Positions 1 to 64,000 of a stretch of 64,000 nt of DNA are shown piece after piece. Source of the stretch: Fibrobacterota bacterium (lineage in GTDB: Bacteria; Fibrobacterota; Fibrobacteria; UBA5070); contig JAKPQQ010000222.1 in the NCBI GenBank assembly GCA_029557215.1, forward strand, positions 18,481 to 82,480. The letters run 5' to 3'. Within the stretch, counting starts at the first letter, position 1. Each line of letters opens with the position of its first letter. The translations under genes and the position numbers were made by a program. The notes beneath the pieces were generated by a model. That model was not told the DNA's origin. It did not search any database and worked only from the letters and a program-made list of their open reading frames with translations.

Positions 1-1
1 C

Positions 2-358
2 AACGTCGTCAACCAGATGGTCTGCACGGGAATCCTCGCACACCTCGGCATGGAAGCCGTGGCGGTCGCCAACGGACGCGAAGCGCTGGCCGCGCTGGAA
101 AAAGCGCCGTTCGACCTCGTCCTCATGGACATGCAGATGCCGGAAATGGACGGCTTGGAAGCGACCAGGGCGATCCGTTCCCCGGATTCGAAGGTGCTCG
201 ACCACTCGATCCCGATCGTCGCGCTCACGGCCAACGCGATGGCCCGGGACGCGGAGGCCTGCCTGAAGGCGGGAATGGACGGATTCGTCGCCAAGCCCAT
301 CATGCCATCGGCGCTGGAAGACGCGATCCGGAAGCACATGAGAAAACCGGGAACCTGA
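2..358 (+). CDS. 3' end (receiver/REC domain) of a gene that starts upstream of the window; probably the C-terminal receiver of a hybrid sensor kinase
   Basis: Open frame from window edge; translation ...LVLMDMQMPEMDGLEATRAIRS...ALTANAMARDAEACLKAGMDGFVAKPI is a CheY-like receiver (D-D-K signature); stop at 356-358. Confidence 0.6.
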   Translation, partial: NVVNQMVCTGILAHLGMEAVAVANGREALAALEKAPFDLVLMDMQMPEMDGLEATRAIRSPDSKVLDHSIPIVALTANAMARDAEACLKAGMDGFVAKPIMPSALEDAIRKHMRKPGT

Positions 359-530
359 ATCGGCTTCGCCGATGACGGCAGGATTCCGGAAGACTTGCGG
401 ATCCGGGATTCGCGATCGGCGGAACCGATCGACCGGATCGGAACGTCCGATTTCCATTCCAGGCGACTCCGGCGCATCTTCTACTCGTCACCAACGGTGA
501 ACCTGAACAAATCCCAACAAGGAGACGAGA

Positions 531-1094
531 ATGTCGATCATCAACAGCCAAGTTCCTTCGTTCAAGGCCGAGGTCTACCACAACGACGCGTTCCGCACCG
601 TCACGGAAAAGGACATCGCGGGCAAGTGGACCATCTTCTTTTTCTATCCTGCCGACTTCACCTTCGTCTGCCCCACCGAACTGGGCGATCTGGCCGACAA
701 GTACGCCGAACTCCAGAAGATGGGCGTGGAAGTCTACAGCGTGAGCACCGACACCCACTTCGTGCACAAGGCCTGGCACGACGCATCCGATACCATCAAG
801 AAGATCAAGTACCCCATGCTCGCGGATCCCACCGGCGCCCTTTCGCGCGCCTTCGGCGTGCACATCGAGGAAGCCGGCCTCGCCTACCGCGGCACCTTCG
901 TGGTGAGCCCCGAAGGCAAGATCAAGATCGCGGAAATCCACGACAACGGGATCGGCCGCAACGCCGAGGAACTCGTCCGCAAGGTCCAGGCCGCCCAGTT
1001 CGTGGCCAGCCACCCCGGCGAAGTCTGCCCCGCCAAGTGGAAGCCGGGCGCCGCCACCCTCAAGCCGGGCCTGGATCTGGTCGGCAAGATCTGA
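531..1094 (+). CDS. ahpC: Alkyl hydroperoxide reductase subunit C (typical 2-Cys peroxiredoxin)
   Basis: 187 aa; motifs FTFVCPTE (peroxidatic Cys) and C-terminal resolving Cys (EVCPAKW); SD aaggag 7 nt upstream of ATG. Confidence 0.93.
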   Translation: MSIINSQVPSFKAEVYHNDAFRTVTEKDIAGKWTIFFFYPADFTFVCPTELGDLADKYAELQKMGVEVYSVSTDTHFVHKAWHDASDTIKKIKYPMLADPTGALSRAFGVHIEEAGLAYRGTFVVSPEGKIKIAEIHDNGIGRNAEELVRKVQAAQFVASHPGEVCPAKWKPGAATLKPGLDLVGKI

Positions 1095-1151
1095 CACATA
1101 TTGGAGCGAACCGGCGGGACGATTAAGTGAAGACACGTTCCGTCGATCGAA

Positions 1152-1189
1152 GCCCCCGGGTTCCGAAAGGGATCCGGGGGTCTTTTTTT
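1152..1189 (+). terminator. Rho-independent terminator after ahpC
   Basis: GC stem cccccgg...ccggggg followed by tcttttttt. Confidence 0.6.
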
Positions 1190-1214
1190 CACGGACGCGG
1201 CCGGACCGCGGGCG

Positions 1215-1874
1215 TCAGGCCTTGCCGGAGATCTTGCTGACGCAATCCGGACAGATTCCGTGCGAGACCTTGGAACCTCCGTGCTCCTGGATGTACTGCT
1301 CGATCGTTTCCCAACCGCCTTCGTCGTTGCGGATCTTGCGGCACCAGGCGCAGACGGGCACGAGGTTGCGCAATTCCTGGATCTCTTCGCGGGCCCGGCG
1401 CAGCTCCAGGTGCGTGCGGACGCGGGCCAGCAGTTCTTCCGGCTGGAACGGCTTGCCCACGTAGTCGACCGCCCCCGCCTTGAACCCCTTGACCACATCC
1501 TCCGTGCTGGTGCGCGCGGTGATGAAGATCACGGGAATGTTCCTGGTCTCGGAACCGAGCCGCAGCACGGAGCAGGTCTCGTAGCCGTCGATCCCGGGCA
1601 TGTTGACGTCCAGGAGGATCAATCCGGGATGCGCTTCCTTGGCCAGCCGGTTGGCCACCACGCCGTTTTCCGCTTCCATCACCTCGTATCCGTCCTGCTC
1701 CAGCACACCGCGAAGGAGCATGCGGTTGAACTCGAGGTCGTCGGCCACCAGGATGAGTTCCTTCGACACATCCGCCCCCGAAGCACAGGACGCTGCACCC
1801 CCGCCCGACAGGGGTGGCGTTTCTTGGAATTCCGCGGATGGTTCGCTGTCGGACATTCGAGGAAAGTATCCCAT
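1215..1874 (-). CDS. Response regulator: REC domain plus C-terminal Cys-rich module (VCAWCRKIR...HGICPDC)
   Basis: ORF 1215..2111 trimmed to internal ATG (M80) because the N-terminal 79 codons overlap the divergent uvrA start and look non-coding; receiver motifs [27 protein letters not shown]; the C-terminal CxxC-x20-CxxC segment is a module I recall from delta-proteobacterial signalling proteins. Confidence 0.7.
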
Positions 1875-1923
1875 TTCGAATCGCGCAAGGACGAAGCCTT
1901 TCGAGGTTCGGCTTTGTATATTA

Positions 1924-1939
1924 CTGCTCAATTGAGCAG
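1924..1939. promoter_or_regulatory. Perfect 16-bp palindrome CTGCTCAATTGAGCAG in the RR/uvrA divergent intergenic region; candidate operator (CTG-N10-CAG, SOS-box-like)
   Basis: Read directly from sequence, ~40 bp upstream of the uvrA-fusion ATG at 1978. Confidence 0.35.
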
Positions 1940-1977
1940 AAATTTGTCTGCCATTCCGGAGAGGTCGGCTTTCGCCC

Positions 1978-7368
<5,391 letters not shown>

Positions 7369-7461
7369 GCCTTCCACGGCGCCCGGAGCGTCCATGCGCG
7401 GGTCGCCGGACCGGGAACGGTTTGTGGGTTCTTCCGTTTGTAGGTACTATGCAGGGTACGC

Positions 7462-9765
7462 ATGGAGTTCCCGCTTCCGGAAATCGACATATCGCTGCAT
7501 CCAGGGCTCGTGCCCTCCGGAAGGTGTCCGTTGTCCGGGCGCATCCTTTGGACGCGACCGGAATGGAACACCGACCTGCCCCACTACCAGAACGAGCTCC
7601 GGGTCCTGGCTCCGAACCTGATCGTGGCGCGTTCGCGCGGGTTCATCTACGGCGAAGACACCCTCGCCTACATCCGGCGGTTCGAGAAGCTGCTCGCCGA
7701 GTTCGCTCCCGGCGGCGAAAAGATCTGTTTCATCGAGGACTGGACCGGGATGACCGGCGCCGACACGCTCGCCCGCCGTTCCTACGTCTCCTACCACGTG
7801 CAGCACTCCGATCGCTACCACGGGGTGTCGTTCTTCGGGCTCAACGCCATGACGCGGATGCTGGTGACCTTGAGCCGGCAATTGTCGGCGGTGCCCTTTC
7901 CGCTGGAGACGGGCGGCGACTACGCCGAGGCGATGGACAAGATCCTGCGCATCCTCGGCGCGAAAAAAGGCGAGTTCCAGATCCGCGACACCCTCGCTCC
8001 GCTCCCCCCCGTCCTCCCCCTGCCCGGCGCCATGCTGCGCGGACACGCGAGGCGGTTGGAGGAAATCTTCGGGCGCATCCCGTGGGACCAGGAGGGCGAG
8101 CCACCCAATCCTCTCCCGCCCAAGGATCCGTTCCACAATCTCGTCGCGGGTTGGATCGCGATCAAGGCCGACCTCGACGATCTGCAACGGCGCAGCGAAG
8201 GGCTGGAGCGGAACTTCCGGGCGATCATGGAATCGGCCCAGGAAGGTGTCTGGATCGCCGATTCCGCCGGACGGACGGTCTGGGCCAACGGCACCATGGC
8301 CCAACTCATGGATGTCCCGATCGCCAAGATGTCGCAGCTCAAGCTGTTCGACGCGCTCCCCTCCTCGGTGGTCCGCGAGGCGCACCAGACCACTCTCCCC
8401 GCCTGCGAGCTGCGCCTGTCGCGGCCGGGCGGCACGGCCATCTGGGTGCTCGTGGCCGCCGGACCGGTCCCGCCGGACATGGACGGGACCGGCGGGATCT
8501 ACGCGATCTGCACCGACATCACGGAACGCCGCGAATCCGAGACCGAAGTCCGGCGCCTGAACGAGGTGCTCGAACAGCGCGTCGAGGAACGGACGGCCGA
8601 ACTCGCGGCATCCAACCAAAAACTGGCCGACTCCCTGAAGGGACGCGAAGAATTCCTGGCCGCCATGAGCCACGAGCTGCGCACCCCGCTGGCGACCATG
8701 CTCAACGTGGCGGAAGCCATGCGCGCCGGCGTGCACGGAGAGCTTTCGCCGCGCCAGGACGAACGCCTCGCCCTGCTGGAGCGCAACGGCAGGCACCTCC
8801 AGTCGCTCATCGACGACGTGCTCGACCTCTCCAAGAACATCGCGGGCAACTTCGCGCTGAACCTGGAACCGACCGATCTTTCCGAGCTCGCGCGCCAATG
8901 CGTCTCGTCCATCCACGGCACCGCCGCGGAGCGAACGATTTCCGTCCATTCCGACATCCCGACCGGACCGGTGGTCGCCGACGTCGACCCGCTGAGGGTC
9001 CGGCAGATCCTGTTGAACCTGCTTTCCAACGCCTGCAAGTTCACCCCGCCCGGCTCGGCCATGGGACTGCGGCTGCTCCCCCGACCGGAAGACGACTTGG
9101 TCGTGTTCGAAGTCTGGGACCAGGGCCCGGGGATTTCGCCGCTGGTGCGGCACAAGCTGTTCCAGCCCTTCGTCCAGCTCGACAACAGCCTGGCGCGCGA
9201 GCACGGCGGCGTCGGACTGGGCCTGGCCTTGAGCCGCAGGCTGGCCCAAGCCCACCACGGCACGATCGAACTCGACGCGGAATCCCGCGAAGGAGCGGTC
9301 TTCCGCTTGACCCTCCCGTGGACGCGCGACGAGAACCAGGTCCTGACGATCGCGCGCAAGACCACCGCCATCGCCCGCAACGAATCGGTCGGGCCGATTG
9401 TCCTCCTGGTGGAAGACAACCAGGACCTGCGCGAAACCGTGGCCGAATACCTCTCGTCCGTGGGCTGGCAGGTGCATGCAGCGGCCGGAGGCCTCGAAGC
9501 CCTGTGCCTGTTCGAGACCCAGGCCTTCGATGTCGTCCTGATAGACATCCAGATGCCGGGCATGGACGGGCTGGAAACGATCCGGCGGCTGCGCACCACC
9601 CCCGCCGGCAAGGCGGCGAAGATCGTGGCGATGTCGGGGCTGGCCTTTCCCGAGGACAAGGAACGGGCGCTCGTCGCCGGCGCCGACCTGCATTTGTCGA
9701 AGCCCGTCCGGCTGCACAGCCTGGTGGACGTGCTGTCCGGATTCGCGAGGGCGGTCGGTAGCTGA
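7462..9765 (+). CDS. Hybrid sensor histidine kinase: unrecognised ~190-aa N-terminal domain, PAS, HisKA, HATPase_c, REC
   Basis: 767 aa; H-box AAMSHELRTPL, G-boxes GGVGLGLAL, C-terminal receiver VLLVEDNQDLRE..DIQMPGMDG; N-terminal segment with CPLSGRILWTRPEW shared with the HK at 58116..60548. Confidence 0.8.
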   Translation: MEFPLPEIDISLHPGLVPSGRCPLSGRILWTRPEWNTDLPHYQNELRVLAPNLIVARSRGFIYGEDTLAYIRRFEKLLAEFAPGGEKICFIEDWTGMTGADTLARRSYVSYHVQHSDRYHGVSFFGLNAMTRMLVTLSRQLSAVPFPLETGGDYAEAMDKILRILGAKKGEFQIRDTLAPLPPVLPLPGAMLRGHARRLEEIFGRIPWDQEGEPPNPLPPKDPFHNLVAGWIAIKADLDDLQRRSEGLERNFRAIMESAQEGVWIADSAGRTVWANGTMAQLMDVPIAKMSQLKLFDALPSSVVREAHQTTLPACELRLSRPGGTAIWVLVAAGPVPPDMDGTGGIYAICTDITERRESETEVRRLNEVLEQRVEERTAELAASNQKLADSLKGREEFLAAMSHELRTPLATMLNVAEAMRAGVHGELSPRQDERLALLERNGRHLQSLIDDVLDLSKNIAGNFALNLEPTDLSELARQCVSSIHGTAAERTISVHSDIPTGPVVADVDPLRVRQILLNLLSNACKFTPPGSAMGLRLLPRPEDDLVVFEVWDQGPGISPLVRHKLFQPFVQLDNSLAREHGGVGLGLALSRRLAQAHHGTIELDAESREGAVFRLTLPWTRDENQVLTIARKTTAIARNESVGPIVLLVEDNQDLRETVAEYLSSVGWQVHAAAGGLEALCLFETQAFDVVLIDIQMPGMDGLETIRRLRTTPAGKAAKIVAMSGLAFPEDKERALVAGADLHLSKPVRLHSLVDVLSGFARAVGS

Positions 9766-9825
9766 AACGCCCTTGTCCCCCCGGATCCTCGACAGACTAG
9801 GTTTCCCGCCCATGGAGACCCTCCT

Positions 9826-10347
9826 TTGAGCACGGCATCGTCGTTGTCGCCCGCCGCCTCCCAGTTCGTGGAAAGCTGGGGATCGCTGGGCGTGCTGTGG
9901 GGCCTGAACCGCTCCATGGCCCGCATCCACGCGCTGTTTCTGGTCACCGACGAACCCGTGGAGCTGGACCAGGTCGCGAAGGTCCTGAACATCAGCCGCG
10001 GCAACGCGAGCATGTGCCTCAAGGAACTGCGCAACTGGGGAGTGATCCAGCGCGTCCACAAGCCGGCCGACCGGCAGGACTACTACGTCGCCGAACCCGA
10101 CGTGTGGACCACGTTCTTCCGCATCGCCGTGGAACGCAAGAAGCGCGAATTCGATCCGGCCCTGAACAACCTCCGACATCTTCTGTCGGAAGAGGACTTC
10201 AGCGATTCCCCCAAGACCCAAAAACGCCTGGAAGACATGGAAGACCTGTTCTCCACGGCCAACACGATCCTCGGATCGCTGCTGTCCAACGAGAAGACCG
10301 GCCGCAAGGCGGTGGGTCTGCTGAAGCGGGTCCTGCCCAAGGGCTGA
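9826..10347 (+). CDS. GbsR/MarR-family winged-helix transcriptional regulator
   Basis: 173 aa from TTG start; FVESWGSLGV...MARIHALFLV..ELDQVAKVLNISRGNASMCLKELRNWGVI resembles the GbsR HTH. Confidence 0.6.
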   Translation: MSTASSLSPAASQFVESWGSLGVLWGLNRSMARIHALFLVTDEPVELDQVAKVLNISRGNASMCLKELRNWGVIQRVHKPADRQDYYVAEPDVWTTFFRIAVERKKREFDPALNNLRHLLSEEDFSDSPKTQKRLEDMEDLFSTANTILGSLLSNEKTGRKAVGLLKRVLPKG

Positions 10348-10445
10348 CGACCGCTCCCGGCCCCGTCCGCAAGCCATCCCAGTGTCGGCAAGGACCGGAT
10401 TCCCAAAGAAATCCGAAAGAGTTCTTGCGTTTTTGGTTCAAATGT

Positions 10446-10461
10446 TTCAGTTTATACTGAA
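10446..10461. promoter_or_regulatory. Inverted repeat TTCAGTttatACTGAA inside an AT-rich promoter-like patch; candidate operator for the adjacent GbsR/MarR-like regulator
   Basis: 6-4-6 perfect palindrome ~25 nt upstream of SD aggagg of the 10487 gene; flanked by ttcaaa / tatact hexamers. Confidence 0.35.
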
Positions 10462-10486
10462 CGATCCATTTGCACAGGAGGAATCA

Positions 10487-10978
10487 ATGCGCACCAAAAC
10501 CTCGTTTCCGGACAGCGAACGAACCGGGCAGGCCGCCTGGATCCTGACCGCGCTCGGCGTCGTCCACATTCCTTTGATCGCGTTCCATTTGGCTTTCCCT
10601 ACGCTGTTCCAATGGGGTACGGAGCTGTCGGTGCTCGCCCCCGACAACCGCAACCTGTTGTGGGCCCTGCATCTTTGCGGCATCTTCTGGCTGGGCAGCA
10701 TGGGAGCAGCCACGCTGATGGAGGGTTGGCGGCGGCGGACAGGCCTCGACGAGGCCATGCCCAGGGCGTTTTGGATCTGGGTCGCCGGATTCTGGCTCTT
10801 CCGCATCGGCATCCAGATCCCGATCGAAGGGCTTGGACCCCAGAGCTTGGCCATGGTCGCCTTGCTGCTTCCGTTCCCGCTACTCTATCTGGTGGCCTGG
10901 AAGAAACTCGGCCCGGAAACCTTCGAAACGCGAGGGTTCGTCGGCGCGCGACTGCGTCCCGAAAGCTGGCTGCGCTGA
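10487..10978 (+). CDS. Hypothetical integral membrane protein (about 4 TM helices)
   Basis: SD aggagg 5 nt upstream of ATG; hydrophobic segments AAWILTALGVVHIPLIAF, LWALHLCGIFWLGSMGAA, AFWIWVAGFWLF, LAMVALLLPFPLLYLVAW. Confidence 0.55.
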   Translation: MRTKTSFPDSERTGQAAWILTALGVVHIPLIAFHLAFPTLFQWGTELSVLAPDNRNLLWALHLCGIFWLGSMGAATLMEGWRRRTGLDEAMPRAFWIWVAGFWLFRIGIQIPIEGLGPQSLAMVALLLPFPLLYLVAWKKLGPETFETRGFVGARLRPESWLR

Positions 10979-11026
10979 ACCACGCCCCCGCGTCCCGGAA
11001 GGAATTCCCGGTCCGCTGAAGCCCGG

Positions 11027-13504
11027 TCAGCCCTGTTCCGGATCCTGCATGGGAAAGATCGTCTCCAGCAGGTTGGCGGCTTCCGCCGCGGGAACCGGCT
11101 TGCTGAACAGGAACCCCTGGCCGTAGCGGCAACCCATCGCCCTCAGGCCGGCCAGCTGGGCCGTCGTCTCGATGCCTTCGGCGACGGCTTCCATGCCCAG
11201 GCTCTTGGCCAGCTGCACGATCGTCTTCACGATGGCCACGCGTTCGGGCGCTTCGGACATGCGCGACACGAAGGAGCGGTCGATCTTGAGCGTGTCGAAC
11301 GGGAACTGGTGCAGGTAGGAAAGCGAACTGTAGCCGGTCCCGAAATCGTCGATGGACAACTGCGCGCCCAGATCGTGGAGTTCGTGGAGCTTGTCGGTGG
11401 CCAGCGCGGTGCTCTCCAGGATGACGGATTCCGTGATCTCGAGCTTGAGCGCCTCGCCGGGGAGCCCCGTGTCGAACAGGATGGTCCGCACCTGGTCGAC
11501 GATGTCCGGCAAGGTGAACTGGCGCACCGAAAGGTTGACGGAAATGAACAGATCCTGGGCGCGCGGGCACTTGTGGCGCCACTCCACGAACTGCCGGCAG
11601 GATTCGCGCAGCACGTAGCGCCCGATCTCCACGATCAGCCCGGTTTCTTCCGCCAGCGGGATGAACACCGCGGGATTGACGATCCCCTTTTCCGGATTCT
11701 GCCAGCGCACCAGGGCTTCGAACCCGGCGACGGCACCGGTGGCGATCTCGAGGATGGGCTGGTAGTAGACGCGGAATTCCTCGCGCTCCACGGCGCGACG
11801 CAGGCTGGTCTCCAGCTGCAGATGCGCCGCGGCGAACTCGTGCATCCCCTGGTTGAACACCACATGGCGGCCCTTGCCCTGCGACTTGGCGCGGTACATG
11901 GCGGTTTCGGCGTCGCGAAGCAGATCTTCGGGATGGTCCTGCTGGCGCTCCGACACCGCGATGCCGATCGAGAGCGAAACGAAGACCTCCTGGCTGCGGA
12001 TGCGGATGGGCTGCGAGAGCCTCTGGACGATCCGCTCGGCCATGCGCGGGAACACGTTGAGGTCCTGGTAGCCTTCCATGAGGATCGCGAATTCGTCGCC
12101 ACCCAGGCGGGCCAAGGTGTCCCGGGCATGCAGGCAGTCCTCCAGCGCGCGGCCCACGGCGAGGATCAGCTCGTCGCCCGCCTCGTGCCCCAGGCTGTCG
12201 TTGATCAGCTTGAACCGGTCGATGTCCAGATGCAGCACGCCCACGTACTGGCCGCCCGGCGACTTCTGCGAACGCTGGATGGCTCGACGCAATCTGTCCA
12301 GGAACAGGGCGCGGTTGGGGAATCCCGTGAGGGAGTCGTAGAGGGCTCCCTGCATCAATTGCTCTTCGGCGCGCTTGCGCTGCGTGATGTCCTCCAGCGA
12401 ACCAGCCATGCGGTCGGGATTGCCGTCCTCCCCCGGGCGCATCATCCCGCGCGACAACACCCACCGGTAGGCCCCGTCGCTGTGCAGGATCCGGAACTCG
12501 CATTCGAAGTGCGGCGCCTGGCCCGCCAGATGCGAGGCGATCTCCTGCCTCAGAAGATCCGAATCCCTCGGGTGGACGCGGTCGAACCATTCCTCGGGTC
12601 GCCCTTCGAGCAGCCCGGCGTCCATGCCCATGATCTGGGCCCAGCGGGGACTGTAGTACATCCTCTGCTCCCGGAGATCCCACTCCCAGAGCCCGCCGTT
12701 GGACCCGGCCGCGGCCAGCGCGTAGCGTTCTTCGGATCGGCGCAGGGCGTCCTGGGTCCGGCGGCGCTTGGTCACGTCCTCGACCGTGCCCTCGTAGAAC
12801 AAGGTCTTTCCCTGCGACGATCGCACCGCATGGGCGTTCTCGCTGACCCAGATCTCCGACTTGTCGCGGCGTTTGACCCGAGACTCGAAATCCTTGACGT
12901 CGCCGTCCCGCTCCAGCTGCTCCCTGAGGCTGCGGAACGTTTCCGGATCGGCGTAGACGTCCTTGGAAGCGTCCTTCACCGAATGGATGAGCTGCATGGG
13001 GTTGTCGTAGCCCAGGATGCGGGCGAGAGCCGGATTGGCCGACAGGAACCGTCCATCCGTACCGGATTGGTAGATGCCTTCCACGGCGTTCTCGAAGATG
13101 CCGCGATACTTTTCTTCGGCGAACCGGAGCGCTTCTTCCGCGATCTTGAACCGCGTCACGTCCTGGGCCTGGAGCAGGATTCCCTTCAGATCGGGCTCTC
13201 CCAGGCTCGCGAGCACGGCTTCCACGTTTAGCCAGGTGCCTTGGGAGTGTTTCAGGCGGAACTCGCAACGAATGACGCTGCCCGGATAGGGAGCCACGTG
13301 CGACACCTGCCGCAGGACCTCCGCGGCGTCGTCCGGGTGCAGGAGGTCTTCCAGCCTCAGCTTCCGGACGGCATCCGGAGCGTAGCCGAGTTTTCTCTCG
13401 AAGGCCACACCGACATCCTTCACGTGCCCGTCCCCGTCGAGGAGGGCCCAGATCTCGGAGGTTCCCTGGAGAACCCGTTCATGGAGAGCGGTCAGGAAAG
13501 TCAT
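11027..13504 (-). CDS. PAS-PAS-PAS-GGDEF-EAL c-di-GMP turnover protein
   Basis: GGDEF (RLGGDEFAIL), EAL (EALVRW, DDFGTGYSSL, QGFLFSKP) and three PAS blocks; start taken at ATG M11 of ORF 11027..13534 (TTG at 13534 also possible). Confidence 0.85.
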   Translation of the reverse strand: MTFLTALHERVLQGTSEIWALLDGDGHVKDVGVAFERKLGYAPDAVRKLRLEDLLHPDDAAEVLRQVSHVAPYPGSVIRCEFRLKHSQGTWLNVEAVLASLGEPDLKGILLQAQDVTRFKIAEEALRFAEEKYRGIFENAVEGIYQSGTDGRFLSANPALARILGYDNPMQLIHSVKDASKDVYADPETFRSLREQLERDGDVKDFESRVKRRDKSEIWVSENAHAVRSSQGKTLFYEGTVEDVTKRRRTQDALRRSEERYALAAAGSNGGLWEWDLREQRMYYSPRWAQIMGMDAGLLEGRPEEWFDRVHPRDSDLLRQEIASHLAGQAPHFECEFRILHSDGAYRWVLSRGMMRPGEDGNPDRMAGSLEDITQRKRAEEQLMQGALYDSLTGFPNRALFLDRLRRAIQRSQKSPGGQYVGVLHLDIDRFKLINDSLGHEAGDELILAVGRALEDCLHARDTLARLGGDEFAILMEGYQDLNVFPRMAERIVQRLSQPIRIRSQEVFVSLSIGIAVSERQQDHPEDLLRDAETAMYRAKSQGKGRHVVFNQGMHEFAAAHLQLETSLRRAVEREEFRVYYQPILEIATGAVAGFEALVRWQNPEKGIVNPAVFIPLAEETGLIVEIGRYVLRESCRQFVEWRHKCPRAQDLFISVNLSVRQFTLPDIVDQVRTILFDTGLPGEALKLEITESVILESTALATDKLHELHDLGAQLSIDDFGTGYSSLSYLHQFPFDTLKIDRSFVSRMSEAPERVAIVKTIVQLAKSLGMEAVAEGIETTAQLAGLRAMGCRYGQGFLFSKPVPAAEAANLLETIFPMQDPEQG

Positions 13505-13537
13505 CGTTCTGGCATCGACCTTACCATATTTCAATCC

Positions 13538-14383
13538 ATGAAGCCAAACAAACCCACCAAAAGGTTCCTGACCCTGCTTCCACTCCTCGCGCTGACCATG
13601 TCGCTGAACCAGTGTTCATGCAGCGACACGCTCGGTTCGCTGTTCGTGACCGAACGCGACGAACAGACCATCGGCGCCCAGTTCAACTCGGAACTTCTCG
13701 CGAAACCTTCCGAATACCCGATCTACAAGGCGACGACCGCGCGCCAGATCGAATTCGAGGACTACGTCCAGCGCGTCTTCAGGAAGGTGGTCGACAACGT
13801 ACCGGCCGAACAGAAGCCCGCGTACGACTTCCATGTCGCGATCATCGACCAGAACGTGGAGAACGCCTTCGCCGTGCCGGGCGGCTACGTGTACATCTAC
13901 ACGGGCATCATCAACAGCATGCAGTCCGAGTCGGAACTCGCCGGAGTCCTGGCCCACGAGATCGCCCACATCACCCAGCACCACTACCGCGACGCCATGA
14001 TGAAGACCACCGGGATCGCGTTGGTGGTCGAAGCCCTGGCCGGCAGCGACTCCAGCGTGCTCAAGAGCGCGGTGAAGGGGATGTTCACCCAGCTCGCGGC
14101 CCTCAAGGTCAGCCGCTCCAACGAAGACGAGGCCGACGCCTTCGGCACGCGCTACCTCGGATACTCCGGTTGGGACCCGTACGGCATCGCCGATTTCTTC
14201 TCGCGCATGCAGTCCGGCGGCATCAGTTGGCTGTCCACCCACCCCGATCCTGCCGCGCGCGTCCAGAACGTGAAGGACCTGGTCTACAAGGAAGGCATGG
14301 GTCAAGAGGGCCAACCCGCCTGGAACACCGGCGCGAAGAACACGATCGAATTCAACGCCCAGAAGACCAACATGCGCAACTGA
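13538..14383 (+). CDS. M48-family zinc metallopeptidase, probable lipoprotein
   Basis: HEIAH zinc motif, downstream EDEAD; signal peptide with lipobox-like LNQC; internal ATG (M100) of ORF 13241..14383. Confidence 0.8.
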   Translation: MKPNKPTKRFLTLLPLLALTMSLNQCSCSDTLGSLFVTERDEQTIGAQFNSELLAKPSEYPIYKATTARQIEFEDYVQRVFRKVVDNVPAEQKPAYDFHVAIIDQNVENAFAVPGGYVYIYTGIINSMQSESELAGVLAHEIAHITQHHYRDAMMKTTGIALVVEALAGSDSSVLKSAVKGMFTQLAALKVSRSNEDEADAFGTRYLGYSGWDPYGIADFFSRMQSGGISWLSTHPDPAARVQNVKDLVYKEGMGQEGQPAWNTGAKNTIEFNAQKTNMRN

Positions 14384-14416
14384 TTCCCGGGACGGCCTCG
14401 GGCAGTTCGCCCGAAG

Positions 14417-14441
14417 CCGGAACGAATCGTTCCGGTTTTTT
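14417..14441 (+). terminator. Rho-independent terminator after the M48 peptidase gene
   Basis: ccggaacg-aat-cgttccgg stem followed by tttttt. Confidence 0.55.
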
Positions 14442-14587
14442 GGCGATCGCAGATCTTGTCAGACAATTTCCGGAAGCGACGAGCGACTGGCACCGGCTTC
14501 GCTATTTCCCGGTCCCGTCTCCACGAGACGGGTGCCCTTTCCAGCAGGACCTGGCGCTCTCCAAACATCCTTCAAGGAACCACGACA

Positions 14588-14815
14588 ATGAAGAAGCTCG
14601 CCCTCCTCGCCGCCCTCGCCTTCGCCGCCGCTTCCTTCGCGCAGGAAGCCCCTGCCGCCGCGCCCGCCGCCACCGAAGCTCCCGCCGTGGCAGCTCCCGC
14701 GGCCGAGGCCCCCGCCGCGGAAGCTCCTGCCGCCGAGAAGAAGGTCGAGAAGAAGGCCAAGAAGGCGAAGAAGACCAAGAAGGCCAAGGTCGACAGCGCC
14801 GCCGTCGCCAACTAA
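14588..14815 (+). CDS. Small secreted Ala/Pro/Glu/Lys-rich low-complexity protein
   Basis: 75 aa; signal peptide MKKLALLAALAFAAASFAQE; APAAEAPAAE repeats then a KKAKKAKKTKKAK tail; SD aagga upstream. Confidence 0.5.
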   Translation: MKKLALLAALAFAAASFAQEAPAAAPAATEAPAVAAPAAEAPAAEAPAAEKKVEKKAKKAKKTKKAKVDSAAVAN

Positions 14816-14980
14816 GCCCAGCTGCGCGCTCCTGCGCGCAGGCAGGCATCGGGACGATTCCATCCTTGGAATCGTCCCTTTTCGTATCCATCACCCAAAG
14901 GACAAGGATGACCGGAGGAGCCGGAATTCGACCGTTAGCTTCGAGTCGGTTCCCGGCGACCTTCCGCGGCGGCCGGAGAC

Positions 14981-16651
14981 CTACCTCGCCTCGACCGCCA
15001 GGTCCGTGCGGGTCCGCATCGTCCGGGTGAGCCCCAAGGAAGCCTTGTTCCTCCATGGCTTCCAGTCGGGCGTGTGGACGGCCAGCGACATGCCGTCGGG
15101 ACCGGGCCAGGTCTGGTTGCGCTTCAACCCGAGGTCCGAGCAGGTGACCACCAGATCGCCGACCAGGCCTCTGTTTTCCATCCGCGCCTGGCATTTGGGT
15201 GCGTAGTAGGCCTCGGCAACCGCGTTGGCCGCAGGCAGATCGAGCGTCCAGCGCAGCCTCACCCAATCGACCGTCCCGCCGGTCCGGTTCACGATGGCGA
15301 TGCGGGGCTTGAGGGAACCGTTGTCTTCCGGAGCCTCGTCGCGCACCAGGATCTCGACCCCCGCGCCACCGGCCGGAACCACCACCGATTCGACAGGATC
15401 CGGCATCGTGGTCCGCTGGCCAGCCTTGCTCCCATCCCCCGGATCGGACACGCGAACGGAGGCGGCCGCCTGCTCGGGGGAAGACGGCTGGGGCGGCACG
15501 CCATGATCGGGATCGCGCCCCTTCGCGGAAATCGTTTCCGCCCTGCGACGGATTTCGGCTTCGCGGGATGCCAGCGGGGCCTCGATCGCCGACGCCTCGG
15601 GAACGGGAACCTCGCGCAGCTTGTCCCAGGCCATGGCGCCCAACTGGAACGCCGCGATCAATGCCGCCCCCGAAACGGAAAGCGGCACCAGCCTCGGATG
15701 GCGCTCCAGGAACCCCGGACCGCGCCGCGCGGGCGCCTTCGGCAGGGTCGGCCGCGGCGCCTGCGGGATCGGCTGGGCCTCGCGGACCTTGTCGGGAAGG
15801 ATCGCCGCGACGACCTCCAGCGGATCGGCCGCCCCCGAACGGACCAGGAACTGTCGCAGGACGCGCGCGACCTCGTGGGCGCGGGGCCGGCTGGACGGAT
15901 CGCGCGCGTGCATGGACGCCACCAAGGCGTCCAGATCGGGCGAGATTCCGGGAAGCACCGCCTCCAACCGCGGAGCGTCCTCCTGCACGATGCGCCACAT
16001 CACCGCATGGGCGTGTTCCGCCTCGAACGGATGGCGCCCCGACAGGCACCGGAACAGGACGCCGCCCAGGGCGAACAGGTCGATCGCCCCCGACGGGTTC
16101 TTGCCTTCCACCTGCTCCGGAGCCATGAACAACGGCGACCCGAAGACGGATCCCGTCATCGTCCTCGAGACCTCCTCCAGGATGCGGGAGATCCCGAAAT
16201 CGGCGATCTTCACCGTGCCGTCGCGGCGGATCAGCAGGTTGTCGGGTTTGACGTCCCTGTGGATGATCCCCGCTTCGTGCGCGGCGCGCAGGCCTTCGGC
16301 GGCCTGGCAGACGATCGCCGAGGCCGAGGCTTCGTCCAACCGCCCCCCTTTGGCGGCCAGCAGATCGGACAACGAAATGCCTTCCACGAATTCCATGACC
16401 AGGTAGTCTTCGGCGGCCTCGCGCCCGAAATCGTAGACCTGCACCACGTGGGGGTTGCCCAGGCGCGCGATGGCCGTGGCCTCGTCGTGGAACCGGCGCA
16501 CCCAGTCGGGCTGGGTGCCCAGATCGCCGCGCAGCACCTTGACCGCCACCGCGCGACGGAGAACGGGGTCTTCGGCCAGATACACGGCGGCCATGCCGCC
16601 TTGTCCCAACGGCTTGAGAATCCTGTACCTTCCGTAGCGCTCCTGCGGCAT
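14981..16651 (-). CDS. Hanks-type Ser/Thr protein kinase with C-terminal TM segment and extracytoplasmic domain
   Basis: GxGxxG (LGQGGMAAV), VAVK, HRDVKPDNLL, DFG, APE motifs. Confidence 0.85.
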   Translation of the reverse strand: MPQERYGRYRILKPLGQGGMAAVYLAEDPVLRRAVAVKVLRGDLGTQPDWVRRFHDEATAIARLGNPHVVQVYDFGREAAEDYLVMEFVEGISLSDLLAAKGGRLDEASASAIVCQAAEGLRAAHEAGIIHRDVKPDNLLIRRDGTVKIADFGISRILEEVSRTMTGSVFGSPLFMAPEQVEGKNPSGAIDLFALGGVLFRCLSGRHPFEAEHAHAVMWRIVQEDAPRLEAVLPGISPDLDALVASMHARDPSSRPRAHEVARVLRQFLVRSGAADPLEVVAAILPDKVREAQPIPQAPRPTLPKAPARRGPGFLERHPRLVPLSVSGAALIAAFQLGAMAWDKLREVPVPEASAIEAPLASREAEIRRRAETISAKGRDPDHGVPPQPSSPEQAAASVRVSDPGDGSKAGQRTTMPDPVESVVVPAGGAGVEILVRDEAPEDNGSLKPRIAIVNRTGGTVDWVRLRWTLDLPAANAVAEAYYAPKCQARMENRGLVGDLVVTCSDLGLKRNQTWPGPDGMSLAVHTPDWKPWRNKASLGLTRTMRTRTDLAVEAR

Positions 16652-16662
16652 ATCCGGAAAAC

Positions 16663-17055
16663 CTACTGCTTGTCCACTTGCGCGACGGCTTCGATTTCCA
16701 CCTTCACGCCCTTGGGGAGCGCCGAAACCTGGACCGTGCTGCGCGCCGGAGCCGGGCCGTCGACCCCGAAGACCTTGCCGTAGACCTCGTTGACCGCGGC
16801 GAAATCGGCGAGATCCGTCAGGAAGATGGTGGTTTTCACCACCCGTGCAGGTGCGGAACCGGCAGCTGCCAGCACGGCTCGCATGTTGGACAGGACCTGT
16901 TCGGCCTGCTCGGCGGCGGTGGCGCCCACGACCTCGCCGGTGGACGGCGAAAGCGGAATCTGTCCGGACAGGAAGACGAATCCACCGGCGGAAACCGCTT
17001 GGGAATACGGACCGATGGGAGCTGGCGCGTCGGGTGTGCGGATGGCGGCGAACAT
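16663..17055 (-). CDS. ridA: RidA/YjgF-family reactive-intermediate deaminase
   Basis: 130 aa from ATG M25 (SD ggaggt); PIGPYSQA..GFVFLSGQIP..RSTVQV motifs typical of the YjgF/RidA family. Confidence 0.85.
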   Translation of the reverse strand: MFAAIRTPDAPAPIGPYSQAVSAGGFVFLSGQIPLSPSTGEVVGATAAEQAEQVLSNMRAVLAAAGSAPARVVKTTIFLTDLADFAAVNEVYGKVFGVDGPAPARSTVQVSALPKGVKVEIEAVAQVDKQ

Positions 17056-17108
17056 TTTCGGACCTCCAGGTCTTGCATTGGTGGTTTTTGGAGTATCATT
17101 TTGGCCAT

Positions 17109-18506
17109 ATGGAACTCCGACGCACAAAGATGCTTGCTACCATCGGACCCGCGAGCGACTCTCCGGAGATGCTCCGCCAGCTCTTCCAGACCGGCGTGAC
17201 CGCTTGCCGTCTCAATTTCAGCCACGGAACGCACAGCGATCACGCCACGCGGATCGCCAAGATCCGTCAGGTCGCCGACGAGATGGGCATCGCGGTGCCC
17301 CTGGTCATGGACCTGTGCGGCCCCAAGGTGCGCACCGACACCAAGTCCTACGACCTCAAGGTCGGCGAGACCTGGAGCTTGGTCCCCACCGAAGGCGATC
17401 CCGCCCTGTTCAAGATCGGCATCAGCCACCCCACGCTCTACCAGCTCGTTCCCGCCGGCCAGGCCATCGTGCTCGACGACGGCCACCTGGAGCTCAAGGT
17501 GGAACGGGTCGAAGGGACGGAAATCGTCTGCTCCGTGGTCACTCCCGGACACCTCAAGCCGCGCAAGTCGGTGAACACCCCCGAGTGCGACAACGGCCTC
17601 GACGTGCTTTCGGAAAAGGACCAGCGCGACCTGATCTTCGGGCGCGACCAGGGCCTGGACTGGGTGGCGGTCTCGTTCGTGCGCAACGGCGCCGACATCA
17701 AGCGCGTGCGCGACTACCTGGCCGAAATCGGCTGGCCCGACCCCCCGATCATCGCCAAGGTGGAGACCCCTCTCGCGGTCGCGTCCCTGGAAGAGATCGT
17801 CCGCATGTCCGACGGCATCATGGTGGCGCGCGGCGACCTGGGCATCGAATGCCCCATCGAAACCGTGCCCATCCTGCAAAAGCGCGCCGTGCGCCTGGCC
17901 CACCGCTACGCCAAGCTCTGCGTGGTCGCCACCCAGATGCTCGACTCGATGGAGCGCAACCCGCGCCCCACGCGCGCCGAAGCGTCGGACGTCGCCAACG
18001 CCGTGTTCGAAGGCGCCCAGGTGGTCATGCTCTCCGGCGAGACCGCCGGCGGCCAGTACCCTCTCCAATCCGTCCAGACCATGGACCGCATCCTGCGCGG
18101 CGCCGAGGCCGTGACCGACACCCCGCCCACGATCCCCGAAATCTCCAACCAGACCTTGGAGATCGTCGCGGGTTCCGTTCGGCTGTCGGAACACACCAAG
18201 GCCCCCTGCATCGCGATCTTCTGCCACACCATGGAGATCGCCCGCCAGATCGCGGCGTTCCATTGCGGCGCCCATGTGATCGCGGCCTGCTTCGACGAAC
18301 AGATCTACCGCCAGGTGGCCTTGTTCTACGGCATCATTCCGGTCCGCCTGCCACGCACCAATTCCATCGACGAAGCCATCACCCGCGTCCTGGACGAAAT
18401 CCAGTCGCGCGACCTGGCGTCGGCGGGGAACCGCATCGTGTTCGTCTACAGCCAGCCCTTCGGAACCCGGCTCCACAACACGATCCGTCTGGTCCAGATG
18501 CCCTGA
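17109..18506 (+). CDS. pyk: Pyruvate kinase
   Basis: 465 aa; RRTKMLATIGPAS, NFSHG, MVARGDLGIE, MLSGETAGG motifs. Confidence 0.92.
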   Translation: MELRRTKMLATIGPASDSPEMLRQLFQTGVTACRLNFSHGTHSDHATRIAKIRQVADEMGIAVPLVMDLCGPKVRTDTKSYDLKVGETWSLVPTEGDPALFKIGISHPTLYQLVPAGQAIVLDDGHLELKVERVEGTEIVCSVVTPGHLKPRKSVNTPECDNGLDVLSEKDQRDLIFGRDQGLDWVAVSFVRNGADIKRVRDYLAEIGWPDPPIIAKVETPLAVASLEEIVRMSDGIMVARGDLGIECPIETVPILQKRAVRLAHRYAKLCVVATQMLDSMERNPRPTRAEASDVANAVFEGAQVVMLSGETAGGQYPLQSVQTMDRILRGAEAVTDTPPTIPEISNQTLEIVAGSVRLSEHTKAPCIAIFCHTMEIARQIAAFHCGAHVIAACFDEQIYRQVALFYGIIPVRLPRTNSIDEAITRVLDEIQSRDLASAGNRIVFVYSQPFGTRLHNTIRLVQMP

Positions 18507-18538
18507 TTCCGGCCTTTCCGGAATTCGCGTCCTTGAAA

Positions 18539-18570
18539 GCCGTCCCGAACGGGGCGGCTTTCTTTTTTCG
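18539..18570 (+). terminator. Rho-independent terminator after pyk
   Basis: gccgtcccg/cggggcggc stem then tttctttttt. Confidence 0.6.
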
Positions 18571-18703
18571 TCCATACCCACCCACCCCCACCGCGACGCG
18601 AACCTCGCCGAATTCAACGACGCGAACGCTTCTTTCCACGCGAAATGAAAAAGCTGGCTCCGGGATCTTCTTTTCCCGAAGTCGGGAACCTATACTCCTT
18701 CGA

Positions 18704-19753
18704 ATGCTTCTCTCGCTCGCTCTCTCGTTGGGACTGGCAATCTCTCTCGGTGCTTCGCCAAAAACAACTCGCAAGAAGGCGCGCCCCGCTCCGGCGGTAC
18801 AACCCGCCCCTCTCGCGGTGCAAGCCCCCTCCGAACCCGACTCCCTGTTCGGGACGGTGAAGGTCGGGCCTTCCCAAACCGCGAGCTGGCTTGGGTTCCG
18901 GCACCTGGGAACATGGACTCCCGAAGTCGCATCCAGGATCCTGGCCGACAACCCCCAGATCTCCGATCTCGACCAGCTCCAACCCGGCCAGGTCCTGCGC
19001 CTGCGGAAATCCCTCGACCAACGCGGGCTCGCTCCCGCCCAGCAGGTTTCGCAGGCCATCCGCAAAGCGGTCGTCACCCTGGTCAAGGGTTCGGCCGAAC
19101 TGGTGCGCGCCGACGCACCGCCAACGCCGCTTCGCGCGAATTCGTTCCTGGTCGCCGGCGACCGGATCTCCACGGGCACCGGTGCGATCGTCGAACTGAT
19201 CATCGACAACCAAAGCGTCCTGCGCCTGCGCGACAAGACCATCCTCCAACTGGTCGCCATCCAGGATTCCAGCAACGACCAGAAGGCCAGGACGAGCGTC
19301 TTCCTCGAGGCCGGCCGCGTCTGGTCCAAGGTCCGCAAGTGGGCGGGACCCATGGTGGGATTCCAGGTCAAGATGCCCAACGCGATCGCCGGAGTGCACG
19401 GCACCACCTTCGAATGCTTCGTGAACGAGGACTCGTCGGGAGTCGTGCATGTGCAGGAAGGACTGGTGGCCGTTTCGGGACGCGCCAACAAGGCTCTCGA
19501 GGTCGCGGTCGGTCCCGGCAAGAGCGTCCAGATCAATCGCGCCGGCGAAGTGTCTTCGCCCGAGATCCTTCCGGGAAAGCCCTCGATCGAGGATCGGATC
19601 GAAGAACAGCGGGAACAATCGCTCTTCGAACAGAATTCCGCCCGCCTCGGAGACGTCAAGGCCATGCGCGACCCGGTGGCCCAGACAAGATCCGACCGGA
19701 TCGCGACCTCGCCGGGATCGCCCATTACGCAGCCAGACTTGACTCCCAAGTGA
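18704..19753 (+). CDS. Secreted LysM + FecR-domain protein
   Basis: 349 aa; signal peptide MLLSLALSLGLAISLGA; LysM-like TWTPEVASRILADNPQISDLDQLQPGQVLRL; FecR-like FLVAGDRISTGTGAIVELIIDNQSVLRL. Lies in the tail of the long artefactual ORF 16790..19753. Confidence 0.6.
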   Translation: MLLSLALSLGLAISLGASPKTTRKKARPAPAVQPAPLAVQAPSEPDSLFGTVKVGPSQTASWLGFRHLGTWTPEVASRILADNPQISDLDQLQPGQVLRLRKSLDQRGLAPAQQVSQAIRKAVVTLVKGSAELVRADAPPTPLRANSFLVAGDRISTGTGAIVELIIDNQSVLRLRDKTILQLVAIQDSSNDQKARTSVFLEAGRVWSKVRKWAGPMVGFQVKMPNAIAGVHGTTFECFVNEDSSGVVHVQEGLVAVSGRANKALEVAVGPGKSVQINRAGEVSSPEILPGKPSIEDRIEEQREQSLFEQNSARLGDVKAMRDPVAQTRSDRIATSPGSPITQPDLTPK

Positions 19754-19918
19754 TTTCCGTGGCGGACCGCCCCAGCTCGCAAGGGAATTGGGCTGGTTCA
19801 CCCGCTTGGAACCGCGATGAATTCGGATCCGGCTCTTCGAATTGATTTGGCACGCGCCTCGCTCCTAGGTATCGTCGTCGGGAAGCTTCCCGAATCACCG
19901 AAACACCAGGAGTTCAAA

Positions 19919-20488
19919 ATGAAGAAGATCCTCGTCGCTGCCGCTCTTCTCGCTGGCATGTCCTTCGCCCAGGACGCCGAAGTTCGGCCCGTTCGCACCA
20001 TCGCTCCGATCCTCATGGAGAAGGGCGACAGCCTTCGCAAGCTCGACTCGGCCCTCATGGCCCAGAAACGCGCCGAGTTCCATGCCACCATGGAAGAACA
20101 GCGCGCCAAGGATTCGGCCATGTTCGCCAATCGCCTGCCCGACAGTCTGAGGAGCCGGATCGAAGCCCGCGTTCGCGACTTCAAGTCGCACAAGGCCTCC
20201 TTCGATTCCGCCAAGGACGTCGACTCCGCCAGGATCGCTGGGTTCAAGCTCAAGGCCGACTCCCTCCGCAAGAGCTGGGAAGCCAAGCGCGACAGTCAGG
20301 TCGCCAACATCAGGGACACCGCCGTCCAGGCCAAGGTCAGGGCGCGCATCGCCGAGATCTCCGCCCAGCGCGAAGCCATCAAGGCCAAGATCGAAGCCCG
20401 CAAGGCGACTCTGGAAGCCAAGCGCGCCGAACTGAAGGCCAAGATCGAAGCGGCCAAGGCCGAAGAAGCGACCACCACCACTCCCTGA
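19919..20488 (+). CDS. Secreted coiled-coil protein (Lys/Ala/Glu repeats)
   Basis: 189 aa; SD aggag; signal peptide MKKILVAAALLAGMSFAQDA; repeats KAKIEARKATLEAKRAELKAKIEAAKAEE. Confidence 0.55.
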   Translation: MKKILVAAALLAGMSFAQDAEVRPVRTIAPILMEKGDSLRKLDSALMAQKRAEFHATMEEQRAKDSAMFANRLPDSLRSRIEARVRDFKSHKASFDSAKDVDSARIAGFKLKADSLRKSWEAKRDSQVANIRDTAVQAKVRARIAEISAQREAIKAKIEARKATLEAKRAELKAKIEAAKAEEATTTTP

Positions 20489-20519
20489 TCTTCGCGATCG
20501 GGAAGCTTCGAACGACCGG

Positions 20520-20559
20520 GACCGGGTTGGCGCAATCGCCAGTCCGGTCTTTTTGCGTT
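20520..20559 (+). terminator. Rho-independent terminator after the coiled-coil gene
   Basis: gaccgggttggcg-caat-cgccagtccggtc hairpin then tttttgcgtt. Confidence 0.55.
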
Positions 20560-20566
20560 CGGAAAG

Positions 20567-20578
20567 CCCCCCCCCCCC
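20567..20578. repeat. Homopolymeric C12 tract in the intergenic region upstream of flgF
   Basis: 12 consecutive C read directly from sequence. Confidence 0.7.
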
Positions 20579-20712
20579 GACAGAGCGCCCCGAGCGTACC
20601 CTAGGCAACCCATGCCCCCGGGGAATGGGCAAAGCCCGCCACTCGACTCGAGTCGCGTTCATAGGATGAGGGCCGATCGGGGTTGGCACGGCCATCGCAA
20701 ACGTATCCAGCC

Positions 20713-21462
20713 ATGGTCAACGGACTTTTCACTTCGGGCGCGGGAATGATGCTGACGATGCGCAAGCAGGAAATCACATCCAACAACCTCGCCAACGCCC
20801 AGACGACCGGGTTCAAGATTTCCCGGTTGGTCACCCATGCCACCGTCGAATCGCGCCGGGACGTGGACCAGTACATGCGCCAGCGCGAGACCCAGCGCCA
20901 GGACGAAGTCCGCGTGGATTGGTCGCCCGGGCCGCTGGTCCAGACCGGAAATCCGTTGGACGTGGCCATGCGCGGCGATGGGTTCTTCGCGATCTCCACT
21001 CCGTCGGGCGAGCGCTACCTGCGGTCGGCGAGCCTGAAGGTGAACGGCCAGAACGAACTCGTCGACGGCACGGGATCCAGCATCCTGGACCAATCCGGAA
21101 ATTCCATCCGGGTTCCGGGCCTCAAGACCGCGATCACGGCCGACGGCCGCGTGGTTTCCGACGGCGTGGAGGTGGCCACCCTGCGGATGGTGGACTTCCC
21201 GCAACCCTACACCCTCCGGGAGGAAGGCGCGGGTCGATGGGCCCCCTACGCGCAGAATCCGGCGGACGCGGCGCCGATGCCGATTCCCGTCGGCGAGAAC
21301 GCGCGGGTGGAACAAGGCTACCTGGAAGGCCCCAACGTGAACACCGTGGCCGAGATGGTCCGGATGATCGCCCAGTTCCGCAACTACGAAGCCGACAGCC
21401 GGGTCCTCCAGGCGGTCGACAGCACCATCGACAAGGCCGTCAACACGGTCGGACGGGTCTGA
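20713..21462 (+). CDS. flgF: Flagellar basal-body rod protein FlgF
   Basis: 249 aa; N-terminal MVNGLFTSGAGMMLTMRKQEITSNNLANAQTTGFK rod signature and C-terminal ..GYLEGPNVNTVAEMVRMIAQFRNYEA. Confidence 0.8.
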   Translation: MVNGLFTSGAGMMLTMRKQEITSNNLANAQTTGFKISRLVTHATVESRRDVDQYMRQRETQRQDEVRVDWSPGPLVQTGNPLDVAMRGDGFFAISTPSGERYLRSASLKVNGQNELVDGTGSSILDQSGNSIRVPGLKTAITADGRVVSDGVEVATLRMVDFPQPYTLREEGAGRWAPYAQNPADAAPMPIPVGENARVEQGYLEGPNVNTVAEMVRMIAQFRNYEADSRVLQAVDSTIDKAVNTVGRV

Positions 21463-21474
21463 GGAGAATAAGCC

Positions 21475-22263
21475 ATGCTGAGAAGCCTCTACACGTCCGC
21501 ATCCGGGATGCTCGCCAACCAGCTCACCGTGGACACGATCTCCAACAACCTGGCGAACGTGAACACCAGCGGCTACAAGAAGACCAAGATGGAGTTCCAG
21601 GACCTGCTCTACCAGACCATGGTGGAACCCGGCGGAACCACGTCCGAAGGCGTCCGGCTGCCGGGAAGCCTGCAGGTGGGCCTGGGCGTGAAATCGGCCG
21701 GCAACGCGCGGAGCTTCGCGCAGGGCAACCTCACCCAGACGGGCAACGCCTGGGACGTCGCCATCTCGGGTTCGGGGTTCTTCCAGATGCGCATGCCCGA
21801 CGGATCCATCTCGTACACCCGCGACGGATCGTTCAAGGTGAACGCCGACGGGATCGTGGTGAACGCCGACGGCCACTATCTGGACCCCCAGATCCAGGTG
21901 CCGCCCAATTCCACGAATCCCACGGTGGCCCCCGACGGCCGCGTGACCGTGACGCTCCAGGGCGATTCGGATCCGACGGAAATCGGCCGCATCGAACTGG
22001 CCACCTTCGTGAACCCCGCCGGACTTCGTTCGCTTGGACAGAATCTGTACCAGGAGAGCGAGGCTTCGGGCCGCGCCCTGGTCGGCCCTCCCGGGGACAA
22101 CAGCACCGGCAGCCTGGCCGCCCAGTACCTGGAAGCCTCGAACGTCCAGCTGGTGGAGGAGATGGTGAACCTGATCGTGGCGCAACGCGCCTACGAGATC
22201 AGCTCCAAGGGCGTTTCCACCGCCGACGAGATGCTCCAGACCGCCAACAACCTCCGCAGATGA
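21475..22263 (+). CDS. flgG: Flagellar distal rod protein FlgG
   Basis: 262 aa; MLRSLYTSASGMLANQLTVDTISNNLANVNTSGYK ... YLEASNVQLVEEMVNLIVAQRAYEISSK; SD ggaga. Confidence 0.88.
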   Translation: MLRSLYTSASGMLANQLTVDTISNNLANVNTSGYKKTKMEFQDLLYQTMVEPGGTTSEGVRLPGSLQVGLGVKSAGNARSFAQGNLTQTGNAWDVAISGSGFFQMRMPDGSISYTRDGSFKVNADGIVVNADGHYLDPQIQVPPNSTNPTVAPDGRVTVTLQGDSDPTEIGRIELATFVNPAGLRSLGQNLYQESEASGRALVGPPGDNSTGSLAAQYLEASNVQLVEEMVNLIVAQRAYEISSKGVSTADEMLQTANNLRR

Positions 22264-22937
22264 TCGCGTCGGTCGCGTCGCTCTTCGCCGCGGTCGCGGC
22301 CGCGGCATCGCCCCTCCTCGAGGCGAAGCTCCGCGGCCGCGTCGCGGCGTTGTACGAACGCCTGGAGACTCCGGCGCTGCGCCTGGAAGCCGACACCTCC
22401 CGCGTTCCGGCGACCTTGACGGGACCCGCATGGGCGAGCCGGTGGTCGCTGGAACGCGACGGCGGCACCCGGCCCGGCGGCACCGAGACCGCGACGCTGG
22501 TCTGGAAATCGGAAGACGGCGGCAGGGTCCGGCGCGACTGGATCCAGGTCCGCGTGCGCCGCGACGAACGGGTCCCGGTGGCCAGAGGGCGCCTGCAGCG
22601 CGGCGAACGGCTGGATTCCTCGCGCCTTTCCTGGGAATGGCGCCGGACCGACGGGATGCGGGTGCTGCCGCCCGCGATCGATTCGGTCGACAAATTCCGT
22701 ACACGCACCGGCATCTCGCCCGGACAGGTGGTGTGGAGATCGCAACTCGAGCGCCTCCCCGTCTTCCTGGCCGGCGAACCGGTGAGGATCCTGGCGGGCA
22801 ACCGCGGCGCTTCGGCGTCCGTGGAAGGCACGGCGATCGACGACGGCATTCCCGGATCCACCGTGCGGATCAGGAGCCCCTTCGGCAAGACGCTGGTCGG
22901 CACGACGGAATCCGACGGATCCGTGATCGTCCGTTGA
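22260..22937 (+). CDS. flgA: Flagellar P-ring assembly chaperone FlgA (SAF domain)
   Basis: 225 aa; start ATGA overlaps the flgG stop; C-terminal SAF-like GQVVWRSQLERLPVFLAGEPVRILAGNRGASASVEGTAIDDG..VRIRSPFGKTLVG. Confidence 0.7.
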   Translation: MIASVASLFAAVAAAASPLLEAKLRGRVAALYERLETPALRLEADTSRVPATLTGPAWASRWSLERDGGTRPGGTETATLVWKSEDGGRVRRDWIQVRVRRDERVPVARGRLQRGERLDSSRLSWEWRRTDGMRVLPPAIDSVDKFRTRTGISPGQVVWRSQLERLPVFLAGEPVRILAGNRGASASVEGTAIDDGIPGSTVRIRSPFGKTLVGTTESDGSVIVR

Positions 22938-23036
22938 CGCCGACATCGTTCGCGCCAGCCGAACCGTCGCAGGGGCGATTCAAGAATCGCCCTCATCGGC
23001 AACGCAGGAGGGAGGCGCCCATTCCGTGCTGGCCCC

Positions 23037-24425
23037 CTAGAACACGATCCTTCGTTCGGTGCCGCGCCAGTAGATTCCCGGCGGAGCGCGGTGCAACCCA
23101 CCCTCGGGAACCACCCTGCCGCGCAGATCCTGCCAAGGCCCCGTCGGAACCCGATGCGCGGGCACCTTCGCGCGGATTCCGACCGGGGTCGGATCGTAGG
23201 CGGGGTGCTCCGACAACAGTTCCTGCACGACCTGGGATCGACGAGTCACGAAATCCCGGATTTCTGCCTGCGACCTTGGGAACCGGACGGTTTCCGAATC
23301 GACCAAGGCGCCTTTCACGACCGCCTCGAGCGAATCCACCCGGCGATGCAAGGACGATTCTTCCAGGTAGGTGCCCAAGGCCTTCTGGTATTCGCCCAAG
23401 TACATCCGACGCCAGGCTTCCACCTTCATCATCCGCTCGAACAGCGGCCGGGACTTGGTCTCCAGCTTGTTGGGACAGTAGGTCCTGGGCCAGTTCATGA
23501 AGAACAGTCCCGCCGACACCCCCATGTTGTTGAGGCAGTAGCGGCCGGTCTCGAAGGTCCCGTCCAGGTCCCAGGGGATGACGTTCCATCTTCCGTTCGC
23601 GGGGTCACGATACAGCCAATAGTTCTTGCCTCGATTGGGGTAGCCGTCCCAGTGTCCCACGAAATTGGCCACCACCAGGTAGCGGATGAACGCGTGGACC
23701 TCGAAGCGTTCGGGCAATCCCCGCTCGAACTCCGCGTCGGAACTGCTGTCGATCCATTCGATCCACCGCCGCAACGCCGAATGGTCCAGCGAGTCCAACC
23801 CCGAATTGTTGGTCTTCTTCTGGTAGTGCCGACCGTAGTCGGAGTCGTGCGTTCCGAGGTTCGTCAGCTCCCCGAAGAACGCGGGGGTTCCCGGAATGTC
23901 GGTGGCCGCCTTGTACAGATCGCCCGCCGACGACCCCCATGCCGCCTCCAGCCAAGGCTTGTTGTCGGGGTCCGGGAATTCCAGGTAGATCCCCGATCGG
24001 ACTCCGTTCACGTGCAGCTCCACGTGCCGCGACGGCATGGCCGGAACCCCCGCCGCCGCCATCAGATCCAGCGTCAATTTCTGACGAAGGTGGGGCTCGA
24101 GGTTGAAGTTCCACTCGCGGTATCCGCGGTACGGCGTCGCCTTGGCGGTCTTGACCTTCCAGTTGCGGGGACCGTCGCGGTCCTGCAGGAGGTTCCGCAG
24201 GCTGTAGGCCCCCCGGTAGCTCGCCGTCGCCTGGAACGTGTCCCCGGCCGACACGAAGCGGGCGGGCACCTTGCCGGCGAAGAATGGATCCGATTCCAGG
24301 TAGGCGATGTCGGCGGAATCGACGAGGATCTCCACGCGATCCAACGCGAATCCGCCACCGGCCAAGCACATCGGGAGCAGCATCCTGGCGATCCAGGTCT
24401 TTGGAATCGAGTAAACGCGATCCAT
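23037..24425 (-). CDS. CotH-family atypical protein kinase-like protein, secreted
   Basis: 462 aa from ATG M41; signal peptide; CotH-like core (YRDPANGRWNVIPWDLDGTF, NYWLY). Confidence 0.7.
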   Translation of the reverse strand: MDRVYSIPKTWIARMLLPMCLAGGGFALDRVEILVDSADIAYLESDPFFAGKVPARFVSAGDTFQATASYRGAYSLRNLLQDRDGPRNWKVKTAKATPYRGYREWNFNLEPHLRQKLTLDLMAAAGVPAMPSRHVELHVNGVRSGIYLEFPDPDNKPWLEAAWGSSAGDLYKAATDIPGTPAFFGELTNLGTHDSDYGRHYQKKTNNSGLDSLDHSALRRWIEWIDSSSDAEFERGLPERFEVHAFIRYLVVANFVGHWDGYPNRGKNYWLYRDPANGRWNVIPWDLDGTFETGRYCLNNMGVSAGLFFMNWPRTYCPNKLETKSRPLFERMMKVEAWRRMYLGEYQKALGTYLEESSLHRRVDSLEAVVKGALVDSETVRFPRSQAEIRDFVTRRSQVVQELLSEHPAYDPTPVGIRAKVPAHRVPTGPWQDLRGRVVPEGGLHRAPPGIYWRGTERRIVF

Positions 24426-24591
24426 GGGTAACAAAAGGGTACTGCCGGAACGTCCGCGCGGGTGGTCGTTTCGGCAAATCCCCGAACACGGCGCGTGCGC
24501 GATCGACCGGACCCGTGGAACCGTCGGCGTCCGGTATCGGGACACGACGGGAAACGGGGGAAAGGCTTGTCGACTTACACCGGCCTATTTC

Positions 24592-24610
24592 TTTGATCCT
24601 CTCCATCAAA
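24592..24610. promoter_or_regulatory. Inverted repeat TTTGAT-N7-ATCAAA in the 400-bp region upstream of the che operon
   Basis: Read from sequence; lies in the only AT-rich patch of the CotH/cheB divergent region. Confidence 0.25.
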
Positions 24611-24831
24611 TTTTTTGGCCATGCCGGTCGATTCGAGGTTCCCGCTGCGAGGCAGGCATCCTCTAGGCGACCAGGTCCCGGCCGAGACGAAAAGGTTTAT
24701 CAGGTCAAAGCACAAGTTACCGGAAGCGAACAAGCCCGGAAGGGAAGATACATCCGAACCCCGCCGGAAGGAAATCGGGAATTCCGGCCGCGATTGCGGA
24801 AAGGGCTCGTCGAGTGGTACGATCTGGCACC

Positions 24832-26070
24832 ATGGCCGAATCCGAATCCGACGACAGGCTGGACGTGCTGGTGGTGGACGACTCGCCCACCTACAGGATG
24901 ATCCTGTCGCGCACCCTGAAGGGCTGCCCGTTCGCGCGATTGGCGGGATCGGCCGTGGACGGCGAGGCGGCCCTGCTGGCCATCGCCGAAAAACGTCCGG
25001 ACCTGGTGCTGCTCGACGTCTCCATGCCCGTGCTGGACGGGATCGAAACGCTCAAGAGGATCCGCGCGAAATGGCACGACGTCGACGTCGTGATGTGCTC
25101 GGGCGTGGACCAGAACCAGACCGGGCTCACGATGCAGGCGCTCTCGCTGGGGGCGCTTGACTTCGTGCCCAAGCCGCAGGGCGACAACCCCGCCGAAAGC
25201 TTCGCCGCGCTGGGCGCGGCGCTGCATCCGCTCCTGGAGCTCGCCATGGGGCGACGCAACGCCAGGCGCGCGCGTTCGTCGCCCGCGAAAGCGATCCCGC
25301 GGCCACCCTCGCCGATCGGCGAAGCTCCACCGGCCCGCGCCGCTAGGCCGGAATCCGTCCATCCCGTCCCGACGGCCTCCGCGCCGGCTCCGACCTCGGC
25401 CAAGCCTCCGGTCGCGACCAGATCGTCGACGCTTCCGCAGGCCGTGCCGCCCACGGGAGGCCCGGGAAGGCGCCCCCCCGCCCGGGTCGAACTGGTCGTG
25501 GTCGGCGTGTCGACGGGCGGCCCCAACGCGCTCCAGGCCATGGTCCCGAGGATCCCGGAGGGGTTCCCCGCGCCGATCGTGTGCGTGCAGCACATGCCTC
25601 CGCTGTTCACCGCCTCGCTGGCCGAGCGGCTGGACCGCGCATCGAAGATCCGGGTGATGGAAGCCGCCGAAGGCATGGTCGCCCTCCCGGGACACATGTA
25701 CATCGCCCAGGGGGGCCGGCATCTCGACGTCGTGCGCGGCGCCGACGGCCGGTTCCGACTGAAGCTCCACGACGCGCCGCCTGTCAATTCCTGTCGACCC
25801 TCCGTGGACGTGCTGTTCGATTCCGCCGCCGCGCTGGGGATTCCCGGGATCGTGTCGGTGGTCCTCACCGGAATGGGCAGCGACGGCGCGGCGGGCGCGA
25901 GGAAGCTGCGCGAGAAGGGAGCCTGGTCGATCGCCCAGGACGAGGCGACCTCGGTGGTCTGGGGAATGCCCGGCGCGGTGGCCTCGCAGGGCCAGGCCGA
26001 CGAACTCCTGCCGCTGGAGAGGGTGGCCTCCAGGCTGGAGGAACTCGTCCGTTCCGGAGGCGCCAGATGA
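24832..26070 (+). CDS. cheB: Chemotaxis response regulator protein-glutamate methylesterase CheB
   Basis: REC (VLVVDDS..LLDVSMPVLDG) + Pro/Ala linker + methylesterase domain (VVVGVSTGGP, MPP..F, GMGSDGA). Confidence 0.88.
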   Translation: MAESESDDRLDVLVVDDSPTYRMILSRTLKGCPFARLAGSAVDGEAALLAIAEKRPDLVLLDVSMPVLDGIETLKRIRAKWHDVDVVMCSGVDQNQTGLTMQALSLGALDFVPKPQGDNPAESFAALGAALHPLLELAMGRRNARRARSSPAKAIPRPPSPIGEAPPARAARPESVHPVPTASAPAPTSAKPPVATRSSTLPQAVPPTGGPGRRPPARVELVVVGVSTGGPNALQAMVPRIPEGFPAPIVCVQHMPPLFTASLAERLDRASKIRVMEAAEGMVALPGHMYIAQGGRHLDVVRGADGRFRLKLHDAPPVNSCRPSVDVLFDSAAALGIPGIVSVVLTGMGSDGAAGARKLREKGAWSIAQDEATSVVWGMPGAVASQGQADELLPLERVASRLEELVRSGGAR

Positions 26071-26903
26071 AGCTGGCCGGGAACGAATTCGAACTTCTCA
26101 AGGGCTTCGTGGAGAAGCACTGCGGAATCCACCTGGAGCCCGGGAAGGAATACCTGATCGAGACCCGGCTCACGGACATCGCGATCGAGCACGAATGCAG
26201 GTCGTTCTTCGAGTTCTACCAGAAGGCGCTGGCCGACACCACCGGCAAGCTGCGCAACCGGATCGTCGACGCGATGACCACCAACGAGACCTACTTCTTC
26301 CGCGACGACAACCTCTGGACGTACATGAAGGAGGTCGCGGTCCCCGCGCTCCTGAAGAAGGCCGCGACGGGACCCGTGAGGGTCTGGTCGGCCGCGGCGT
26401 CCACCGGCCAGGAGGCGTACTCCATGGCGATGCTCTTCGACGAACTCGCCCGCGCCCAGGGAACCCCTTCCCTCTCGGGAAACCTCGAGATCCTGGGGAC
26501 CGACATCAGCTCGGCGGCGCTGTTCCTCGCCATCTCGGGGCGATACGATTCGCTCGCGATCCGGAGAGGACTGTCCGAGGAGCGACGACGCAGGTATTTC
26601 CAGGAGCACGGATCGGTCTGGGCGATCTCCGACGAGATCAAGTCGCGGGTCAAATTCCGTCGATTCAACCTCATGGATCCCTTCGCCCCGCTGGGGACGT
26701 TCGACCTGGTCCTGTGCCGCTACGTGGCGATCTACTTCCAGGACGACTTCAAGAAGGACATATTCCGGCGCATCGCCGGGGTCCTCAAGCCCGGCTGCCC
26801 GCTGCTGCTGGGGGCGACGGAGATCCTGCGGGACCTCAACGACGAATACGAACCCGTCCTCCACAAGAACTGCACCGCCTATGCGCGAAAGCCGGCGAGG
26901 TGA
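26067..26903 (+). CDS. cheR: Chemotaxis protein methyltransferase CheR
   Basis: 278 aa; ETYFFRD, VWSAAASTGQEAYS, CRYVAIYF motifs; ATGA overlap with cheB stop. Confidence 0.88.
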   Translation: MKLAGNEFELLKGFVEKHCGIHLEPGKEYLIETRLTDIAIEHECRSFFEFYQKALADTTGKLRNRIVDAMTTNETYFFRDDNLWTYMKEVAVPALLKKAATGPVRVWSAAASTGQEAYSMAMLFDELARAQGTPSLSGNLEILGTDISSAALFLAISGRYDSLAIRRGLSEERRRRYFQEHGSVWAISDEIKSRVKFRRFNLMDPFAPLGTFDLVLCRYVAIYFQDDFKKDIFRRIAGVLKPGCPLLLGATEILRDLNDEYEPVLHKNCTAYARKPAR

Positions 26904-26905
26904 CC

Positions 26906-27286
26906 ATGCGAATCCTCTCCATCGACGACTCGAACTCCATCCGGCACGCCGTGCGGAAGATGCTGGAAGTCATCGGCGCCGAATTCTTCGAGGGGCACGA
27001 CGGCCAGGAAGGGCTCGAGGTGCTCGAGAAGGAAGGTCCGGTCGACCTGATCCTGCTGGACATGGAGATGCCCCGCCTGGACGGGATGGGATTCCTGGAG
27101 GCGGTGAAGAAGGATCCCCGCTGGAAGGACATCCCCGTGATCGTGGTCTCCTCGATCGCCCAGAAGGAACGCATGATCCGCGCCGTCCAGGAAGGCGCCA
27201 AACAATACCTGACCAAACCGTTCACATCGGAGCAGCTCCTGACCAAGATCGTCGACGCCCTCCATCTCGACGGTGACGTCGAATGA
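26906..27286 (+). CDS. cheY: CheY-like single-domain response regulator
   Basis: 126 aa; DD..D..K receiver (ILSIDDS, LILLDMEMPRLDG, YLTKPF). Confidence 0.85.
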   Translation: MRILSIDDSNSIRHAVRKMLEVIGAEFFEGHDGQEGLEVLEKEGPVDLILLDMEMPRLDGMGFLEAVKKDPRWKDIPVIVVSSIAQKERMIRAVQEGAKQYLTKPFTSEQLLTKIVDALHLDGDVE

Positions 27287-28188
27287 CCCGCGCGGAGATC
27301 ATCCAGCGCCTGCAGGGCGACGTGAGCCTCCCGGCCCTGCCCGAGGTGCTCCTGCGCATCGACAGGATGCTCAAGGATCCGGAGGTCGACATCAAGGCCG
27401 TCTCGTCCCTCGCGTCCACCGACGCGGTCCTGTCGGGACAGATCATCCGGATGTCGAATTCCGCCTACTACGCCAGGGGCGGCTCCCACCTGACCTCCCT
27501 GCAGCCCGCGATCCAGCGCATGGGCCTGCGCGCGCTCCGAGGGCTGGTCTTCGCCCTGACGCTGCCCAGGATGTTCCACGACGACGGCGAAAGCTTCCCC
27601 TACAGGGCGCTCTGGAAGCACTCCCTGGCGGTGTCCGCGTTCGCCGCCGAGCTCGCGACGGAAATCGGCGCATCGCCGGCCGAGCGCGAGAACGCCTGGC
27701 TCGGCGGACTGGTCCACGACATCGGGGCGCTCGTCCTGGCCACGCTCCAACCCCGCGAATACCACCGTTTCCTGCAGGACCTCCAGGAACGCTCCGACCG
27801 GTCGGCCCAGTGGAACGAGCAGGAGCTTCCCGACTGGGAGCGCGAGACGTTCGGGATCGACCATGCCGAAATCGGCTGCATCTTCCTGCGCGAACGATGG
27901 CGCCTGCCCGAACCGATCCCGGAAATCACGCGGCTGCACCACAGCCTCGGATGGAACGAACCCTTGCCGGAAGGCGTCGAACGAAGCACCATCCTTGTCG
28001 TGCATGTCGCCAACGGAATCTGCTCGCACTACGGGATCGGCTGGAATCCGGCGGAACAGGAAGGCCGCGCCTTCCAGGAATCCGCCTGGGAAAGCCTCGG
28101 GCTCGACCTGGACCGGGTCGAAGAACTCCTGGAAAAGGCCAAGACCAGCCTCGGCATCGCGGAAACACTACTGAGCGAAGGAGAATGA
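27283..28188 (+). CDS. HDOD-domain signalling protein
   Basis: 301 aa; LPALPEVLLRIDRMLKDPEVD...GLVHDIGALVL pattern of the HDOD family; ATGA overlap with cheY. Confidence 0.75.
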   Translation: MTRAEIIQRLQGDVSLPALPEVLLRIDRMLKDPEVDIKAVSSLASTDAVLSGQIIRMSNSAYYARGGSHLTSLQPAIQRMGLRALRGLVFALTLPRMFHDDGESFPYRALWKHSLAVSAFAAELATEIGASPAERENAWLGGLVHDIGALVLATLQPREYHRFLQDLQERSDRSAQWNEQELPDWERETFGIDHAEIGCIFLRERWRLPEPIPEITRLHHSLGWNEPLPEGVERSTILVVHVANGICSHYGIGWNPAEQEGRAFQESAWESLGLDLDRVEELLEKAKTSLGIAETLLSEGE

Positions 28189-28532
28189 CCATGGACGCAT
28201 CCCTGCCCGTCCTGAGTCGAGACGAAGCCCTCGGGCGCCTGGAAGGCGACGTGGAGCTGTGGAACGAGATCCGGGACATCTGGCTCGAAGACGTGGCGAA
28301 CCTGATGGAAGGCGTCTCGAGAGCGCTGGAATCCGGCGTGCCCGACGCCCTCCGCCGCGCGGCCCACGCCCTGAAGGGGGCTTCGGCGAACGTCGGGGCC
28401 ACCCGCGTCGCGGCCCTCGCCAAGACGATCGAACTGGATGCGACCTCGGCGGATTGGGACGCCCTCCGCGAGGGCGTGGACCGGCTCCGCCGGGAAGTGG
28501 AGGACGCCCGGAGACAGCTGGAGACCGCATGA
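28185..28532 (+). CDS. Stand-alone Hpt phosphotransfer protein
   Basis: 115 aa; AAHALKGASANVGA phosphorylatable His motif; SD gaaggag; ATGA overlap. Confidence 0.7.
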   Translation: MTMDASLPVLSRDEALGRLEGDVELWNEIRDIWLEDVANLMEGVSRALESGVPDALRRAAHALKGASANVGATRVAALAKTIELDATSADWDALREGVDRLRREVEDARRQLETA

Positions 28533-29650
28533 ACAACCGCGACCCCAGGCAACCGCGGGTTCTGGTGGTCGACGACGAACGACAGAACCTGCAGATGCTT
28601 TCGGTGGTCCTGCGCAACGAAGGATATCTGGTCGACACGGCGGATTCCGGCGAGGCCGCGCTCGAGCGCGCGCGGTCCACCACCCCGGACCTCGTCCTCC
28701 TGGACATCCTGATGCCCGGGATGGACGGATTCGCCACCCTGGAACGGCTCAAGGGGATCGCGGGCGCATCGACGATTCCCGTCATCTTCCTGAGCGGCCT
28801 GGAAGACCTCGAAACCAAGCTCAAGGGCTTCTCGCTGGGCGCGGTGGACTACGTGACCAAGCCGTTCCACATCGAGGAGGTCCGCGCGCGCGTGCGGATC
28901 CACCTGCAACTGGCCCTGGCGCGCCAATCCCTGGTCCTGGAACAGGCATCCCGCCTCCGGAGCCTGGCCAGCGCCCAGAAGAGGCTGCAGGTCCTTCCGT
29001 CGGATCTTCCCGAGGCGAACTTCTCGGTGCTGTACGAATCCGCCCAGGAAGCCGGAGGCGACATCTACGACGTGCTCGCCGTCGGGAAAGGCATCCACGG
29101 GTTCCTCGTGGCGGACGTTTCCGGACACGACGTGGGCACGAGCCTGCTCGCGAGCGCCGCCAGGGCCCTGTTCCGGCAGAACACCGGACCCATGTACTCC
29201 CCCGAGGAGACGTTCAACCTGGTCAACCGCGTCCTCGCCGGCTGGCTGCCTCCCGGACGTTTCCTGACCGCATGCTACGCCCTGCTCAACCGCAACACGG
29301 GCAGGCTCTCGGTGGTCGGGGCGGCCCATCCTCCCGCGGCCATCCTGGACGCGTCGGGCAAGGCCCGCAGCCTGGACGTGGAAGGCGACGTGCTGGGCGC
29401 ATTCCCCGACGCGCGGTTCGGCCGGATCGACACCCGCGTCTCGAAAGGGGACCGCGTGGTCCTCTACACCGACGGCCTCGTCGAGAACATCGGCGGCGGC
29501 AGGACGTGGAACACCGAGGGGGATCGCGTCCTGCGCGAGCTCGAACGGCTCTCCGACGTCCCGCTCGGGGAGCTTCCCTCGCGCCTGTCGGCCGGACTTT
29601 CCGACGGCACGAGGGACGACGACGTGTTAGCGCTTGCTTTCGAGGTGTGA
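28529..29650 (+). CDS. Response regulator fused to PP2C/SpoIIE-type phosphatase (RsbU-like)
   Basis: 373 aa; REC (VLVVDDE..LLDILMPGMDG..KPF) then PP2C block (GGDIYDV, GFLVADVSGHDVGTS, LYTDGLVE). Confidence 0.8.
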   Translation: MNNRDPRQPRVLVVDDERQNLQMLSVVLRNEGYLVDTADSGEAALERARSTTPDLVLLDILMPGMDGFATLERLKGIAGASTIPVIFLSGLEDLETKLKGFSLGAVDYVTKPFHIEEVRARVRIHLQLALARQSLVLEQASRLRSLASAQKRLQVLPSDLPEANFSVLYESAQEAGGDIYDVLAVGKGIHGFLVADVSGHDVGTSLLASAARALFRQNTGPMYSPEETFNLVNRVLAGWLPPGRFLTACYALLNRNTGRLSVVGAAHPPAAILDASGKARSLDVEGDVLGAFPDARFGRIDTRVSKGDRVVLYTDGLVENIGGGRTWNTEGDRVLRELERLSDVPLGELPSRLSAGLSDGTRDDDVLALAFEV

Positions 29651-29693
29651 AGGCGGGACACTATCCCTCGCAACAAGTCGATGGAGGAGCCGA

Positions 29694-29990
29694 ATGATCC
29701 GGTCCCAGAGCGCGGGTGGAAAAACCAGCGTGGCGCCCGAAGGCAACGTCGGAACGCAGGAAGCCGAGCAGCTCGCGAAGGCCATGGAGGACGCGATCGC
29801 GCAAGGCGACGAAGTCGCCGTGGACCTTTCCGCCTGCCAGGCCCTCTCCTCGTCGGCGATCGGGGCCATGATCGCCTGCCACAACGCGCTTCGCGCCAAG
29901 GGATCCAGGCTCCGCGTGCACGGAACCGGCGAAGAGATCCTGCGGCTGCTGCGGATCATGCAGCTCGACCGCCATTTCGACATGGCCTGA
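29694..29990 (+). CDS. STAS-domain anti-sigma-factor antagonist (SpoIIAA/RsbV-like)
   Basis: 98 aa; SD ggagga; VAVDLSACQALSSSAIGAMIACHNALRAKGSRLRVHG. Confidence 0.75.
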   Translation: MIRSQSAGGKTSVAPEGNVGTQEAEQLAKAMEDAIAQGDEVAVDLSACQALSSSAIGAMIACHNALRAKGSRLRVHGTGEEILRLLRIMQLDRHFDMA

Positions 29991-29999
29991 GGAGGCGAG

Positions 30000-32900
30000 A
30001 TGCCCGCGATGGAAATCGACGAAACCCTGCAACTGTTCCTCGAGGAGGCGCGCGACCACCTGCGCGACATCGAGACGGATCTGCTCGCGATCGAGACGGA
30101 AACCGGCCCCGCCGACGTGGATCTGGTCAACAAGGTCTTCCGCGGCATCCACTCCATCAAGGGTGCGGCCGGGTTCTTCGGACTGAACCGGATCAAGGAG
30201 CTCTCCCACTCCATGGAGAACCTCCTGAACCGCATCCGCAACCTGGAGGTGGTTCCCGGCCGGACGGCCATCGAGGCCCTCCTGAAGTCGGCGGACGTCC
30301 TCAGTTCGATGGTGGAGGATCCCTCGCGAAGCGAAGACGTCGAGATCGGACGCCTGCTGGAACTCCTGCGCGACGCCAACGCGACGCGCTCCAAGGCATC
30401 CGCGACGGTCGACATCCCCGATCCCCAGGGACGCGTGATCTTCCGCATCCCGGAAGACGACCTCGAACTGGCCCGCAAGGGCGGGAAGAACCTCTTCGTG
30501 ATGTTCTTCGACATGGTCAAGGACATCGACGCCAAGGGGATGCATCCGCTGGGCCTGGTGAAGGAACTGGAGAAGACAGGCCTGATCGTCGAATCGCGCG
30601 TGGCCCACGACGCCGACGGGAACCTCCTGGGCGATGCGGGGTTCGTCCCGTTCCACGTGTTCTACGCGACCGTGCTCGACCACGAGATGACCTGCCTTCT
30701 CACCGGACTCCCCCCGTCCAGCGTGGTGGCCTTCGACGGAGAGCGCAAACCCGTCGCGGCCGGAAAGCTCGTCGCGGCCGCGAAGAAGGCCGCGCCGAAA
30801 CCTTCCAAACGCGCCAGCCAGGCGGCTCCGCCGCCGGAACGGAAGACCGCGCCATCCACTCCGGTCGCGGATCCCGTCGTGACGGAATCCGACAAACCGG
30901 AACCGGAGGCGATCCCGGCCGGGGCGACGCCGCGGGGCGCGGCGCAGGGGAACACCTCGCCGTCGTCGCTTCGCGTGAACGTGAAGTCGCTGGATCGCCT
31001 GATGACCCTGGCCGGCGAACTCGTCCTTTCCAGGAACCAGCTGGTCCAGAAGGTGGGCTCGAAGAACATCGCCGAGATCCAGGCCAGCTCCCAGGGCCTG
31101 TCCCTCATCATCTCCGAGCTGCAGGAGGCGGTGATGAGCACGCGCATGCAGCCGCTCTCGATGGTGTTCGGGAAGTTCCAGCGCGTCGTGCGGGATCTCG
31201 CCCAGGACCTCGGCAAGGAGATCCGCCTGGAAGTGGAAGGCGAGGACGTCGAACTCGACAAGGCGGTCATCGAATCGATCGGCGACCCGTTGACGCATCT
31301 TGTCCGCAACGCCGTGGACCACGGCATCGAGATGCCGGAGATCCGGGAACGCTCGGGCAAGCCCCGCCAGGCCGTGGTCAAGCTCCACGCCTACCACGAG
31401 GCGGGCAAGGTGGTGATCGACGTCTCCGACGACGGACGCGGCATCGACACCGACGCGGTGCGGGAAAAGGCCGCCGCGCAGAAGCTCGTGGACCCGCAGC
31501 ACCTGGCGAACATGACCGAGAAGGAGCTGGTCAACCTGATCTTCCTTCCGGGATTCTCCACCGCGAAGGTCGTCACCGACATCTCCGGACGCGGCGTCGG
31601 GATGGACGTCGTCAAGACCAACTTCACCAAGCTCGGCGGCGTCATCGACATCGAAAGCCGCCAAGGCCGGGGAACCAGGATCCGCGTCAAGCTCCCGCTC
31701 ACGCTGGCCATCATCCCGAGCCTTCTGGTTTCGGTCCAGGACGAGACCTACGCGATCCCGCAGGTGAACCTGGTGGAGCTGGTGCGCATCCCGGCCAAAG
31801 ACGTGCGCAACCGGATCGAGCGGATCGGGGACGCGCTCGTCATGCGACTCCGCGGCCACCTGCTCCCGCTGCTGAAGCTCTCGCAGGTGCTGGGGATCGC
31901 GACCCCCACCTTCGTCCACCCCGAATCCGGGGAACAGAAACCGGACCGGCGCACGCGCGTCGACGACCGGCGCGGCCCCCGGGAACGCGAGACTCCGGAA
32001 GAAAAGGAACGCCGCCGCAACGCGGACCGACGCTACCACTCCGAGAGCGCGATCAACATCGCGGTCCTGTCGGCCGGGACGTTCCAGTACGGACTGATCG
32101 TGGACCGCCTCCACGAGTCGGAAGAGATCGTCGTGAAACCGCTGGGAAGCCACTTCCGCAACTGTTCCTGCTACGCCGGAGCCACCATCCTGGGCGACGG
32201 CCGGGTCTCGCTGATCCTGGACGTGGTCGGCGTCACCCGGTACATGAACCTGTCGGACGTGGCCGGATCGGACAGGAGCCGCGACGAGGAGTCGAGGCAC
32301 AGACAGAAACTGCGCGACGCGCAGTCGATGCTGCTGTTCCGCGTCGCCGAACACGAGCAGTTCGCGGTCCCGCTCTCGCTGGTCTCGCGGCTGGAGGTGA
32401 TCCCGCGCGCATCCATCGAGAAGATCGGCGGCCGCAGGACCATCCAGTACCGAGGCGGCAGCCTGCCGCTGCTGGAACTGTCGGAGGTGTCGCAGGTGCA
32501 CCCCCTCCCCGACCAGGACGAGTACTTCGTGGTGGTCTACGCGGTGGGCGGCAAGGAAGTGGGCCTGATCGTGTCGCGGATCGTCGACATCGTCGAAGCC
32601 TCGGTGGAGTTCGACGAGTCCACGTTCGCGCAACCCGGGATCATCGGATCGACGATCCTGTCGAACCACACCACGCTCCTGGTGGATCTCTACGACGTGG
32701 TCAAGACCAGCCTCCCCGGCCTGGTCAAGGCGCCGGAGCTGGACGCGGGAAGGACCGGAAAGGTCCTCGTGGTCGACGATTCGCCGTTCTACAGGCGCCA
32801 GATCGCGGGATACCTCAAGGAGTGCGGGCTCGAGGTGGTCGAAGCCGTCAACGGCGACGAGGCGCTCGCCCTGCTGGAAACGACCGGCGGGATCGGGCTC

Positions 32901-33131
32901 GTCCTCACCGACGTGGAAATGCCCGTCATGGACGGACTGGAACTGACCCGGCGCGTCCGTTCCATCGAGTCCCTGCGCCACCTCCCCGTGGTGGCCATCA
33001 CCTCGCTGTCCGGGGAAGAGGCCGAACGCCGCGGGCGCGAGGCGGGGGTCGACGGCTACCTGGTCAAGCTCGACCGCGAAAAGATCCTCGCCGAAGTCGA
33101 AAAACTCCTCCTGCGCAGGGGGCACCGATGA
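30000..33131 (+). CDS. cheA: Chemotaxis histidine kinase CheA with two CheW-like domains and a C-terminal receiver (CheA-CheY hybrid)
   Basis: 1043 aa; P1 Hpt (FRGIHSIKGAAGFFG), P3/P4 (HLVRNAVDHGIE, DDGRGID, GRGVGMDVVK), two CheW-like blocks, REC (VLVVDDSPFYRR..TDVEMPVMDG). Confidence 0.9.
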   Translation: MPAMEIDETLQLFLEEARDHLRDIETDLLAIETETGPADVDLVNKVFRGIHSIKGAAGFFGLNRIKELSHSMENLLNRIRNLEVVPGRTAIEALLKSADVLSSMVEDPSRSEDVEIGRLLELLRDANATRSKASATVDIPDPQGRVIFRIPEDDLELARKGGKNLFVMFFDMVKDIDAKGMHPLGLVKELEKTGLIVESRVAHDADGNLLGDAGFVPFHVFYATVLDHEMTCLLTGLPPSSVVAFDGERKPVAAGKLVAAAKKAAPKPSKRASQAAPPPERKTAPSTPVADPVVTESDKPEPEAIPAGATPRGAAQGNTSPSSLRVNVKSLDRLMTLAGELVLSRNQLVQKVGSKNIAEIQASSQGLSLIISELQEAVMSTRMQPLSMVFGKFQRVVRDLAQDLGKEIRLEVEGEDVELDKAVIESIGDPLTHLVRNAVDHGIEMPEIRERSGKPRQAVVKLHAYHEAGKVVIDVSDDGRGIDTDAVREKAAAQKLVDPQHLANMTEKELVNLIFLPGFSTAKVVTDISGRGVGMDVVKTNFTKLGGVIDIESRQGRGTRIRVKLPLTLAIIPSLLVSVQDETYAIPQVNLVELVRIPAKDVRNRIERIGDALVMRLRGHLLPLLKLSQVLGIATPTFVHPESGEQKPDRRTRVDDRRGPRERETPEEKERRRNADRRYHSESAINIAVLSAGTFQYGLIVDRLHESEEIVVKPLGSHFRNCSCYAGATILGDGRVSLILDVVGVTRYMNLSDVAGSDRSRDEESRHRQKLRDAQSMLLFRVAEHEQFAVPLSLVSRLEVIPRASIEKIGGRRTIQYRGGSLPLLELSEVSQVHPLPDQDEYFVVVYAVGGKEVGLIVSRIVDIVEASVEFDESTFAQPGIIGSTILSNHTTLLVDLYDVVKTSLPGLVKAPELDAGRTGKVLVVDDSPFYRRQIAGYLKECGLEVVEAVNGDEALALLETTGGIGLVLTDVEMPVMDGLELTRRVRSIESLRHLPVVAITSLSGEEAERRGREAGVDGYLVKLDREKILAEVEKLLLRRGHR

Positions 33132-33583
33132 CCCAGACGGAAACCGTCGCGAACACCGACAACCTGGAACTCACCGTCTTTTCCGTGGGCGACCTGCTCT
33201 GCGCGCTGCCGAACTCCTCGGTGCGCGAGATCTCGGGATTGCGGTCGATCACCAAGGTCCACCACGCGGCCCCGCAGGTCCGCGGGGTGGTGAACCTTCG
33301 AGGACAGATCATGACCGTCCTGGACCTGGGGATCCGGTTCGGGATCGGCCCGGTTCCCGAAGACCGCAAGGCGCGCATCCTCGTGGTGCGGTCGGGCGAA
33401 GAGGACATCGGGCTTCTCGTGGACGGGGTCGACGACGTGATGAACGCGCCGCGGACCGACCTGGAGCCGCCGCCTTCGAACGTCGGAGGCATTTCGGGAA
33501 GCTACTTCCGGGCGATCCTCAAGAACCGCGACGACCTGGTCTGCCTCCTGGACCTGGACCGGATCCTGTCCGACGGCGACTGA
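33128..33583 (+). CDS. cheW: Chemotaxis coupling protein CheW
   Basis: 151 aa; LTVFSVGDLLCALPNSSVREI..VVNLRGQIMTVLDL; ATGA overlap with cheA. Confidence 0.85.
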   Translation: MTQTETVANTDNLELTVFSVGDLLCALPNSSVREISGLRSITKVHHAAPQVRGVVNLRGQIMTVLDLGIRFGIGPVPEDRKARILVVRSGEEDIGLLVDGVDDVMNAPRTDLEPPPSNVGGISGSYFRAILKNRDDLVCLLDLDRILSDGD

Positions 33584-33604
33584 GAGGCGCCCAGACGGAT
33601 TCCG

Positions 33605-34498
33605 TCAATCCGGACAAGCGACTCCGGTCGGCGGGGAAGGCGCTCGCAGGAAGCGCACGCCGCCCTTCGGGACCTCGCTCTTCGCCTGGTCCGCCCGCGA
33701 CAACAGCCGGTCGCCACCTTCGCCACCGGAATACGTCGTGACGCCGATCGACACGGGAAGTTCCATCCCCGACCGCGCGAAGCCTTCCCGCAGGGCCCGC
33801 TCCACCACGTCCACGCGCTCCTGCGCCGCGCGCTCGTCGGCCCCGAGCCAGAGGATCACGAACTCGCCTTCCCCCCAGCGAAAAAGCCAATCCGAAGGTT
33901 TCGCGCACCCCTGGATCAGGGTCGCGGCCTGGCGCAGCGCTTCGTCGACGGCGACCTTCCCGAAATCGACTCGCATCTTGCGCAGCCCCCCGATTTCCAC
34001 CACGGACAAGGACAGGGGATCCCCGTAGCGATCGCACCTCTGGGATTCGGATTCCAGGGTTTCGGCCAGCAGGAGGCGGTTTCCCACTCCCGTGAGCGTG
34101 TCGGTCCGGGATTGCATCTCGAGTTCCCGATTGCGCTTGCGCAGCACCGACTGGATCTCCTGCAACTCCTGGACGGCCTCCGCGCCGCGCAGAAGTTCGC
34201 GTTCGAGCAGATGGACCCGGCGCAGGCCCAGGCCGCAGATGCACAGCAGCACAACCACGGCGACCTCGAGGACGATCCCGACCGGACCGTGCGACCGGGA
34301 CGCGTCGCCGAACAAGGACGATGCGAGATGGACGACCAGCCCGCCCAGGATCAGCGCAAGGATCGACCATGCGGCGATCCGGGCGACCGAGCGATGCCAA
34401 CGACGCCCTTCGACGCCGGGGTCGAGCGAGCGATCGTTCTCCGTCGCGGAACGCGACAGGCCGGGAACGTTCCGATGGATTTCCAGCACGACATCCAT
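33605..34498 (-). CDS. Membrane-anchored GGDEF diguanylate cyclase
   Basis: 297 aa from internal ATG (M67); TM segments then GGDEF-related RWGEGEFVIL and upstream DTLTGVGNR. Confidence 0.7.
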   Translation of the reverse strand: MDVVLEIHRNVPGLSRSATENDRSLDPGVEGRRWHRSVARIAAWSILALILGGLVVHLASSLFGDASRSHGPVGIVLEVAVVVLLCICGLGLRRVHLLERELLRGAEAVQELQEIQSVLRKRNRELEMQSRTDTLTGVGNRLLLAETLESESQRCDRYGDPLSLSVVEIGGLRKMRVDFGKVAVDEALRQAATLIQGCAKPSDWLFRWGEGEFVILWLGADERAAQERVDVVERALREGFARSGMELPVSIGVTTYSGGEGGDRLLSRADQAKSEVPKGGVRFLRAPSPPTGVACPD

Positions 34499-34589
34499 GA
34501 TAGTTCCGAAAAGAGGATCCAAGAATCCTTCGGGTCCGCGACCTGTCAAAAAATGTTCGCAGCCCGTCCTTCGGGGGATCGGGCTGGCC

Positions 34590-35846
34590 TCAAGGCTTCC
34601 GGAACGCCTCCACCATGGCCCCCAGCTCCGTCCCCAGGCGGGAGAGGACTTCGGACTGCTCGCCGACGAGTCTGGCGTCGCTTTCGATGACCGCAAGCGG
34701 CGCCTGCAATTCGCCGATCACCGATGTCGTTTCGGACAGCTTCAGACCGGATTCGGTGACGACCTCCGAAATCGTGGCGGCCTGTTCGTCCACGAACTTG
34801 ACGTTGGCGGAGATCTCTGCGATGGTTCCTGTCTGCTTGCGGACGCGCTCCTCGATCCCGCGCGACATCCGGTCGACTTCGTCGACCTTCCCGCTGATCC
34901 TCTGCATCGCGTCCACCGCAGAACGCGTGGCCGCCTGGATCGACACCACCATGTCCCGGATCTTCTCGGTGGAACGCGCGGTCTGGCTGGAAAGCTCCTT
35001 GACTTCCCCGGCCACGACGGCGAATCCCTTCCCGGCCTCGCCGGCCCTCGCCGCTTCGATGGTGGCGTTCAAGGCCAACAACCGCGTCCGCGCGGCGATC
35101 GCCTGGATTTCGGAAAGGATCCCTCCGATGGCTTCGGCCTCGCGGCTGAGTCCGACCATCACGTCCGTCGCCGCCCCGGCCTCCTCGCGCGCCTTGCCCG
35201 CCAACTGCACCTCGTCCACGCAGGTGCCGGCGACGTCGGTGAGCGAACGCGCGATCTCGTCGGCCGACGAGGAAAGCATCCCGATGCACGCCGACACGTC
35301 CTGCAGGGAACCCGAGATCCCCGCGAGATCGTTCGACGCCGTTCTCGTGGCCTCCATCACCTTCGCGGAAGTCCGCTCCATGGCCTCGATCTGCTCCGGC
35401 ATCCTGGCGGAAAAACCGGCCAGGTCGTTGGCGGCGGCGGTCAGCGGTTCCGCCCGACCGGCCAGAGGGTCGACCAGCGACTGGAGGCGCCCCATGACCG
35501 TGTTGAAATCGTTGGCGATGGCCACGATGTCGTCGTAGCCCTGGACCTCGATCCGGACCCCGATCCCTCCGCCGTCCGACGCCAGATGACGCAATCTGCC
35601 CGCAATGCCCTCGACGGGCGCCACGGCGCGCGCCACGAGCCTCCAGGTAACGAACCCCGCGAGCCCGGCCACCAGGAGGCTCCAGCCGAACCCCCGCCAG
35701 GACGCCCCCGCGAACAGGAGCACAGCCAGATCAGAAAGCACCAGTCCGGACAGCGCCGGGGCGAGCACGCGCCACCGGAGCCCGATCTTCCTCCGCTCGG
35801 CCTGGAGGCGGATCCACCGCGGATCCCTTTTCCACGACATCGACAT
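34590..35846 (-). CDS. mcp: Methyl-accepting chemotaxis protein (2 TM + HAMP + MA domain)
   Basis: 418 aa; SD ggagg; highly conserved MCP signalling hairpin RTRLLALNATIEAARAGEAGKGFAVVAGEVKELS. Confidence 0.8.
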   Translation of the reverse strand: MSMSWKRDPRWIRLQAERRKIGLRWRVLAPALSGLVLSDLAVLLFAGASWRGFGWSLLVAGLAGFVTWRLVARAVAPVEGIAGRLRHLASDGGGIGVRIEVQGYDDIVAIANDFNTVMGRLQSLVDPLAGRAEPLTAAANDLAGFSARMPEQIEAMERTSAKVMEATRTASNDLAGISGSLQDVSACIGMLSSSADEIARSLTDVAGTCVDEVQLAGKAREEAGAATDVMVGLSREAEAIGGILSEIQAIAARTRLLALNATIEAARAGEAGKGFAVVAGEVKELSSQTARSTEKIRDMVVSIQAATRSAVDAMQRISGKVDEVDRMSRGIEERVRKQTGTIAEISANVKFVDEQAATISEVVTESGLKLSETTSVIGELQAPLAVIESDARLVGEQSEVLSRLGTELGAMVEAFRKP

Positions 35847-35866
35847 GGAAACCTCCGGCGACGGGT

Positions 35867-38266
35867 TCAGGACGCGAAGCGGCTCGGCAATTGGATGATG
35901 GTCTTCGACCCCGATCCCGGCACGCTGGTCAGGCGCAAGGTGCCCCCTTGCGATTCCACGCACTCCTTCACTGCCGACATGCCCACGCCGCGACCCGACA
36001 CGTCGGAAACCGACGATGCGGTCGACACCCCCGCCTCGTAGACGAGCTGGATCTTCTCGTCGTCGGACATCCTGGCGATCTCGGCCGGAGTGGCGACGCC
36101 GTTTTCGACGGCCTTCCTCGCCACCGATTCGACGTTGATGCCTCCGCCGTCGTCGGAAAGCGTGACCGTGACCTGGTCGTCGTTGATCGCGACCTCCAGA
36201 CGGATGGTTCCCCGTTCCGGTTTGCCCTTGGCCGCCCGATCGGAAGGCGACTCGATGCCATGGTCCACGGAGTTCCGCAGCATGTGGATCAAGGCCTCGT
36301 CGATGGGATTGAAGAAATGCGGACTCAGCTCGAGATGGGTCGGAACGACCTCGAAGTGGATCTGCTTGCCCAGCCGCTCGGCCAGGCGCCCGATCATGCC
36401 GCGGTACTTGTCGGCCAGGCGCGCCAACGGCACGTCGCGAAGACGCTCGCAGGCCATCGCCAGGGTCTTGACCGCCTCGGAATCGGCCACCACGGCGCTT
36501 CCGGAATGCATCGCCAACGCCATCCGGCGGACATGCTCGATCTTGCGCTCGGAAATCTGGACCAGGGCGTCGCCCTCCCCACCGCCACCCGACAACCGTT
36601 TTTCCGTTTCCAGGATTTCCTGGTAGGCGGCGTCCATCTCCTCGAGACGTTCGGCCAACGCACCCAAGGTGACGGTGGTCCGCACGGTGATGGGTTCCTT
36701 CAGGTCTTCCAGCAGGTCCTCGCTGTGGTGGGCCAACCTGCCCAGCCGTTCGAATCCGTAGGTGCCCGCGTTGCCCTTGATCGTGTGCAGATCCCGGAAC
36801 AGGCGCCCGATGTCCTCGGGTGACGGCTTGAAACCGGGACCGTCGGGGAACTTCTCCCGCGCCGCCGTCGCGCGGTCGAGCATCGATTTGGCGAGGTCGG
36901 TGAGGTCGTCCAGACGCTTGCGGGCGTCCTTCTGGAAATCCTTGATGACCTCGGGCAGGTTGTTCACCAGGCCCAGGATGGTCTTCACCTCGTTCTCGTG
37001 GCGCTCCTTCTCTTCGGCGACCACGCGTTCGATGCGCCTCGCCTCGGTCTCGTCCTGCGCCAGGACCATGATCTTCTCGACGTCGCGGTTCTTGTCGTAC
37101 ATGCGCTGGTAGCGCACGCGCACGTAGCGGGTCTGGCCGTCGGCGCCCGGGATTTCCAGATCCTGCACCGGAGCGACCTTGGTCAGCTTGTCCCAGCGCA
37201 TGGCCGCGTGCTTGGAACGGACCAGGTTGAGCCAGCCCACGAAGTCCTCTTCCTGCGAAGGGCTCAGATGCAGGGCGTCGCGGATCGACTGGAGTTCGTT
37301 GACCCCGAGGATCTCAGGAGCGGCCTTGGAGTGTTCCGGACTGATGTTGCCGTCGAACCCCACGACGAACAATCCCTGCTCGACGTTGTCCAGGATGTCG
37401 CGCACCTGGCGCATCTTGGCTTCCACGAGCTCTTCCAGGTGCTCGGTGTAGGTCTGCACGGTCTGGCGCATCGTCTCGAAGGTGGACGCGAGCTCCCCGA
37501 TCTCGTCGTCGGAATGCACGACCACGGGCTGCTTGTAGTCGCCGTTCTTGATGATCTCCGCCGCCGCCGCCAGTTCGCGGATCGGACGCGACAGGTTCGC
37601 CGCCTCGCTTCCGAACTTGCGAAGCGAGATGAGCAGGGCTCCGGTTCCCAGCGCAACCAGGAGGACGATCACCAGCGCGGTCCCCTTGCGGCTGCCGTCC
37701 TTCGCGGCCTGGATCGCCTCGCGCATGGTCGCGGTGGACAACTTGTACAGGATCCATCCCATGGGCGCTTCGGGATCGCCCACCGGGGCCGCGAACTCGA
37801 GAAGTTCGTCGGACACCCCGACGGTCCTGCGCGACTCGATGGCCTCGAGGGAACGGGCCCACACGATCGCCGGATCCCCGAGTTCCTCGGCCTTCGCCAG
37901 GATGCCGGCCATGCGGACGGAATCCGTCTCGTCGGCCGTCGCCCAGGGCATGGAGGAATCCGCCATGATGAAGGTCCCGGACACCACGTCGATGTCGTCC
38001 TTCACGGTGGACGCCACCAGATCCTTGATCTGCATGAACGCGTTGCCTTCCGCCATCCCCACCAGCGCCTGGGCGTTGTTGGCGGTCAACAGCCTCCCCT
38101 TGGCCTTGAGGGACGATTCGATCCGCATCACGGTCTCGCGCTGCGTCTTCCCGCCGAGGAACACGTTGAGGATCACCACCGCCAACGTGACGAGCACGAA
38201 GGCGGGCACGAGAACCATCAGCGATGTCTTGACCAGTTTTCCCTGGATTGTCGTTCGCGCGGCCAT
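35867..38266 (-). CDS. Membrane-bound sensor with periplasmic domain, HAMP, PAS-like region, Hpt and CheA-type ATPase (P4) but no CheW-like P5 domain
   Basis: 799 aa; SD ggagga; TM1 LMVLVPAFVLVTLAVVIL, TM2 ALVIVLLVALGTGALLI; Hpt motif FRDLHTIKGNAGTYGFERL; CheA P4 signature HMLRNSVDHGIE..DDGGGI..VSGRGVGMSAVKE; protein ends immediately after the ATPase. Confidence 0.75.
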   Translation of the reverse strand: MAARTTIQGKLVKTSLMVLVPAFVLVTLAVVILNVFLGGKTQRETVMRIESSLKAKGRLLTANNAQALVGMAEGNAFMQIKDLVASTVKDDIDVVSGTFIMADSSMPWATADETDSVRMAGILAKAEELGDPAIVWARSLEAIESRRTVGVSDELLEFAAPVGDPEAPMGWILYKLSTATMREAIQAAKDGSRKGTALVIVLLVALGTGALLISLRKFGSEAANLSRPIRELAAAAEIIKNGDYKQPVVVHSDDEIGELASTFETMRQTVQTYTEHLEELVEAKMRQVRDILDNVEQGLFVVGFDGNISPEHSKAAPEILGVNELQSIRDALHLSPSQEEDFVGWLNLVRSKHAAMRWDKLTKVAPVQDLEIPGADGQTRYVRVRYQRMYDKNRDVEKIMVLAQDETEARRIERVVAEEKERHENEVKTILGLVNNLPEVIKDFQKDARKRLDDLTDLAKSMLDRATAAREKFPDGPGFKPSPEDIGRLFRDLHTIKGNAGTYGFERLGRLAHHSEDLLEDLKEPITVRTTVTLGALAERLEEMDAAYQEILETEKRLSGGGGEGDALVQISERKIEHVRRMALAMHSGSAVVADSEAVKTLAMACERLRDVPLARLADKYRGMIGRLAERLGKQIHFEVVPTHLELSPHFFNPIDEALIHMLRNSVDHGIESPSDRAAKGKPERGTIRLEVAINDDQVTVTLSDDGGGINVESVARKAVENGVATPAEIARMSDDEKIQLVYEAGVSTASSVSDVSGRGVGMSAVKECVESQGGTLRLTSVPGSGSKTIIQLPSRFAS

Positions 38267-38302
38267 TTGGGTATCCTCCGGATTCCTGCTCGTAACCGAT
38301 TC

Positions 38303-39277
38303 CTACTCGAGAACCTTGTCGACTTCGCCCAGCTTGTCCTGCTGGACTCCGCAGCACGACTTCATGCCGCGGAGGTTCAGGGTCTTGATCACCGACAACG
38401 GCTGGTCGACCTTGGGATCCTCGACCTTCCAGCCCGCGTCCTCGATCTCCTGGACCAGCCCCGCGGCCTGCGCCCCGAGGGCGTAGTTGTCGGGAAGCAC
38501 CGCGAACGTCCCGAACTTGAGCTCGGGCTTCACGAGGCTTTCCACGCCCACCACGACCGGATGCTTCCAACCGGAAAGCCGGGGCAGCCAGACCTCCTTG
38601 ACCAGTTTCGCGTTGAGGAAGAAATTGTCGTTGATCACCAGGAGCACGTCGATGTCGGAACGCTTGGTCAGTTCCTTCAGGGCGTCGTTGAGCGCGGATT
38701 TGGCGTCGGCGTCGTCCGGAACCCTGATCCCCACGATCTCCACGTTCTCCTGGGCGCAGAATTCGGCGTTCTTGCGGATCATGTCGTCCATGGACGCCCT
38801 GTGGACCACGCCGATCTTCTTGATCGGATTGGACAGGAGCGAACGCAGGTTCACGATCGTCGTCACCGCCGGGATCTCGTAGTTGATCCCCACGACGTTC
38901 TGCACGTCCCGGATGGTCGCGTCGATCCGCACCCCCATGAGGGCGACTCCCGGCGTGACGGAATCCGACATCTTGACGCGGGCGTCCTTGAACAGCGCGA
39001 CACCGCGGTTGTCCATGGCGACCACGACCTTGGGTGCGGCCTCCTTCCAGGCCTTCTGCACTTCTTCGACGGAGGTTTCCTTGGTGACGACGAGCCCCTT
39101 GAGGTCGTATCCGTCGCCGAGCGTCTCCTGGATGCCCTTCTTGGCGTCGTCGAACGACGGGCCGGCCGGGTGCAGCACGAGGATCCGTTTCGATTCATCC
39201 TGGCCGAAGGCCGCCGCGCCCAGGAAAGCCGTGGCGACCGCGACGATCCAGGTCGGTGCGTGTTTCACTTGATCCAT
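38303..39277 (-). CDS. Periplasmic solute-binding-like protein (ABC-type uncharacterised transport system periplasmic component, COG2984-like)
   Basis: 324 aa; signal peptide MDQVKHAPTWIVAVATAFLGAAAFGQ; alpha/beta SBP-like fold signature. Confidence 0.55.
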   Translation of the reverse strand: MDQVKHAPTWIVAVATAFLGAAAFGQDESKRILVLHPAGPSFDDAKKGIQETLGDGYDLKGLVVTKETSVEEVQKAWKEAAPKVVVAMDNRGVALFKDARVKMSDSVTPGVALMGVRIDATIRDVQNVVGINYEIPAVTTIVNLRSLLSNPIKKIGVVHRASMDDMIRKNAEFCAQENVEIVGIRVPDDADAKSALNDALKELTKRSDIDVLLVINDNFFLNAKLVKEVWLPRLSGWKHPVVVGVESLVKPELKFGTFAVLPDNYALGAQAAGLVQEIEDAGWKVEDPKVDQPLSVIKTLNLRGMKSCCGVQQDKLGEVDKVLE

Positions 39278-39951
39278 GAGTCCACCCCCAGCATCTTCTT
39301 CTCGGCGGTACCGAGCGTCTTGAGCGCGGCTTCCAGCTTCGAGGCGTCGCCCTTGGCCGATGCGACCAGCAAGCCGATCTTGCCGTTGGCCACGTCGGTG
39401 GTCTGGAGCGCGGCCTGCGAACGTCCCTTGATCTCGTCGACCTGCCCTTCGCCCACCAGGATCGCGTCGGCCGACCCGAAGGTCAGGAGCGGAAGCAGGT
39501 CCTCCACCTTGGTCACGATCTTGAGCTTGGGCTGCGATCCCACCACGCTCTTGACGTAGCCGTTCATGGCGGGGCGTTCCAATACGCCCACCACGCCCAC
39601 GTTCGCCGTGGCCAGCGCGTCGGCCACCACCGGTTTGGTGGAGATCAGCACAGCCGGCTCCAAGGCGCCGCCGTTGCGGGCCCCCTTCAGGAAGACCTTG
39701 AAGTCCGGGAACTGCTCGGCCAGGGCCTTCGGGGCGAGGATCGCGTCGGGCGGGGTCTGCTTGATCATCGTGGTGAAATCGGCGAGGCGTCCGAACACCG
39801 TCACTTCGTGGCCGGACAGCTTCGCCTGGAGCGCGGCCTGGACCACGTTCGGCTTGGCCATGCTCGGGAAGAACACGTAGATCTTGTCCGCCGAGGTCTG
39901 GGCGGCGAGGAACGCCGCGGCAAGCCAGGGTACGGCTCGATGGAGTTTCAT
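39265..39951 (-). CDS. Periplasmic binding-protein-like protein (PhnD/SsuA-like)
   Basis: 228 aa; signal peptide MKLHRAVPWLAAAFLAAQTSA; overlaps the downstream SBP gene by 13 nt. Confidence 0.5.
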   Translation of the reverse strand: MKLHRAVPWLAAAFLAAQTSADKIYVFFPSMAKPNVVQAALQAKLSGHEVTVFGRLADFTTMIKQTPPDAILAPKALAEQFPDFKVFLKGARNGGALEPAVLISTKPVVADALATANVGVVGVLERPAMNGYVKSVVGSQPKLKIVTKVEDLLPLLTFGSADAILVGEGQVDEIKGRSQAALQTTDVANGKIGLLVASAKGDASKLEAALKTLGTAEKKMLGVDSWIK

Positions 39952-42071
39952 GCATCGACCTCCGAATAGATGAACCGGGTTGACGGAACCGCCGCGGACA
40001 GCGGCATCCGTATGACGAACGACGAACCTTTGCCGGACACGGTCTTCACGTGGATCGTGCCGCCCAGGCTCGACAACGCGTCCTTGACCATGTCCAACCC
40101 CACTCCGCGACCGGAGAATTCCCCGACCTTTTCGCGCGTGGTGAATCCCGCGAGGAACATGAAATCCAGGACTTCCTCGTCGCGGGCGAGCGCGGCCTTG
40201 GACTTGTCGATGAGCCCCTTCTCGACGGCCTTGTTCCGGACTGCCTCGAGGTCGATGCCCCGACCGTCGTCGGAGAACACGAGTTCCAGCCGGTCCTTGA
40301 TCCGCTTGTATTCCAACGTGACGATTCCCGTCTCGAGCTTGCCCGCGGCCACGCGCTCCTGGGGCTTTTCCAGACCGTGGTCCAGCGAGTTGTTGACCAG
40401 GTGGACCAGGCAGCGATGCAGGACCCGCAGGACCTCGACATCGATGGCTCCGGATCCGACCAGCGAAAACGAGGCCTTCTTCCCCAGGCGGGTGGCCGTC
40501 TTGCCGATCACGGACTGCAAGGTCCTGCCCAACCGCGCGACGTCCACTTCCTTCAATGCGGCCGCCGAGGCCGCCGCCGCCGCCAGCATCGAAAGCGTCG
40601 CCGGGTTCCAGCCGAGGTTCCGCCCGGCTTCGTGGACGCCCCACACGGACGCGGCCACGCTCTCGATGTCGGAAATCTGGGCCATCACCGCGGGAGCGTT
40701 GCGCACCACCTTCTCGTCGAGCTTCTCGTCCCTCTGTCCGAGCTTGCCCCGCAGTTCCTCCAGGCGCCGGACGTAGCCTTCGGCCTCCTCGATCCCCTTG
40801 CGGATCTTCTGGAACTCCTCCTCCTCGCCGTCGCCCGTCTCCCATTCTTCCTGGTCGCGGAGCTTGGCGATGTCGTTCTCGATCTCCAATGCCAGATTCT
40901 GGAGCCCCTTGAACTGGAACTGGCCGGAATTGCCCTTGAGCGTGTGCACGGCCCGGTACAGCGTGTCGATGAACTTGCGGTCGCGGTTGGCGGTCTCCAC
41001 GATGTTCTCGGCTTCCTTGAGAAGACCGGAACTGTCGTAGACGAAATCCTGGATCTCGTCGGGTTCCAGGTTCACGATCTGGCTCATCAGCTCCATGTTC
41101 TCCTCGTGGAGACGCGAGAGCTTCTTCATCTCCGATTCCACGCGCCGATTTTCCGTCACGTCCTCGACGATGAGCATCAGGCCGTCCAGCTTTCCGTCGT
41201 CGGAGAGCAGAGGGATCCACTCCGGCCGCACCACCACGCCTCGGCAGTTCAGCGCCTCGGAGATGGGACTCAAGCCGACCATGTCCTTGAACGGGAGCAG
41301 CCCCCACTTGTCGTACACGACCTCCAGCCACTTGTCCATGTCGGACACGCGCGCCGGATCGAACCCGAGCATCTCCACGACGTGCATCCCGGGCACCTGG
41401 GTGTCCTTGTCGAGACCCACCGTCTCCGGGGTCTTGCGCCCGAATCCCGGACGGATCCTGCCGTGGCGGTCCACCGTGACCAGTCCGGAAGGGAATGATT
41501 CGAGCATCGAGGCCACGGATCGCTTGGCCGCCGACGCTTCGCGCGCGGATTCGCCCAGCGCCTGGATCACGGCCTGCAGCCGTTCCCCCAGCTCCAGTCC
41601 CATCATGTTCAGCACGAAGAAGCAGTCCACGTCGCCGACCTCGCCCTTGAGCGTGATCTTGCCGGCGGGGACCTCCGGATATTCCAGTTCGCCGTAGATG
41701 ACCACGGGAGGAAGGAAGGTCAAGGCGTCGAAATCCTTCTCGAGCCCGGGGATCGCCTGCCCCACGGAGGTGTTCAAGGCCTCCTTGAGGAATCCGCCGA
41801 AGTCGCCACGCATGGACTTCAAGTCGTCGGCGCCCATGCCGTCCGACCAGGCGCCGATCATCCTGGCCGCGGTCTCCTCGGTCATGGAGACGGCGTATTC
41901 GCCCTGGATCGCCCCGGTGAAGTGGATCATCACGGCCATTCCGCGGTCGGGCGAGAACTTCGCCTGGCACAGCGTGGATTCGTCGGGGACCATCTCGCAT
42001 CCGACCATGTCGCGGATGTTCCCGCACACGCCGGCCGCGAATTGTCCGACATATTCCGTCAATGCAGTCAT
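39948..42071 (-). CDS. Cytoplasmic CheX-like domain + PAS + Hpt + CheA-type ATPase kinase (no P5)
   Basis: 707 aa from ATG M146; N-terminal CheX-like block (MIHFTGAIQGEYAVSM), Hpt LYRAVHTLKGNSGQFQF, P4 HLVNNSLDHGLE..DDGRGID..FSGRGVGLDMVKD. Confidence 0.7.
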   Translation of the reverse strand: MTALTEYVGQFAAGVCGNIRDMVGCEMVPDESTLCQAKFSPDRGMAVMIHFTGAIQGEYAVSMTEETAARMIGAWSDGMGADDLKSMRGDFGGFLKEALNTSVGQAIPGLEKDFDALTFLPPVVIYGELEYPEVPAGKITLKGEVGDVDCFFVLNMMGLELGERLQAVIQALGESAREASAAKRSVASMLESFPSGLVTVDRHGRIRPGFGRKTPETVGLDKDTQVPGMHVVEMLGFDPARVSDMDKWLEVVYDKWGLLPFKDMVGLSPISEALNCRGVVVRPEWIPLLSDDGKLDGLMLIVEDVTENRRVESEMKKLSRLHEENMELMSQIVNLEPDEIQDFVYDSSGLLKEAENIVETANRDRKFIDTLYRAVHTLKGNSGQFQFKGLQNLALEIENDIAKLRDQEEWETGDGEEEEFQKIRKGIEEAEGYVRRLEELRGKLGQRDEKLDEKVVRNAPAVMAQISDIESVAASVWGVHEAGRNLGWNPATLSMLAAAAASAAALKEVDVARLGRTLQSVIGKTATRLGKKASFSLVGSGAIDVEVLRVLHRCLVHLVNNSLDHGLEKPQERVAAGKLETGIVTLEYKRIKDRLELVFSDDGRGIDLEAVRNKAVEKGLIDKSKAALARDEEVLDFMFLAGFTTREKVGEFSGRGVGLDMVKDALSSLGGTIHVKTVSGKGSSFVIRMPLSAAVPSTRFIYSEVDA

Positions 42072-42094
42072 TGGACGCTCCGGGACCTGGGTGG

Positions 42095-42475
42095 TCAGTT
42101 GAAGACTTCGTCGACCGATTGCTTGAAGTCTTCCACGAACAGGGGGTCGGAGAACTTGAGGGGTTTTTCCACGTAGCCCTTGGCGCCGCGGTTCAGGCAT
42201 TCCAGCACCGTGTTCCCCTTGACCGCCGAGATGACCATGATCCGCGCGTCGGCGAACTCGGTGAGGATCTCGTTGATCGCGGTCTTGCCGTCCTTGTTGG
42301 GCATGGTGAGGTCCATGGTGACAAGATCCGGCTTGTGCTTGCGGTAGAGATCCACTGCCTCGTTGCCGTCCTTGCCGATCGCCACGACCTGGAAACCCAG
42401 TTGGGAGGTGAAGAACTCGGCGATCTGCTTCGACAGGAAGCTGGAATCGTCCACGATCAGGACCGTCTTGGGCAT
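42095..42475 (-). CDS. CheY-like single-domain response regulator
   Basis: 126 aa from ATG M8 (SD aggagg); VLIVDDS..LVTMDLTMPNKDG..GYVEKPL. Confidence 0.85.
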   Translation of the reverse strand: MPKTVLIVDDSSFLSKQIAEFFTSQLGFQVVAIGKDGNEAVDLYRKHKPDLVTMDLTMPNKDGKTAINEILTEFADARIMVISAVKGNTVLECLNRGAKGYVEKPLKFSDPLFVEDFKQSVDEVFN

Positions 42476-42594
42476 TGTTCCTCCTTCGGGCCGCACGGGC
42501 GCACAACTAGAGAGTCTGGATGATCCTACCGCTTGAAATCGAGGGAAGTCAAGGGGTAAGATGTCCGAAGCATCGCCTTTTCCTGGAGGACGGG

Positions 42595-43083
42595 ATGGAC
42601 ATCGACATCGGAGAACTGCTCACCACCATGCGCGCGAAAGCCTGCGAAGCGTTCAGCAGCGTGCTCCAGATCGAGCTCGTTCCGGAAGAGCCGTGGAACA
42701 TCGTGAACCGAGTGGAGAACCCGTGCGATTTCGGCGCCACCGTGGGCTTCGCCAACGAGGCGTGGCAGGGGGCGTGCACCCTGGGCGTCTCCAGCGCCGA
42801 CGCCGCGATCCTCTTCCCCAACCTGGACGAGGACATGCTCTTCGACGCGCTCGGCGAGATCGGCAACACCGTCTGCGGACTTCTGTCCGCAGACCCGCAG
42901 TTCACCGCCCTGTACGGAATCCTGGAGCAGACCCCGCCGCTGTTTTCGCGAGGCGGCGCCTGGCTCGCGCGATCCACCGGAGTCCAGGGGAAGCTCGCCC
43001 TGGGCGAGGCGCGCGTCATCTTCGGATGCACCGTGCGCACCACCGGACCGCGCCGGAACATGGTGGGTTCGCAACCGCGCTGA
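42595..43083 (+). CDS. cheX: CheX-family chemotaxis phosphatase-like protein
   Basis: 162 aa from ATG M26 (SD ggagga); DIDIGELLTTMRAKACEAFSSVLQIEL..GATVGFANEAWQGACTL resembles CheC/CheX. Confidence 0.6.
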   Translation: MDIDIGELLTTMRAKACEAFSSVLQIELVPEEPWNIVNRVENPCDFGATVGFANEAWQGACTLGVSSADAAILFPNLDEDMLFDALGEIGNTVCGLLSADPQFTALYGILEQTPPLFSRGGAWLARSTGVQGKLALGEARVIFGCTVRTTGPRRNMVGSQPR

Positions 43084-43119
43084 ACACGCCGCCGCCGGAT
43101 CGGGATGCATCTTCTGGCG

Positions 43120-43785
43120 ATGCGGACCTGGTTCGACGCCCACTCCCACTCCCGACCACCCGACCAGGGGGACGTCGCGCTCGTGTGCGTGCCGCCTGCC
43201 GCGCTCGGATCGCTCGCCGACGACGGATTTCCCGTCTGCAGCGGAGTCCACCCCTGGCAAGCGGCCGCCCCCGACGCGCGGGAGGGCTTCGAACGCGTCG
43301 CGATCGCCGCCCGCGGACGCCGCATCGCCGCGATCGGAGAATGCGGCTTGGACAGATTCCGCCTGGACGCTCCGTTTCCCGTCCAGTCGGAGATGTTCCT
43401 GCGCCACGCCCGCCTGGCGGAAGAGACCGGGCTGCCCCTCGTGATCCATTCCGTCAGGACGGATTCCGACATCCTCGCCGCGCATTCGTCCGTCCGCCCC
43501 CGGGCGGCGTGGGTGCTGCACGGATTTTCCGCCCGGACCGGGAACGTCGACAGGCTCCTGGAGCGCGGCATCGCGGCGTCGTTCGGACCCCGCGAGCTCG
43601 CGCGGCCCCGGGCGTCCGGAATCCTGGGACGGATTCCGTCGGAACTGCTGCTGCTGGAGACCGACGATTCGGGGATCCCGATCCAGGAGGTGCACCGGAC
43701 CGCCGCGCGCCTCCTGGAGACCGACGTCGACACCCTCGCGCGAAGGGTCGCGGGGAACTGGACGCGGATCTTCGCTCCGGCCTGA
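43120..43785 (+). CDS. tatD: TatD-family metal-dependent hydrolase (DNase)
   Basis: FDAHSH N-terminal metal motif, IGECGLD, VIHSV..; start taken at M6 of ORF 43105..43785. Confidence 0.65.
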   Translation: MRTWFDAHSHSRPPDQGDVALVCVPPAALGSLADDGFPVCSGVHPWQAAAPDAREGFERVAIAARGRRIAAIGECGLDRFRLDAPFPVQSEMFLRHARLAEETGLPLVIHSVRTDSDILAAHSSVRPRAAWVLHGFSARTGNVDRLLERGIAASFGPRELARPRASGILGRIPSELLLLETDDSGIPIQEVHRTAARLLETDVDTLARRVAGNWTRIFAPA

Positions 43786-43818
43786 TCGCGCAAGCGGAGG
43801 CGAACGGAATTCGCCGGA

Positions 43819-44613
43819 TCAGATCCTGCCCGGGGACGGACAGCGGGAGCGGACAGGACAATTCCTGCACGAACCGAGTCGTTCCTGGCACGCGGGCCCC
43901 GAACGCCCTCGGGCGAGGACCGTCTCCAAAGGCATCCACGCCGAGGCCGGATCGTCCGGGGCGACTTCGGACAGGATCGCGTCGAACCACCCCTGGCGCG
44001 ACCCGAGCGTCCGCGATTCCCATCCGGCCGGAAGCAGCGAAAGCGTCTTCAATCCGCGCTCGACCGCCGCCACCGGCAGCGTCAATTCCCGACGCGCATC
44101 GCGACCCCACGCCGCGGCGCCGCACTCCCCCCGCGCCATCCACCTAGCCAGCCGCCACCCCTTGATCCGGGAAGGCGACCGGCTTCCCATCCAGGGAAGC
44201 TCGCGCGCCATCCGGCCGACGAATTCCCCGGGGGCGGAAAAGTTCGACTCCCACGCATCCGCCGCGCCGTGCGCGCGCAGGAAGTCGGAGACCGCCAGCA
44301 CCCAGCCGGCGAGCGAATCCTTGTGGGGCCATTCGGCCAACCAGGCGAACCGGCAGGCCCGCTCCAACCGCGCCCAATCCGAGACATCCACCGACAGTAG
44401 GTGTTCGCCCAGCCGCGCATGGAGCTCCCTCACCAGCCTGGCCAGGACGCCGATGCCGATGTCCTGCCCCAGCACCGTTGCCAGCAGCGCTCCCGTCGAC
44501 CGGTCGGATTCCGGCAGCGCGGACAGCACGCCGATCCGCGGATCGCGGGCCTCGGCGAACGCCGCGACCAGGTCGCGCAGCGAATCGACGACGGGTCCCC
44601 CGACGGCATTCAC
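43819..44613 (-). CDS. Hypothetical protein with C-terminal Cys cluster (CxxC-x4-C)
   Basis: 264 aa; GTG start overlapping the psd stop (GTGA); no recognisable motifs beyond C-terminal GSCRNCPVRSRCP. Confidence 0.4.
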   Translation of the reverse strand: MNAVGGPVVDSLRDLVAAFAEARDPRIGVLSALPESDRSTGALLATVLGQDIGIGVLARLVRELHARLGEHLLSVDVSDWARLERACRFAWLAEWPHKDSLAGWVLAVSDFLRAHGAADAWESNFSAPGEFVGRMARELPWMGSRSPSRIKGWRLARWMARGECGAAAWGRDARRELTLPVAAVERGLKTLSLLPAGWESRTLGSRQGWFDAILSEVAPDDPASAWMPLETVLARGRSGPACQERLGSCRNCPVRSRCPSPGRI

Positions 44614-45443
44614 GCCCTGAAGGAAATGGCCTCGCCCATGCGGACCGACCGTCCCGGTTCCGGGAAGGCGTCGCCGGCGCAGGCCGCGCGCAGGTCCTTG
44701 TCCAGCAGAAGCACCACGGTGGACCCCAGCTCGAACACGCCCAGTTGGTCGGCCTTCGCCACGGCCAGGCTCCCGCCTTGGGGAATCCATGTTCCGGTGG
44801 TTCCGTGCCCGAGATCCTTGTCGGCGGCCAGGCGGATGCTCCCGACATTGTAGGCGCCCACCATCACGGCCACGGCCGTGCCATGGGGGGTGCGGACGGA
44901 AACCGACGAACGTTCGTTCTTGGCGAAGACGCCGGGGATGCCTTCCACCGCGCCCTTGTTGACCGGCCAGAGGTCGCCCGGAACGTGCCTGGCCTGGACG
45001 ATTTCGCCGCCGATCGCGTGGTGCACGCGATGGTAGTTCCAGGGCGCGAGGTAGATCGTGCAGAAGGCTCCGCCTTCCAGCGAGGCGGCGAGTTCGCGGT
45101 CCTGCAGGAAATCCGCCACCGAGTAGGGGATCCCTTTGGCCTGGAGGATGGTCCCTTGGCGGATTTCGCCCGATTGTCCGAAGACGCCGTCGCACGGCGA
45201 GACGAGGAGAGAATCCGCCACGGTCCGCGCGTCGATGCGGATCTCGCGCGTGAAGAAGTCCTGGAGGCTTTCGTAGTCGGATCGTCGCGTCCGTTTCGCT
45301 TCGGCGAGATCGATGCGCGGGAATCCGGCGTGGAAGAGCCGGATGGACGCCCTGGCGAGCAGGCGAGGCTTGCGGACGCGCGAGACGCGACCGAACAAAC
45401 GGGACAGGAATACGCGTGGCAGAAGTTTGAGTAGAATGATCAC
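44610..45443 (-). CDS. psd: Phosphatidylserine decarboxylase proenzyme
   Basis: Self-cleavage motif region FELGSTVV, YLAPWNYHRVH; N-terminus placed at GTG (V51 of ORF 44610..45593) because the upstream part overlaps ybeY on the other strand. Confidence 0.75.
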   Translation of the reverse strand: MIILLKLLPRVFLSRLFGRVSRVRKPRLLARASIRLFHAGFPRIDLAEAKRTRRSDYESLQDFFTREIRIDARTVADSLLVSPCDGVFGQSGEIRQGTILQAKGIPYSVADFLQDRELAASLEGGAFCTIYLAPWNYHRVHHAIGGEIVQARHVPGDLWPVNKGAVEGIPGVFAKNERSSVSVRTPHGTAVAVMVGAYNVGSIRLAADKDLGHGTTGTWIPQGGSLAVAKADQLGVFELGSTVVLLLDKDLRAACAGDAFPEPGRSVRMGEAISFRA

Positions 45444-45474
45444 GGCTGAACTTGAACGTAGTTTTCCAGCGAAG

Positions 45475-45891
45475 ATGAGCCTACGCGTCACATTCCATGG
45501 CAACCGCGCCTGGAAGATCGGGAACCTTCCCGACCTTCGCAAGGCCGCCCTCTCCGTCCTGCGCGCCGAAGGCGCGACGGGTCCCGTCGACATCGTCTTC
45601 CAGTCCCCCGCCGAGCAGCGCGCGCTGAACCTCCAGTGGAGGGGCCTGGACCGGACGACCGACGTCCTTTCGTTCGAGTACCACGAGCCCGACCTGTTCG
45701 GCGAGCTCTACATCGACCCCGTGCTGGCGGCGGAACAAGCCGTCCGCTACAAGCACGACCTCCACGCCGAGCTGCGCCGCCTGGTGGTGCACGGCTGCCT
45801 GCACCTTTGCGGGCACGACCACCACACCTCTTCGGAGCGGGTCCGAATGCGGGCGCTGGAACGCAAATACGATCCCGGGGCCGGCTCGTGA
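45475..45891 (+). CDS. ybeY: rRNA maturation endoribonuclease YbeY
   Basis: 138 aa; zinc motif HGCLHLCGHDH; TDVLSFEY. Confidence 0.8.
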   Translation: MSLRVTFHGNRAWKIGNLPDLRKAALSVLRAEGATGPVDIVFQSPAEQRALNLQWRGLDRTTDVLSFEYHEPDLFGELYIDPVLAAEQAVRYKHDLHAELRRLVVHGCLHLCGHDHHTSSERVRMRALERKYDPGAGS

Positions 45892-47207
45892 TCGGACCGC
45901 TCGCCGTTTCGCTCCTGGGGCTCCTGTTCTCCGCGCATTTTTCCACCGTGCGCACGATCCTGGGCCTGCTCAAACGCCCCGGTTACATCCCTCCCGAAGG
46001 ATGGCACGGCCTGGCTCGCCGTACCCGCAAGCGCCTGGAAGACCCGTCGTTCCCCGTCACCGTCAGCCTGGGACGCTCGCTGGGAACCCTCATGTTCGTG
46101 CTGGGTGGATGGAACGCGTTGTTCCAGGAAGCCCCTCCCGGCCTTCCGGTCGCCGCGGCGACCGGCCTGGCCCTCCTGCTTTGCCTGTACCTGCTGGGCG
46201 ACTTCTTCCCGCGCCTGGCCGCCCGGCTGCGCGCCGAGCGCCTCCTGCCGTCGTCGTTGCGGCTGCAGGAAATCGTCAATCCCGTGTTCCTCCCGTTCGC
46301 CATGCCCATCGTCCGGATGCGCAAGTTCCTGGAAGGTTGGCTCGGATGGGATGGACGATTCGAATTCCTGAACGAAGAAGAACGCGCCAAGGTCGCCGAA
46401 GCCCGCGAAGAGCACCAGACCGACCATGCCGACGTCGAACGGCAGATCATCCGGGCCGCGCTCGACCTCGGCGAAACCCGGGTGCGCGAAATCCTGACCC
46501 CTCGCCTGCAGGTGGCCGGGTTCCCGGTGGATTCGAACCTCGCGTCCGTCACCCAGCTCCTGCACAGTTCCAAGTACTCCCGGTTCCCCGTCTACGAAAA
46601 CGATCTCGACCACATGGTGGGCATCCTGCACGCCAAGGATCTGGTGGGCGTCTCCGAAGCGGACTGGGATCTCCGCAGACTCCTGCGCCCGGTGGCGTTC
46701 GTCCCCGAATCCCAGCTGGTGTCCGATCTCCTGCGCACCCTGCGATCCAAGCAGACCCACCTCGCGGTGGTCGTCGACGAACACGGCGCGATGTCGGGAA
46801 TCGTCACCATGGAAGACGCTCTGGAAGAGATCGTGGGCGAGATCCGCGACGAGACCGACGAAGAGGAACCGCTTCTCAAGCCCGTCGGCGGCGGGGAATA
46901 CCTGGCGGCGGGCCACGCCCGCCTGGACCAGATCCAATCCGCGCTGAGCCGCACCCAGCCCCCGCTTCCGCCTCCACCCGACGGCGTGGAAGTCGACACC
47001 CTCGCGGGTCTGTACCTCGCCTTGGCCGGGTGCTTCCCGGAAGTCGGCGCCTCGCTGGTCGCGGGCTCCTGGGAATTGACCGCGCTCGAGCTCGACGGAA
47101 ACCGGATCAGCCGGTTGCGCCTCCTGCATCTGCCGGAAACCGTCTCCGGTTCGCAGCCCGAATCCGCCGCCGAACCGGTTCCGGAGCCGCAACCGCCGAC
47201 GGCGTGA
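45888..47207 (+). CDS. corC: CorC/TlyC-family transporter-associated protein (DUF21-CBS-CorC_HlyC)
   Basis: 439 aa; GTG start overlapping the ybeY stop (GTGA); TM N-terminus, CBS pair (VREILTPR.., MVGILHAKDL), C-terminal transporter-associated domain. Confidence 0.78.
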   Translation: MIGPLAVSLLGLLFSAHFSTVRTILGLLKRPGYIPPEGWHGLARRTRKRLEDPSFPVTVSLGRSLGTLMFVLGGWNALFQEAPPGLPVAAATGLALLLCLYLLGDFFPRLAARLRAERLLPSSLRLQEIVNPVFLPFAMPIVRMRKFLEGWLGWDGRFEFLNEEERAKVAEAREEHQTDHADVERQIIRAALDLGETRVREILTPRLQVAGFPVDSNLASVTQLLHSSKYSRFPVYENDLDHMVGILHAKDLVGVSEADWDLRRLLRPVAFVPESQLVSDLLRTLRSKQTHLAVVVDEHGAMSGIVTMEDALEEIVGEIRDETDEEEPLLKPVGGGEYLAAGHARLDQIQSALSRTQPPLPPPPDGVEVDTLAGLYLALAGCFPEVGASLVAGSWELTALELDGNRISRLRLLHLPETVSGSQPESAAEPVPEPQPPTA

Positions 47208-47210
47208 AGT

Positions 47211-49643
47211 TCAGGCGCCCAGTTCGCGCTTGACGCTTTCCGACGAAGGGAACCCGCCCTGGGCGAGTTCTTCGGGACGCCCGGCGAACAACACCCGGCC
47301 GCCTTCGCGCCCCGGCCCGGGCCCGAGCTCCACCACGTGGTCGCAACGCGAGGCGAGAACCGGATCGTGGGTGATGGCCACAACGGTGTCGCCGGAGGCC
47401 AACAGGTCGTCGAACACCGACCCCAGCTTCAGCGTGTCCAGAGGGTGGAGCCCTCGCGAAGGCTCGTCCAGGATCCAGAGTGTGCGCTTGCGCGAGCCCG
47501 CTCCGCCGACCGCCGACGCCAAGCGCAGGCGCAAGGCTTCGCCGCCCGAAAGCGAATCCGATCTCCGGCCCGGCGACAGATGCCCCAGTCCCGCCGCGCA
47601 AAGGCGCCCCAGCAATCCCCCCAGCTTGGCGTGGTTCGCGAACAATCCGCGCGCGGCTTCCAGGTCCAGGTCCAGCACATCGGCGATGGACAAGCCCTTC
47701 CAGCGCACGGACAGCGTCTGGGCGTCGAACCGGGCTCCGTTGCAGCGCGAACACGGCGTCCAGGCGTCGGGCAGCAGGTGCAACACCACCTTCTCCTCGC
47801 CGATGCCTCCGCAGGTCTCGCAACGCCCGCCCTTGGCGTTGGGGGAAAACCGCGAGGCGGTCCAGCCGCGCACCTTGGAATCGGGCAGGGCGGCGTAGAG
47901 CGTGCGCAAGTCGTCGAGCATGCCGGACAGCGTCGCCACGGTCGATCGCGGCGAGCGGACCCATTCCCCGCCCGGCTCGACCACCGCCACGTCGTGCAGT
48001 TCGCCTTCCACCGAAATCGAGGCGAACGGAAGGGGGTCGCCGCTCCCCGACAATTTCCGCTTCAAGGCCGGGGCCAAGGTGTCCAGCACCAGGGAACTCT
48101 TGCCCGCGCCGGAAACGCCCGTCACCGTCGTGAAGCACCCCAGCGGGATCTCCACGTCGGCCTCGCGCAGATTCCGTCCACATGCGCCCCGCAGGACCAC
48201 GCGCCCCTTCGCGGCCAGGCGAGGCCGCGCGGGCGGGCGGGCGGCACCCGAAAGCCACTTCCCCGACGGCGTGGGGGCCGCGGCCATCGCCGACGGCGAT
48301 CCCGCGTAGAGGATCCTTCCACCCGCGCGTCCGGGCCCCGGACCGGTCTCGATCACCGCGTCGCTTCGATCCAACGACCTCAGGTCGTGCTCCACCACCA
48401 CCAGGGTGGCGCCCTGGTCGCGCAGGCGGGAGAGCAGGGCGTGGACGGGCGGCAGATCGCGGGGATGCAATCCCGTGGTCGGCTCGTCCAGCACGTAGGC
48501 CAGCCCCGAAAGCGGTGCACCCACCAGCGCACCCAGACGGGCGCGACGTTCTTCCCCCTGCGACAACGACTCGGCCGGGCGTCCCAGCGGCAGGTAACCC
48601 AGCCCGAGGTCGTCGAGGACTTCGGCCCGCCGACGGATCTCGTCGACCAGTTCGGCGCAAGGCCCCTGCGCGAGCGACTCCCACTCCGAACCCTCCAGCG
48701 TCGCGCGGACTTCCGCCACATCGCGCCCCGAAAGATCGACAAGCGAAACCCCGCCGATCCGGAACCATCCGGCTTCTTCGCGCAGACCGGATCCCGCGCA
48801 GGCGGAGCACGGCACCGCGCCATCCGCCCCGGCGCCCTTGCAGACAGGGCAATGCCCCTGGACGCTGCGGCGCGAGAACAGGGACGGCGTGGGGCGCGGG
48901 GCGGTTCGGCCCGTGGCCAGGCAGCGCGGAACCCCCGAGACGGAAATCGTCTTTTCCGATCCGGGCTCCCCGATCTCCAGCGAACAAAGATCGCCACCCA
49001 ACCGGTAGGCGGTCAGGACCGCCTCGGCCAAGCGCACGGCATGGCGTTCCTGGGCTCGCAACCGATCGACCACGATCCGCAGGCCGTCCAGCGGCGCATC
49101 GGGATCCAGCCGTTCCAGCTCCAGCGATTCGCGCCCGAGGGCGCCACGCACGAACCCTCTGCGCACCCACGGCCCGGGACAGGTTTCGTCGGGCCGGAAC
49201 AGGATCCGGACCTTCTCGTCCGGCGCCTCGCGAAGAACCTTCTCGGCCACTTCCGGCGCCGACAACCCTTCCATCCGCTCTCCGGTGGCCGGAGAAACCG
49301 GCACGGAAGCGGCTGCCCACAGCGCGACCAGCGGCTCGTGCAGCCCCGCCAGGCTCGACAGCGTCGCCCACGGCCCGGACTCCGACGTTTCCTGTCGCAA
49401 GGCCGCGGTGGGAACCAGCCCCGTGGCGGCGTCCATGGGGGGGCGCGCCATGGCGTCGGACAGGCTCCGCCTCCACGCGGGCAGGGTGGAAAGCCATCTG
49501 CGCTCGGCCTCGGCGTGGAGCGTGTGGAACACGAGACTCGTCTTCCCGGATCCCGAAACCCCGCAGACGGAGGTCCACTTCCCGATCCCGAACTCGGCGT
49601 CGACGGATGCCAGGTTGTGGGTCCGGACGCCGCGCAGCCTCAT
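47211..49643 (-). CDS. UvrA2-like (class II UvrA paralog) ABC ATPase lacking the canonical UvrB-binding region
   Basis: 810 aa from ATG M170 of ORF 47211..50150 (the N-terminal 169 codons overlap the upstream RR gene in another frame); VRTHNLASVD..GVSGSGKTSL, two ABC signatures (LSQGEERRARL, LSGGEALRLRL), zinc fingers CPVCKGAG..CSACAGSG and CETCGGIG..CSRCNGARF; N-terminal module strongly diverged. Confidence 0.8.
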   Translation of the reverse strand: MRLRGVRTHNLASVDAEFGIGKWTSVCGVSGSGKTSLVFHTLHAEAERRWLSTLPAWRRSLSDAMARPPMDAATGLVPTAALRQETSESGPWATLSSLAGLHEPLVALWAAASVPVSPATGERMEGLSAPEVAEKVLREAPDEKVRILFRPDETCPGPWVRRGFVRGALGRESLELERLDPDAPLDGLRIVVDRLRAQERHAVRLAEAVLTAYRLGGDLCSLEIGEPGSEKTISVSGVPRCLATGRTAPRPTPSLFSRRSVQGHCPVCKGAGADGAVPCSACAGSGLREEAGWFRIGGVSLVDLSGRDVAEVRATLEGSEWESLAQGPCAELVDEIRRRAEVLDDLGLGYLPLGRPAESLSQGEERRARLGALVGAPLSGLAYVLDEPTTGLHPRDLPPVHALLSRLRDQGATLVVVEHDLRSLDRSDAVIETGPGPGRAGGRILYAGSPSAMAAAPTPSGKWLSGAARPPARPRLAAKGRVVLRGACGRNLREADVEIPLGCFTTVTGVSGAGKSSLVLDTLAPALKRKLSGSGDPLPFASISVEGELHDVAVVEPGGEWVRSPRSTVATLSGMLDDLRTLYAALPDSKVRGWTASRFSPNAKGGRCETCGGIGEEKVVLHLLPDAWTPCSRCNGARFDAQTLSVRWKGLSIADVLDLDLEAARGLFANHAKLGGLLGRLCAAGLGHLSPGRRSDSLSGGEALRLRLASAVGGAGSRKRTLWILDEPSRGLHPLDTLKLGSVFDDLLASGDTVVAITHDPVLASRCDHVVELGPGPGREGGRVLFAGRPEELAQGGFPSSESVKRELGA

Positions 49644-49648
49644 TGGAA

Positions 49649-50023
49649 TCAGTTCTTGGCGTCCAGGAGCTTGCGGACCCGGCGGACGAGATCGGGGCGA
49701 TCGAACGGCTTGGTGATGTAGTCGGCCGCGCCCATCACGTGCAGCCCCACCATCAGGTCGATCGGCTTGTTCCTGCTGGTCAGGAACACGAACGGCACCG
49801 CGGCCAGATCCGGGAGCTCGCGCAGGGCGCGGAACACCTGGTGGCCGTCCATCCCCGGCATGACGAGATCCGTCAACACCAGCTCGGGCGCGAACTCCTT
49901 GGCGACCTCCACGGCCATTTCCGGAGCCAGTTCCACCCTGACCTCGTGTCCATCGGACTCGAGGACCAGGCGGATCACGTTGGCCATGTCCTCTTCGTCG
50001 TCCACAACCAGGATGCGAGCCAC
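49649..50023 (-). CDS. CheY-like single-domain response regulator
   Basis: 124 aa; GTG start with SD gggagg 5 nt upstream; ILVVDDEEDM..LVLTDLVMPGMDG..DYITKPF; stop lies 3 nt before the UvrA2-like ATG. Confidence 0.8.
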   Translation of the reverse strand: MARILVVDDEEDMANVIRLVLESDGHEVRVELAPEMAVEVAKEFAPELVLTDLVMPGMDGHQVFRALRELPDLAAVPFVFLTSRNKPIDLMVGLHVMGAADYITKPFDRPDLVRRVRKLLDAKN

Positions 50024-50334
50024 TAGTGCCTCCCCGTCGAAGGTTTCTGCCGAAGTTCGTCCACCAGCCAGCCCCAGCTGTGCCTCGCGGCGTACCAGCC
50101 CAGGGCTCCGGCGCAGAGGTCGGCCACCGGGCCGATCCATGCGGGCACACCGGCCAGCACCGACAGGATCCGGCACAAACCGCCGATCGCCAGCAGCGCG
50201 GCGGCGACCGGATACAGCACCACCGGACCGACGTCGTCGCGCATCGCGCGCCCCAGACGCACCGACAACCGCCAGATCACCAGCAGCAGCGCGGCCAGCG
50301 CCAAATGCCAAAGAAACGCTCCGTACGGGATCAT
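50023..50334 (-). CDS. Small hydrophobic membrane protein (3 predicted TM)
   Basis: 103 aa; MIPYGAFLWHLALAALLLVIW...; start ATGA-overlaps the upstream gene stop, stop overlaps the RR start. Confidence 0.45.
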   Translation of the reverse strand: MIPYGAFLWHLALAALLLVIWRLSVRLGRAMRDDVGPVVLYPVAAALLAIGGLCRILSVLAGVPAWIGPVADLCAGALGWYAARHSWGWLVDELRQKPSTGRH

Positions 50335-50606
50335 CGTTCGGGTCCCATCATGACGAACCACAACCAGAAGACGCCCACGGACAGGACGACGGCCCCGCCC
50401 AGTCCGACGAGATCGGCCACGAGCGAAGGAACACCCGGCAGATGCGCCAGGATCTGTCCGGCCAGGCCCAGCCCGGCGCCCACGGCCAGAAGCCATCCGC
50501 GCGTGCTTTCCCCGAACTTGCGCCGGTAGAACACGCCGATCGCCACTCCCACCAGGGCGAGCGACGAGAGCACGGCTGCCGCCAGGATGGAAATCGCGGC
50601 GATCAT
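50331..50606 (-). CDS. Small hydrophobic membrane protein (3 predicted TM)
   Basis: 91 aa; MIAAISILAAAVLSSLALVGVAIGVF...; ATGA overlap with the KaiC-like gene stop. Confidence 0.45.
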   Translation of the reverse strand: MIAAISILAAAVLSSLALVGVAIGVFYRRKFGESTRGWLLAVGAGLGLAGQILAHLPGVPSLVADLVGLGGAVVLSVGVFWLWFVMMGPER

Positions 50607-51373
50607 CGTTTGCGTCCGAACGCCTCCACGAACGCCTGCGCCCGGTTCTTGCGGGGCGCGCCGCCCAGGATCCCCTCCTGGCCGTCGAACTTCTCTTCGA
50701 TCACGATCCCGCCGTCGGCGATGCGGTAGCGGCGGATGTCGGTGGCGTGCTTGGAACCCCGCATCTTCAGGACCAGCATGGCCTTGGAGACGGCGCTTTC
50801 CAGTTCCACGTAGCGCAGCACGATGAACGAATCGACCACGAAGGGCGATCGGCTGATCGAATTGGTGTCGCCCAGGAGGTTGCCGTTCTCGCGCAGGAAG
50901 ACGGCGGTGCAACCTTCGCGTTTGAACGCGGAAACGAGCCTGAACTCCATGTCGCGCAGCTGGAAGCTGTCGTCGGTGAGGAACTCGAAATGGCTCAGGC
51001 TGTCCACCACCACGCGCTTGATGCAGAATTCCTCGATCTCGCGCTCCAGATCGCCGTCGATCTCCTCCAGCGACTGGAGAAGTTCCATGGGGGTGGTGAA
51101 CCGGATGCGAAGCCGTCCTTCGGCCTCGTACTTGCGAAGATCCCACCCCATGCGCGCGGCGTCGTTGTAGAGCTGCGCGGGGAATTCCTCGAAGGTCACG
51201 TAGAGTCCGGCCTCGCCCCGCTCCTCGATGCCCTTGATCAGGAACTGGAGGCCAAGCGTGGTTTTCCCGGTTCCCGGCGCACCTTCGACGAGGTTCGCCG
51301 AACGCTCGACGAATCCACCGCCGGTCATGCGGTCCAGTCCTTCGATTCCCGTGGCGATCCTGGTCAAGGGCAT
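50603..51373 (-). CDS. KaiC/RadA-like RecA-superfamily ATPase (single KaiC-type domain)
   Basis: 256 aa; SD gggagg 6 nt upstream; IATGIEGLDRMTGGGFVERSANLVEGAPGTGKTTLGLQF (Walker A), Walker B VVVDSL; similar to KaiC N-domain / Rad55-like proteins. Confidence 0.75.
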   Translation of the reverse strand: MPLTRIATGIEGLDRMTGGGFVERSANLVEGAPGTGKTTLGLQFLIKGIEERGEAGLYVTFEEFPAQLYNDAARMGWDLRKYEAEGRLRIRFTTPMELLQSLEEIDGDLEREIEEFCIKRVVVDSLSHFEFLTDDSFQLRDMEFRLVSAFKREGCTAVFLRENGNLLGDTNSISRSPFVVDSFIVLRYVELESAVSKAMLVLKMRGSKHATDIRRYRIADGGIVIEEKFDGQEGILGGAPRKNRAQAFVEAFGRKR

Positions 51374-52314
51374 CACAGCCTCCCGGTGGCTCGGAACAAT
51401 CTGCGGATCACGGCCTTCTGGGCATGCAGGCGGTTCTCCGCTTCGTCGAAGCAGACGCAGCGTTCCCCGTCCATGATCTCGTCGGTGATCTCTTCGCCGC
51501 GGTGGGCGGGAAGGCAATGGGTGACCAGCGCCTGGGACCCCGCCGCCGACAACAGGCCGGCGTTGATCTGGTAGGGCAGGAAATGTCCGGCCTTCTGGTC
51601 CTTCTGGCCTTCCTGGCCCATGGACACCCAGACGTCGGAATACAGGAAGTCGGCGCCGCGCACGGCTTCCTTGGGGTCGGTCACGGCCTCGAACCGCGTG
51701 CCGCGCTTCTTGAATTCGGGCAGGATCTGGCGCACGAAATCCACCGGCAACTCGAACCCGTCCGGGCAGGATAGCACGAAATTCATTCCGCAGAACGCGG
51801 CGAGTTCGGCCAGCGACCTGGCCACGTTGTTGCCGTCGCCCACGAAGACCAGCGTGAGCCCTTCCAGGTTGCCGCGGTGCTCGCGGGCCGTGAGCCCGAA
51901 GGCCAGGGCCTGGCACGGGTGCGACACGTCGGTGAGGGCGTTGACCACCGGAACGCGGGCGAGCTTGGCGAGGCTTTCCACCAACTCGTGCGAGAAGGTG
52001 CGGCAGACCAGAACGTCCAGCCAGCGCTCCAGGTTCCGGGCGACGTCGGCCAGGCTCTCGCGCTTGCCGATTCCGATGGTGCCGGCGTCCAGCTGCAGGG
52101 CTTGCCCGCCCTTCTGGTTCATGGCGACTTCGAACGTCACCCGGGTGCGCAACGACGGCTTCTCGAAGTAAAGCGCGGCGGTGCGGCCGGCGAATTCGGT
52201 GTCGGGACCGTTCTGGCGCAGGCGCGCCTTCTGGGCCGCGGCGTCGTCCAGCAGTTCGTGGACGGCCTGTTCGCCCAGCGGCAGAAGGTCGATGAGGTCT
52301 TTCTGGAGGTTCAT
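51373..52314 (-). CDS. argF: Ornithine carbamoyltransferase-family enzyme
   Basis: 313 aa; SLRTR carbamoyl-phosphate motif, HPCQ, HCLPAHRGEE; stop overlaps the KaiC-like ATG by 1 nt (TGATG). Confidence 0.85.
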   Translation of the reverse strand: MNLQKDLIDLLPLGEQAVHELLDDAAAQKARLRQNGPDTEFAGRTAALYFEKPSLRTRVTFEVAMNQKGGQALQLDAGTIGIGKRESLADVARNLERWLDVLVCRTFSHELVESLAKLARVPVVNALTDVSHPCQALAFGLTAREHRGNLEGLTLVFVGDGNNVARSLAELAAFCGMNFVLSCPDGFELPVDFVRQILPEFKKRGTRFEAVTDPKEAVRGADFLYSDVWVSMGQEGQKDQKAGHFLPYQINAGLLSAAGSQALVTHCLPAHRGEEITDEIMDGERCVCFDEAENRLHAQKAVIRRLFRATGRL

Positions 52315-52416
52315 GTCGCCCCGGATACGCCTTTCAGGAGGAAAGAGGGGAAGATAATCAATCCCCCCCTCCTCGGGACGGAATCCGCCCTTGGCATCCA
52401 CTTTACCTTTGTTCGG

Positions 52417-53121
52417 ATGCAAAACGCAACAGTTCCGAACCGGGTGATCCTGGTCGAGCCGGAAATGCCGGAAAACGTCGGATTCGTGGTCCGGGCCATG
52501 TCCTGCTTCGGCTGGACCGATCTGGCCATCGTCGGGCGCAAACCGGATCGCGAATCGGCGGCCTACCGCACGGCGACCATGGGCAAGGAGATCCTCGATT
52601 CCTGCACCACCCATCCGGACCTCGTCTCGGCCTTCGGCGAAGCCCGCACCACGATCGCCTTCACGCGACGCCCGCACCAGAAGGGATTGATCGCCCTGCA
52701 GCACCTCGCGGCATCCCCTTCCGGACTGGAAGCCCCATGGGCGCTCGTGTTCGGACGCGAATCGATCGGCCTCACCTCCGACGAGGTCATGGCCTGCGAC
52801 ATCGCCTGCAACATCCCCACCGCGCACGCCACGGGATCCTTGAACCTGGGCCAGGCCGCCGCGGTGGCCCTGGCGGGATTCCATTCGGTCAAACCTCGGA
52901 CCGTGCAGGATCCGTCGCGCACGACCGCCCTCGCCTCGCTTCGGGAAGCCTGGGTCAGGGACATCATGTCCAACGCGGAATCGATGCTGCATCCCGCGCG
53001 CCGCGAGGCCGGGAGACGGCACCTGGCCTCGCTTCTGCGAAGGTTGCGCCCCACCCGCGAAGAGTTGCGTTTTTTGACGTCGTTCCTCGGCAGGCTGTCC
53101 GGCCAGCACGCAAAACGTTGA
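52417..53121 (+). CDS. SpoU/TrmH-family RNA 2'-O-methyltransferase (TrmJ-like)
   Basis: 234 aa from ATG M181 of ORF 51877..53121; RVILVEPEMPENVGFVVRAM, LVFGRESIGL, NIPT..SLNLGQAAAV motifs of the SPOUT class. Confidence 0.72.
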   Translation: MQNATVPNRVILVEPEMPENVGFVVRAMSCFGWTDLAIVGRKPDRESAAYRTATMGKEILDSCTTHPDLVSAFGEARTTIAFTRRPHQKGLIALQHLAASPSGLEAPWALVFGRESIGLTSDEVMACDIACNIPTAHATGSLNLGQAAAVALAGFHSVKPRTVQDPSRTTALASLREAWVRDIMSNAESMLHPARREAGRRHLASLLRRLRPTREELRFLTSFLGRLSGQHAKR

Positions 53122-53203
53122 TTTCAAGGGACTTGGAGGGTACCGAACCCCTCAAACCCGCCTGGAATGGGGGCTGGCGGTGAACAAATCCCGCAAAAGC
53201 CCA

Positions 53204-53232
53204 TTGCAAGGCACTTGACTCGGTGATATGTT
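53204..53232 (+). promoter_or_regulatory. Candidate sigma70-type promoter of the HU gene (TTGCAA-17 nt-TATGTT)
   Basis: Hexamers read from the AT-richer region ~65 nt upstream of the HU start. Confidence 0.3.
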
Positions 53233-53295
53233 CCTGATGTCGTGCCTCTCGCGCTCGACGCGAAACAACCCTCCATATCCAGAAAAGGGATCCCC

Positions 53296-53604
53296 ATGAA
53301 CAAGACCGATCTCGTCGCCAAGGTCCAGGAACTCGCCGAACTCGAAAGCAAGGCCGCTGCCGAACGCGCCGTCAGCGCCGTTCTGGAAGCCCTCACCGCC
53401 GGCCTGAAGGCCGACGGCAACGTCGCTCTCGTCGGCTTCGGCACTTTCGACGTCAAGGAGCGCAAGGCTCGCACCGGCGTGAATCCCGCCACCGGCGAAA
53501 AGATCAAGATCGCCGCCTCCAAGACCGTCGGCTTCAAGGCCGGCAAGGCCCTCAAGGACGAATTCAACAAGGCCAAGGCGGCCAAGGGCGGCAAGAAGAA
53601 GTAA
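53296..53604 (+). CDS. hup: HU-family DNA-binding protein with Lys-rich C-terminal tail
   Basis: 102 aa; MNKTDLVAKV..VALVGFGTFDVKERKARTGVNPATGEKIKIAASKTVGFKAGKALKD then KAKAAKGGKKK. Confidence 0.88.
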   Translation: MNKTDLVAKVQELAELESKAAAERAVSAVLEALTAGLKADGNVALVGFGTFDVKERKARTGVNPATGEKIKIAASKTVGFKAGKALKDEFNKAKAAKGGKKK

Positions 53605-53639
53605 GACTCGCGAAAGCTCCGGCTTTCCGATACATCGTC

Positions 53640-53680
53640 GCCCTTTCGGGGATTCCCTCCGGAAGGGCTTTTTCTTTCTT
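53640..53680 (+). terminator. Probable rho-independent terminator after hup
   Basis: gcccttt...aagggc hairpin followed by tttttctttctt. Confidence 0.5.
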
Positions 53681-53901
53681 GGCCGCCACCGAGACTGGAA
53701 CCGCGCCTCTCGAGCCTCGCCTTCGCAAAAACCGAAAATCCACTCAAGTTTTTGCCGATCCGACCGATGGCCGGCCGTCCGGAACGCGAAAACGGCGGGA
53801 TCCGAACAAATCGATCAAGTCGCGATCGACCGATGCCGAAAAGATCCGGTTGGGCTCTCGATTTCCCCTGTTCGTTCCCTGCAAAGCCGCATCACAAGGC
53901 C

Positions 53902-53929
53902 TCAAGAACTCGCCCGCACCTTCCGATAA
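53902..53929 (+). promoter_or_regulatory. Candidate sigma28 (FliA) promoter for flagellin: TCAAGAAC-N12-TCCGATAA
   Basis: Right half CCGATAA matches the conserved -10 of sigma28 promoters (GCCGATAA); 20-nt spacing similar to TAAAGTTT-N11-GCCGATAA; ~117 nt upstream of the flagellin ATG. Confidence 0.35.
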
Positions 53930-54046
53930 ACGTTGTGTAAGCCACCGGAACTCCGGGGATTCCATCCTTGGATGAATCCGGAGGCTTGCGAAAGAAGGGC
54001 GGCAAGGACGCTGCCTGGATCGGGATCCACGCAAGGAGGATGTGTC

Positions 54047-54856
54047 ATGCGTATCTACAACAACGTCAACTCGGTCAACATCCAGAACACTCTGAATACG
54101 ACCAACACGAACATGCAGAAGTCCCTCGAGAAGCTGTCTTCGGGTCTTCGCATCAATCGTGCGGCGGACGACGCGGCGGGCCTTTCGGTATCGGAAGGTC
54201 TTCGTTCCCAGATTCGCGGCAGCCAGATGGCGTCCAGGAACGCCAACGACGCGCTGGCCATGCTGCAGATCACGGAATCGGGCACGCAACAGATCACGGA
54301 TTCGCTGCAGCGCATGCGCGAACTCGCGGTCCAGTCGTCCAACGGCACCTACACCAACACCGATCGCGGCTATATCCAGCAGGAATACGCGGCCCTGGCG
54401 TCGGAAATCAACCGAATCGCCTCGGCGACCACCTACAACGGCATCGAAATGCTCACGGGAACGACCGCGTTCTCGTTCCAGGTCAGTGCCGCCAAGGATG
54501 GCACCAGCTCCACGATCAGTTTCACCTCGATCAACCTCGCATCCGGACTCTCGTTCGGCGGCGTGTCGGGACAATCGGCCGCCCAGAGCGCCGTCGGCCA
54601 GATCGACACCCTCCTGGCATCGGTCCTTTCGCTGCGGTCCACCGTCGGTTCGACCATGAACCGTTTGAGCACCACCGTCTCCAACCTGGGAGACATGGTG
54701 ACCAACCTGACGGACGCCGAAAGCCGGATCCGCGACACCAACTTCGCGTCGGAAACGATGCAGTTCACCAGAAACCAGATCCTGACACAATCCGCCCAGA
54801 GCATGTTGAGCCAGGCGAACCAGCTGCCATCCGGAGTGCTCGGATTGCTGCGTTGA
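54047..54856 (+). CDS. Flagellin (FlaB/FliC family)
   Basis: 269 aa; SD aaggagga; conserved N-terminus LSSGLRINRAADDAAGLSVSEGLRSQIRGSQMASRNANDALAMLQ and C-terminus ..ETMQFTRNQILTQSAQSMLSQANQLPSGVLGLLR. Confidence 0.88.
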   Translation: MRIYNNVNSVNIQNTLNTTNTNMQKSLEKLSSGLRINRAADDAAGLSVSEGLRSQIRGSQMASRNANDALAMLQITESGTQQITDSLQRMRELAVQSSNGTYTNTDRGYIQQEYAALASEINRIASATTYNGIEMLTGTTAFSFQVSAAKDGTSSTISFTSINLASGLSFGGVSGQSAAQSAVGQIDTLLASVLSLRSTVGSTMNRLSTTVSNLGDMVTNLTDAESRIRDTNFASETMQFTRNQILTQSAQSMLSQANQLPSGVLGLLR

Positions 54857-54883
54857 CCTTTCTTCTTGTGGAATCCCGTCTTG

Positions 54884-54916
54884 GACCGCCTCGAAAGGGG
54901 CGGTCTTTTCTTTCTT
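54884..54916 (+). terminator. Rho-independent terminator after flagellin
   Basis: gaccgcc-tcgaaagg-ggcggtc hairpin followed by ttttctttctt. Confidence 0.65.
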
Positions 54917-54923
54917 GGAAGAC

Positions 54924-56480
54924 ATGCGGCTCACAGCCTGTCTCATCGCCCGCGACGAGGAGAACGCGTTGCCTCGGTGCCTGGCCTCCCTGGGCGGCAT
55001 CGTCGACGAAATCTGCCTGCTCGACACCGGCTCGCGCGACCGCACGGTCGAGATCGCCCGCGGCCACGGCGCCGTCGTGGGTTTTCGCGCCTGGGACCAG
55101 GATTTTTCCGCCGCCCGCAACGCGTGCCTGGAACTGGCGACCGGCGACTGGATCCTGCAGATCGACGCCGACGAGGAGATCGACCCGGCCACCGTCGCGG
55201 GCCTCCGACAGGATCTGGAATCCGGTCCGCCCTGTCGGCTGGTGGACGTGGTCCTGCTCGACGGCACGGACCGTCCCGGCCTCGTGCGGCTTCCAAGGCT
55301 GTTCTCGCGCGACGGGCGCATCCGCTACCGGCGGCCGGTCCACGAATCCGTCCTGGAATCCCTCGACGACGCCCGGCTTCCGCCTCCGGCGCCGTGCCGC
55401 CTGCGGCTGATCCACCACGGCTACCGCCCCGAGATCGTGGAGAACCGGGCCAAGCGGGAACGGAATCTGTCCATCCTGCGCGCCAGCCGCGATTCGGGCA
55501 GGGCGGACGCCTACGACCTCTACAAGCTCGCCACCACGCTCCCCGCCTGGGAAGGCGGGGCGGAACGTTCCCGTGCCCTGGCTTCGGCATGGCAGGCGGG
55601 AGGCATGCAGCCGGAATCCCTCCGGGCCGAATGGCCGTGGTGGGATCGGCTGGCCCAGGCCTACGCCATGGATCTGGTGCGCCGGGGCGAATTCTCCCGG
55701 GCGCGCGATGTCGCCGCGTCCGCATCCAGCGGCGGTCGCCAATCGCCGCTGGCCCTCACCGCGCTGGCGGAGCTCCATCTGCGGGCGGGCTTTTCCGGTC
55801 CGGCGCAGGACATCGCCCAGCGGGCCATCGGCCAACTTGGCGAAGGAGCGACCCTGGTGGCCTTGGGCGGCAAGGAAGAGTCGGAACTCGAATGGATCGC
55901 CGCGCGCGCGGCCAAGGCATCCCGGATCGAGGACCGGTTCCTGCTCCATCTCGAGCGCGCCGTGTCGCTGGGCTCCCTGGAAGGACGCTGCATGCGCGCC
56001 GGCTGGAAGATCTCCCAGGAAATCAACGAAGGCTGGAAGGAACTCGACATTCTCCTGCGCTCCGACGCGCGGTCCCCCTGCGTCCTGGTCGCCGCCTCCG
56101 AAGCCGCGCGATCGCAAGGAGACCGCTCCACGTCGGACCTGCTCCTGGAGCAAGCCGCCGCCATCCCCTCCGATTCGGGACGTCTCGCGGCGACCCGCCT
56201 CTGGATGCGCTCCTGGCTCGCCGGTCGGGAACCGTCCTACGATCTCCCTCCCTTCGACATCGAAGCCGCCGCGATCCACGGATTCCTGGCCATGCTGCAC
56301 GACCTCCCCTGGAAGCCCGACCCGTTCCTGCACGTCGGGATGCTCCGCTCGACCCTGGCCGACATCCTGGAAGCGCTCCTCGGCGCCGGGCGGGAAGACG
56401 TGGTCCGCCGGTTCGCCGCGGGCGCCGCATCGCGCGACGCCGACCTCCCGGGCGTTTCCGGATTGGTGGAAGGGATCTAG
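54924..56480 (+). CDS. Family-2 glycosyltransferase with long C-terminal helical (TPR-like) extension
   Basis: 518 aa; GT-A N-terminal block LTACLIARDEENALPRCLASLGGIVDEICLLDTGSRDRTVEIA, DxD-like IDADEE. Confidence 0.65.
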   Translation: MRLTACLIARDEENALPRCLASLGGIVDEICLLDTGSRDRTVEIARGHGAVVGFRAWDQDFSAARNACLELATGDWILQIDADEEIDPATVAGLRQDLESGPPCRLVDVVLLDGTDRPGLVRLPRLFSRDGRIRYRRPVHESVLESLDDARLPPPAPCRLRLIHHGYRPEIVENRAKRERNLSILRASRDSGRADAYDLYKLATTLPAWEGGAERSRALASAWQAGGMQPESLRAEWPWWDRLAQAYAMDLVRRGEFSRARDVAASASSGGRQSPLALTALAELHLRAGFSGPAQDIAQRAIGQLGEGATLVALGGKEESELEWIAARAAKASRIEDRFLLHLERAVSLGSLEGRCMRAGWKISQEINEGWKELDILLRSDARSPCVLVAASEAARSQGDRSTSDLLLEQAAAIPSDSGRLAATRLWMRSWLAGREPSYDLPPFDIEAAAIHGFLAMLHDLPWKPDPFLHVGMLRSTLADILEALLGAGREDVVRRFAAGAASRDADLPGVSGLVEGI

Positions 56481-58115
56481 TCGGCGGCTTCCAGGACTCC
56501 GTACTTGAGGAGCCAATGCACCTGCCAGACGGCCTCCTCGCGCGATCGCCCCGCGAGGACGGCGCACAGGCGCGCGTGGTCGGACAATTTCCGTTGGCCG
56601 TGGCGCATGTTCACGACCAGGGCCGACAACAGCTTCCCGTCGGAAATCGGCATCAGATCGCCGAAGGTGGGCGGCATGGGCAGCTCGCCTCGCAGGATCG
56701 CCTCGCCCAGGGACGAAAGCCGCAGGAGGGGATCCAGATCCGGAGCGGGTTCGGCATAGTGCCTGAACGCCTCGGCGGGATCCAGGATTTCGGGATCGGG
56801 CCCGCCCCCCTTGCCCGGCACGTCCATGCGATCGGCCTCGCGACGCAGGTCTTGCCAGATTCCGGCCAGTCGTCCGACCACCGCCTTCCAGGAGAACAAC
56901 CGCTCGGCGCGTTCGCGCCCGGCGTCCCCGGACGACCGGGCCAATGCCGGATCGTCCAGGTACCTCGCGATCGCCGCGCGCAGGCATCCCGGATCCACCG
57001 CCACGCCTTGGCTTGTCGCCAGCTGCGAAAGGTTCGGCTCCAGCACCGCGCGCAAGGCGATCGCCTCCGGAGGCGGCGGCGCCCATCGCACCGGGACCAG
57101 AGCCCCGGTCGCGCCGTCCTCCACCAGATCCTTGTAGCCGTCCCACCGCGAGGCCACCACGGGAAGCCCCGATGCCATCGCCTCCACCACCGCGATCCCG
57201 AACGTCTCCTGCTGGTTGTCCACCGGCGAAACGAACACGTCGGCGGCGGCCAGCAGGTCCAGCTTCTCGGCATCTTCGATATCGGGACGGATCCCGACAT
57301 GCGCCGCCAGCCCCAGCTCGTCCACGGTCGCACGCAGGGAAACGAGGTCGCCTTCGGAACCGCCGCCGGCCAGCACGAGCAGGCGCTTGCCGACGGATTC
57401 CGACACGATCGCGCGCCACTGGTACAGCAGCGGATGCAGGTCCGCCTTGGATGCCGCAGAAAGCCTTCCGATCCACAAGGCGACCCTCGCGTCCGGGGGG
57501 ATCGCCAGCCGTCGGCGCGCCTGGTCCTTGTCGCGACGCAGGAAGTAGCGCTCGTCCACTCCGAGCGGCGCGATTTCCAGCCGGCCCCGGAATCCGCCGC
57601 CTACCATGCCCAATTGGCGTCGGAACGATTCCCGCCCGTCCCGGCTCGTGCAGATCACCGCGTCGCAGGGCCCCGTCGGCGCCGCCACGAGCCGCCTCAG
57701 CATTCCCGCCATCGACGGATCGTTCAGGCTGTGGATGGTGCCGGTCAGCGGGAAGGGCCGCGCGGCGCGGTTCGCGCGAAGCCACGCGAGCGCGCCCAGG
57801 TAGCGGCTCCAGCCTCCGCTGTGCACGACCTCCCAATCGGCGCCGGACATCGCCTCGGGAAGTTCCAGCTGCGGACGCGTCGCGATCCTTGCGACCAGAT
57901 TCCGTCCATCGGGAAGCGCCGCGATCCATTCGCGCAGGCGCCGCCCTTCGTCGACGGTCGGACAGAAGAATTCGAACCGGTCGTAGGGGCCGTGTCGCAG
58001 CAGGGCCTCCAGGAAGGTCGCGTTCGCGACGAGCCGCCCCAGGCGCAGCGAGGGTCGCGACGATTCGATGAAGGTGTCGGCGGAGGCGAAGATGCGCACA
58101 CCGGAAGAATAACCC

Positions 58116-58126
<11 letters not shown>
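56477..58126 (-). CDS. Family-4 (GT1-fold) glycosyltransferase with C-terminal extension
   Basis: 549 aa; FVSPVDNQQETFGIAVVEAMASGLPVVASRWDGYKDLVEDGATG is the classic GT4 E-x7-E nucleotide-sugar motif region; start overlaps the upstream HK stop by 11 nt. Confidence 0.7.
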
Positions 58127-60548
<2,422 letters not shown>

Positions 60549-60605
60549 CGGCCCTCAGAATAGCATTCGCCGGAATACGGGACCATCGGCCCCCGGCCTG
60601 ACACG

Positions 60606-60639
60606 AAAAAGCCCCGCCTTCCTCGATGGAGAGCGGGGC
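60606..60639 (-). terminator. Rho-independent terminator after fabI (minus strand)
   Basis: gcggggc/gccccgc stem with U-run (aaaaa on the plus strand) immediately downstream on the minus-strand transcript. Confidence 0.55.
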
Positions 60640-60668
60640 TTCGCGATTCGATTTCCGTCAGCGACGAA

Positions 60669-61466
60669 TCAGCCGGCCTTGGCTTGTTCCTCGGCGAAGC
60701 TGAAGCTCACGCAGTGGTAGCCGGCGTCCACGTGGACGAGTTCGCCGGTGATGCCGCGGGCCATGTCGGAAACCAGGAAGGCGGCGGTGTCGCCCACTTC
60801 CGCGGTGTCCACGTTGCGATGCAGGGCCGAACGGTTTTCGGAGATGCTCAGCATCTTGTTGAAGTCGCCGATGCCCTTGGCGGCCAGCGTGCGGATGGGG
60901 CCCGCGCTCACGATGTTCACGCGGATGCCCTGCTTGCCCAGGTCGTGGGCCAGATAACGCGCGGAGCACTCCAGGGCGGCCTTGGCCACGCCCATCACGT
61001 TGTAGTGCGGGATCACCTTTTCGCCGCCGATGTACGACAGCGAGACGATCGCGCCGCCCGGATTCATGGCGGCCACGGCGTGGTGCGAAAGCGCCGTCAG
61101 CGAATAGGCCGAGATGTCCAGCGCGGTGGCGAAACCGTCGCGGGACGTGTCCTGGAATTCGCCGTCCAGGTCTTCGCGCTTGGCGAAGGCGATGGCGTGG
61201 ACCAGGAAGTCGATCTTGCCCACTTCTTTTTCGATGCGCGCGAACAGGTCGGCGATCGATTCGTCCTTGGTCACGTCGCATTCGAACAGCGGAGCGGACT
61301 TGCCCTCGCCCTGGATGAGCGATTCCACCGACCCTTTGAGCCGCTCGCTGGGGTAGCTGAAGCAGAGTTCGGCACCCTGCTGCCAGCACGACTTGGCGAT
61401 TCCCCACGCGATCGAACGTTGGTTCGCGACGCCGGTGATCAGTCCCTTCTTGCCCTTGAGAATCAT
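60669..61466 (-). CDS. fabI: Enoyl-[acyl-carrier-protein] reductase (NADH) FabI
   Basis: 265 aa; GVANQRSIAWGIAK, Y-x6-K catalytic pair (YNVMGVAKAALE), SAGPIRTLAA. Confidence 0.92.
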   Translation of the reverse strand: MILKGKKGLITGVANQRSIAWGIAKSCWQQGAELCFSYPSERLKGSVESLIQGEGKSAPLFECDVTKDESIADLFARIEKEVGKIDFLVHAIAFAKREDLDGEFQDTSRDGFATALDISAYSLTALSHHAVAAMNPGGAIVSLSYIGGEKVIPHYNVMGVAKAALECSARYLAHDLGKQGIRVNIVSAGPIRTLAAKGIGDFNKMLSISENRSALHRNVDTAEVGDTAAFLVSDMARGITGELVHVDAGYHCVSFSFAEEQAKAG

Positions 61467-61490
61467 ATGCTGTGGTCCCTTGCGAATTCG

Positions 61491-62768
61491 TTAAGGAAGG
61501 AAAATGGCCTGGTCGCGACGCGGTCCCACGGACACCATCGCGATCGGAGCGCCGACGAGTTCCGCCAGGCGCTCGAGGTATTTCTTCGCGTTCTCGGGCA
61601 GGTCCGCCCAGGAAACCGCCTTGGAAGTGTCGGACATCCAGCCCGGCAGAGTTTCGTACACGGGCTCGACGTTCTCGAACTCGCGCATCTGCATCGGGAG
61701 ATCTTCCAGGACCTTGCCTTCGGACTTGTAGCCCACGCAGACCTGGATCTCGGGGAGCTGGTCCAGCACGTCCACCTTGGTGATGGCCAAGCCGGTGATG
61801 CCGTTGACGCGCACCGCCTTGCGGACCACCATCGCGTCGAACCAGCCGCAGCGACGCGCGCGCCCGGTGGTGGCGCCGTATTCGCCGCCCCACTTGCGCA
61901 GGCTCTCGCCGAGTTCGCTGTCGAGCTCGGTGGGGAACGGGCCGTTGCCCACCCGGGTGGTGTAGGCCTTGACCACGCCGATCACGCTCTGGATGGCGGT
62001 GGGACCCACGCCCGATCCGCAGCAGGCCGAACCCGCGATCGTGTTCGAGCTGGTCACGTAGGGGTACGTTCCGTGGTCGACGTCCAGGATGGTCCCCTGG
62101 GCGCCTTCGAACAGCAGGTGCTTCCCGGTCTTGATCGCCTTCTCCAGGAGCAGCGCGGCGTTGGCCACCAGCGGCGCCAATTTCCGTCCATACTCCAGGT
62201 ACTGCGCCACGATGGGCGCCGCCTGGAGGGCTTCCGCCTCGTAGACCTTGGTGAAGAGGATGTTCTTCTCTTCCAGGATCGATTCGACCTTGAAGCGCAG
62301 ACCTTCCGGATCGAGCAGGTCGATCAGACGGATTCCGGAACGCGCGACCTTGTCGACGTACGCCGGGCCGATGCCGCGACCGGTGGTGCCGATCGCGTTC
62401 TTGCCCGCGGCCTTCTCCTTGAGCTTGTCCAGCTGGACATGCCACGGCATGACGATCTGCATGTTCTCGGCGAGCCACAGACGGCCGCGGACATCGAAGC
62501 CGCGCCCTTCCAGCTCTTCGATCTCGTGCAGCAGCTGCGCCGGATCCAGCACGACGCCGTTGCCAATGACGCAAGTCTTGGTGGGTCGCATGATGGCGGA
62601 TGGAATGAGATGGAAGACGAATTCCTGGTCGCCGACGACGACCGTGTGGCCGGCGTTGGCGCCGCCCTGGAACCGGATGACCACATCCGCGTGCTCGGCC
62701 AGCACGTCGATGACCTTTGCCTTGCCTTCGTCTCCCCACTGGGATCCGACGACGATCGTGTTCTTCAT
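61491..62768 (-). CDS. purA: Adenylosuccinate synthetase
   Basis: 425 aa; VVGSQWGDEGKAKV (P-loop), GGANAGHTV, GTTGRGIGPAY, YVTSSNT. Confidence 0.93.
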   Translation of the reverse strand: MKNTIVVGSQWGDEGKAKVIDVLAEHADVVIRFQGGANAGHTVVVGDQEFVFHLIPSAIMRPTKTCVIGNGVVLDPAQLLHEIEELEGRGFDVRGRLWLAENMQIVMPWHVQLDKLKEKAAGKNAIGTTGRGIGPAYVDKVARSGIRLIDLLDPEGLRFKVESILEEKNILFTKVYEAEALQAAPIVAQYLEYGRKLAPLVANAALLLEKAIKTGKHLLFEGAQGTILDVDHGTYPYVTSSNTIAGSACCGSGVGPTAIQSVIGVVKAYTTRVGNGPFPTELDSELGESLRKWGGEYGATTGRARRCGWFDAMVVRKAVRVNGITGLAITKVDVLDQLPEIQVCVGYKSEGKVLEDLPMQMREFENVEPVYETLPGWMSDTSKAVSWADLPENAKKYLERLAELVGAPIAMVSVGPRRDQAIFLP

Positions 62769-62831
62769 TGTTTGCTCCGCGGAGACGCCTCCGCCCTGCC
62801 GCTTTTCCAGACAGAAAGAGGAAAAGCTAAT

Positions 62832-63740
62832 TCAAAACATTTCCCGTTGGTGGGCGAGCATCGCTTCCAATTTCGGGACGATCGTGGCGCCCAGGGTCGG
62901 ATGGGCGTCCAGAGCGGCCTTCCAGAACCCCAACGGCCGGACTCCGTGCACCTGGGGACGGCGCGCGTCGCGCACCACGTCGACCACCACCGGATCCAGG
63001 GCGAAGGCCTTGGACGCCGCCAGGGCCAGCTCGATTTCGGCGGAACGGGCCGTGTCGGCCACATGTTCGGCCTCCAGGCCCGGGGTTCCTCCGCGCCAGG
63101 CGGCGGCGACTTCGCCCGCCAGCACCAGAAGGCTCACCACCTCGCCGCGGACGTCGCGCGTGAGCACGAACGGGCCGGTGGGATATTCCTGCCACAGCTC
63201 CTCCAGCCGGTCGCGCACCTGCCCGCCCTGCGCGACCCACTCGATTTCAGGCGCGTGCGCGCCTTCGGGAACCCGGAACTGCGCGCCTTTCCACAGCCGG
63301 ACAAAATCCGCGGCATCGTCCAGGTTCTCGCCTACGTAGTGGTCGATCACCGGCACTCCGGCGCGGGACAACCGCAGGAGCACGCGGGTGGGCTCCCAGG
63401 CCAGGCGGATTCCGCGAGGATCGGGAAGGACCGGAACGCCGGCAAGGGCGATCTCTTCGAGAATCGCCCTTCGCCATTCGAACAGTTCCGCATCCTGCTT
63501 GCCGCAAACGGCCGCGACCAGGATGCCGGACAATTTGGACCAGTCGCCGTGCGACCAGTCGTCGTGCGTCAAAACATGGCGATCGCCGAAGCGGAACGCC
63601 TGGGGGCCCATCCAGACCGGCTTTCTTTCCTGCTCGAGGAAAGCCCTGAAAATGGGCCCGACGGAAAGATCCCAGATCGGAGCGACGAGCCCGATCCGAT
63701 GACCGTGTCCACCGTCCTTGCGGGACGAGGATCCGGGCAT
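62832..63740 (-). CDS. ATP-grasp family protein (RimK/glutathione synthetase-like fold)
   Basis: 302 aa from ATG M78 of ORF 62832..63971; ATG overlaps the rpmG stop by 1 nt (TGATG); ATP-grasp-like central region ..VIDHYVGENLDD..FVLTRDVRGEVVSLLVLAGE.. Confidence 0.55.
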   Translation of the reverse strand: MPGSSSRKDGGHGHRIGLVAPIWDLSVGPIFRAFLEQERKPVWMGPQAFRFGDRHVLTHDDWSHGDWSKLSGILVAAVCGKQDAELFEWRRAILEEIALAGVPVLPDPRGIRLAWEPTRVLLRLSRAGVPVIDHYVGENLDDAADFVRLWKGAQFRVPEGAHAPEIEWVAQGGQVRDRLEELWQEYPTGPFVLTRDVRGEVVSLLVLAGEVAAAWRGGTPGLEAEHVADTARSAEIELALAASKAFALDPVVVDVVRDARRPQVHGVRPLGFWKAALDAHPTLGATIVPKLEAMLAHQREMF

Positions 63741-63907
63741 CAGACCTTCTTGGCTGCGTGCTCGGTGTGCTTCTGCAGGCGCGGGCAGTACTTCTTGAAG
63801 ACCTTCGACTTCGCGGTCTTGTCGAGTACCACCGTGTAGTTCTGCATCTTGGTTTCTTTGCAAACCAGGAAGTAGATCTCCTTGCCTGTCTTTTTCTTGG
63901 CGGCCAT
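63740..63907 (-). CDS. rpmG: 50S ribosomal protein L33, C-minus (zinc-ribbon-degenerate) form
   Basis: 55 aa, below the ORF-track cutoff so read directly: MAAKKKTGKEIYFLVCKETKMQNYTVVLDKTAKSKVFKKYCPRLQKHTEHAAKKV; KKYCPRLxKxTxH matches L33; only 2 Cys. Confidence 0.75.
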   Translation of the reverse strand: MAAKKKTGKEIYFLVCKETKMQNYTVVLDKTAKSKVFKKYCPRLQKHTEHAAKKV

Positions 63908-64000
63908 GGTGCTGTTGTCCCTGTAAATCGTGAAGGGGCAGGAATGTAGCCCCTCCCCCTGTTGCTTTCAAGTGGGCCGACTAGTTTTCTCTCATCATGT

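Follow-up and report, generated by a model that had tools for sequence, protein, structure and literature searches.

The perfect 16-bp palindrome CTGCTCAATTGAGCAG, located upstream of a fused double uvrA gene in the window (the whole stretch of 64,000 nucleotides analyzed here), is probably a LexA (SOS) operator of the Fibrobacter type. The palindrome fits the pattern TGCNC-N4-GNGCA as well as the extended form CTGCNCA-N2-TGNGCAG, and uvrA belongs to the core SOS genes in many phyla. The alignments and scans described below showed that a conserved dyad sits beside a -10-like element, likewise conserved, before uvrA, and that the same class of dyad occupies an operator-like position in the lexA promoters of many lineages.

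The end of the palindrome is separated by 38 nt from the ATG of uvrA at position 1978, which agrees with an earlier note on this DNA that had described a perfect 16-bp palindrome approximately 40 bp before the gene. The site lies in the 121-bp intergenic region between uvrA and a divergently oriented response regulator gene (Table 1), and the window contains no second copy, even when as many as three mismatches are tolerated. Palindromy by itself is weak evidence and not beyond chance, because six perfect 16-bp palindromes were observed in the window, as compared to 2.4 ± 1.4 expected from first-order Markov simulations. The other five (at 4807, 19878, 25076, 35256 and 46148) are all GC-rich, in a window with a G+C content of about 66%, and several have cores that resemble restriction sites (GCATGC, AAGCTT, GTCGAC, CGGCCG, CCGCGG). 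The significance of the 16-mer lies instead in its conservation in uvrA promoters, in the neighboring -10-like element and in its identity with lexA-promoter operators elsewhere.

The element TGTATATT next to the palindrome would represent the core promoter of uvrA. No recognizable -35 element was found for uvrA, and a promoter scan detected no canonical sigma-70 promoter. This assignment would place the transcription start near position 1929, and the overlap between the start and the palindrome follows from that placement. The purine-rich GGAGAGG further downstream may be the ribosome-binding site of uvrA, and similar GGAGG-like runs are present in the uvrA leaders of the relatives.

Table 1. 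Features of the window, the uvrA sites of related species, and the boxes and gene strings of lexA loci.
Feature	Locus	Position	Strand	Description
Proposed 16-bp operator CTGCTCAATTGAGCAG	Window	1924..1939	.	Two inverted CTGCTCA half-sites, 2-nt spacer; proposed LexA dimer site
-10-like element TGTATATT	Window	1915..1922	+	Hexamer TATATT at 1917-1922, TG before it; 1 nt upstream of the proposed operator
Purine-rich GGAGAGG	Window	1958..1964	+	Possible uvrA ribosome-binding site, read from the sequence
Fused double uvrA, 1796 aa	Window	1978..7368	+	Pfam UvrA_inter, UvrA_DNA-bind, ABC_tran; proposed target of repression
Response regulator, 213 aa	Window	1215..1856	-	Pfam Response_reg only; receiver domain and C-terminal CxxC...CxxC tail
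uvrA site CTGCTCAAATGGGCAG	L015, L007			
uvrA site GTGCTCATTTGGGCAG	L009, L011			
uvrA site GTGCTCAAATGGGCAG	L012			
uvrA site GTGAACAGATGAGCAG	L013	3366-3381		
uvrA site CTGAACAAATGGGCAG	L008	3974-3989		
uvrA site CTGTACAAACGAGCAT	L006			
lexA box GTGCACAAATGTGCAG	L072			Locus fetched by homology
lexA box CTGCACAAATGTGCAG	L074			Locus fetched by homology
lexA box	L085 (Eisenbacteria), L086 (Planctomycetota), L089, L090			Loci fetched by homology; box present
lexA box, degenerate variant CTGAACATAAGTGCTG	L087 (KSB1)	~2940-2990		Locus fetched by homology; between TTGACT and TATATT
lexA-dinB gene string	L072	6001-11070		
lexA-dinB gene string	L081	8001-13374		
lexA-dinB gene string	L085	3001-6102		
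lexA-dinB gene string	L090	4001-8630		

The product of the uvrA gene is not a standard UvrA, and consists of two UvrA-like units fused head-to-tail. Pfam analysis identified PF17760 UvrA_inter (132-236), PF17755 UvrA_DNA-bind (294-357) and three ABC_tran stretches; the UvrB-interaction and DNA-binding insertion domains are found in the N-terminal half only. Full-length UvrA orthologues with 77-89% identity were identified in MAGs labelled Fibrobacteria, Fibrobacterota or Fibrobacteres, with a single exception labelled Methylacidiphilaceae. In addition, the adenylosuccinate synthetase encoded in the window is identical to that of the NCBI MAG GCA_035414825.1. The host is an uncultured, high-GC environmental Fibrobacteria MAG lineage. 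The organism also encodes flagellin (Flagellin_N/C) and many hybrid histidine kinases and receiver proteins (L077/L078, past the right end of the window, and 54-58 kb in the window). The exceptional orthologue is located on contig DBTH01000231.1 (L015, 3881-7143; label Candidatus Methylacidiphilaceae UBA1321). Its UvrA is 89% identical to that of the window and its uvrA promoter is nearly identical (TTTGTATCTTACTGCTCAAATGGGCAGAAATTTGTCTGCC); this is probably a Fibrobacteria contig that has been misbinned into a Verrucomicrobia MAG. More distant full-length relatives, with 38-52% identity, were found in MAGs labelled Planctomycetota, Desulfobacteraceae, Sutterella, Bacteroidales and Patescibacteria.

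The regions upstream of uvrA were aligned for nine species, that is, for the window and eight related species. The mean column identity was 49%, and the regions were essentially unalignable save for two adjacent islands. The first island, TGTATnTT, contains a -10-like hexamer, TA(T/G)nTT, with a TG before it. Alignment columns T58, G59, T60, A61 and T64 are invariant, and the hexamer variants seen in the relatives (TATCTT, TATAAT, TAGATT and TAGTTT) all keep TA...T. The second island is the 16-mer itself, located 1-4 nt after the first, with the consensus CTGCTCAnnTGrGCAG and the invariant columns TG..CA...G.GCA. In the three most divergent sites (L013, L008 and L006) it is the left half that departs from TGCNC. 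A matrix scan of the window and of the flanking regions of the relatives revealed no additional sites. In five relatives (L006, L007, L009, L012 and L015) the sequence TGCCCnnnnGGGCA occurs within the coding part of uvrA, at +768 and at the same codon positions, and it is absent from the window; it looks like a coincidence of the coding sequence rather than an operator.

We scanned a metagenome collection for the box pattern CTGCNCANNTGNGCA, followed after 75-135 nt by a degenerate coding anchor, G-x-x-P-[ST]-x-[RA]-E-I, that corresponds to the N-terminal motif of LexA. The scan recovered 46 loci, 36 of which encoded LexA immediately downstream. Trial runs on viral contigs gave four chance matches, none of them with LexA. 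The chance of a box and lexA occurring together was roughly estimated as about 61 positions x 2^-26 per gene, and therefore roughly one match would be expected even per million lexA genes. The LexA-positive loci displayed one fixed architecture, TTGACA-n-CTGCNCAnnTGNGCAG-TAnnnT, with the box taking up the whole 17-nt spacer between the two elements of a promoter of the sigma-70 type. The -35 element, the last G and the -10 element provide independent support, since none of them was part of the scan pattern. Most of the recovered lexA operators were exactly TGCAC-AAAT-GTGCA. The LexA proteins of the boxed loci formed at least 11 clades at a threshold of 60% identity, with approximately 40-50% identity between clades, and three of the clades were recognized by their source names as Planctomycetota, Candidatus Eisenbacteria and KSB1/Calditrichota/Zixibacteria-like bacteria.

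Among lexA loci that were fetched by protein homology only, the box was present at the same place in six out of seven; the seventh, from KSB1, contained a degenerate variant (Table 1). We built a scoring matrix from 16 distinct lexA-promoter operators, which themselves scored 18.5-27.5 bits. On this matrix the uvrA site of the window reached 26.6 bits, within the range of the lexA sites, and two of the lexA operators, CTGCTCAAATGAGCAG and CTGCTCATTTGAGCAG, differ from it in the central spacer only. No other sites of 10 bits or more were found in the approximately 95 kb of the organism covered by the window and its extensions (L001 and L077), and no other SOS genes are present in these 95 kb. 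Searches by tblastn with the LexA and RecA proteins of E. coli and B. subtilis identified neither lexA nor recA in the window and the Fibrobacteria loci, and no lexA gene was found within 10 kb past either end of the window. None of the box-bearing LexA clades was assignable to Fibrobacterota. One of them, represented by L048, was considered as a Fibrobacteria candidate; its tetranucleotide correlation of 0.87, versus 0.85 for a Planctomycetota locus, gave no discrimination, and no genes were common to this clade and the Fibrobacteria loci.

The boxed lexA genes were often followed on the 3' side by a string of genes consisting of dinB (IMS family), sometimes DUF72, an Hrq1/YprA-like helicase with DEAD/Helicase_C/WHD_HRQ1/MZB domains, and an RNase_H_2 (PF13482) protein. 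Recurring in several unrelated LexA clades, the lexA-dinB string is a candidate SOS cassette. Another observation concerns locus L033, where a LexA-like protein of 210 aa is encoded on the minus strand at ~2372-2991 and a box, CTGCTCAAATGAGCAT, overlaps its start. This protein lacks the GDSM catalytic serine motif and reads QINGEERICSG, and is possibly a non-cleavable LexA paralogue.

The closest known counterpart comes from the same phylum. Mazon et al. are said to have shown in 2004 that the purified LexA protein of Fibrobacter succinogenes binds TGCNC-N4-GTGCA. Compared with this consensus, the window sequence TGCTC-AATT-GAGCA has the same 14-bp frame, fits TGCNC-N4-GNGCA, and shares a variable fourth base in each half-site. 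It differs from the F. succinogenes box in that the right half, GTGCA there, reads GAGCA in the window and GGGCA in the related species, and in that the flanking C/G and the inner A/T of CTGCNCA-N2-TGNGCAG are also conserved. The host, moreover, is a distant high-GC environmental lineage in which the site is a proposed target of LexA.

The SOS box of E. coli and the other gammaproteobacteria is CTGT-N8-ACAG. The window site resembles it in being a 16-bp palindrome with CTG...CAG ends before uvrA, and in the logic of a repressor whose operator overlaps the core promoter. However, the window site has C at position 4 and G at position 13, as opposed to the defining T and A, and the inner CA..TG is specified here, whereas the center of the E. 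coli box is AT-rich and loosely specified. The earlier note had recognized the CTG...CAG frame, and the flanking C and G are indeed kept in most sites. It had also likened the palindrome to the LexA boxes of gammaproteobacteria, but with C/G at the inner positions. The reading as a LexA box is well supported by the analysis, while a gammaproteobacterial variety is ruled out by the C/G at positions 4/13 and by the non-proteobacterial host: the site stands in Fibrobacteria and corresponds to the box that many uncultured lineages carry in their lexA promoters.

Two further box types show partial similarity. The LexA box of Myxococcus xanthus is CTRHAMRYBYGTTCAGS, and its GTTCAG half has a counterpart in the CTGAAC half found in L008 (CTGAACAAATGGGCAG), in L013 and in the KSB1 lexA operator (CTGAACATAAGTGCTG), whereas both halves of the window site are TGCTC, and it has no GTTCAG. 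The Cheo box of Gram-positive bacteria, GAAC-N4-GTTC, has the same 4-nt spacing between 5-nt cores and the same logic of a dimeric palindrome, and is similar to the TGAAC left halves of L008 and L013; the core is TGCNC here, as compared to CGAAC in the Cheo box. A drift of the half-site is thus visible in the KSB1 lexA operator (L087) and in the TGAAC left halves of these two Fibrobacteria uvrA sites. The LexA protein of F. succinogenes is mentioned as characterized in PMC3091678, and according to PMC3108266 the E. coli motif is not the one used by LexA of Planctomycetes.

If the palindrome is a LexA operator, a LexA dimer would bind to the two inverted CTGCNCA half-sites. The operator follows the -10 hexamer TATATT at a distance of 1 nt and spans the expected transcription start (~1929); LexA bound there would therefore prevent a productive RNA polymerase complex, and the fused uvrA gene would be held at a low basal level. 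When DNA is damaged, RecA filaments formed on single-stranded DNA would cause LexA to cleave itself, which would free the operator and induce uvrA. We infer the binding of LexA in this host, the promoter and start assignment, and the induction by damage.

It is unlikely that the palindrome is instead the operator of some other transcription factor acting on uvrA, for instance a damage regulator other than LexA, or a local HTH repressor with the same TGC...GCA symmetry. Such a factor would be in line with the finding that the LexA of the lineage was not detected in the window or the Fibrobacteria loci. Moreover, a chance match to the same pattern, in L041, lies before a TetR-like gene, and such palindromes can therefore serve other repressors. 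However, the extended 16-mer with its flanks is tied to lexA both in the 36 loci selected by the pattern and in six of the seven selected by homology, and no regulator gene was found to travel with uvrA across the relatives.

The palindrome could also be imagined to act as RNA, forming a 6-bp hairpin in the 5' leader of uvrA that serves as an attenuator, a terminator or a stability element. The 16-mer folds at -8 kcal/mol, a simple scan flags it as terminator-like with the tail AAATTTGTCT, and the stem is kept by G-U wobble in L015, L007 and L011. Yet, L013 and L006 no longer have the stem (0 kcal/mol) and L008 has almost none of it (-2 kcal/mol), while the identities TG..CA...G.GCA are invariant and no compensatory changes were observed. 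The tail, with five T in eight bases, is not conserved, there is no Rfam match, and the box in the lexA promoters sits between the -35 and -10 elements, that is, in DNA that is not transcribed. Taken together, these observations make a role as RNA very improbable.

According to the earlier note, the palindrome could equally be the operator of the divergent response regulator, which would use it for autoregulation or for the control of uvrA. The location of the site in the shared intergenic region is compatible with this idea, and so is the minus strand, where TAATAT in an AT-rich heptamer follows directly after the box, at the same distance as between the box and the -10 element in lexA promoters. 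However, the protein is a receiver-only protein with no known DNA-binding domain, and its Cys-rich tail of about 45 aa has no Pfam match. The gene is located next to uvrA in the window species only; it is adjacent in none of the eight relatives that keep the site, where homologues are found 2.1-2.7 kb away (L009 and L011) or are absent from the flanks. The gene upstream of uvrA varies: it is the response regulator in the window, a hybrid histidine kinase in L009 and L011, and a gene for a FecR-domain protein in L008 and L013. Since the upstream neighbor varies and no known DNA-binding domain is present in the response regulator, the 16-mer can be assigned to uvrA and not to the response regulator. 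The two readings are hence far from equal, and we consider control by the response regulator to be even less probable than a role as RNA. With LexA as the repressor, it is possible but speculative that the response regulator is co-repressed in the window species, because TAATAT follows the box at the spacing of the lexA promoters.

The window contains a paralogue of the response regulator at ~28541-29125 on the plus strand, which aligns over residues 29-211 with 37% identity; since the alignment reaches residue 211, the paralogue has the Cys-rich tail. At least eight further receiver-domain matches were identified in the window besides the protein encoded at 1215-1856. A strong hairpin of 13 pairs with T-runs on both sides, located at 1152-1181, is probably a bidirectional terminator between the convergent genes for a peroxiredoxin (531-1094, plus strand) and the response regulator.

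The least probable explanation is that the palindrome has arisen by chance and is without function: the number of perfect 16-mers in the window and the loose core TGCNC-N4-GNGCA, expected about twice per 64 kb from the base composition, would allow for it, but the site is a conserved island in the otherwise unalignable promoters of eight other species, which contradicts chance, and it matches an independently recovered class of lexA operators.

As judged from its sequence context, the uvrA site is most likely an ordinary SOS operator before a canonical SOS gene, with the SOS response understood as before. What is modestly new is that several little-studied phyla appear to have this class of boxes as their LexA operator, and that it often heads the lexA-dinB string there. 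On a tentative note, CTGCNCA-N2-TGNGCAG may be the LexA operator of many more poorly studied phyla than the one published Fibrobacter case, including Eisenbacteria, Planctomycetota, KSB1/Calditrichota-like bacteria and environmental Fibrobacteria. The drift of the half-site between TGCAC, TGCTC, TGCCC and TGAAC might then trace the path from the Gram-positive GAAC to the proteobacterial CTGT, and the box might control the cassette of lexA, dinB, sometimes DUF72, the Hrq1/YprA-like helicase and the RNaseH-like protein and, in Fibrobacteria, the fused double UvrA. The evolutionary series already known for LexA boxes hereby gains intermediate forms. Based on the presence of the box in the lexA promoter spacer of Eisenbacteria, Planctomycetota and several other lineages, comparative genomics gains a usable motif for SOS regulons in phyla without cultured models. 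For the genome studied here, the gain is a concrete regulatory annotation, namely that its unusual fused double uvrA gene is probably under SOS control.

Follow-up and report, generated by a model that had tools for sequence, protein, structure and literature searches.

A predicted STAS-like N-terminal domain shared by two hybrid histidine kinases of a Fibrobacterota bacterium and by an uncurated protein family

Two hybrid histidine kinases, hereafter HK1 and HK2, are encoded in the window (the whole 64,000-nucleotide stretch of Fibrobacterota DNA analyzed here) and share a genuine N-terminal domain, which is modeled as a divergent STAS/SpoIIAA-like fold and not as a new fold. The STAS fold itself is known; what is new is a large divergent family of putative kinase input modules in which one Cys is nearly invariant. 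This uncurated family probably serves (hybrid) histidine kinases as N-terminal input modules in the cytoplasm.

The N-terminal domain of HK1 and HK2

Both ORFs are present at the coordinates first described (Table 1). A Pfam scan divided HK1 into approximately 250 unassigned residues followed by PAS-HisKA-HATPase_c-REC, and HK2 into approximately 400 unassigned residues followed by HisKA-HATPase_c-REC. HisKA, HATPase_c, and REC scored far over the Pfam cut-offs in both proteins, as expected of hybrid histidine kinases, and the H-boxes read off the sequences are SHELRTPL (HK1) and SHEIRTPL (HK2). The preliminary description had called the N-terminal domain soluble and distinct from PAS, GAF, and Cache. 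In agreement with this, no TM segment was found in either protein (maximum Kyte-Doolittle 19-residue mean of 1.37 for HK1 and 1.57 for HK2, both within REC or HisKA), and HK1 aa 1-213 and HK2 aa 1-350 gave no Pfam match. The curated HMM libraries, Pfam and NCBIfam, gave these N-terminal regions no match of any kind at threshold and hence no name.

Table 1 Features of HK1 and HK2 in the window
Feature	Residues (aa)	Position	Strand	Length or evidence
HK1 ORF		7462..9765	+	767 aa
HK1 type-A STAS-like domain	10-177	7489..7992	+	family HMM envelope aa 10-177
HK1 connector	193-254	8038..8223	+	connector HMM E = 2e-8
HK1 transmitter	PAS 251-358, HisKA 395-459, HATPase_c 509-620, REC 647-757	8212..9732	+	Pfam scan
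HK2 ORF		58116..60548	-	810 aa
HK2 type-A STAS-like domain	1-171	60036..60548	-	independent HMM E = 5e-38; AF2 model; Foldseek STAS matches
HK2 type-b (degenerate, Cys-less) STAS-like domain	167-332	59553..60050	-	type-b HMM E = 2.4e-13
HK2 connector	342-408	59325..59525	-	connector HMM E = 1.2e-14
HK2 transmitter	HisKA 408-473, HATPase_c 520-634, REC 685-799	58152..59327	-	Pfam scan

The motif C-P-x2-G-x4-T-R-P-E-W occurs exactly in both proteins, as C22-PLSGRILWTRPEW in HK1 and C10-PVTGMPVMTRPEW in HK2. A single BLASTP alignment of the two N-termini (21% identity over 154 aa, E = 7e-6) bears out the colinear block reported earlier and is significant, the lack of such an alignment having been named beforehand as evidence against a shared domain. 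Details of that block had to be corrected. The pattern Y-x-E-x-YD-x-S-x3-G is literal in HK2, but HK1 reads I-x-F-x-ED-x-T-x3-G; the terminal motif is DY-x2-A rather than DY-x-A; the shared domain spans approximately 150 to 165 aa and not approximately 190 aa; and position 8100, taken as its end in HK1, falls inside the HK1 connector. HMMs built from homologues only, with the window sequences left out, matched HK1 aa 20-166 (E = 5e-27) and HK2 aa 7-160 (E = 5e-38), with no other match among the window's 455 six-frame ORFs, and a connector follows the last copy in both proteins. An identity of just 21% could be read as chance similarity of unrelated N-termini that share a short motif; the pairwise E-value, the independent HMMs that match both proteins at E ≤ 5e-27 and nothing else in the window, and a family of 1036 cluster representatives refute this explanation, whose probability we regard as negligible.

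Two types of copy are distinguished in the family: type A is marked by CP[VI][TS]GL…PEW and a DY motif, and type b lacks the CP[VI][TS]GL loop and DY. The type-A domain, with C22-P-L-S-G…T-R-P-E-W35, D93, R104, and DY-AE-A, is the sole STAS-like copy in HK1. The type-A domain of HK2 has C10-P-V-T-G…R-P-E-W23, D83, R96, and DY-EK-A. The first reading of the DNA had missed a second, degenerate copy in HK2 (type b in Table 1), which retains PEW, D-Y-S, the Arg, and the Gly that precedes helix 1 and has neither CPxTG nor DY. This copy also scored E = 1.5e-9 with the type-A HMM. Compared directly by BLASTP, copy 2 of HK2 matched neither HK2 copy 1 nor HK1, and the internal duplication of HK2 is visible solely with profiles and in the structure model.

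The connector block, likewise missed in both proteins at first reading, has the pattern GxINWD…HPF…IKxD and joins the array to PAS or HisKA. In HK1, it reads …LEEIFGRIPWDQEGE…DPFHNLVAGWIAIKADLDDL… and continues into the PAS domain; in HK2, it reads …LNVMLGALAWDQGDE…DHPLAEVAEAIRLIREDYRAVL… and continues straight into the HisKA helix. The connector HMM was built from 87 homologues. By a strict regular expression, 89 of 134 proteins, HK1 and HK2 included, have the connector right behind their last STAS-like copy, and its position is always between the array and the next helix. HK1 is the minimal form of the module (A-connector) and HK2 the commonest (A-b-connector).

Predicted fold and relation to curated STAS families

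An AF2 model of HK2 aa 1-337, computed from a 44-sequence alignment (mean pLDDT 88.5), superseded a single-sequence model of aa 1-350 (pLDDT 34.8). Each STAS-like domain of HK2 is modeled as hairpin-β-β-β-α-β-α-β-α-β-α, in identical order in domains 1 and 2, and both show the central β-sheet with four helices and the β-β-α-β-α-β-α-β-α order of STAS/SpoIIAA-like domains. Most 10-residue blocks of the type-A domain have pLDDT values of 87 to 97, and the values are lower at the N-terminus (67), around residues 121-140 (80 and 67), and for the linker, block 161-170 (63). The best Foldseek matches in the PDB were 2q3l (DUF3478, SpoIIAA-like fold), SpoIIAA (1thn_B and 1h4z), RsbS (6jhk), RsbV (6m36), TM1442, and SLC26 STAS. 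Single-domain targets gave probabilities of 0.99 to 1.0 and target-normalized TM scores of 0.61 to 0.77, and full-length SLC26-type transporter chains gave probabilities of 0.72 to 1.0 with far smaller target-normalized TM scores. The E-values were modest, with 1.5e-4 the best of them, because a two-domain query was compared with one-domain targets. STAS structures led the 50 PDB matches listed, and there were no PAS, GAF, or Cache structures among them; structural matches in BFVD include proteins annotated as STAS, DUF4325, and DUF7793.

HK1 and HK2 themselves matched no STAS-clan model, and DUF7793 was not matched by them even at E ≤ 10; comparison with curated sequence models was also made at the family level. 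The closest curated sequence model is the uncharacterized DUF7793 (PF25056; type-A consensus E = 1e-5, 26.0 bits, equal to the cut-off of 26, profile positions 18-107 of 113). It was matched by 6 of 44 family members (E ≤ 0.1), and a viral protein annotated as DUF7793 resembles the HK2 model structurally. The match of the type-A consensus leaves out approximately its first 46 residues, a segment comprising the Cys loop, PEW, and the initial strands. A literature search for DUF7793 found no paper mentioning it. The type-b consensus matched SpoIIAA-like PF11964 (DUF3478), of which the best structural match 2q3l is a member, with E = 1.5e-3 and 19.7 bits against a gathering cut-off of 25, over 103 of 106 profile positions, and the family profile matched RsbR, a stressosome protein (7o0i_B), in its STAS part with E = 0.063. 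The preliminary description had called the domain unrecognized. This stands for HK1 and HK2 in that neither has a family match, but not for the fold, which the confident AF2 model identifies as STAS/SpoIIAA-like; the match to a known family that had been proposed as counterevidence thus exists at the fold level and is borderline for sequence profiles (26.0 and 19.7 bits). The STAS assignment of HK1 and HK2 draws on the model and on family-level profile matches at or below the Pfam cut-offs.

The shared domain resembles SpoIIAA, RsbV, RsbS, the RsbR C-terminal domain, SLC26/SulP, and 2q3l in its α/β fold and strand-helix order, and two landmarks align with the RsbR STAS domain: the Gly with which the strand preceding helix 1 ends, and D-x-S…G-x-S/T where strand 3 meets helix 2. 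It differs in an N-terminal extension of approximately 25 residues that bears PEW and the near-invariant Cys loop, in an additional N-terminal strand, and in a dedicated connector motif after the array. Its tandem arrays are N-terminal in histidine kinases, whereas STAS domains occur as single-domain proteins or C-terminal domains; PF11964 proteins are small and stand alone. The SpoIIAA/RsbV anti-sigma-factor antagonists, similarly, are stand-alone proteins of approximately 110 aa with an adjoining GHKL Ser kinase/PP2C, whereas here the domains are fused to histidine kinases.

The Trp of PEW had been suggested, together with the Cys, to form a redox or ligand site. Because the Trp is kept with or without the Cys (97% in the Cys-bearing and 79% in the Cys-less subtype) and lies in a short helical turn in both modeled domains, the evidence points to a structural rather than a ligand role.

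Family architecture and the conserved Cys

An exhaustive HMMER search retrieved 1036 representatives of 50%-identity clusters at E ≤ 1e-3, 755 of them at E ≤ 1e-10. The architecture census covered the best-scoring 150 of the 1036 matches, in which the domain is almost always N-terminal and tandem. The module consists of one to three type-A copies, any number of type-b copies or none, and the connector, followed by (PAS)-HisKA-HATPase_c-(REC/Hpt). Among 55 members scanned, HATPase_c was present in 41, HisKA in 37, REC in 27, PAS in approximately 23, and Hpt in 11; GGDEF, MCP, and PP2C were found in none of them, and many carry PAS or GAF too. HATPase_c was missing from 14 of the 55, of which 12 are probably truncated ORFs because they are shorter than 531 aa, and nearly every full-length protein in this sample is a (hybrid) histidine kinase. 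The members with names belong to Desulfobacterales, Spirochaetales, Fibrobacterota, Auribacterota, and further lineages that are mostly uncultured, and in their records the N-terminal half is unannotated or named solely for PAS/REC parts. A word-indexed homologue search gave matches from HK2 aa 1-350 only and none from HK1 aa 1-213; the same kind of search with a 7-sequence alignment (A1) gave no match and missed P0002 and P0003, although both are in the database, which indicates a sensitivity miss. A genome scan using a 5-sequence alignment and one narrow peptide pattern found five loci and has little bearing on taxonomic range. Literature searches on hybrid or tandem histidine kinases with STAS and on SpoIIAA-like sensor domains returned no account of the module.

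The exceptional conservation of the Cys noted at the outset extends to the family: of 144 aligned first copies, 142 have it, and neither Ser nor Ala ever takes its place. With gapped rows counted, Cys is found in 92%, Pro in 84%, and Val/Ile in 85% of first copies. In Cys-less copies, the entire CPxTGL loop is deleted and Tyr145 is replaced by Leu or Phe. The residues specific to type A are the Cys loop, Gly40, Gly112, and Tyr145 of the DY motif, and the subfamily of HK2 has two more Cys residues (C111, invariant, and C114) flanking the type-A-specific Gly113. Mean-field direct-coupling analysis of 194 type-A copies returned pairs 8-140 and 21-148, which would place the Cys arm near strand 5/helix 4, but the signal is too noisy to be relied on. 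A redox or ligand role for the type-A Cys is plausible. Two other readings of the loop were rejected: a lipoprotein- or sortase-like CPxTG, as neither a signal peptide nor a TM segment is present and internal second copies carry the motif too, and a zinc knuckle, as only one Cys of a would-be CPxCG is present and there is no second knuckle.

If the array were a passive scaffold that just dimerizes or spaces the kinase, with the Cys kept for packing and sensing located in PAS or elsewhere, the PAS or GAF domains of many members and the tolerance of the type-b fold to loss of the Cys loop would be accounted for. A Cys kept for packing should, however, be exchanged for Ala, Ser, or Val in some copies, whereas 142 of 144 have it; the conserved polar and Gly residues specific to type A suggest a functional site, and no further input domain separates the array from HisKA in HK2 and its subfamily; we consider this explanation very unlikely. 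A sensor of heme, iron, or metal status, in which the CP[VI] loop would use its Cys-Pro as a thiolate ligand in the manner of a heme regulatory motif, or as a dimer-shared metal ligand, rather than responding to thiol oxidation, is unlikely as well. PMC2742820 gives Cys-Pro as the defining core of heme regulatory motifs, which can also act as thiol/disulfide switches; the dipeptide is present and conserved in the family. The frequencies of Cys, Pro, and Val/Ile and the additional C111 and C114 of the HK2 subfamily would also fit. A Cys-Pro dipeptide is nevertheless a weak signature, and heme regulatory motifs usually lie in flexible segments, whereas residues 11-20 are well ordered in the AF2 model (pLDDT 95). 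Moreover, a second conserved His/Cys ligand was not found family-wide, nor were heme or iron genes in the neighborhoods examined.

Proposed signal input and relation to partner switching

Given the homology, fold, family size, architecture, and conservation pattern documented above, we favor with moderate confidence, as the probable function, a cytoplasmic STAS-fold input module in which the type-A Cys site senses a thiol-reactive or ligand signal. The type-A domain would perceive a cytoplasmic signal at the site comprising the Cys loop, Gly40, Gly112, and Tyr145; this signal would most likely be thiol oxidation or modification or the binding of a thiol-ligated ligand. The change may then travel via the type-b domain, if present, and the helix-loop-helix-like connector into a coiled-coil and on to PAS/DHp, where it would determine the output of the autokinase and the phosphorelay. 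Thiol-switch kinases and heme-regulatory Cys-Pro motifs are working analogues without homology, having in common a single conserved Cys followed by Pro in the input region. Promoter and terminator scans around HK1 and HK2 found nothing. The genes adjoining HK1 and HK2 encode UvrA-UvrA, a MarR-like regulator, FabI, and a GT4 glycosyltransferase; the GT4 gene has the same orientation as HK2 and overlaps the HK2 stop codon. The neighborhoods of four homologues were variable, with no conserved partner and no functional clue.

The better-known role of STAS domains is that of protein-protein switches, not of small-molecule sensors, which counts against the sensing reading. The STAS-like domains could be a built-in partner switch and not ligand sensors, docking on the GHKL HATPase_c domain of their own chain or of a partner, as SpoIIAA/RsbV/RsbS do on SpoIIAB/RsbW/RsbT; docking would gate autophosphorylation, possibly via phosphorylation of a Ser/Thr at the start of helix 2. 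The Foldseek matches include these anti-sigma-factor antagonists, and the full-length scanned proteins are essentially all HATPase_c kinases with no other outputs, a restriction not usual in generic sensor domains. Directly upstream of one homologue lies a canonical single-domain STAS gene, and GHKL-type Ser/Thr kinases are reported to act on single STAS-domain proteins (PMC9239204), which also counts for docking. Family position 91, aligned with the Thr of "VDT" in the RsbR STAS domain, which we take to be the phospho-acceptor, is Ser/Thr in 76% of the type-A copies and 68% of the type-b copies, although a Ser/Thr there can also be read purely structurally as a helix N-cap. It is Asp in HK1 and Pro in the type-A copy of HK2, so that both of these copies, unlike STAS domains, are without a phosphorylatable Ser/Thr at the helix 2 N-terminus, and only the type-b copy of HK2 has a Ser. 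Furthermore, no RsbW-like kinase or PP2C phosphatase adjoins HK1, HK2, or the homologues examined, and docking leaves the Cys loop and the conserved helical connector, the usual sensor-to-DHp route, without explanation. We regard docking as a minor possibility, and sensing at the type-A Cys site as the preferred reading.

Cytoplasmic histidine kinases without a recognizable sensor domain are a standing annotation gap, and a module found in more than 1000 protein clusters is now assigned a fold (STAS, by prediction) and an architecture (type A, type b, and connector). The Cys of 142 of 144 first copies provides a single sharp, testable handle. If it is the receptor, the family would represent a new STAS-based mechanism of signal input; should the array instead dock on the catalytic domain, the family would represent a fused partner switch; under either reading, the family merits a curated model. 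A more speculative and rather doubtful combination is a new class of cytoplasmic STAS-fold sensor in which the Cys-Pro loop is the receptor, as a thiol redox switch or a heme/metal thiolate ligand, and the array gates its own GHKL domain like an intramolecular SpoIIAA-SpoIIAB switch. If true, partner switching and two-component phosphorelay would be joined in one polypeptide.

The shared N-terminal domain of HK1 and HK2

The window has a G+C content of 65.8% and encodes two hybrid histidine kinases, HK1 and HK2. A Pfam scan showed PAS-HisKA-HATPase_c-REC in HK1 from residue 251 and HisKA-HATPase_c-REC in HK2 from residue 408. The N-terminal 250 residues of HK1 and 400 residues of HK2 matched no Pfam family, and searches with these pieces alone against Pfam and NCBIfam (E ≤ 10) gave only noise. 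The motif C-P-x2-G-x4-T-R-P-E-W, given for both proteins in the preliminary description, is literally present as C22-PLSG-RILW-TRPEW in HK1 and C10-PVTG-MPVM-TRPEW in HK2. BLASTP aligned the two N-termini in one colinear alignment of 154 residues with 21% identity (E = 7e-6), and the hydrophobicity of both sequences revealed no membrane-spanning stretch, in agreement with the claimed lack of TM helices. From the literal motif, the significant colinear alignment, and the lack of a TM stretch, the shared domain is real, beyond chance. Its length is about 150 to 165 residues and not the proposed ~190; the block Y-x-E-x-YD-x-S holds for HK2, but part of this pattern is not found in HK1, and the spacing given as DY-x-A is actually DY-x2-A.

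Features of the two kinase loci in the window
Feature	Position	Strand	Remarks
UvrA-UvrA fusion ORF	1978..7368	+	1796 aa; 93-bp gap, then HK1
HK1, hybrid histidine kinase gene	7462..9765	+	767 aa
HK1 connector	8038..8223	+	aa 193-254; connector HMM E=2e-8
MarR/HTH_27 winged-helix regulator gene	9826..10347	+	downstream of HK1, same strand, 60-bp gap
198-aa ORF, no Pfam match	10382..10978		next after MarR/HTH_27 gene
Large PAS-PAS-PAS-GGDEF-EAL protein	11027..13534	-	near HK1, convergent
GT4 glycosyltransferase gene	56477..58126	-	start overlaps HK2 stop by 11 bp
HK2, hybrid histidine kinase gene	58116..60548	-	810 aa
HK2 connector	59325..59525	-	aa 342-408; connector HMM E=1e-14

Family size, copy types, and architecture

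Word-indexed searches found three relatives for HK2 only and none for HK1; in P0003, a relative of HK2, the motif is repeated in tandem. A profile (A1) from an alignment of seven domain copies was run exhaustively with HMMER against 1.84 billion cluster representatives and matched 1036 proteins at E ≤ 1e-3, 755 of them at E ≤ 1e-10. The earlier view that the region is conserved as well as unannotated was right. In the best 150 of the 1036, the domain begins within the first few dozen residues and is repeated: 106 proteins have two copies and 39 have three, and one has as many as six. Named members come from MAGs of Desulfobacterales, other 'Deltaproteobacteria', Spirochaetales, Fibrobacterota, and Auribacterota; their annotations go no further than 'PAS domain S-box protein', 'response regulator', or 'hypothetical'.

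An alignment of 346 copies separated two subtypes, type A (n = 194) and type b (n = 152). Type A carries the loop C-P-[VI]-[TS]-G-L followed by P-E-W-T, Gly40, Gly112, Tyr145 in the DY motif, and Ala152; in first copies, its Cys occurs in 142 of the 144 sequences aligned there, and neither Ser nor Ala ever replaces it. Type b has lost this loop and has Leu or Phe in place of Tyr145, while retaining Trp23 (79%), Gly50 (100%), Asp83, and Arg95. The joint disappearance of the Cys loop and DY motif suggests that they form a single functional site. The Trp, previously proposed as a redox or ligand residue, occurs in both types and therefore looks structural. The HK2 subfamily has an additional invariant Cys, C111, and usually C114 (window about 60207..60218, minus strand), flanking the type-A-specific Gly113 (D-C-T-G-C), where Leu is usual in the wider family; HK2 could thereby have a multi-Cys site.

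Independent HMMs built from homologues alone, excluding the window sequences and family members P0001 to P0003, matched HK1 at aa 20-166 (E = 5e-27) and HK2 at aa 7-160 (E = 5e-38). A second HK2 region was matched by the type-A model (aa 176-311, E = 1.5e-9) and the type-b model (aa 181-298, E = 2.4e-13), and the window contained no further matches; HK2 thus carries two copies, against one in HK1. The last copy is followed by a conserved connector with the consensus …DELLQFLGSINWDQDG…SHPFKPVFDAIALIKSDLDELL…, then a coiled-coil, then PAS or HisKA. Its pattern, GxI/AxWDxxG … D/HPF/L … IK/RxD, recurs in at least 87 homologues besides HK1 and HK2 and matched no Pfam family; the preliminary description had overlooked it. 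HK1 is A-connector-PAS-kinase-REC and HK2 A-b-connector-kinase-REC. Across the family, the arrays were A-b (82 proteins), A-A-b (25), A-A (17), A (10), and rarer forms.

We scanned 55 members for output domains and found HATPase_c in 41, HisKA in 37, REC in 27, PAS in about 23, Hpt in 11, and GAF in 2, with no GGDEF, EAL, MCP, PP2C, or σ54 module. Fourteen lacked HATPase_c, 12 of which are shorter than 531 residues and probably truncated. Among these 55 members, the module is histidine kinase-specific.

Predicted fold and relation to STAS domains

Given 44 aligned two-domain N-termini (A2), AlphaFold2 modeled HK2 aa 1-337 with a mean pLDDT of 88.5; a single-sequence run on aa 1-350 reached 34.8. 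The model has two similar α/β domains, each with a short N-terminal hairpin and the PEW turn, three strands, and then α-β-α-β-α-β-α. In Foldseek searches of the PDB, STAS structures ranked first: 2q3l (DUF3478, 'SpoIIAA-like fold'), SpoIIAA (1thn_B, 1th8_B, and 1h4z), the anti-sigma-factor antagonists 4hyl and 4qtp, RsbV (6m36), RsbS (6jhk), TM1442 (1vc1), and STAS domains of SLC26 transporters. Single-domain targets had probabilities of 0.99 to 1.0 and target-normalised TM-scores of 0.61 to 0.77, and full-length transporter chains had probabilities of 0.72 to 1.0. Structural matches among viral models included proteins annotated as STAS, DUF4325, and DUF7793.

Sequence profiles agreed weakly with this fold. 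Pfam scans of family members gave DUF7793 in 6 of 44 and SpoIIAA-like in one; the type-A consensus scored 26.0 bits against DUF7793, exactly the cut-off, and the type-b consensus 19.7 bits against SpoIIAA-like, below threshold with 103 of 106 positions aligned. At their thresholds, the domain did not qualify as a member of either family. In RsbR, a stressosome protein of Vibrio (7o0i_B), the family profile matched the STAS part with E = 0.063. Together, the model, Foldseek, and profiles indicate a divergent STAS-fold domain rather than a new fold; the earlier description of the domain as unrecognised holds for Pfam and NCBIfam scans of the two proteins, but the fold is familiar. Tests for membership in the anti-sigma-antagonist family failed: the type-A copies have no phospho-acceptor, the domains are not stand-alone, and partner genes are lacking.

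Possible signaling mechanism and gene neighborhoods

The analysis shows the homology of the domains, their fold, the size of the family, its modular build, and the pattern of conservation. The STAS-like array would be the cytoplasmic input of the kinase: it is the sole domain upstream of HisKA in the HK2 subfamily, HK2 included, and is joined to the signaling helix by a conserved helical connector. As receptor site, the strongest candidate is the type-A-specific cluster around the near-invariant Cys. We favor a thiol-based switch at this Cys, through oxidation, persulfidation, or another modification. A lesser possibility is that the Cys-Pro thiolate is a ligand for heme or metal; heme regulatory motifs are built around Cys-Pro and can double as thiol/disulfide switches (PMC2742820).

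The main rival to the thiol-based switch is a built-in partner switch. Ser or Thr occupies about 70 to 76% of copies at the position aligned with the 'VDT' Thr of RsbR, the phospho-acceptor of that protein, but the type-A copies of the window lack it, with Asp in HK1 and Pro in HK2. The kinase specificity in the sample scanned and the classical binding of GHKL kinases by STAS proteins (PMC9239204) would also suit a partner switch; however, RsbW-like or PP2C genes are absent nearby, and the Cys loop would be left unexplained.

The region around HK1 is rich in signaling genes. The 1796-aa ORF comprises two UvrA-like proteins head to tail, the second starting near aa 960, with several ABC_tran stretches and with UvrA_inter and UvrA_DNA-bind in the first half only. 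Very long overlapping ORFs, such as 1260..9761 (plus strand, 2833 aa) across uvrA and HK1, were rejected as wrong-frame artefacts of the 66% G+C. HK2 is flanked by fabI and the GT4 gene. A Fibrobacterota MAG (locus L001, 3409..8994) has the same gene order, purA-fabI-HK2-GT4, with identities of 94% for PurA, 85% for FabI, 57% for HK2, and 74% for GT4, indicating that HK2 evolves much faster than its neighbors. By this match, the window belongs in Fibrobacterota or close to it. The neighborhoods of four other family members had nothing in common; one had an NtrC-type regulator downstream. Another of the four, P0017, is the single case with a gene for a canonical one-domain STAS protein directly upstream (Pfam STAS and STAS_2; locus L008, 6458..6796).

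We found no description of N-terminal tandem STAS arrays with this Cys loop and connector in the open-access literature. The module is a sizeable, uncurated branch of the STAS superfamily, to which the Cys arm, A/b differentiation, and connector appear peculiar. It resembles STAS domains in its modeled fold, which is already known, and, we infer, in its working; this function of the module is testable.

What the first reader, a model, noticed from the sequence alone, without database searches (positions are those of the whole stretch)
24832..33583. Chemotaxis operon with embedded partner-switching output (REC-PP2C + STAS)
cheB-cheR-cheY-HDOD-Hpt-(REC/PP2C)-STAS-cheA(2xCheW-like, REC)-cheW form one operon. 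A response-regulator/RsbU-type phosphatase and an anti-sigma antagonist sit between the chemotaxis genes. The arrangement resembles the Shewanella Che3/CrsR-CrsA module, which routes a Che-type kinase to sigma-factor (RpoS) control through partner switching. No anti-sigma kinase (RsbW-like) is encoded in the cluster. An HDOD protein and a free Hpt add further phosphorelay branches.
Basis: partly seen in the sequence, partly recalled or inferred. Interest (0 to 1): 0.7.

Follow-up and report, generated by a model that had tools for sequence, protein, structure and literature searches.

The report
Chemotaxis operon with kinase-less partner switch
An uncultured flagellated Fibrobacteria bacterium carries a tightly packed nine-gene chemotaxis operon that also holds a phosphorelay protein, a receiver-regulated serine phosphatase and its anti-sigma-antagonist-like substrate but not the usual partner kinase, which makes it an untested variant of a known way to couple chemoreceptor signalling to a protein switch.

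Summary
Window 24832-33583 (+) holds nine translationally coupled genes: cheB, cheR, cheY, HDOD, free Hpt, REC-PP2C, STAS, cheA (Hpt-dimerisation-HATPase-CheW-CheW-REC) and cheW. The window comes from a Fibrobacteria MAG.

The same nine-gene order recurs in about ten distinct loci, with proteins 39-87% identical.

A phosphatase/STAS pair inside a che cluster is already known for F7 systems. CrsR/CrsA lie in Shewanella che1, not che3, and CrsR carries a kinase domain that is absent here. The CheA architecture is the one typical of F5 systems. The Hpt-REC-PP2C-STAS trio has the gene order of P. aeruginosa hptB-hsbR-hsbA.

Of 68 related metagenomic loci, 51 have an RsbW-like kinase gene directly after the phosphatase gene. 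The window's clade lacks it and always has HDOD. Its STAS loop is changed from DSxG to an invariant LSSSAIG, with the acceptor Ser kept. The PP2C catalytic residues are invariant.

Most likely mechanism (inferred): CheA/CheA-REC passes phosphate to Hpt and then to REC-PP2C, which dephosphorylates STAS. The kinase and the STAS target are unlinked and unknown.

This is a new variant of a known kind, of moderate interest.

A 6S-RNA-like gene sits just upstream of cheB.

The parts
24806..24831 (+). Putative promoter abutting the cheB start: an extended -10-like TGGTACGAT 8 nt before the ATG, which suggests a leaderless or near-leaderless mRNA.
   Evidence: Sequence read. The deeper relatives L095 and L111 have TTGACA-N17-TATGAT/TAGAAT just before their cheB ATG. 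The consensus scan found no canonical sigma-70 site, so this part is inference only.
24832..26070 (+). cheB, 412 aa: receiver, long Pro/Ala-rich linker, methylesterase.
   Evidence: Pfam Response_reg 1.9e-22 and CheB_methylest 1.5e-61. 55-63% identical in full-length orthologous loci.
26067..26903 (+). cheR, 278 aa, methyltransferase.
   Evidence: Pfam CheR_N and CheR. 4-nt overlap with cheB.
26906..27286 (+). cheY, 126 aa, single-domain receiver.
   Evidence: Pfam Response_reg 3.8e-25. 63-87% identical in orthologous loci.
27283..28188 (+). HDOD protein, 301 aa, stand-alone.
   Evidence: Pfam HDOD 6.4e-44 and HD 1.8e-07. GLVHD(I/V)GAL and an HH pair are invariant in orthologues. Present in 8 of 8 kinase-less loci.
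28185..28532 (+). Free histidine phosphotransfer protein, 115 aa (113 aa if the second ATG is used).
   Evidence: Pfam Hpt 9.5e-16. The motif AH(A/S)(L/I)KG(A/S)SxNVGA with the phospho-His is invariant in orthologues. 4-nt overlaps with both neighbours.
28529..29650 (+). REC-PP2C response-regulator serine phosphatase, 373 aa.
   Evidence: Pfam Response_reg 2.9e-29 and SpoIIE 1.4e-31. D15, D16, D59 and K111 of the receiver and GGD178, D196xxGH200, D315-G316 and D364-D365 of the phosphatase are invariant in 37 homologues. AF2 pLDDT 88.7 with a 38-residue linker helix. Best PDB matches are P. aeruginosa RssB and the Rv1364c RsbU domain.
29694..29990 (+). Single-domain STAS protein, 98 aa, of the anti-sigma-antagonist type with an atypical LSSSAIG loop.
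   Evidence: Pfam STAS_2 2e-12 and STAS 1.6e-09. AF2 pLDDT 90.1 with a helix starting at S53. Foldseek: RsbV TM 0.89, SpoIIAA TM 0.91. S53 aligns with the phospho-Ser of RsbV and TM1442. L51, S52, S53, S54 and G57 are invariant in 27 homologues.
30000..33131 (+). Hybrid cheA, 1043 aa: P1 (Hpt), no recognisable P2, P3, P4, CheW split by an insert, second CheW, C-terminal receiver.
   Evidence: Pfam. The HSIKG motif in P1 and the DD/D/T/K residues in the receiver were read. The same architecture occurs in 19 of 20 complete related loci.
33128..33583 (+). cheW, 151 aa.
   Evidence: Pfam CheW 2e-33. 4-nt overlap with cheA.

Best explanation
This is a single operon of a flagellated, uncultured Fibrobacteria bacterium. 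It encodes a complete chemosensory core with F5-type CheA architecture: CheA-CheW-CheW-REC, CheW, CheB, CheR and CheY. An HptB/HsbR/HsbA-like trio (free Hpt, REC-PP2C phosphatase, STAS protein) and an HDOD protein are built into it.

Shown:
- The genes, their domains and their coupling.
- Conservation of every phospho-acceptor and catalytic residue.
- Conservation of the whole arrangement across lineages.
- Homologous clusters elsewhere almost always carry an RsbW-type Ser kinase/anti-sigma gene between the phosphatase and STAS genes.

Inferred:
- Chemoreceptors encoded elsewhere control CheA.
- CheA~P feeds CheY (flagellar motor) and CheB (adaptation).
- Phosphate also passes through the C-terminal receiver of CheA and the free Hpt (His-Asp-His-Asp) to Asp59 of the REC-PP2C protein.
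- Receiver phosphorylation acts through the long linker helix to switch on the phosphatase.
- The phosphatase removes phosphate from Ser53 of the STAS protein.
- Dephospho-STAS then captures a partner that is not encoded nearby. Candidates are an anti-sigma factor such as an unlinked RsbW-like protein or FlgM, or a c-di-GMP enzyme.

In this clade the cognate kinase gene has left the operon or was never in it. The STAS phosphorylation loop has co-changed from DSxG to an invariant LSSSAIG. The writer of the phosphate must therefore be unlinked and probably has a different specificity.
For: Operon and domains.

Conservation: the identical nine-gene order occurs in L001, L003, L095/L096, L111, L170 and L171, with partial copies in L090 and L092. 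Proteins are 39-87% identical.

Functional residues: the receiver and PPM residues are invariant in 37 homologues. The phospho-His of Hpt is invariant. STAS Ser53 is invariant in 27 homologues and lies at the N-terminus of the helix, as in SpoIIAA and RsbV.

Related loci: the arrangement REC-PP2C, RsbW, STAS, then CheA occurs in 35 loci; where the contig runs on, the CheA is P1-P3-P4-W-W-REC and is followed by CheW and usually CheB and CheR. An Hpt is adjacent or nearby in 12 of 20 complete loci. CheA carries a C-terminal REC in 19 of 20.

Structure: the model resembles REC-PP2C RssB of P. aeruginosa and shows the long linker helix. PMC12143880 describes such a linker as the regulatory element of RsbU-type phosphatases.

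Precedents: hybrid kinases pass phosphate to HptB, then HsbR-REC; the phosphatase turns on and HsbA is dephosphorylated (PMC5085249; PMC6482189).

Flagellar context: flgF, flgG and flgA lie directly upstream, and the two-CheW-plus-REC CheA architecture is typical of F5.
Against: - No step of the phosphotransfer has been measured.
- No RsbW-type kinase was found in the window genes scanned, or within 10 kb in four other lineages. The phosphorylated state of STAS is therefore assumed.
- The residues flanking the acceptor Ser (Asp-1 and Gly+2), invariant in 41 kinase-linked relatives, are replaced here. This could mean loss of phosphorylation.
- In V. vulnificus, an F7 system, a two-hybrid test found no CheA2-RsbU interaction (data not shown in PMC10107281).
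- My Hpt profile finds an Hpt in only 12 of 20 complete relatives.
- No receptor gene is in the operon, and the adjacent MCP is not conserved next to it.
- F5 class membership was inferred from architecture only.
Confidence: 0.55

Rival explanations
1. The trio is co-located but insulated. Hpt, REC-PP2C and STAS form an HptB-type pathway fed by other hybrid histidine kinases, for example the PAS-HisKA-HATPase-REC protein at 7531-9765 or the HisKA-HATPase-REC protein at 58116-60506. The genes share the che operon only for co-expression with motility genes, and CheA does not phosphorylate this branch.
For: In P. aeruginosa HptB is fed by unlinked hybrid kinases, and the hptB cluster merely sits beside flagellar and chemotaxis genes (PMC5085249). 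No CheA2-RsbU interaction was seen in V. vulnificus. Two hybrid kinases are present in the window.
Against: STAS is followed directly by a CheA gene in 35 of 36 divergent kinase-linked loci and in all 8 kinase-less ones. Start and stop codons overlap across the Hpt/PP2C junction, and only 9 nt separate STAS from cheA. The CheA itself is a hybrid kinase with a C-terminal REC in 19 of 20 loci, which is exactly what an Hpt needs as a donor.
Confidence: 0.2
2. The switch has been rewired and is independent of a kinase and of any sigma factor. In this clade the STAS protein is no longer cycled by an RsbW-type kinase. Together with the HDOD protein and the phosphatase it acts on the signalling array, the flagellar apparatus or a c-di-GMP enzyme. 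For example, STAS could bind CheA's extra CheW domain, HDOD or a GGDEF protein. The triple-Ser loop would then be a binding surface or the target of a different kinase.
For: The kinase gene is absent in a monophyletic clade. In the same clade the canonical DSxG loop is replaced by an invariant LSSSAIG and HDOD is present in 8 of 8 loci. STAS proteins are known to bind non-sigma partners: HsbA-P binds the cyclase HsbD, and PMC9239204 proposes STAS acting on a chemoreceptor or on c-di-GMP enzymes. HDOD proteins affect motility in several species (PMC11004494).
Against: The PP2C catalytic residues remain invariant in the kinase-less clade, which implies that a phospho-substrate still exists. The acceptor Ser itself is retained. 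The association of HDOD with kinase loss is a single evolutionary event. The GGDEF neighbour is not conserved.
Confidence: 0.17
3. The protein is an RssB-like adaptor. The REC-PP2C protein would be a pseudo-phosphatase that delivers or sequesters a protein when phosphorylated, as E. coli RssB does with RpoS, and STAS would act as an anti-adaptor.
For: The best full-length structural matches are the RssB proteins. PMC12143880 notes shared regulatory features of RssB and RsbU.
Against: E. coli RssB has a truncated, inactive PPM domain. Here the domain is full length, and all four Asp-containing motifs are invariant across 37 homologues.
Confidence: 0.04
4. The PP2C and STAS genes are non-functional remnants of a partner switch, decaying after loss of the kinase.
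For: The kinase is missing and the STAS loop is non-canonical.
Against: Both genes are intact. They are conserved at 39-63% identity across about ten distinct loci, with invariant functional residues, and no frameshifts or stop codons.
Confidence: 0.02

Closest known systems
HptB-HsbR-HsbA pathway of Pseudomonas aeruginosa (PA3345-PA3347)
   Same: The gene order is the same: free Hpt, a response regulator with a PP2C domain, then a STAS anti-anti-sigma protein, in one operon beside flagellar genes. The logic is a hybrid kinase passing phosphate to Hpt and then to REC, which turns the phosphatase on and dephosphorylates STAS (PMC5085249; PMC6482189).
   Different: HsbR has a third domain, a kinase/anti-sigma domain, that is absent here. 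The upstream kinases in Pseudomonas are classical hybrid sensor kinases, whereas here the obvious donor is a hybrid CheA encoded immediately downstream. The HsbA targets (FlgM, HsbD, HsbR) are not identified here.
CrsR-CrsA in the Shewanella oneidensis che1 (F7) cluster, and the RsbU/RsbV pair in Vibrio F7 clusters
   Same: A receiver-regulated PP2C phosphatase and a STAS protein are encoded inside a chemosensory gene cluster (PMC9855816; PMC7184735; PMC10107281).
   Different: Those clusters are class F7. They carry cheD and Aer2/McpA receptor genes, their CheA has no duplicated CheW, and they have no free Hpt and no HDOD. CrsR carries the kinase/anti-sigma domain and targets RpoS.
Uncharacterised metagenomic clusters: (Hpt)-REC-PP2C-RsbW-STAS-CheA(W-W-REC)-CheW-CheB-CheR, e.g. 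Deltaproteobacteria MAG L005 and Fundidesulfovibrio magnetotacticus L006
   Same: The phosphatase (about 38-47% identity over the PP2C domain), STAS, CheA architecture, CheW, CheB and CheR are orthologous.
   Different: They carry an RsbW-like HATPase_c_2 gene, or a fused domain as in L007, between the phosphatase and STAS. Their STAS loop is the canonical DSxG. cheB and cheR lie after cheW, and HDOD is usually absent.
RsbK-RsbY-RsbV-RsbW of Bacillus cereus
   Same: It has a two-domain REC-PP2C phosphatase (RsbY) that is activated by phosphotransfer from a hybrid kinase. That kinase is itself paired with a CheR-like methyltransferase. The RsbKY phosphotransfer is from PMC9912610; the domain details are from my own knowledge of de Been et al. 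2010, which is cited in PMC12143880.
   Different: RsbW and SigB are encoded alongside, and there is no CheA, CheW or free Hpt.
F5-class chemotaxis systems (Azospirillum brasilense Che1, Rhodospirillum centenum Che1, Azorhizobium caulinodans)
   Same: CheA has two CheW domains and a C-terminal receiver and no P2. The split first CheW domain is the feature noted for Desulfobacteraceae CheAs (PMC10782961).
   Different: The accounts of these systems that I read mention no phosphatase, STAS, Hpt or HDOD genes in them. Class membership of the window's CheA was not tested phylogenetically.
RssB of P. aeruginosa (PDB 3f7a/3eq2)
   Same: It is the best full-length structural match: REC, helical linker, PPM domain.
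   Different: Sequence identity is only 21-23%. It lies in a different genomic context; from my own knowledge it is paired with a STAS gene, rssC.

Membership tests
Partner-switching module (RsbU/SpoIIE phosphatase, RsbV/SpoIIAA antagonist, RsbW/SpoIIAB kinase/anti-sigma) | PPM/PP2C serine phosphatase with intact metal-binding Asp motifs | tested here: met
   Pfam SpoIIE 110 bits. The motifs GGD178, D196xxGH, TD315G and D364D365 align with Rv1364c and RssB and are invariant in 37 homologues. The fold matches Rv1364c, SiaA, RsbX and SpoIIE.
Partner-switching module (RsbU/SpoIIE phosphatase, RsbV/SpoIIAA antagonist, RsbW/SpoIIAB kinase/anti-sigma) | Single-domain STAS antagonist with a phosphorylatable Ser at the N-terminus of the helix | tested here: met
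   STAS_2 47.6 bits. TM 0.89-0.91 to RsbV and SpoIIAA. S53 aligns with the RsbV and TM1442 phospho-Ser, starts helix 53-68 and is invariant. Caveat: the flanking residues of the DSxG motif are replaced by S/T/C and A.
Partner-switching module (RsbU/SpoIIE phosphatase, RsbV/SpoIIAA antagonist, RsbW/SpoIIAB kinase/anti-sigma) | GHKL-type Ser kinase/anti-sigma factor (Pfam HATPase_c_2) encoded with the pair | tested here: not met
   The PP2C-STAS gap is 43 nt (16-107 nt in orthologues), which leaves no room for a gene. No HATPase_c_2 hit appeared in any scanned gene of the window or within 10 kb in L001, L003, L170 and L171. The rest of the genome could not be searched.
Partner-switching module (RsbU/SpoIIE phosphatase, RsbV/SpoIIAA antagonist, RsbW/SpoIIAB kinase/anti-sigma) | A target sigma factor or other switch partner | not testable with these tools
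   No sigma-factor gene was recognised in the window.
CrsR/HsbR-type three-domain response regulators (REC-PP2C-kinase/anti-sigma) | C-terminal kinase/anti-sigma (GHKL) domain fused to REC-PP2C | tested here: not met
   The protein has 373 aa and ends with the last PPM motif. Relatives with the fusion are 510-527 aa (P0082, P0093, P0099; L007).
CrsR/HsbR-type three-domain response regulators (REC-PP2C-kinase/anti-sigma) | Free Hpt gene upstream and STAS gene downstream in one operon (the hptB-hsbR-hsbA order) | tested here: met
   Gene order and overlaps. Reference order from PMC5085249.
F7 chemosensory class (Shewanella Che1, V. cholerae cluster III) | Cluster with cheD and Aer2/McpA-type receptor genes; CheA with a single CheW domain | tested here: not met
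   No cheD or MCP gene lies among the nine genes. CheA has two CheW domains plus REC. The F7 gene content is taken from PMC7184735.
F5 chemosensory class | CheA with duplicated CheW domain, usually with a C-terminal receiver and without P2 | tested here: met
   Pfam on CheA segments. According to PMC10782961, 99% of F5 CheAs have a duplicated CheW domain and almost all two-CheW CheAs are F5.
F5 chemosensory class | Placement of the P3-P4-P5 core with the class-specific profiles or phylogeny (MiST/Wuichet-Zhulin) | not testable with these tools
   No class profiles or reference F5 sequences were available.
Two-domain REC-PP2C response regulators (RsbY / P. aeruginosa RssB type) | Receiver with acidic pocket, phospho-Asp and Lys; helical linker; PPM domain | tested here: met
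   D15, D16, D59 and K111 are invariant. The linker helix spans 115-152. The top PDB hits are full-length RssB 3f7a and 3eq2.

The most novel reading that the evidence does not exclude
In this Fibrobacteria clade a chemoreceptor-driven partner switch works without an RsbW-type kinase/anti-sigma factor. The STAS protein, with its invariant triple-serine loop, would be written by a different kind of kinase or not phosphorylated at all. With the always co-occurring HDOD protein it would form a new output module, controlling motility or c-di-GMP rather than a sigma factor. That would be a mechanistically new form of partner switching hard-wired to an F5-type chemosensory array.
Probability: 0.18. 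Interest if true: 0.75.

Novelty: new variant of a known kind. Interest (0 to 1): 0.55.

Why it matters
How chemosensory arrays talk to the phosphatase/STAS pairs found in some che clusters is unresolved even in the studied F7 systems. The Che1-RpoS link in Shewanella is still 'could be', and no CheA-RsbU interaction was seen in V. vulnificus.

The family described here has a hybrid CheA-REC, often a free Hpt next to the phosphatase, and a strictly conserved STAS-cheA junction in dozens of loci. It suggests a concrete wiring, a His-Asp-His-Asp relay, that can be tested in vitro.

The kinase-less Fibrobacteria variant is a natural experiment. The phosphatase and the acceptor Ser are retained, while the loop is remodelled and HDOD is present. 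It shows what a partner switch needs in order to work. It also gives HDOD, a domain of unknown function, a defined genetic context.

Tried and rejected
1. The genome-contig scan with the full-length REC-PP2C alignment was swamped by generic receiver-domain patterns. The PP2C-only alignment on metagenome contigs worked.

2. CotH kinase (23037-24383, minus strand) as the missing STAS kinase: rejected. It is absent upstream of the operon in L001, L003, L170 and L171.

3. The adjacent GGDEF and MCP genes as conserved partners (an HsbD analogy): not conserved next to the operon in other lineages.

4. The Hanks-type kinase at 14981-16651: it lies 8 kb away and is unlinked. No evidence.

5. Sigma-28 and sigma-54 promoter patterns upstream of cheB: none found.

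6. The conserved sequence upstream of cheB as a 5' leader or riboswitch: rejected in favour of a minus-strand 6S-like RNA.

7. A P2 domain in the 225-aa P1-P3 linker of CheA: no Pfam hit.

8. Literature: no description of PP2C/STAS genes in non-F7 che clusters was found. The Geobacter che survey mentions none. Three papers were not held.

9. Whether the MAG has an unlinked RsbW could not be tested.

Full report
**1. What is there**

The window has about 66% G+C. Third-position GC and a self-trained codon model give one unambiguous set of nine + strand genes between 24832 and 33583. JGI's gene calls for the same contig agree.

All Pfam assignments exceed the curated cut-offs:
- CheB (REC + methylesterase)
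- CheR
- CheY
- an HDOD protein
- a 115-aa Hpt protein
- a 373-aa REC-SpoIIE/PP2C protein
- a 98-aa STAS protein
- a 1043-aa CheA (Hpt, H-kinase_dim, HATPase_c, CheW, Response_reg)
- CheW

Five of the eight junctions are 4-nt overlaps. The others are 2, 9 and 43 nt. No terminator-like site on the + strand lies inside the cluster. The flanking genes are on the other strand.

CheA has two CheW domains. The first is split by a charged insert of about 50 residues. No P2 domain is recognisable.

**2. Source organism**

The exact protein sequences of the window are in NCBI as proteins of a 'Fibrobacteria bacterium' MAG. HQF54983.1 is the phosphatase. The CheA, HQF54985.1, is annotated there as 'CheW'. 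The contig also appears in JGI metagenome 3300009676.

Flagellar rod genes flgF, flgG and flgA lie upstream, and a flagellin gene lies at 54047-54856. The organism is therefore flagellated.

**3. Conservation**

The same nine genes in the same order occur in these loci:
- another Fibrobacteria MAG, GCA_020633825.1 (L001)
- metagenome contigs L003/L004
- L095/L096 and L111, with partial copies in L090 and L092
- L170 and L171

The flanking genes differ among these loci. Protein identities to the window range from 39% (STAS in L095/L111) to 87% (CheY in L003). In L170 the operon directly follows flgF-flgG-flgA on the same strand.

**4. The wider family**

I scanned the metagenome collection with a PP2C-only alignment. 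I annotated the 80 resulting loci with profiles built from the window and its first relatives.

Of 68 loci with at least 900 nt downstream of the phosphatase gene:
- 51 have an RsbW-like HATPase_c_2 gene directly after the phosphatase gene. Precomputed Pfam confirms PF13581 in L005, L006 and L007.
- In 36 of those 51 a STAS gene follows, and in 35 of those a CheA gene. Where the contig runs on, the CheA has the architecture P1-P3-P4-CheW-CheW-REC and is followed by CheW and usually CheB and CheR.
- In L007 and two other proteins the kinase is fused to the phosphatase, the CrsR/HsbR architecture.
- Eight loci, including the window, lack the kinase. There the PP2C-STAS gap is only 16-107 nt, and all eight have HDOD and a free Hpt upstream.

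The kinase-less loci form one clade in a neighbour-joining tree of the phosphatase. With midpoint rooting the direction of change, loss or gain, cannot be decided.

No HATPase_c_2 protein is encoded among the window genes scanned with Pfam. None lies within 10 kb of the operon in four other lineages.

**5. State of the parts**

*Phosphatase.* Across 37 homologues the receiver residues D15, D16, D59 and K111 are invariant. So are the PPM motifs GGD178, D196xxGH200, D315-G316 and D364-D365. These motifs align with the corresponding motifs of Rv1364c and P. aeruginosa RssB. An AlphaFold model (pLDDT 88.7) shows REC, a 38-residue helix (115-152) and a PPM domain. Its best PDB matches are full-length P. 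aeruginosa RssB, the RsbU domain of Rv1364c (rmsd 2.6 Å), SiaA, RsbX and SpoIIE. A crossing helical linker is the regulatory element proposed for RsbU-type phosphatases, including receiver-regulated ones (PMC12143880).

*STAS.* The model (pLDDT 90.1) superposes on RsbV and SpoIIAA with TM 0.89-0.91. Ser53 aligns with the phosphorylated Ser of RsbV and TM1442 and starts the helix.

The surrounding loop differs systematically between the two kinds of cluster:
- All 41 STAS proteins from kinase-containing clusters have (V/I)DSxG(I/L)G.
- All 10 from kinase-less clusters have L(S/T/C)SSAIG.

In 27 database homologues of the window's STAS (48-74% identity), L51, S52, S53, S54 and G57 are invariant. 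The acceptor Ser is thus kept under strong constraint while its flanks have changed together with the loss of the linked kinase.

*Other components.* The free Hpt keeps its HxxKG histidine in all orthologues. HDOD keeps an HD-like GLVHD motif. CheA P1 has HSIKG, and its C-terminal receiver has the full set of receiver residues (sequence read).

**6. Mechanism**

Every element needed for a His-Asp-His-Asp relay is encoded next to the phosphatase and intact: CheA P1, CheA-REC, Hpt and the phosphatase's REC. CheA carries the C-terminal receiver in 19 of 20 complete related loci. An Hpt, free or fused to REC, is detectable near the phosphatase in 12 of 20.

This is the logic shown experimentally for P. 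aeruginosa. Hybrid kinases phosphorylate HptB, which phosphorylates the HsbR receiver. That switches HsbR to phosphatase mode and dephosphorylates HsbA. HsbA then binds FlgM, while HsbA-P binds HsbR and the cyclase HsbD (PMC5085249; PMC6482189).

I therefore propose that receptor-controlled CheA drives two outputs:
- CheY and CheB, for motility and adaptation.
- The relay to the phosphatase, which sets the phosphorylation state of STAS Ser53.

The phosphotransfer, the phosphatase activity, the identity of the kinase and the STAS partner are all inferred.

**7. Comparison with known systems**

PP2C/STAS pairs in che clusters are documented for class F7:
- V. cholerae-type 'stage 1' clusters (PMC7184735).
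- V. vulnificus che2, where a CheA2-RsbU two-hybrid test was negative (PMC10107281).
- Shewanella che1, with CrsR/CrsA regulating RpoS (PMC9855816; PMC6482189).

Che3 is the Shewanella chemotaxis system and CrsR/CrsA belong to che1.

The window's system is not F7-like. It has no cheD and no receptor genes, and its CheA has two CheW domains plus REC. That architecture belongs almost exclusively to class F5. The split first CheW domain has been noted in Desulfobacteraceae CheAs (PMC10782961).

Within the literature I could search, I found no description of phosphatase/STAS genes in non-F7 che clusters.

RpoS as a target is unlikely in Fibrobacterota. This rests on my own knowledge of RpoS distribution and was not tested.

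**8. Verdict**

The finding is real. It belongs to a large, uncharacterised family of chemosensory clusters with F5-type CheA architecture that carry a partner-switching module. The window represents a clade-specific variant without the kinase/anti-sigma gene, with a remodelled STAS loop and with an HDOD protein.

It is a new variant of a known kind. The interest is moderate (0.55). The general idea is known, but this family offers a testable wiring for an unresolved link, and the kinase-less variant is a real puzzle.

**9. Side findings**

*A 6S-like RNA.* The roughly 450-nt region between CotH and cheB contains an element of about 175 nt. It is 80% conserved (mean column identity) in five lineages whose upstream genes all differ. 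It matches Rfam 6S RNA end to end on the minus strand, in the window (27 bits, E 0.0015) and independently in L001 (26.9 bits, E 0.0013). Both scores are below the gathering score of 46.4. The consensus fold on the minus strand is a 54-pair rod with 13 compensatory pairs and several G-U pairs, at -55.7 kcal/mol. The plus strand gives -41.2 kcal/mol and C-A mismatches at those positions.

*Promoter.* cheB seems to have its promoter immediately before the ATG.

*A second signalling module.* Convergent with the operon lies an unusual module on the minus strand. It consists of REC, CheX-Hpt-HATPase, two proteins without Pfam hits, and a two-TM HAMP-Hpt-HATPase CheA-like kinase without a CheW domain, followed by an MCP and a GGDEF protein. 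Part of it recurs next to the operon in L003/L004.

Noticed in passing
window 24563-24736, minus strand; also L001 6088-6260 (-), L003 ~6030-6205, L170 ~4785-4960, L171 ~4810-4985: An element of about 175 nt lies immediately upstream of, and divergent from, cheB. It matches Rfam 6S/SsrS RNA over the full model (27 bits, E about 0.001, below the gathering score). It is 80% conserved in five lineages whose upstream genes all differ. On the minus strand it folds into a rod with 13 compensatory pairs. It is probably the divergent 6S RNA of this Fibrobacteria group, and it is oddly always linked to the che operon.
   Followed up: partly
window 33605-42475, minus strand; L003 15607-20127: A second, unusual signalling cluster lies convergent with the operon. 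Its parts are REC (42095-42475), CheX-Hpt-HATPase (39948-42071), two proteins without Pfam hits (39265-39951 and 38303-39277), a two-TM HAMP-Hpt-HATPase (35867-38266), an MCP with two TM segments and almost no periplasmic loop (34590-35846), and a membrane GGDEF protein (33605-34498). The two kinases are CheA-like (P1 and P4) but lack a CheW domain. The block REC / unknown / unknown / HAMP-Hpt-HATPase also follows the che operon in L003/L004.
   Followed up: partly
window 24806-24831; L095/L096/L111 just upstream of cheB: The operon's promoter appears to abut the start codon. The window has an extended -10-like TGGTACGAT 8 nt before the ATG, and L095 and L111 have TTGACA-N17-TATGAT/TAGAAT directly before theirs. 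This suggests a leaderless or nearly leaderless cheB mRNA.
   Followed up: no
L006 2123-3259 (Fundidesulfovibrio magnetotacticus); also L106, L132-L134, L139, L148, L150, L160, L161: In some kinase-containing relatives CheA is split. A separate protein carrying P1 follows STAS; in L006 Pfam calls it Hpt + STAS_2. In L006 and L106 a second protein then carries its own Hpt, P3-P4 and CheW. In L006 there are also REC-HDOD and REC-HD_5 genes downstream.
   Followed up: no
window 23037-24383, minus strand: A CotH-family (atypical protein kinase) gene sits between flgA and the 6S-like RNA/che operon in the window. It is absent at this position in the close relative L170, where flgA is followed directly by the conserved element and cheB. 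It looks like a local insertion.
   Followed up: partly
window 1978-7368 (+) and 47211-49643 (-): There is a 1796-aa UvrA-like protein, about twice the usual length, with three ABC_tran stretches plus UvrA_inter and UvrA DNA-binding domains. A second UvrA-like protein of 810 aa lies next to a small cluster of REC, two small unknown proteins and a KaiC-like ATPase (49649-51373).
   Followed up: no
window 30000-33131: The public annotation of this 1043-aa hybrid CheA (NCBI HQF54985.1) is 'chemotaxis protein CheW', which is a mis-annotation.
   Followed up: yes
window 7531-9765 (+), 11027-13504 (-), 14981-16651 (-), 58116-60506 (-): The window is dense in other signalling genes: two hybrid histidine kinases (PAS-HisKA-HATPase-REC and HisKA-HATPase-REC), a PAS-GGDEF-EAL protein and a Hanks-type Ser/Thr kinase. 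The hybrid kinases are alternative possible donors for the free Hpt.
   Followed up: no

Follow-up and report, generated by a model that had tools for sequence, protein, structure and literature searches.

A transmembrane sensor kinase with a CheA-type core and no P5 domain, a candidate array-independent receptor for CheY in a Fibrobacterota bacterium

The window analysed here, a stretch of 64,000 nucleotides from a Fibrobacterota bacterium, encodes a membrane-bound kinase (hereafter KIN) in which a transmembrane sensor is joined to a CheA-type core that ends without the CheW-like P5 domain. Textbook CheA has no sensor of its own and is read out only via MCP-CheW arrays. We propose that KIN acts as an inner-membrane receptor-kinase whose signal reaches CheY with no chemoreceptor array involved, a reading to which we assign a probability of roughly 0.65. 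From its N-terminus to its C-terminus the chain comprises TM1, an sCache-like periplasmic domain, TM2, HAMP, a PAS-like domain, Hpt/P1, a P3-like hairpin and P4 (Table 1). The family to which KIN belongs shows that the CheA catalytic core has repeatedly been wired to ordinary sensor modules, with the coupling to arrays dropped.

Table 1. Positions in the window of KIN, its domains and the neighbouring features
Feature	Position	Strand	Basis
KIN, transmembrane sensor kinase, CheA-type P1-P3-P4 core without P5	35867..38266	-	ORF, Pfam, NCBIfam, orthologues, AF2
TM1 of KIN, residues 15-37	38156..38224	-	hydropathy segment 9-42; helix in model
Periplasmic sensor of KIN, residues 38-195, sCache/PDC-like	37682..38155	-	model, weak sCache_3_2, Foldseek WalK
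TM2 of KIN, residues 196-215	37622..37681	-	hydropathy segment 193-219; unbroken model helix 179-240
HAMP of KIN, residues 223-271	37454..37600	-	PF00672, 1.5e-16; in 33/33 orthologues
PAS-like cytoplasmic domain of KIN, residues 298-405	37052..37375	-	model 2-beta / 4-alpha / 3-beta; weak PAS_4
Hpt/P1 four-helix bundle of KIN, residues 438-558	36593..36955	-	Pfam Hpt, 3.5e-12; hhalign onto CheA P1
Gly-rich linker and short P3-like helical hairpin of KIN, residues 568-632	36371..36565	-	hhalign, model, Foldseek
P4 of KIN, CheA-type ATP-binding domain, residues 636-795	35882..36361	-	HATPase_c, 3e-15; Foldseek
MCP: two TM, almost no periplasmic loop, HAMP, MCPsignal	34590..35846	-	MCPsignal, 5.7e-30; TM 27-51, 58-76
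PBP1, secreted periplasmic binding protein, divergent ABC_sub_bind (PF04392)	38303..39277	-	family profile
PBP2, secreted, type II periplasmic-binding-protein (Venus flytrap) fold	39265..39951	-	AF2 and Foldseek
KIN2, soluble P5-less paralogue: CheX - PAS-like - Hpt - P3 - P4	39948..42071	-	Pfam, NCBIfam
CheY-like single-domain response regulator	42095..42475	-	Response_reg, 2.6e-21; top NCBIfam CheY, CheB-receiver models
Promoter-like hexamer pairs, divergent, between cheY and the cheX-like gene	42523..42562	.	weak, consensus-only match
CheX-like protein, divergently transcribed	42595..43083	+	weak Pfam CheX; active-site motif

The KIN gene starts with an ATG at 38266, preceded by a GGAGGA ribosome-binding site, and ends with a stop codon at 35867-35869, giving a product of 799 amino acids; the first-pass annotation had found this open reading frame, and its translation corrects the strand to minus. 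The two motifs on which a CheA-type ATPase had been proposed, IHMLRNSVDHGIE and SGRGVGM, are both found in the translation. The Pfam search returned HAMP (residues 223-271), Hpt (439-543) and HATPase_c (658-795), together with a weak PAS_4 match at 365-411, and two NCBIfam CheA models matched residues 609-798 (2.9e-61 and 5.9e-41). Pfam gave no match in KIN to CheW, H-kinase_dim, HisKA or Response_reg, with PF01584 absent at E <= 1, and the chain stops 4 residues past the last P4 strand, at the P4/P5 border. The AF2 model has a mean pLDDT of 81.9; its pTM for the full-length protein is 0.38, so that the relative placement of the domains, and hence the idea of P1 gating, finds no backing in the model.

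The N-terminal half of KIN is a standard transmembrane sensor module that resembles WalK (Foldseek with full-length KIN, E = 1e-24). The limits of the two TM helices are hydropathy segments read against the alignment, and they enclose about 158 residues; the two helices proposed earlier are therefore real, and the periplasmic span of about 170 residues given with them was an overestimate. In the model the periplasmic domain is built of a long helix and, after it, a beta-sheet at 94-177. The family sCache_3_2 is weakly matched in 11 of 33 orthologues (best 7e-5), and orthologues from Beggiatoa and Desulfococcaceae also match it. The succession of HAMP and a PAS-like region is borne out by Pfam and by the model fold, with PAS_4 weakly matched in 17/33 orthologues, and the PAS-like domain is common to KIN, its paralogue KIN2 and the entire P5-less family.

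The C-terminal half was compared with CheA by aligning 33 KIN orthologues with 15 canonical CheAs in hhalign, which yielded one co-linear match (probability 100, E = 7e-65) in which the alignment covers P1, passes over P2 and then takes in P3 and P4 up to the LPLTLA border between P4 and P5. The predicted phospho-acceptor of P1, which in KIN comes after the sensor modules and not at the N-terminus of the chain, is His494 (codon 36785-36787). Five P1 residues (H494, T495, K497, G498 and E516) are invariant among the 33 orthologues, as is the motif HTIKGN that contains H494 and K497, and the spacing of H494/K497/H513/E516 corresponds to that of H48/K51/H67/E70 in E. coli CheA. The stretch LVQISERKIEHVRRMALAM aligns in hhalign to the start of CheA P3, a domain that has no phospho-acceptor His, and the model places helices at 573-588 and 597-632, preceded by a linker (562-567) of low confidence. 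Foldseek matches KIN to the P3P4 fragment of T. maritima CheA (4xiv) with E = 2e-17 and a TM score of 0.64 over about 247 columns. The P4 domain is 34% identical to that of the window's own CheA, resembles solved CheA P4 structures (TM 0.82-0.90, 35-39% identity) and carries N, G1 and G2 box residues that are invariant across the orthologues.

PF02895 (H-kinase_dim) matched neither KIN nor the 33 orthologues nor 65 diverse relatives; P3 is frequently overlooked by HMMER, according to the 2023 CheA survey (PMC10782961). The missing match and the short first P3 helix (about 16-20 residues) together imply that the dimer interface may lie elsewhere in a protein that is presumably dimeric. The His/Lys/Glu constellation of P1, the P3-like hairpin and the CheA-type P4 mark the transmitter as CheA-type, and KIN would be expected to autophosphorylate. 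The first-pass annotation thus holds in its Hpt and ATPase domains, and also in its view that KIN has neither P5 nor a receiver: P5 (CheW), REC and HisKA were found in none of the 33 orthologues at E <= 0.05, and a HisKA/DHp domain was the result it had named beforehand as refuting. The P3-like hairpin, KIN2 and the CheX-like gene do not appear in that annotation.

About 70 full-length orthologues of 785-815 amino acids, with identities down to 30%, occur in independent assemblies from several phyla. Copies of one assembly are excluded as their source by mutual identities of 30-90%. The whole P5-less core is matched by 159 of 230 collected relatives, about 148 of which end within 28 residues of P4, and a PAS-Hpt-P3-P4 core that ends in this way is found in more than 100 clusters formed at 50% identity. 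One could suppose that KIN is a functionless, decayed or mis-assembled CheA, produced by 3' truncation or by a chimeric contig, an explanation for which the unusual architecture, and nothing else, can be cited. We regard it as negligible in view of the recurrence of that same architecture among the orthologues, the number of P5-less clusters, the invariance of all catalytic residues and a GC3 of 0.87, the same as in the neighbouring genes. The distribution indicates that the absence of P5 is not a truncation and that the family is widespread: the gene module described below occurs in Fibrobacterota, Desulfobacterales and Beggiatoa relatives, and the core extends to Myxococcota and other phyla. 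Among 65 diverse relatives, picked for N-termini unlike the periplasmic domain of KIN, none has a CheW domain, and their inputs include HAMP (33), dCache_1 (7), CHASE4 (3), Peripla_BP, cNMP_binding, GAF and CheX. In other members of the family, SBP_bac_1 or SBP_bac_3 genes immediately precede the kinase gene. Such proteins are annotated either as "CheA" or as "HAMP domain-containing protein", and our search of the literature found no paper that describes the family.

The genes around KIN are closely packed, and over 28 well-flanked KIN loci a conserved module can be recognized, whose gene order varies between loci and which is kept in Beggiatoa relatives. It contains CheY (28 of 28, at 50-94% identity), PBP1 (24, the gene being missing from the other 4), a CheX-like gene (24) and PBP2 (at least 21); no further gene family is conserved beside KIN, and the module has no ABC permease or ATPase, MCP or CheW. 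The CheY proposed earlier as the partner is a genuine Response_reg protein, a bare CheY-type receiver that, as read from its sequence, retains the Ser/Ala and Tyr residues of the switch. Its Asp55 is the likely phospho-acceptor for KIN. The CheX-like protein scores 18.4 bits on Pfam CheX, against a gathering cut-off of 27, and the family is matched in 6 of its 22 orthologues (best 5.7e-7), with no competing family. It retains an intact D-x3-E-x2-N-x22-P motif, which reads DALGEIGNTVCGLLSADPQFTALYGILEQTPP in the window protein and fits the active-site motif of CheC/CheX/FliY phosphatases (D/S-x3-E-x2-N-x22-P), and G87, E88, N91 and P115 are invariant in the 22 orthologues. It is likely a CheY~P phosphatase, with an activity predicted from these residues; in one locus (L044) CheX is fused to the kinase. 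A consensus promoter scan returned 2 sites where 0.7 would be expected, and the two share a single gap, that between cheY and the cheX-like gene.

That the two proteins adjacent to KIN are periplasmic binding proteins, as had been suggested, is supported indirectly, by the presence of PF04392 in distant members of one family and by a predicted type II fold in the other. PBP1 itself has no Pfam match; its family profile reaches, at about 1e-90, PF04392 proteins named "ABC transporter substrate binding protein", and its four weak PDB matches are all of PF04392 type. PBP2 has no match in Pfam or NCBIfam, and its AF2 model (pLDDT 91.1) is matched by Foldseek to, among others, 7t1m, BvgS VFT2 (3mpl) and PtxB (5lq1), with E values of 1e-10 to 1e-9 and TM scores of about 0.6-0.66. 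Both have hydrophobic, signal-like N-termini. Sensor kinases and chemoreceptors can be stimulated by binding proteins (PMC10443332), and docking of PBP1 and PBP2 on the KIN sensor would be a comparable arrangement.

The operon also encodes KIN2, which is 28% identical to KIN over 560 amino acids (Pfam CheX 1.4e-6, Hpt 2.7e-7 and HATPase_c 8e-16; NCBIfam CheA 1e-49). Two P1-P3-P4 paralogues in one operon recall the bipartite CheA3/CheA4 of Rhodobacter sphaeroides (PMC10782961), and the CheX domain of KIN2 suggests mixed kinase and phosphatase roles, so that KIN might act not autonomously but in a hetero-oligomer or phosphorelay with KIN2, with P4 of one phosphorylating P1 of the other in trans, or with the KIN Hpt serving mainly as a phosphate shuttle. 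We consider this improbable, because P1 and P4 of KIN are both intact, with all ATP-binding boxes invariant, and because KIN2 is found in only 7 related loci (L007, L008, L010, L013, L014, L039 and L053) and hence is no obligate partner of the KIN family.

The MCP gene starts 20 nt downstream of KIN. Its conservation is confined to the closest relatives (L007-L011), but for a 26%-identity match in L018, about 3 kb away from the kinase there, and this pattern points to a lineage-specific add-on outside the conserved module. It is followed, here and in L007 and L011, by a GGDEF-type gene, whose motif in the window is degenerate (GEGEF). The window also contains a complete CheB/CheR/CheA/CheW cluster (24814-33583), 2.3 kb from KIN, with its CheA at 30000-33131 and with accessories that are ACF-like (REC-PP2C, HDOD and Hpt). 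Because the MCP is in the same operon and this cluster is so near, cross-talk with KIN is possible, and one may go further and place KIN within a chemoreceptor array, controlled through a P5-independent contact by the MCP and the neighbouring CheW and CheA, with HAMP and PAS for fine-tuning. That arrangement seems to us very improbable, since KIN lacks P5, through which CheA is coupled to CheW and receptors (PMC10782961), and has a complete transmembrane sensor in itself, and since the module has no CheW gene and almost all loci beyond L007-L011 are without the MCP and yet retain CheY, CheX and the binding proteins. From this composition of the module (CheY, CheX, two binding proteins, and neither MCP nor CheW), we infer that KIN bypasses the MCP-CheW-CheA complex.

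According to our reading of KIN as an array-independent receptor-kinase, ligand would be bound by PBP1 and PBP2, which would dock on the periplasmic domain, a domain that may also bind ligand itself. From TM2 the signal would travel by way of HAMP and the PAS-like domain to a long helix, which leads nearly straight into helix A of P1, and would control the access of His494 to the ATP site of P4, with P1 kept near by its short Gly-rich tether to P3. The phosphoryl group would then move from P1~P to Asp55 of the adjacent CheY, and the CheX-like protein would take it off again. In this organism KIN2, with a cytoplasmic input, would probably feed the same CheY. The whole path would be independent of MCP, CheW and the methylation machinery.

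What CheY~P acts on is a separate matter. Flagellin and flagellar rod genes lie in the same window, and in an organism that is flagellated the flagellar switch is the leading candidate, at odds that we put just short of even. Beggiatoa relatives glide and are not known to have flagella; as they have the module, the flagellar switch cannot be its universal target. Without adaptation by methylation, a pathway would sense temporal gradients poorly, which weakens a chemotaxis reading. The path to CheY may thus be as proposed and its output something other than motility of this kind (gliding or pili, c-di-GMP turnover, or a partner-switching cascade), a possibility that we think unlikely on balance and still of some weight. 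The presence of the module in Candidatus Parabeggiatoa and Halobeggiatoa, which are not known to be flagellated, the GGDEF-type gene after the MCP and the ACF-like accessories of the neighbouring cluster are in keeping with it, whereas the flagellar genes, the CheY-type receiver with its switch residues, the CheX phosphatase typical of fast motility signalling and the degeneracy of the GGDEF motif are not.

More speculatively, and with the doubts that such a generalization deserves, the P5-less receptor-CheA kinases may form a separate, array-independent chemosensory branch that has escaped recognition until now. If so, a genome would carry several paralogous kinases, each having a periplasmic or cytoplasmic input of its own and many of them dedicated binding proteins as well; they would all phosphorylate a single, highly conserved CheY, to be reset by a CheX of its own. 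Motility would be steered with no need of MCPs, CheW or adaptation by methylation, and CheA would in effect have reverted to an ordinary sensor kinase that retains the fast CheY/CheX output.

Should the proposed mechanism hold for KIN, it would offer a natural single-chain system in which to study how a helical input controls the encounter of P1 and P4, which is hard to do inside large arrays, and the five-gene KIN module would be a compact and defined target for reconstitution. It would also add a new route from binding protein to CheY in Fibrobacterota, Desulfobacterales and Beggiatoa relatives and, for the core, a new signalling route in Myxococcota and other phyla. The latest census (Berry, Andrianova & Zhulin, 2023) reports P5 in 100% of 13,673 CheAs, yet it treats P5 together with HATPase_c as the pair that uniquely marks CheA homologs, and thus picks CheAs by P5 itself (PMC10782961); kinases without P5 are consequently missed by chemosensory censuses that require this domain.

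Compared with canonical CheA (those of E. coli and T. maritima and the window's own), KIN has in common a P1 with His/Lys/Glu, a P3-like hairpin and a P4 with N, G1 and G2 boxes, as well as its position beside a stand-alone CheY and a CheC/CheX-type phosphatase. It has no P2, a domain that is missing in about half of all CheAs (PMC10782961). The differences are the lack of P5, the possession of a transmembrane sensor, HAMP and PAS where CheA has no input domain of its own, a P1 joined by a helix to the input instead of carried on long flexible linkers, and a conserved module without MCP or CheW. The chemosensory classes (F1-F17, ACF and Tfp) are built on a P3-P4-P5 CheA with co-encoded CheW and MCP (PMC10782961), and KIN, having no P5, falls outside this scheme by construction. 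Atypical CheAs, such as CheA3/CheA4 of R. sphaeroides and the CheA-CheC/CheX fusions of Leptospira (PMC10782961), show that the core tolerates rearrangement, and the fusion of CheX to a CheA-type kinase recurs in KIN2 and L044; however, the R. sphaeroides and Leptospira proteins keep P5, act in arrays and have no transmembrane sensor or HAMP.

With class I sensor histidine kinases of the WalK type, KIN shares the series of TM, PDC/Cache-like domain, TM, HAMP and PAS, but its transmitter is not DHp(HisKA) plus CA, the phosphorylated His being on a separate Hpt domain N-terminal to a CheA-type catalytic domain, and its partner regulator is a stand-alone CheY accompanied by a CheX phosphatase, where classical kinases have a transcription factor. 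LuxQ/LuxP, TorS/TorT and VirA/ChvE are transmembrane sensor kinases with binding-protein partners, and, like such kinases, KIN adjoins binding proteins that come without a transporter, together with a cognate regulator. Finally, engineered CheA fragments from which P5 has been deleted (P1-P4, or P3P4 with P1) keep basal autokinase activity and lose receptor coupling. The C-terminal half of KIN has the domain content of these fragments, with the difference that KIN is natural and that the sensor modules covalently attached to it would replace the coupling to receptors.

The target gene, which encodes the predicted sensor kinase KIN, lies on the minus strand and runs for 799 codons from an ATG preceded a few bases 5' by a GGAGGA ribosome-binding site; the first-pass annotation had recognized the open reading frame, and its strand is corrected here. 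Hydropathy read against the orthologue alignment places two transmembrane (TM) segments at residues 15-37 and 196-215, as had been claimed, with ~158 periplasmic residues between them instead of the claimed ~170. Pfam matches HAMP (residues 223-271, E 1.5e-16), Hpt (439-543, 3.5e-12), HATPase_c (658-795, 3e-15) and, weakly, PAS_4, and detects no CheW, H-kinase_dim, HisKA or Response_reg domain down to E<=1. The domain searches with Pfam and NCBIfam thus bear out a chain of HAMP, Hpt and CheA-type ATPase that ends without P5 (the CheW-like domain) and without a receiver, both sequence motifs quoted for it occur in the translated protein, and HisKA, on whose absence the earlier reading depended, was not matched. 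A HisKA kinase carrying its Hpt at the C-terminus was also considered and rejected. By far the best NCBIfam matches are two CheA models (2.9e-61 and 5.9e-41, residues 609-798), and the classical sensor-kinase models, WalK first, cover the N-terminal part alone, to about residue 450 at most. Since its N-terminal half is sensor-kinase-like and its C-terminal half CheA-like, KIN is a chimera in which a standard transmembrane sensor module is joined to a CheA core of P1 (Hpt), P3 (the dimerisation domain) and P4 (the ATP-binding domain).

The structure model agrees with this division. AlphaFold2, run on an alignment of 33 KIN orthologues, gave a mean pLDDT of 81.9, and Foldseek ranks WalK (9a5d_A, E 1e-24) first when the whole chain is compared; WalK is a kinase with an extracellular PAS-like domain between two TM segments, followed by HAMP and PAS. 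The modelled periplasmic part is a long helix and then a beta-sheet with inserted helices (94-177); sCache_3_2 matches it weakly in 11 of the 33 orthologues and also in those of Beggiatoa and Desulfococcaceae (best 7e-5). In the model, the strands and helices of the cytoplasmic domain (298-405) are ordered as in PAS, and PAS_4 matches weakly there in 17/33 orthologues. From this domain a helix (407-435) leads nearly straight into the first helix of Hpt (438-472).

For the C-terminal half, BLASTP against the window's own canonical CheA gives 34% identity across P3-P4 and a second, separate match around the phospho-acceptor histidine. When the profile of the 33 orthologues was compared with that of 15 canonical CheAs, we obtained one co-linear alignment (probability 100, E 7e-65) in which P1 falls onto P1, the CheA P2/linker region is skipped, KIN LVQISERKIEHVRRMALAM falls on the beginning of CheA P3, and P4 is matched up to the 'LPLTLA' motif, that is, the P4/P5 border. 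The P1 residues H494, T495, K497, G498 and E516 are invariant (33/33), as are the ATP-binding boxes H661/R664/N665/G670, D705/G707/G709 and S757/G758/G760/G762. The spacing of H494, K497, H513 and E516 is that of H48, K51, H67 and E70 in E. coli CheA. In the model, an Hpt four-helix bundle (438-558) carries H494 on its second helix. After it come a Gly-rich linker of low confidence (562-567), a hairpin of two helices (573-632) and an alpha/beta P4 (636-794). A Foldseek search of the PDB retrieves T. maritima CheA P3P4 (4xiv; E 2e-17, TM 0.64-0.65) and many CheA P4 structures (TM 0.82-0.90, 35-39% identity). The Pfam P3 model matched none of the relatives scanned (33 orthologues and 65 wider-family members); P3 is frequently missed by HMMER (PMC10782961), and we therefore treat the P3 of KIN as present but short, with a putative dimerising role.

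KIN is one member of a broad family of P5-less, sensor-fused CheA-type kinases with a conserved module of CheY, CheX and binding proteins, and the first reading, though correct, understated it. A word-indexed search returned 87 relatives, of which ~70 are full-length orthologues (785-815 aa, identity down to 30%); HAMP, Hpt and HATPase_c occur in all of these and CheW in none, and their organism is Fibrobacterota wherever the sources name one. In the source databases, members of the family go under the names 'CheA', 'signal transduction histidine kinase' or 'HAMP domain-containing protein'. An exhaustive HMMER search with residues 280-799 against 1.84 billion cluster representatives gave 39,144 matches, CheA P4 domains for the most part. 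The 150 matches listed from it and the 87 relatives made up a collection of 230 sequences, and the whole PAS-Hpt-P3-P4 core is matched in 159 of them, ~148 of which end within 28 residues past P4; the canonical CheAs in the collection match in P4 only and run on for ~140 or ~285 residues. That KIN is the product of truncation or mis-assembly is excluded by the conservation of this architecture.

At one extreme, family members have no N-terminal region and are soluble proteins of ~500-540 aa; at the other, this region exceeds 1,500 residues. Among 65 relatives picked for N-termini unlike the periplasmic domain of the target, Pfam found HATPase_c in 65, Hpt in 64, HAMP in 33, dCache_1 in seven, CHASE4 in three, Peripla_BP, cNMP_binding and Response_reg in two each, GAF, sCache_3_2 and CheX in one each, and CheW in none. 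When each GTDB species was represented by a single genome, full-length orthologues were found in Fibrobacteria, Chitinispirillaceae, Chitinivibrionales, Desulfobacterales, Candidatus Parabeggiatoa and Halobeggiatoa, and core-only relatives in Myxococcota (among them the cultured Labilithrix luteola), Bdellovibrionota, Bacillota, Planctomycetota and Acidoferrales. The relative in L. luteola DSM 27648 (NZ_CP012333, ~1.51 Mb) is P5-less and gives no HAMP match. The genomes matched for the full module were MAGs, with no cultured Chitinivibrionia strain among them. Two or three paralogues are encoded together in several MAGs (for example, the loci L011/L017/L025, L008/L027, L024/L043 and L039/L048), which suggests an expanded receptor-kinase repertoire in single Fibrobacterota genomes; such paralogues may converge on one CheY. 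Two loci carry paralogues with other inputs, and neither has its own CheY within 8 kb. At L005 (6419-11376), the gene for an 875-aa dCache_1-HAMP-Hpt-P4 protein is preceded by an SBP_bac_1 gene and followed by a CheX gene; at L006 (7175-10757), an SBP_bac_3 gene precedes that for a 918-aa HAMP-GAF-Hpt-P4 protein, and the surroundings look proteobacterial (leuS-lptE-holA). In a neighbour-joining tree built on the P3-P4 region of 125 P5-less and 38 canonical sequences, the latter biased toward those matching the query best, there is no clean split: the largest pure P5-less clade has 75 members, and 36 of the 38 canonical sequences fall into one clade together with 40 that lack P5.

In the window, the minus-strand genes from cheY to the chemoreceptor (MCP) gene are tightly packed, and the two promoter-like sites in the 10-kb region, both consensus-only matches, lie between cheY and the divergent CheX-like gene. 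Synteny was assessed by tblastn and ORF clustering at 45 loci with a near-full-length orthologue, and counts were taken from the 28 with at least 4 kb on either side. CheY is found in all 28 (27 by clustering and L010 by tblastn) at 50-94% identity, the periplasmic binding protein PBP1 and the CheX-like gene in 24 each, and the second binding protein, PBP2, in at least 21. The order varies (CheY-PBP2-PBP1-KIN; KIN-CheX-CheY-PBP2-PBP1; PBP2-PBP1-KIN with CheY and CheX opposite), and clustering at these loci revealed no further conserved family and no ABC permease or ATPase, MCP or CheW. The remaining 'conserved' ORF clusters were discarded as antisense shadows of the kinase gene; in this window, at 66% GC, GC3 failed to tell genes from antisense ORFs.

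Genes in the window on and around the KIN operon
Feature	Position	Strand	Remarks
cheY	42475..42095	minus	
KIN2 (paralogue of KIN)	42071..39948	minus	soluble; N-terminal CheX, then PAS-like, Hpt, P3, P4; no P5; 28% identity to KIN over 560 aa
PBP2	39951..39265	minus	
PBP1	39277..38303	minus	
KIN	38266..35867	minus	
MCP	35846..34590	minus	TM helices ~6 residues apart, essentially no periplasmic domain; HAMP, MCPsignal; start 20 nt past the kinase stop codon
CheX-like gene	42595-43083		divergent to cheY
Canonical chemosensory cluster	24814-33583	plus	complete, on strand opposite the KIN operon; CheB, CheR, CheY (~26900-27286), HDOD, stand-alone Hpt protein, REC-PP2C (SpoIIE), CheA, CheW
CheA of this cluster	30000-33131	plus	1043 aa; Hpt, H-kinase_dim, HATPase_c, CheW (three matched stretches, Pfam), C-terminal REC
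GGDEF membrane protein	33605-34498	minus	downstream of MCP
Rod proteins (FlgF/FlgG-like)	20683-22263	plus	
Flagellin	53933-54856	plus	
Glycosyltransferase	54915-56480		directly after flagellin gene
UvrA-like ABC ATPase	1978-7368	plus	
UvrA-like ABC ATPase	47211-50150	minus	
Four further signalling genes	7462-9765; 58116-60548; 11027-13534; 14981-16651	plus; minus; minus; minus	two hybrid HisKA kinases with receivers, PAS-GGDEF-EAL protein, Ser/Thr protein kinase

The first-pass annotation had also named two adjacent periplasmic binding proteins, and both are now recognized, PBP1 through a family search and PBP2 through a structure model. Single-sequence searches (Pfam, NCBIfam, PDB phmmer) gave no match for either, and their profiles reach only non-significant matches among PDB sequences (E 0.04-0.5), yet to the right kind of protein. 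The PBP1 family profile reaches PF04392 carriers named 'ABC transporter substrate binding protein', and the model of PBP2 (pLDDT 91.1) resembles type II binding proteins, BvgS VFT2 and PtxB among them. PF04392 proteins of solved structure bind Trp, Tyr and Phe (PMC10443332), which makes aromatic amino acids candidate ligands of PBP1. Some other family members have SBP_bac_1 or SBP_bac_3 genes immediately upstream. The CheX-like family keeps the CheC/CheX/FliY motif, D-x3-E-x2-N-x22-P, with G87, E88, N91 and P115 invariant, and Pfam CheX matches six of its 22 members. In Desulfococcaceae bacterium HSG8 (L044, 7983-10862), the kinase and a CheX-like domain form one uninterrupted 959-aa ORF with the motif intact ('DALGEFTN...FPP'); we read this as a natural fusion joining kinase and CheX functions, with a sequencing error possible in this draft genome. 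The CheX domain of KIN2 retains E-x2-N from the phosphatase motif, so KIN2 may combine kinase and phosphatase.

Solute-binding proteins are known to report to sensor kinases and chemoreceptors (PMC10443332), and by analogy PBP1 and PBP2, without a transporter, could pass a ligand signal to the sCache-like domain of KIN. The signal would pass along TM2, HAMP and PAS to the helix leading on into P1, where it would gate the access of H494 to P4; the P1-P3 tether is only ~14 residues long. Phosphorylated P1 would then donate to Asp55 of the adjacent CheY, the CheX-like protein would reset CheY~P, and KIN2 would probably supply cytoplasmic input in this organism. We estimate a probability of about 0.65 for the kinase-to-CheY core of this scheme, and hold the sensing and output steps to be less likely. 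That KIN depends on a chemoreceptor array through the downstream MCP is unlikely, because KIN lacks P5 and the MCP is not conserved across loci: it is kept essentially in the closest relatives, save a 26%-identity match in L018, and was rejected as an obligate partner. An obligate hetero-complex of KIN and KIN2 is similarly improbable, KIN2 being present in just seven of the related loci. Judging by the rod protein and flagellin genes in the window, this high-GC Fibrobacterota bacterium is flagellated, and on the strength of these genes the flagellar switch is here the likeliest target. A non-motility output is a serious alternative for the last step; Beggiatoa relatives, which move by gliding, also carry the module, and this argues that the flagellar switch is not a universal target.

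In its accessory genes, the canonical cluster resembles an 'alternative cellular function' system. The GGDEF membrane protein is probably not an active cyclase, since its signature reads GEGEF in place of GG[D/E]EF, and only the two closest relatives, L007 and L011, share its gene. One of the UvrA-like ORFs, at 1796 aa, is unusually long; besides repeated ATPase modules it has domains for UvrA interaction and DNA binding. It may represent a UvrA that was duplicated or fused, or else an ORF called too long in high-GC DNA. Signalling genes are dense in the rest of the window.

No paper describing a CheA that lacks P5 or is fused to a sensor was found in the open-access literature; such a protein may be mentioned elsewhere. 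The most complete survey of CheA architecture, with 13,673 sequences, describes CheA as lacking a sensor domain, reports P5 in 100% of CheAs and defines the core as P1, P3, P4 and P5; HAMP appears there solely in the title of a paper in the reference list (PMC10782961). The survey picks CheAs by HATPase_c plus CheW (PMC10782961), a criterion that excludes KIN-like proteins by construction. Under that definition KIN is not a CheA, because P5 was looked for and is absent; nor is it a class I kinase, because HisKA was likewise looked for and is absent. KIN is instead predicted to act like a sensor kinase on a CheA engine. The family will come as a surprise to chemotaxis specialists and is directly testable, and it is still a two-component phosphotransfer system.
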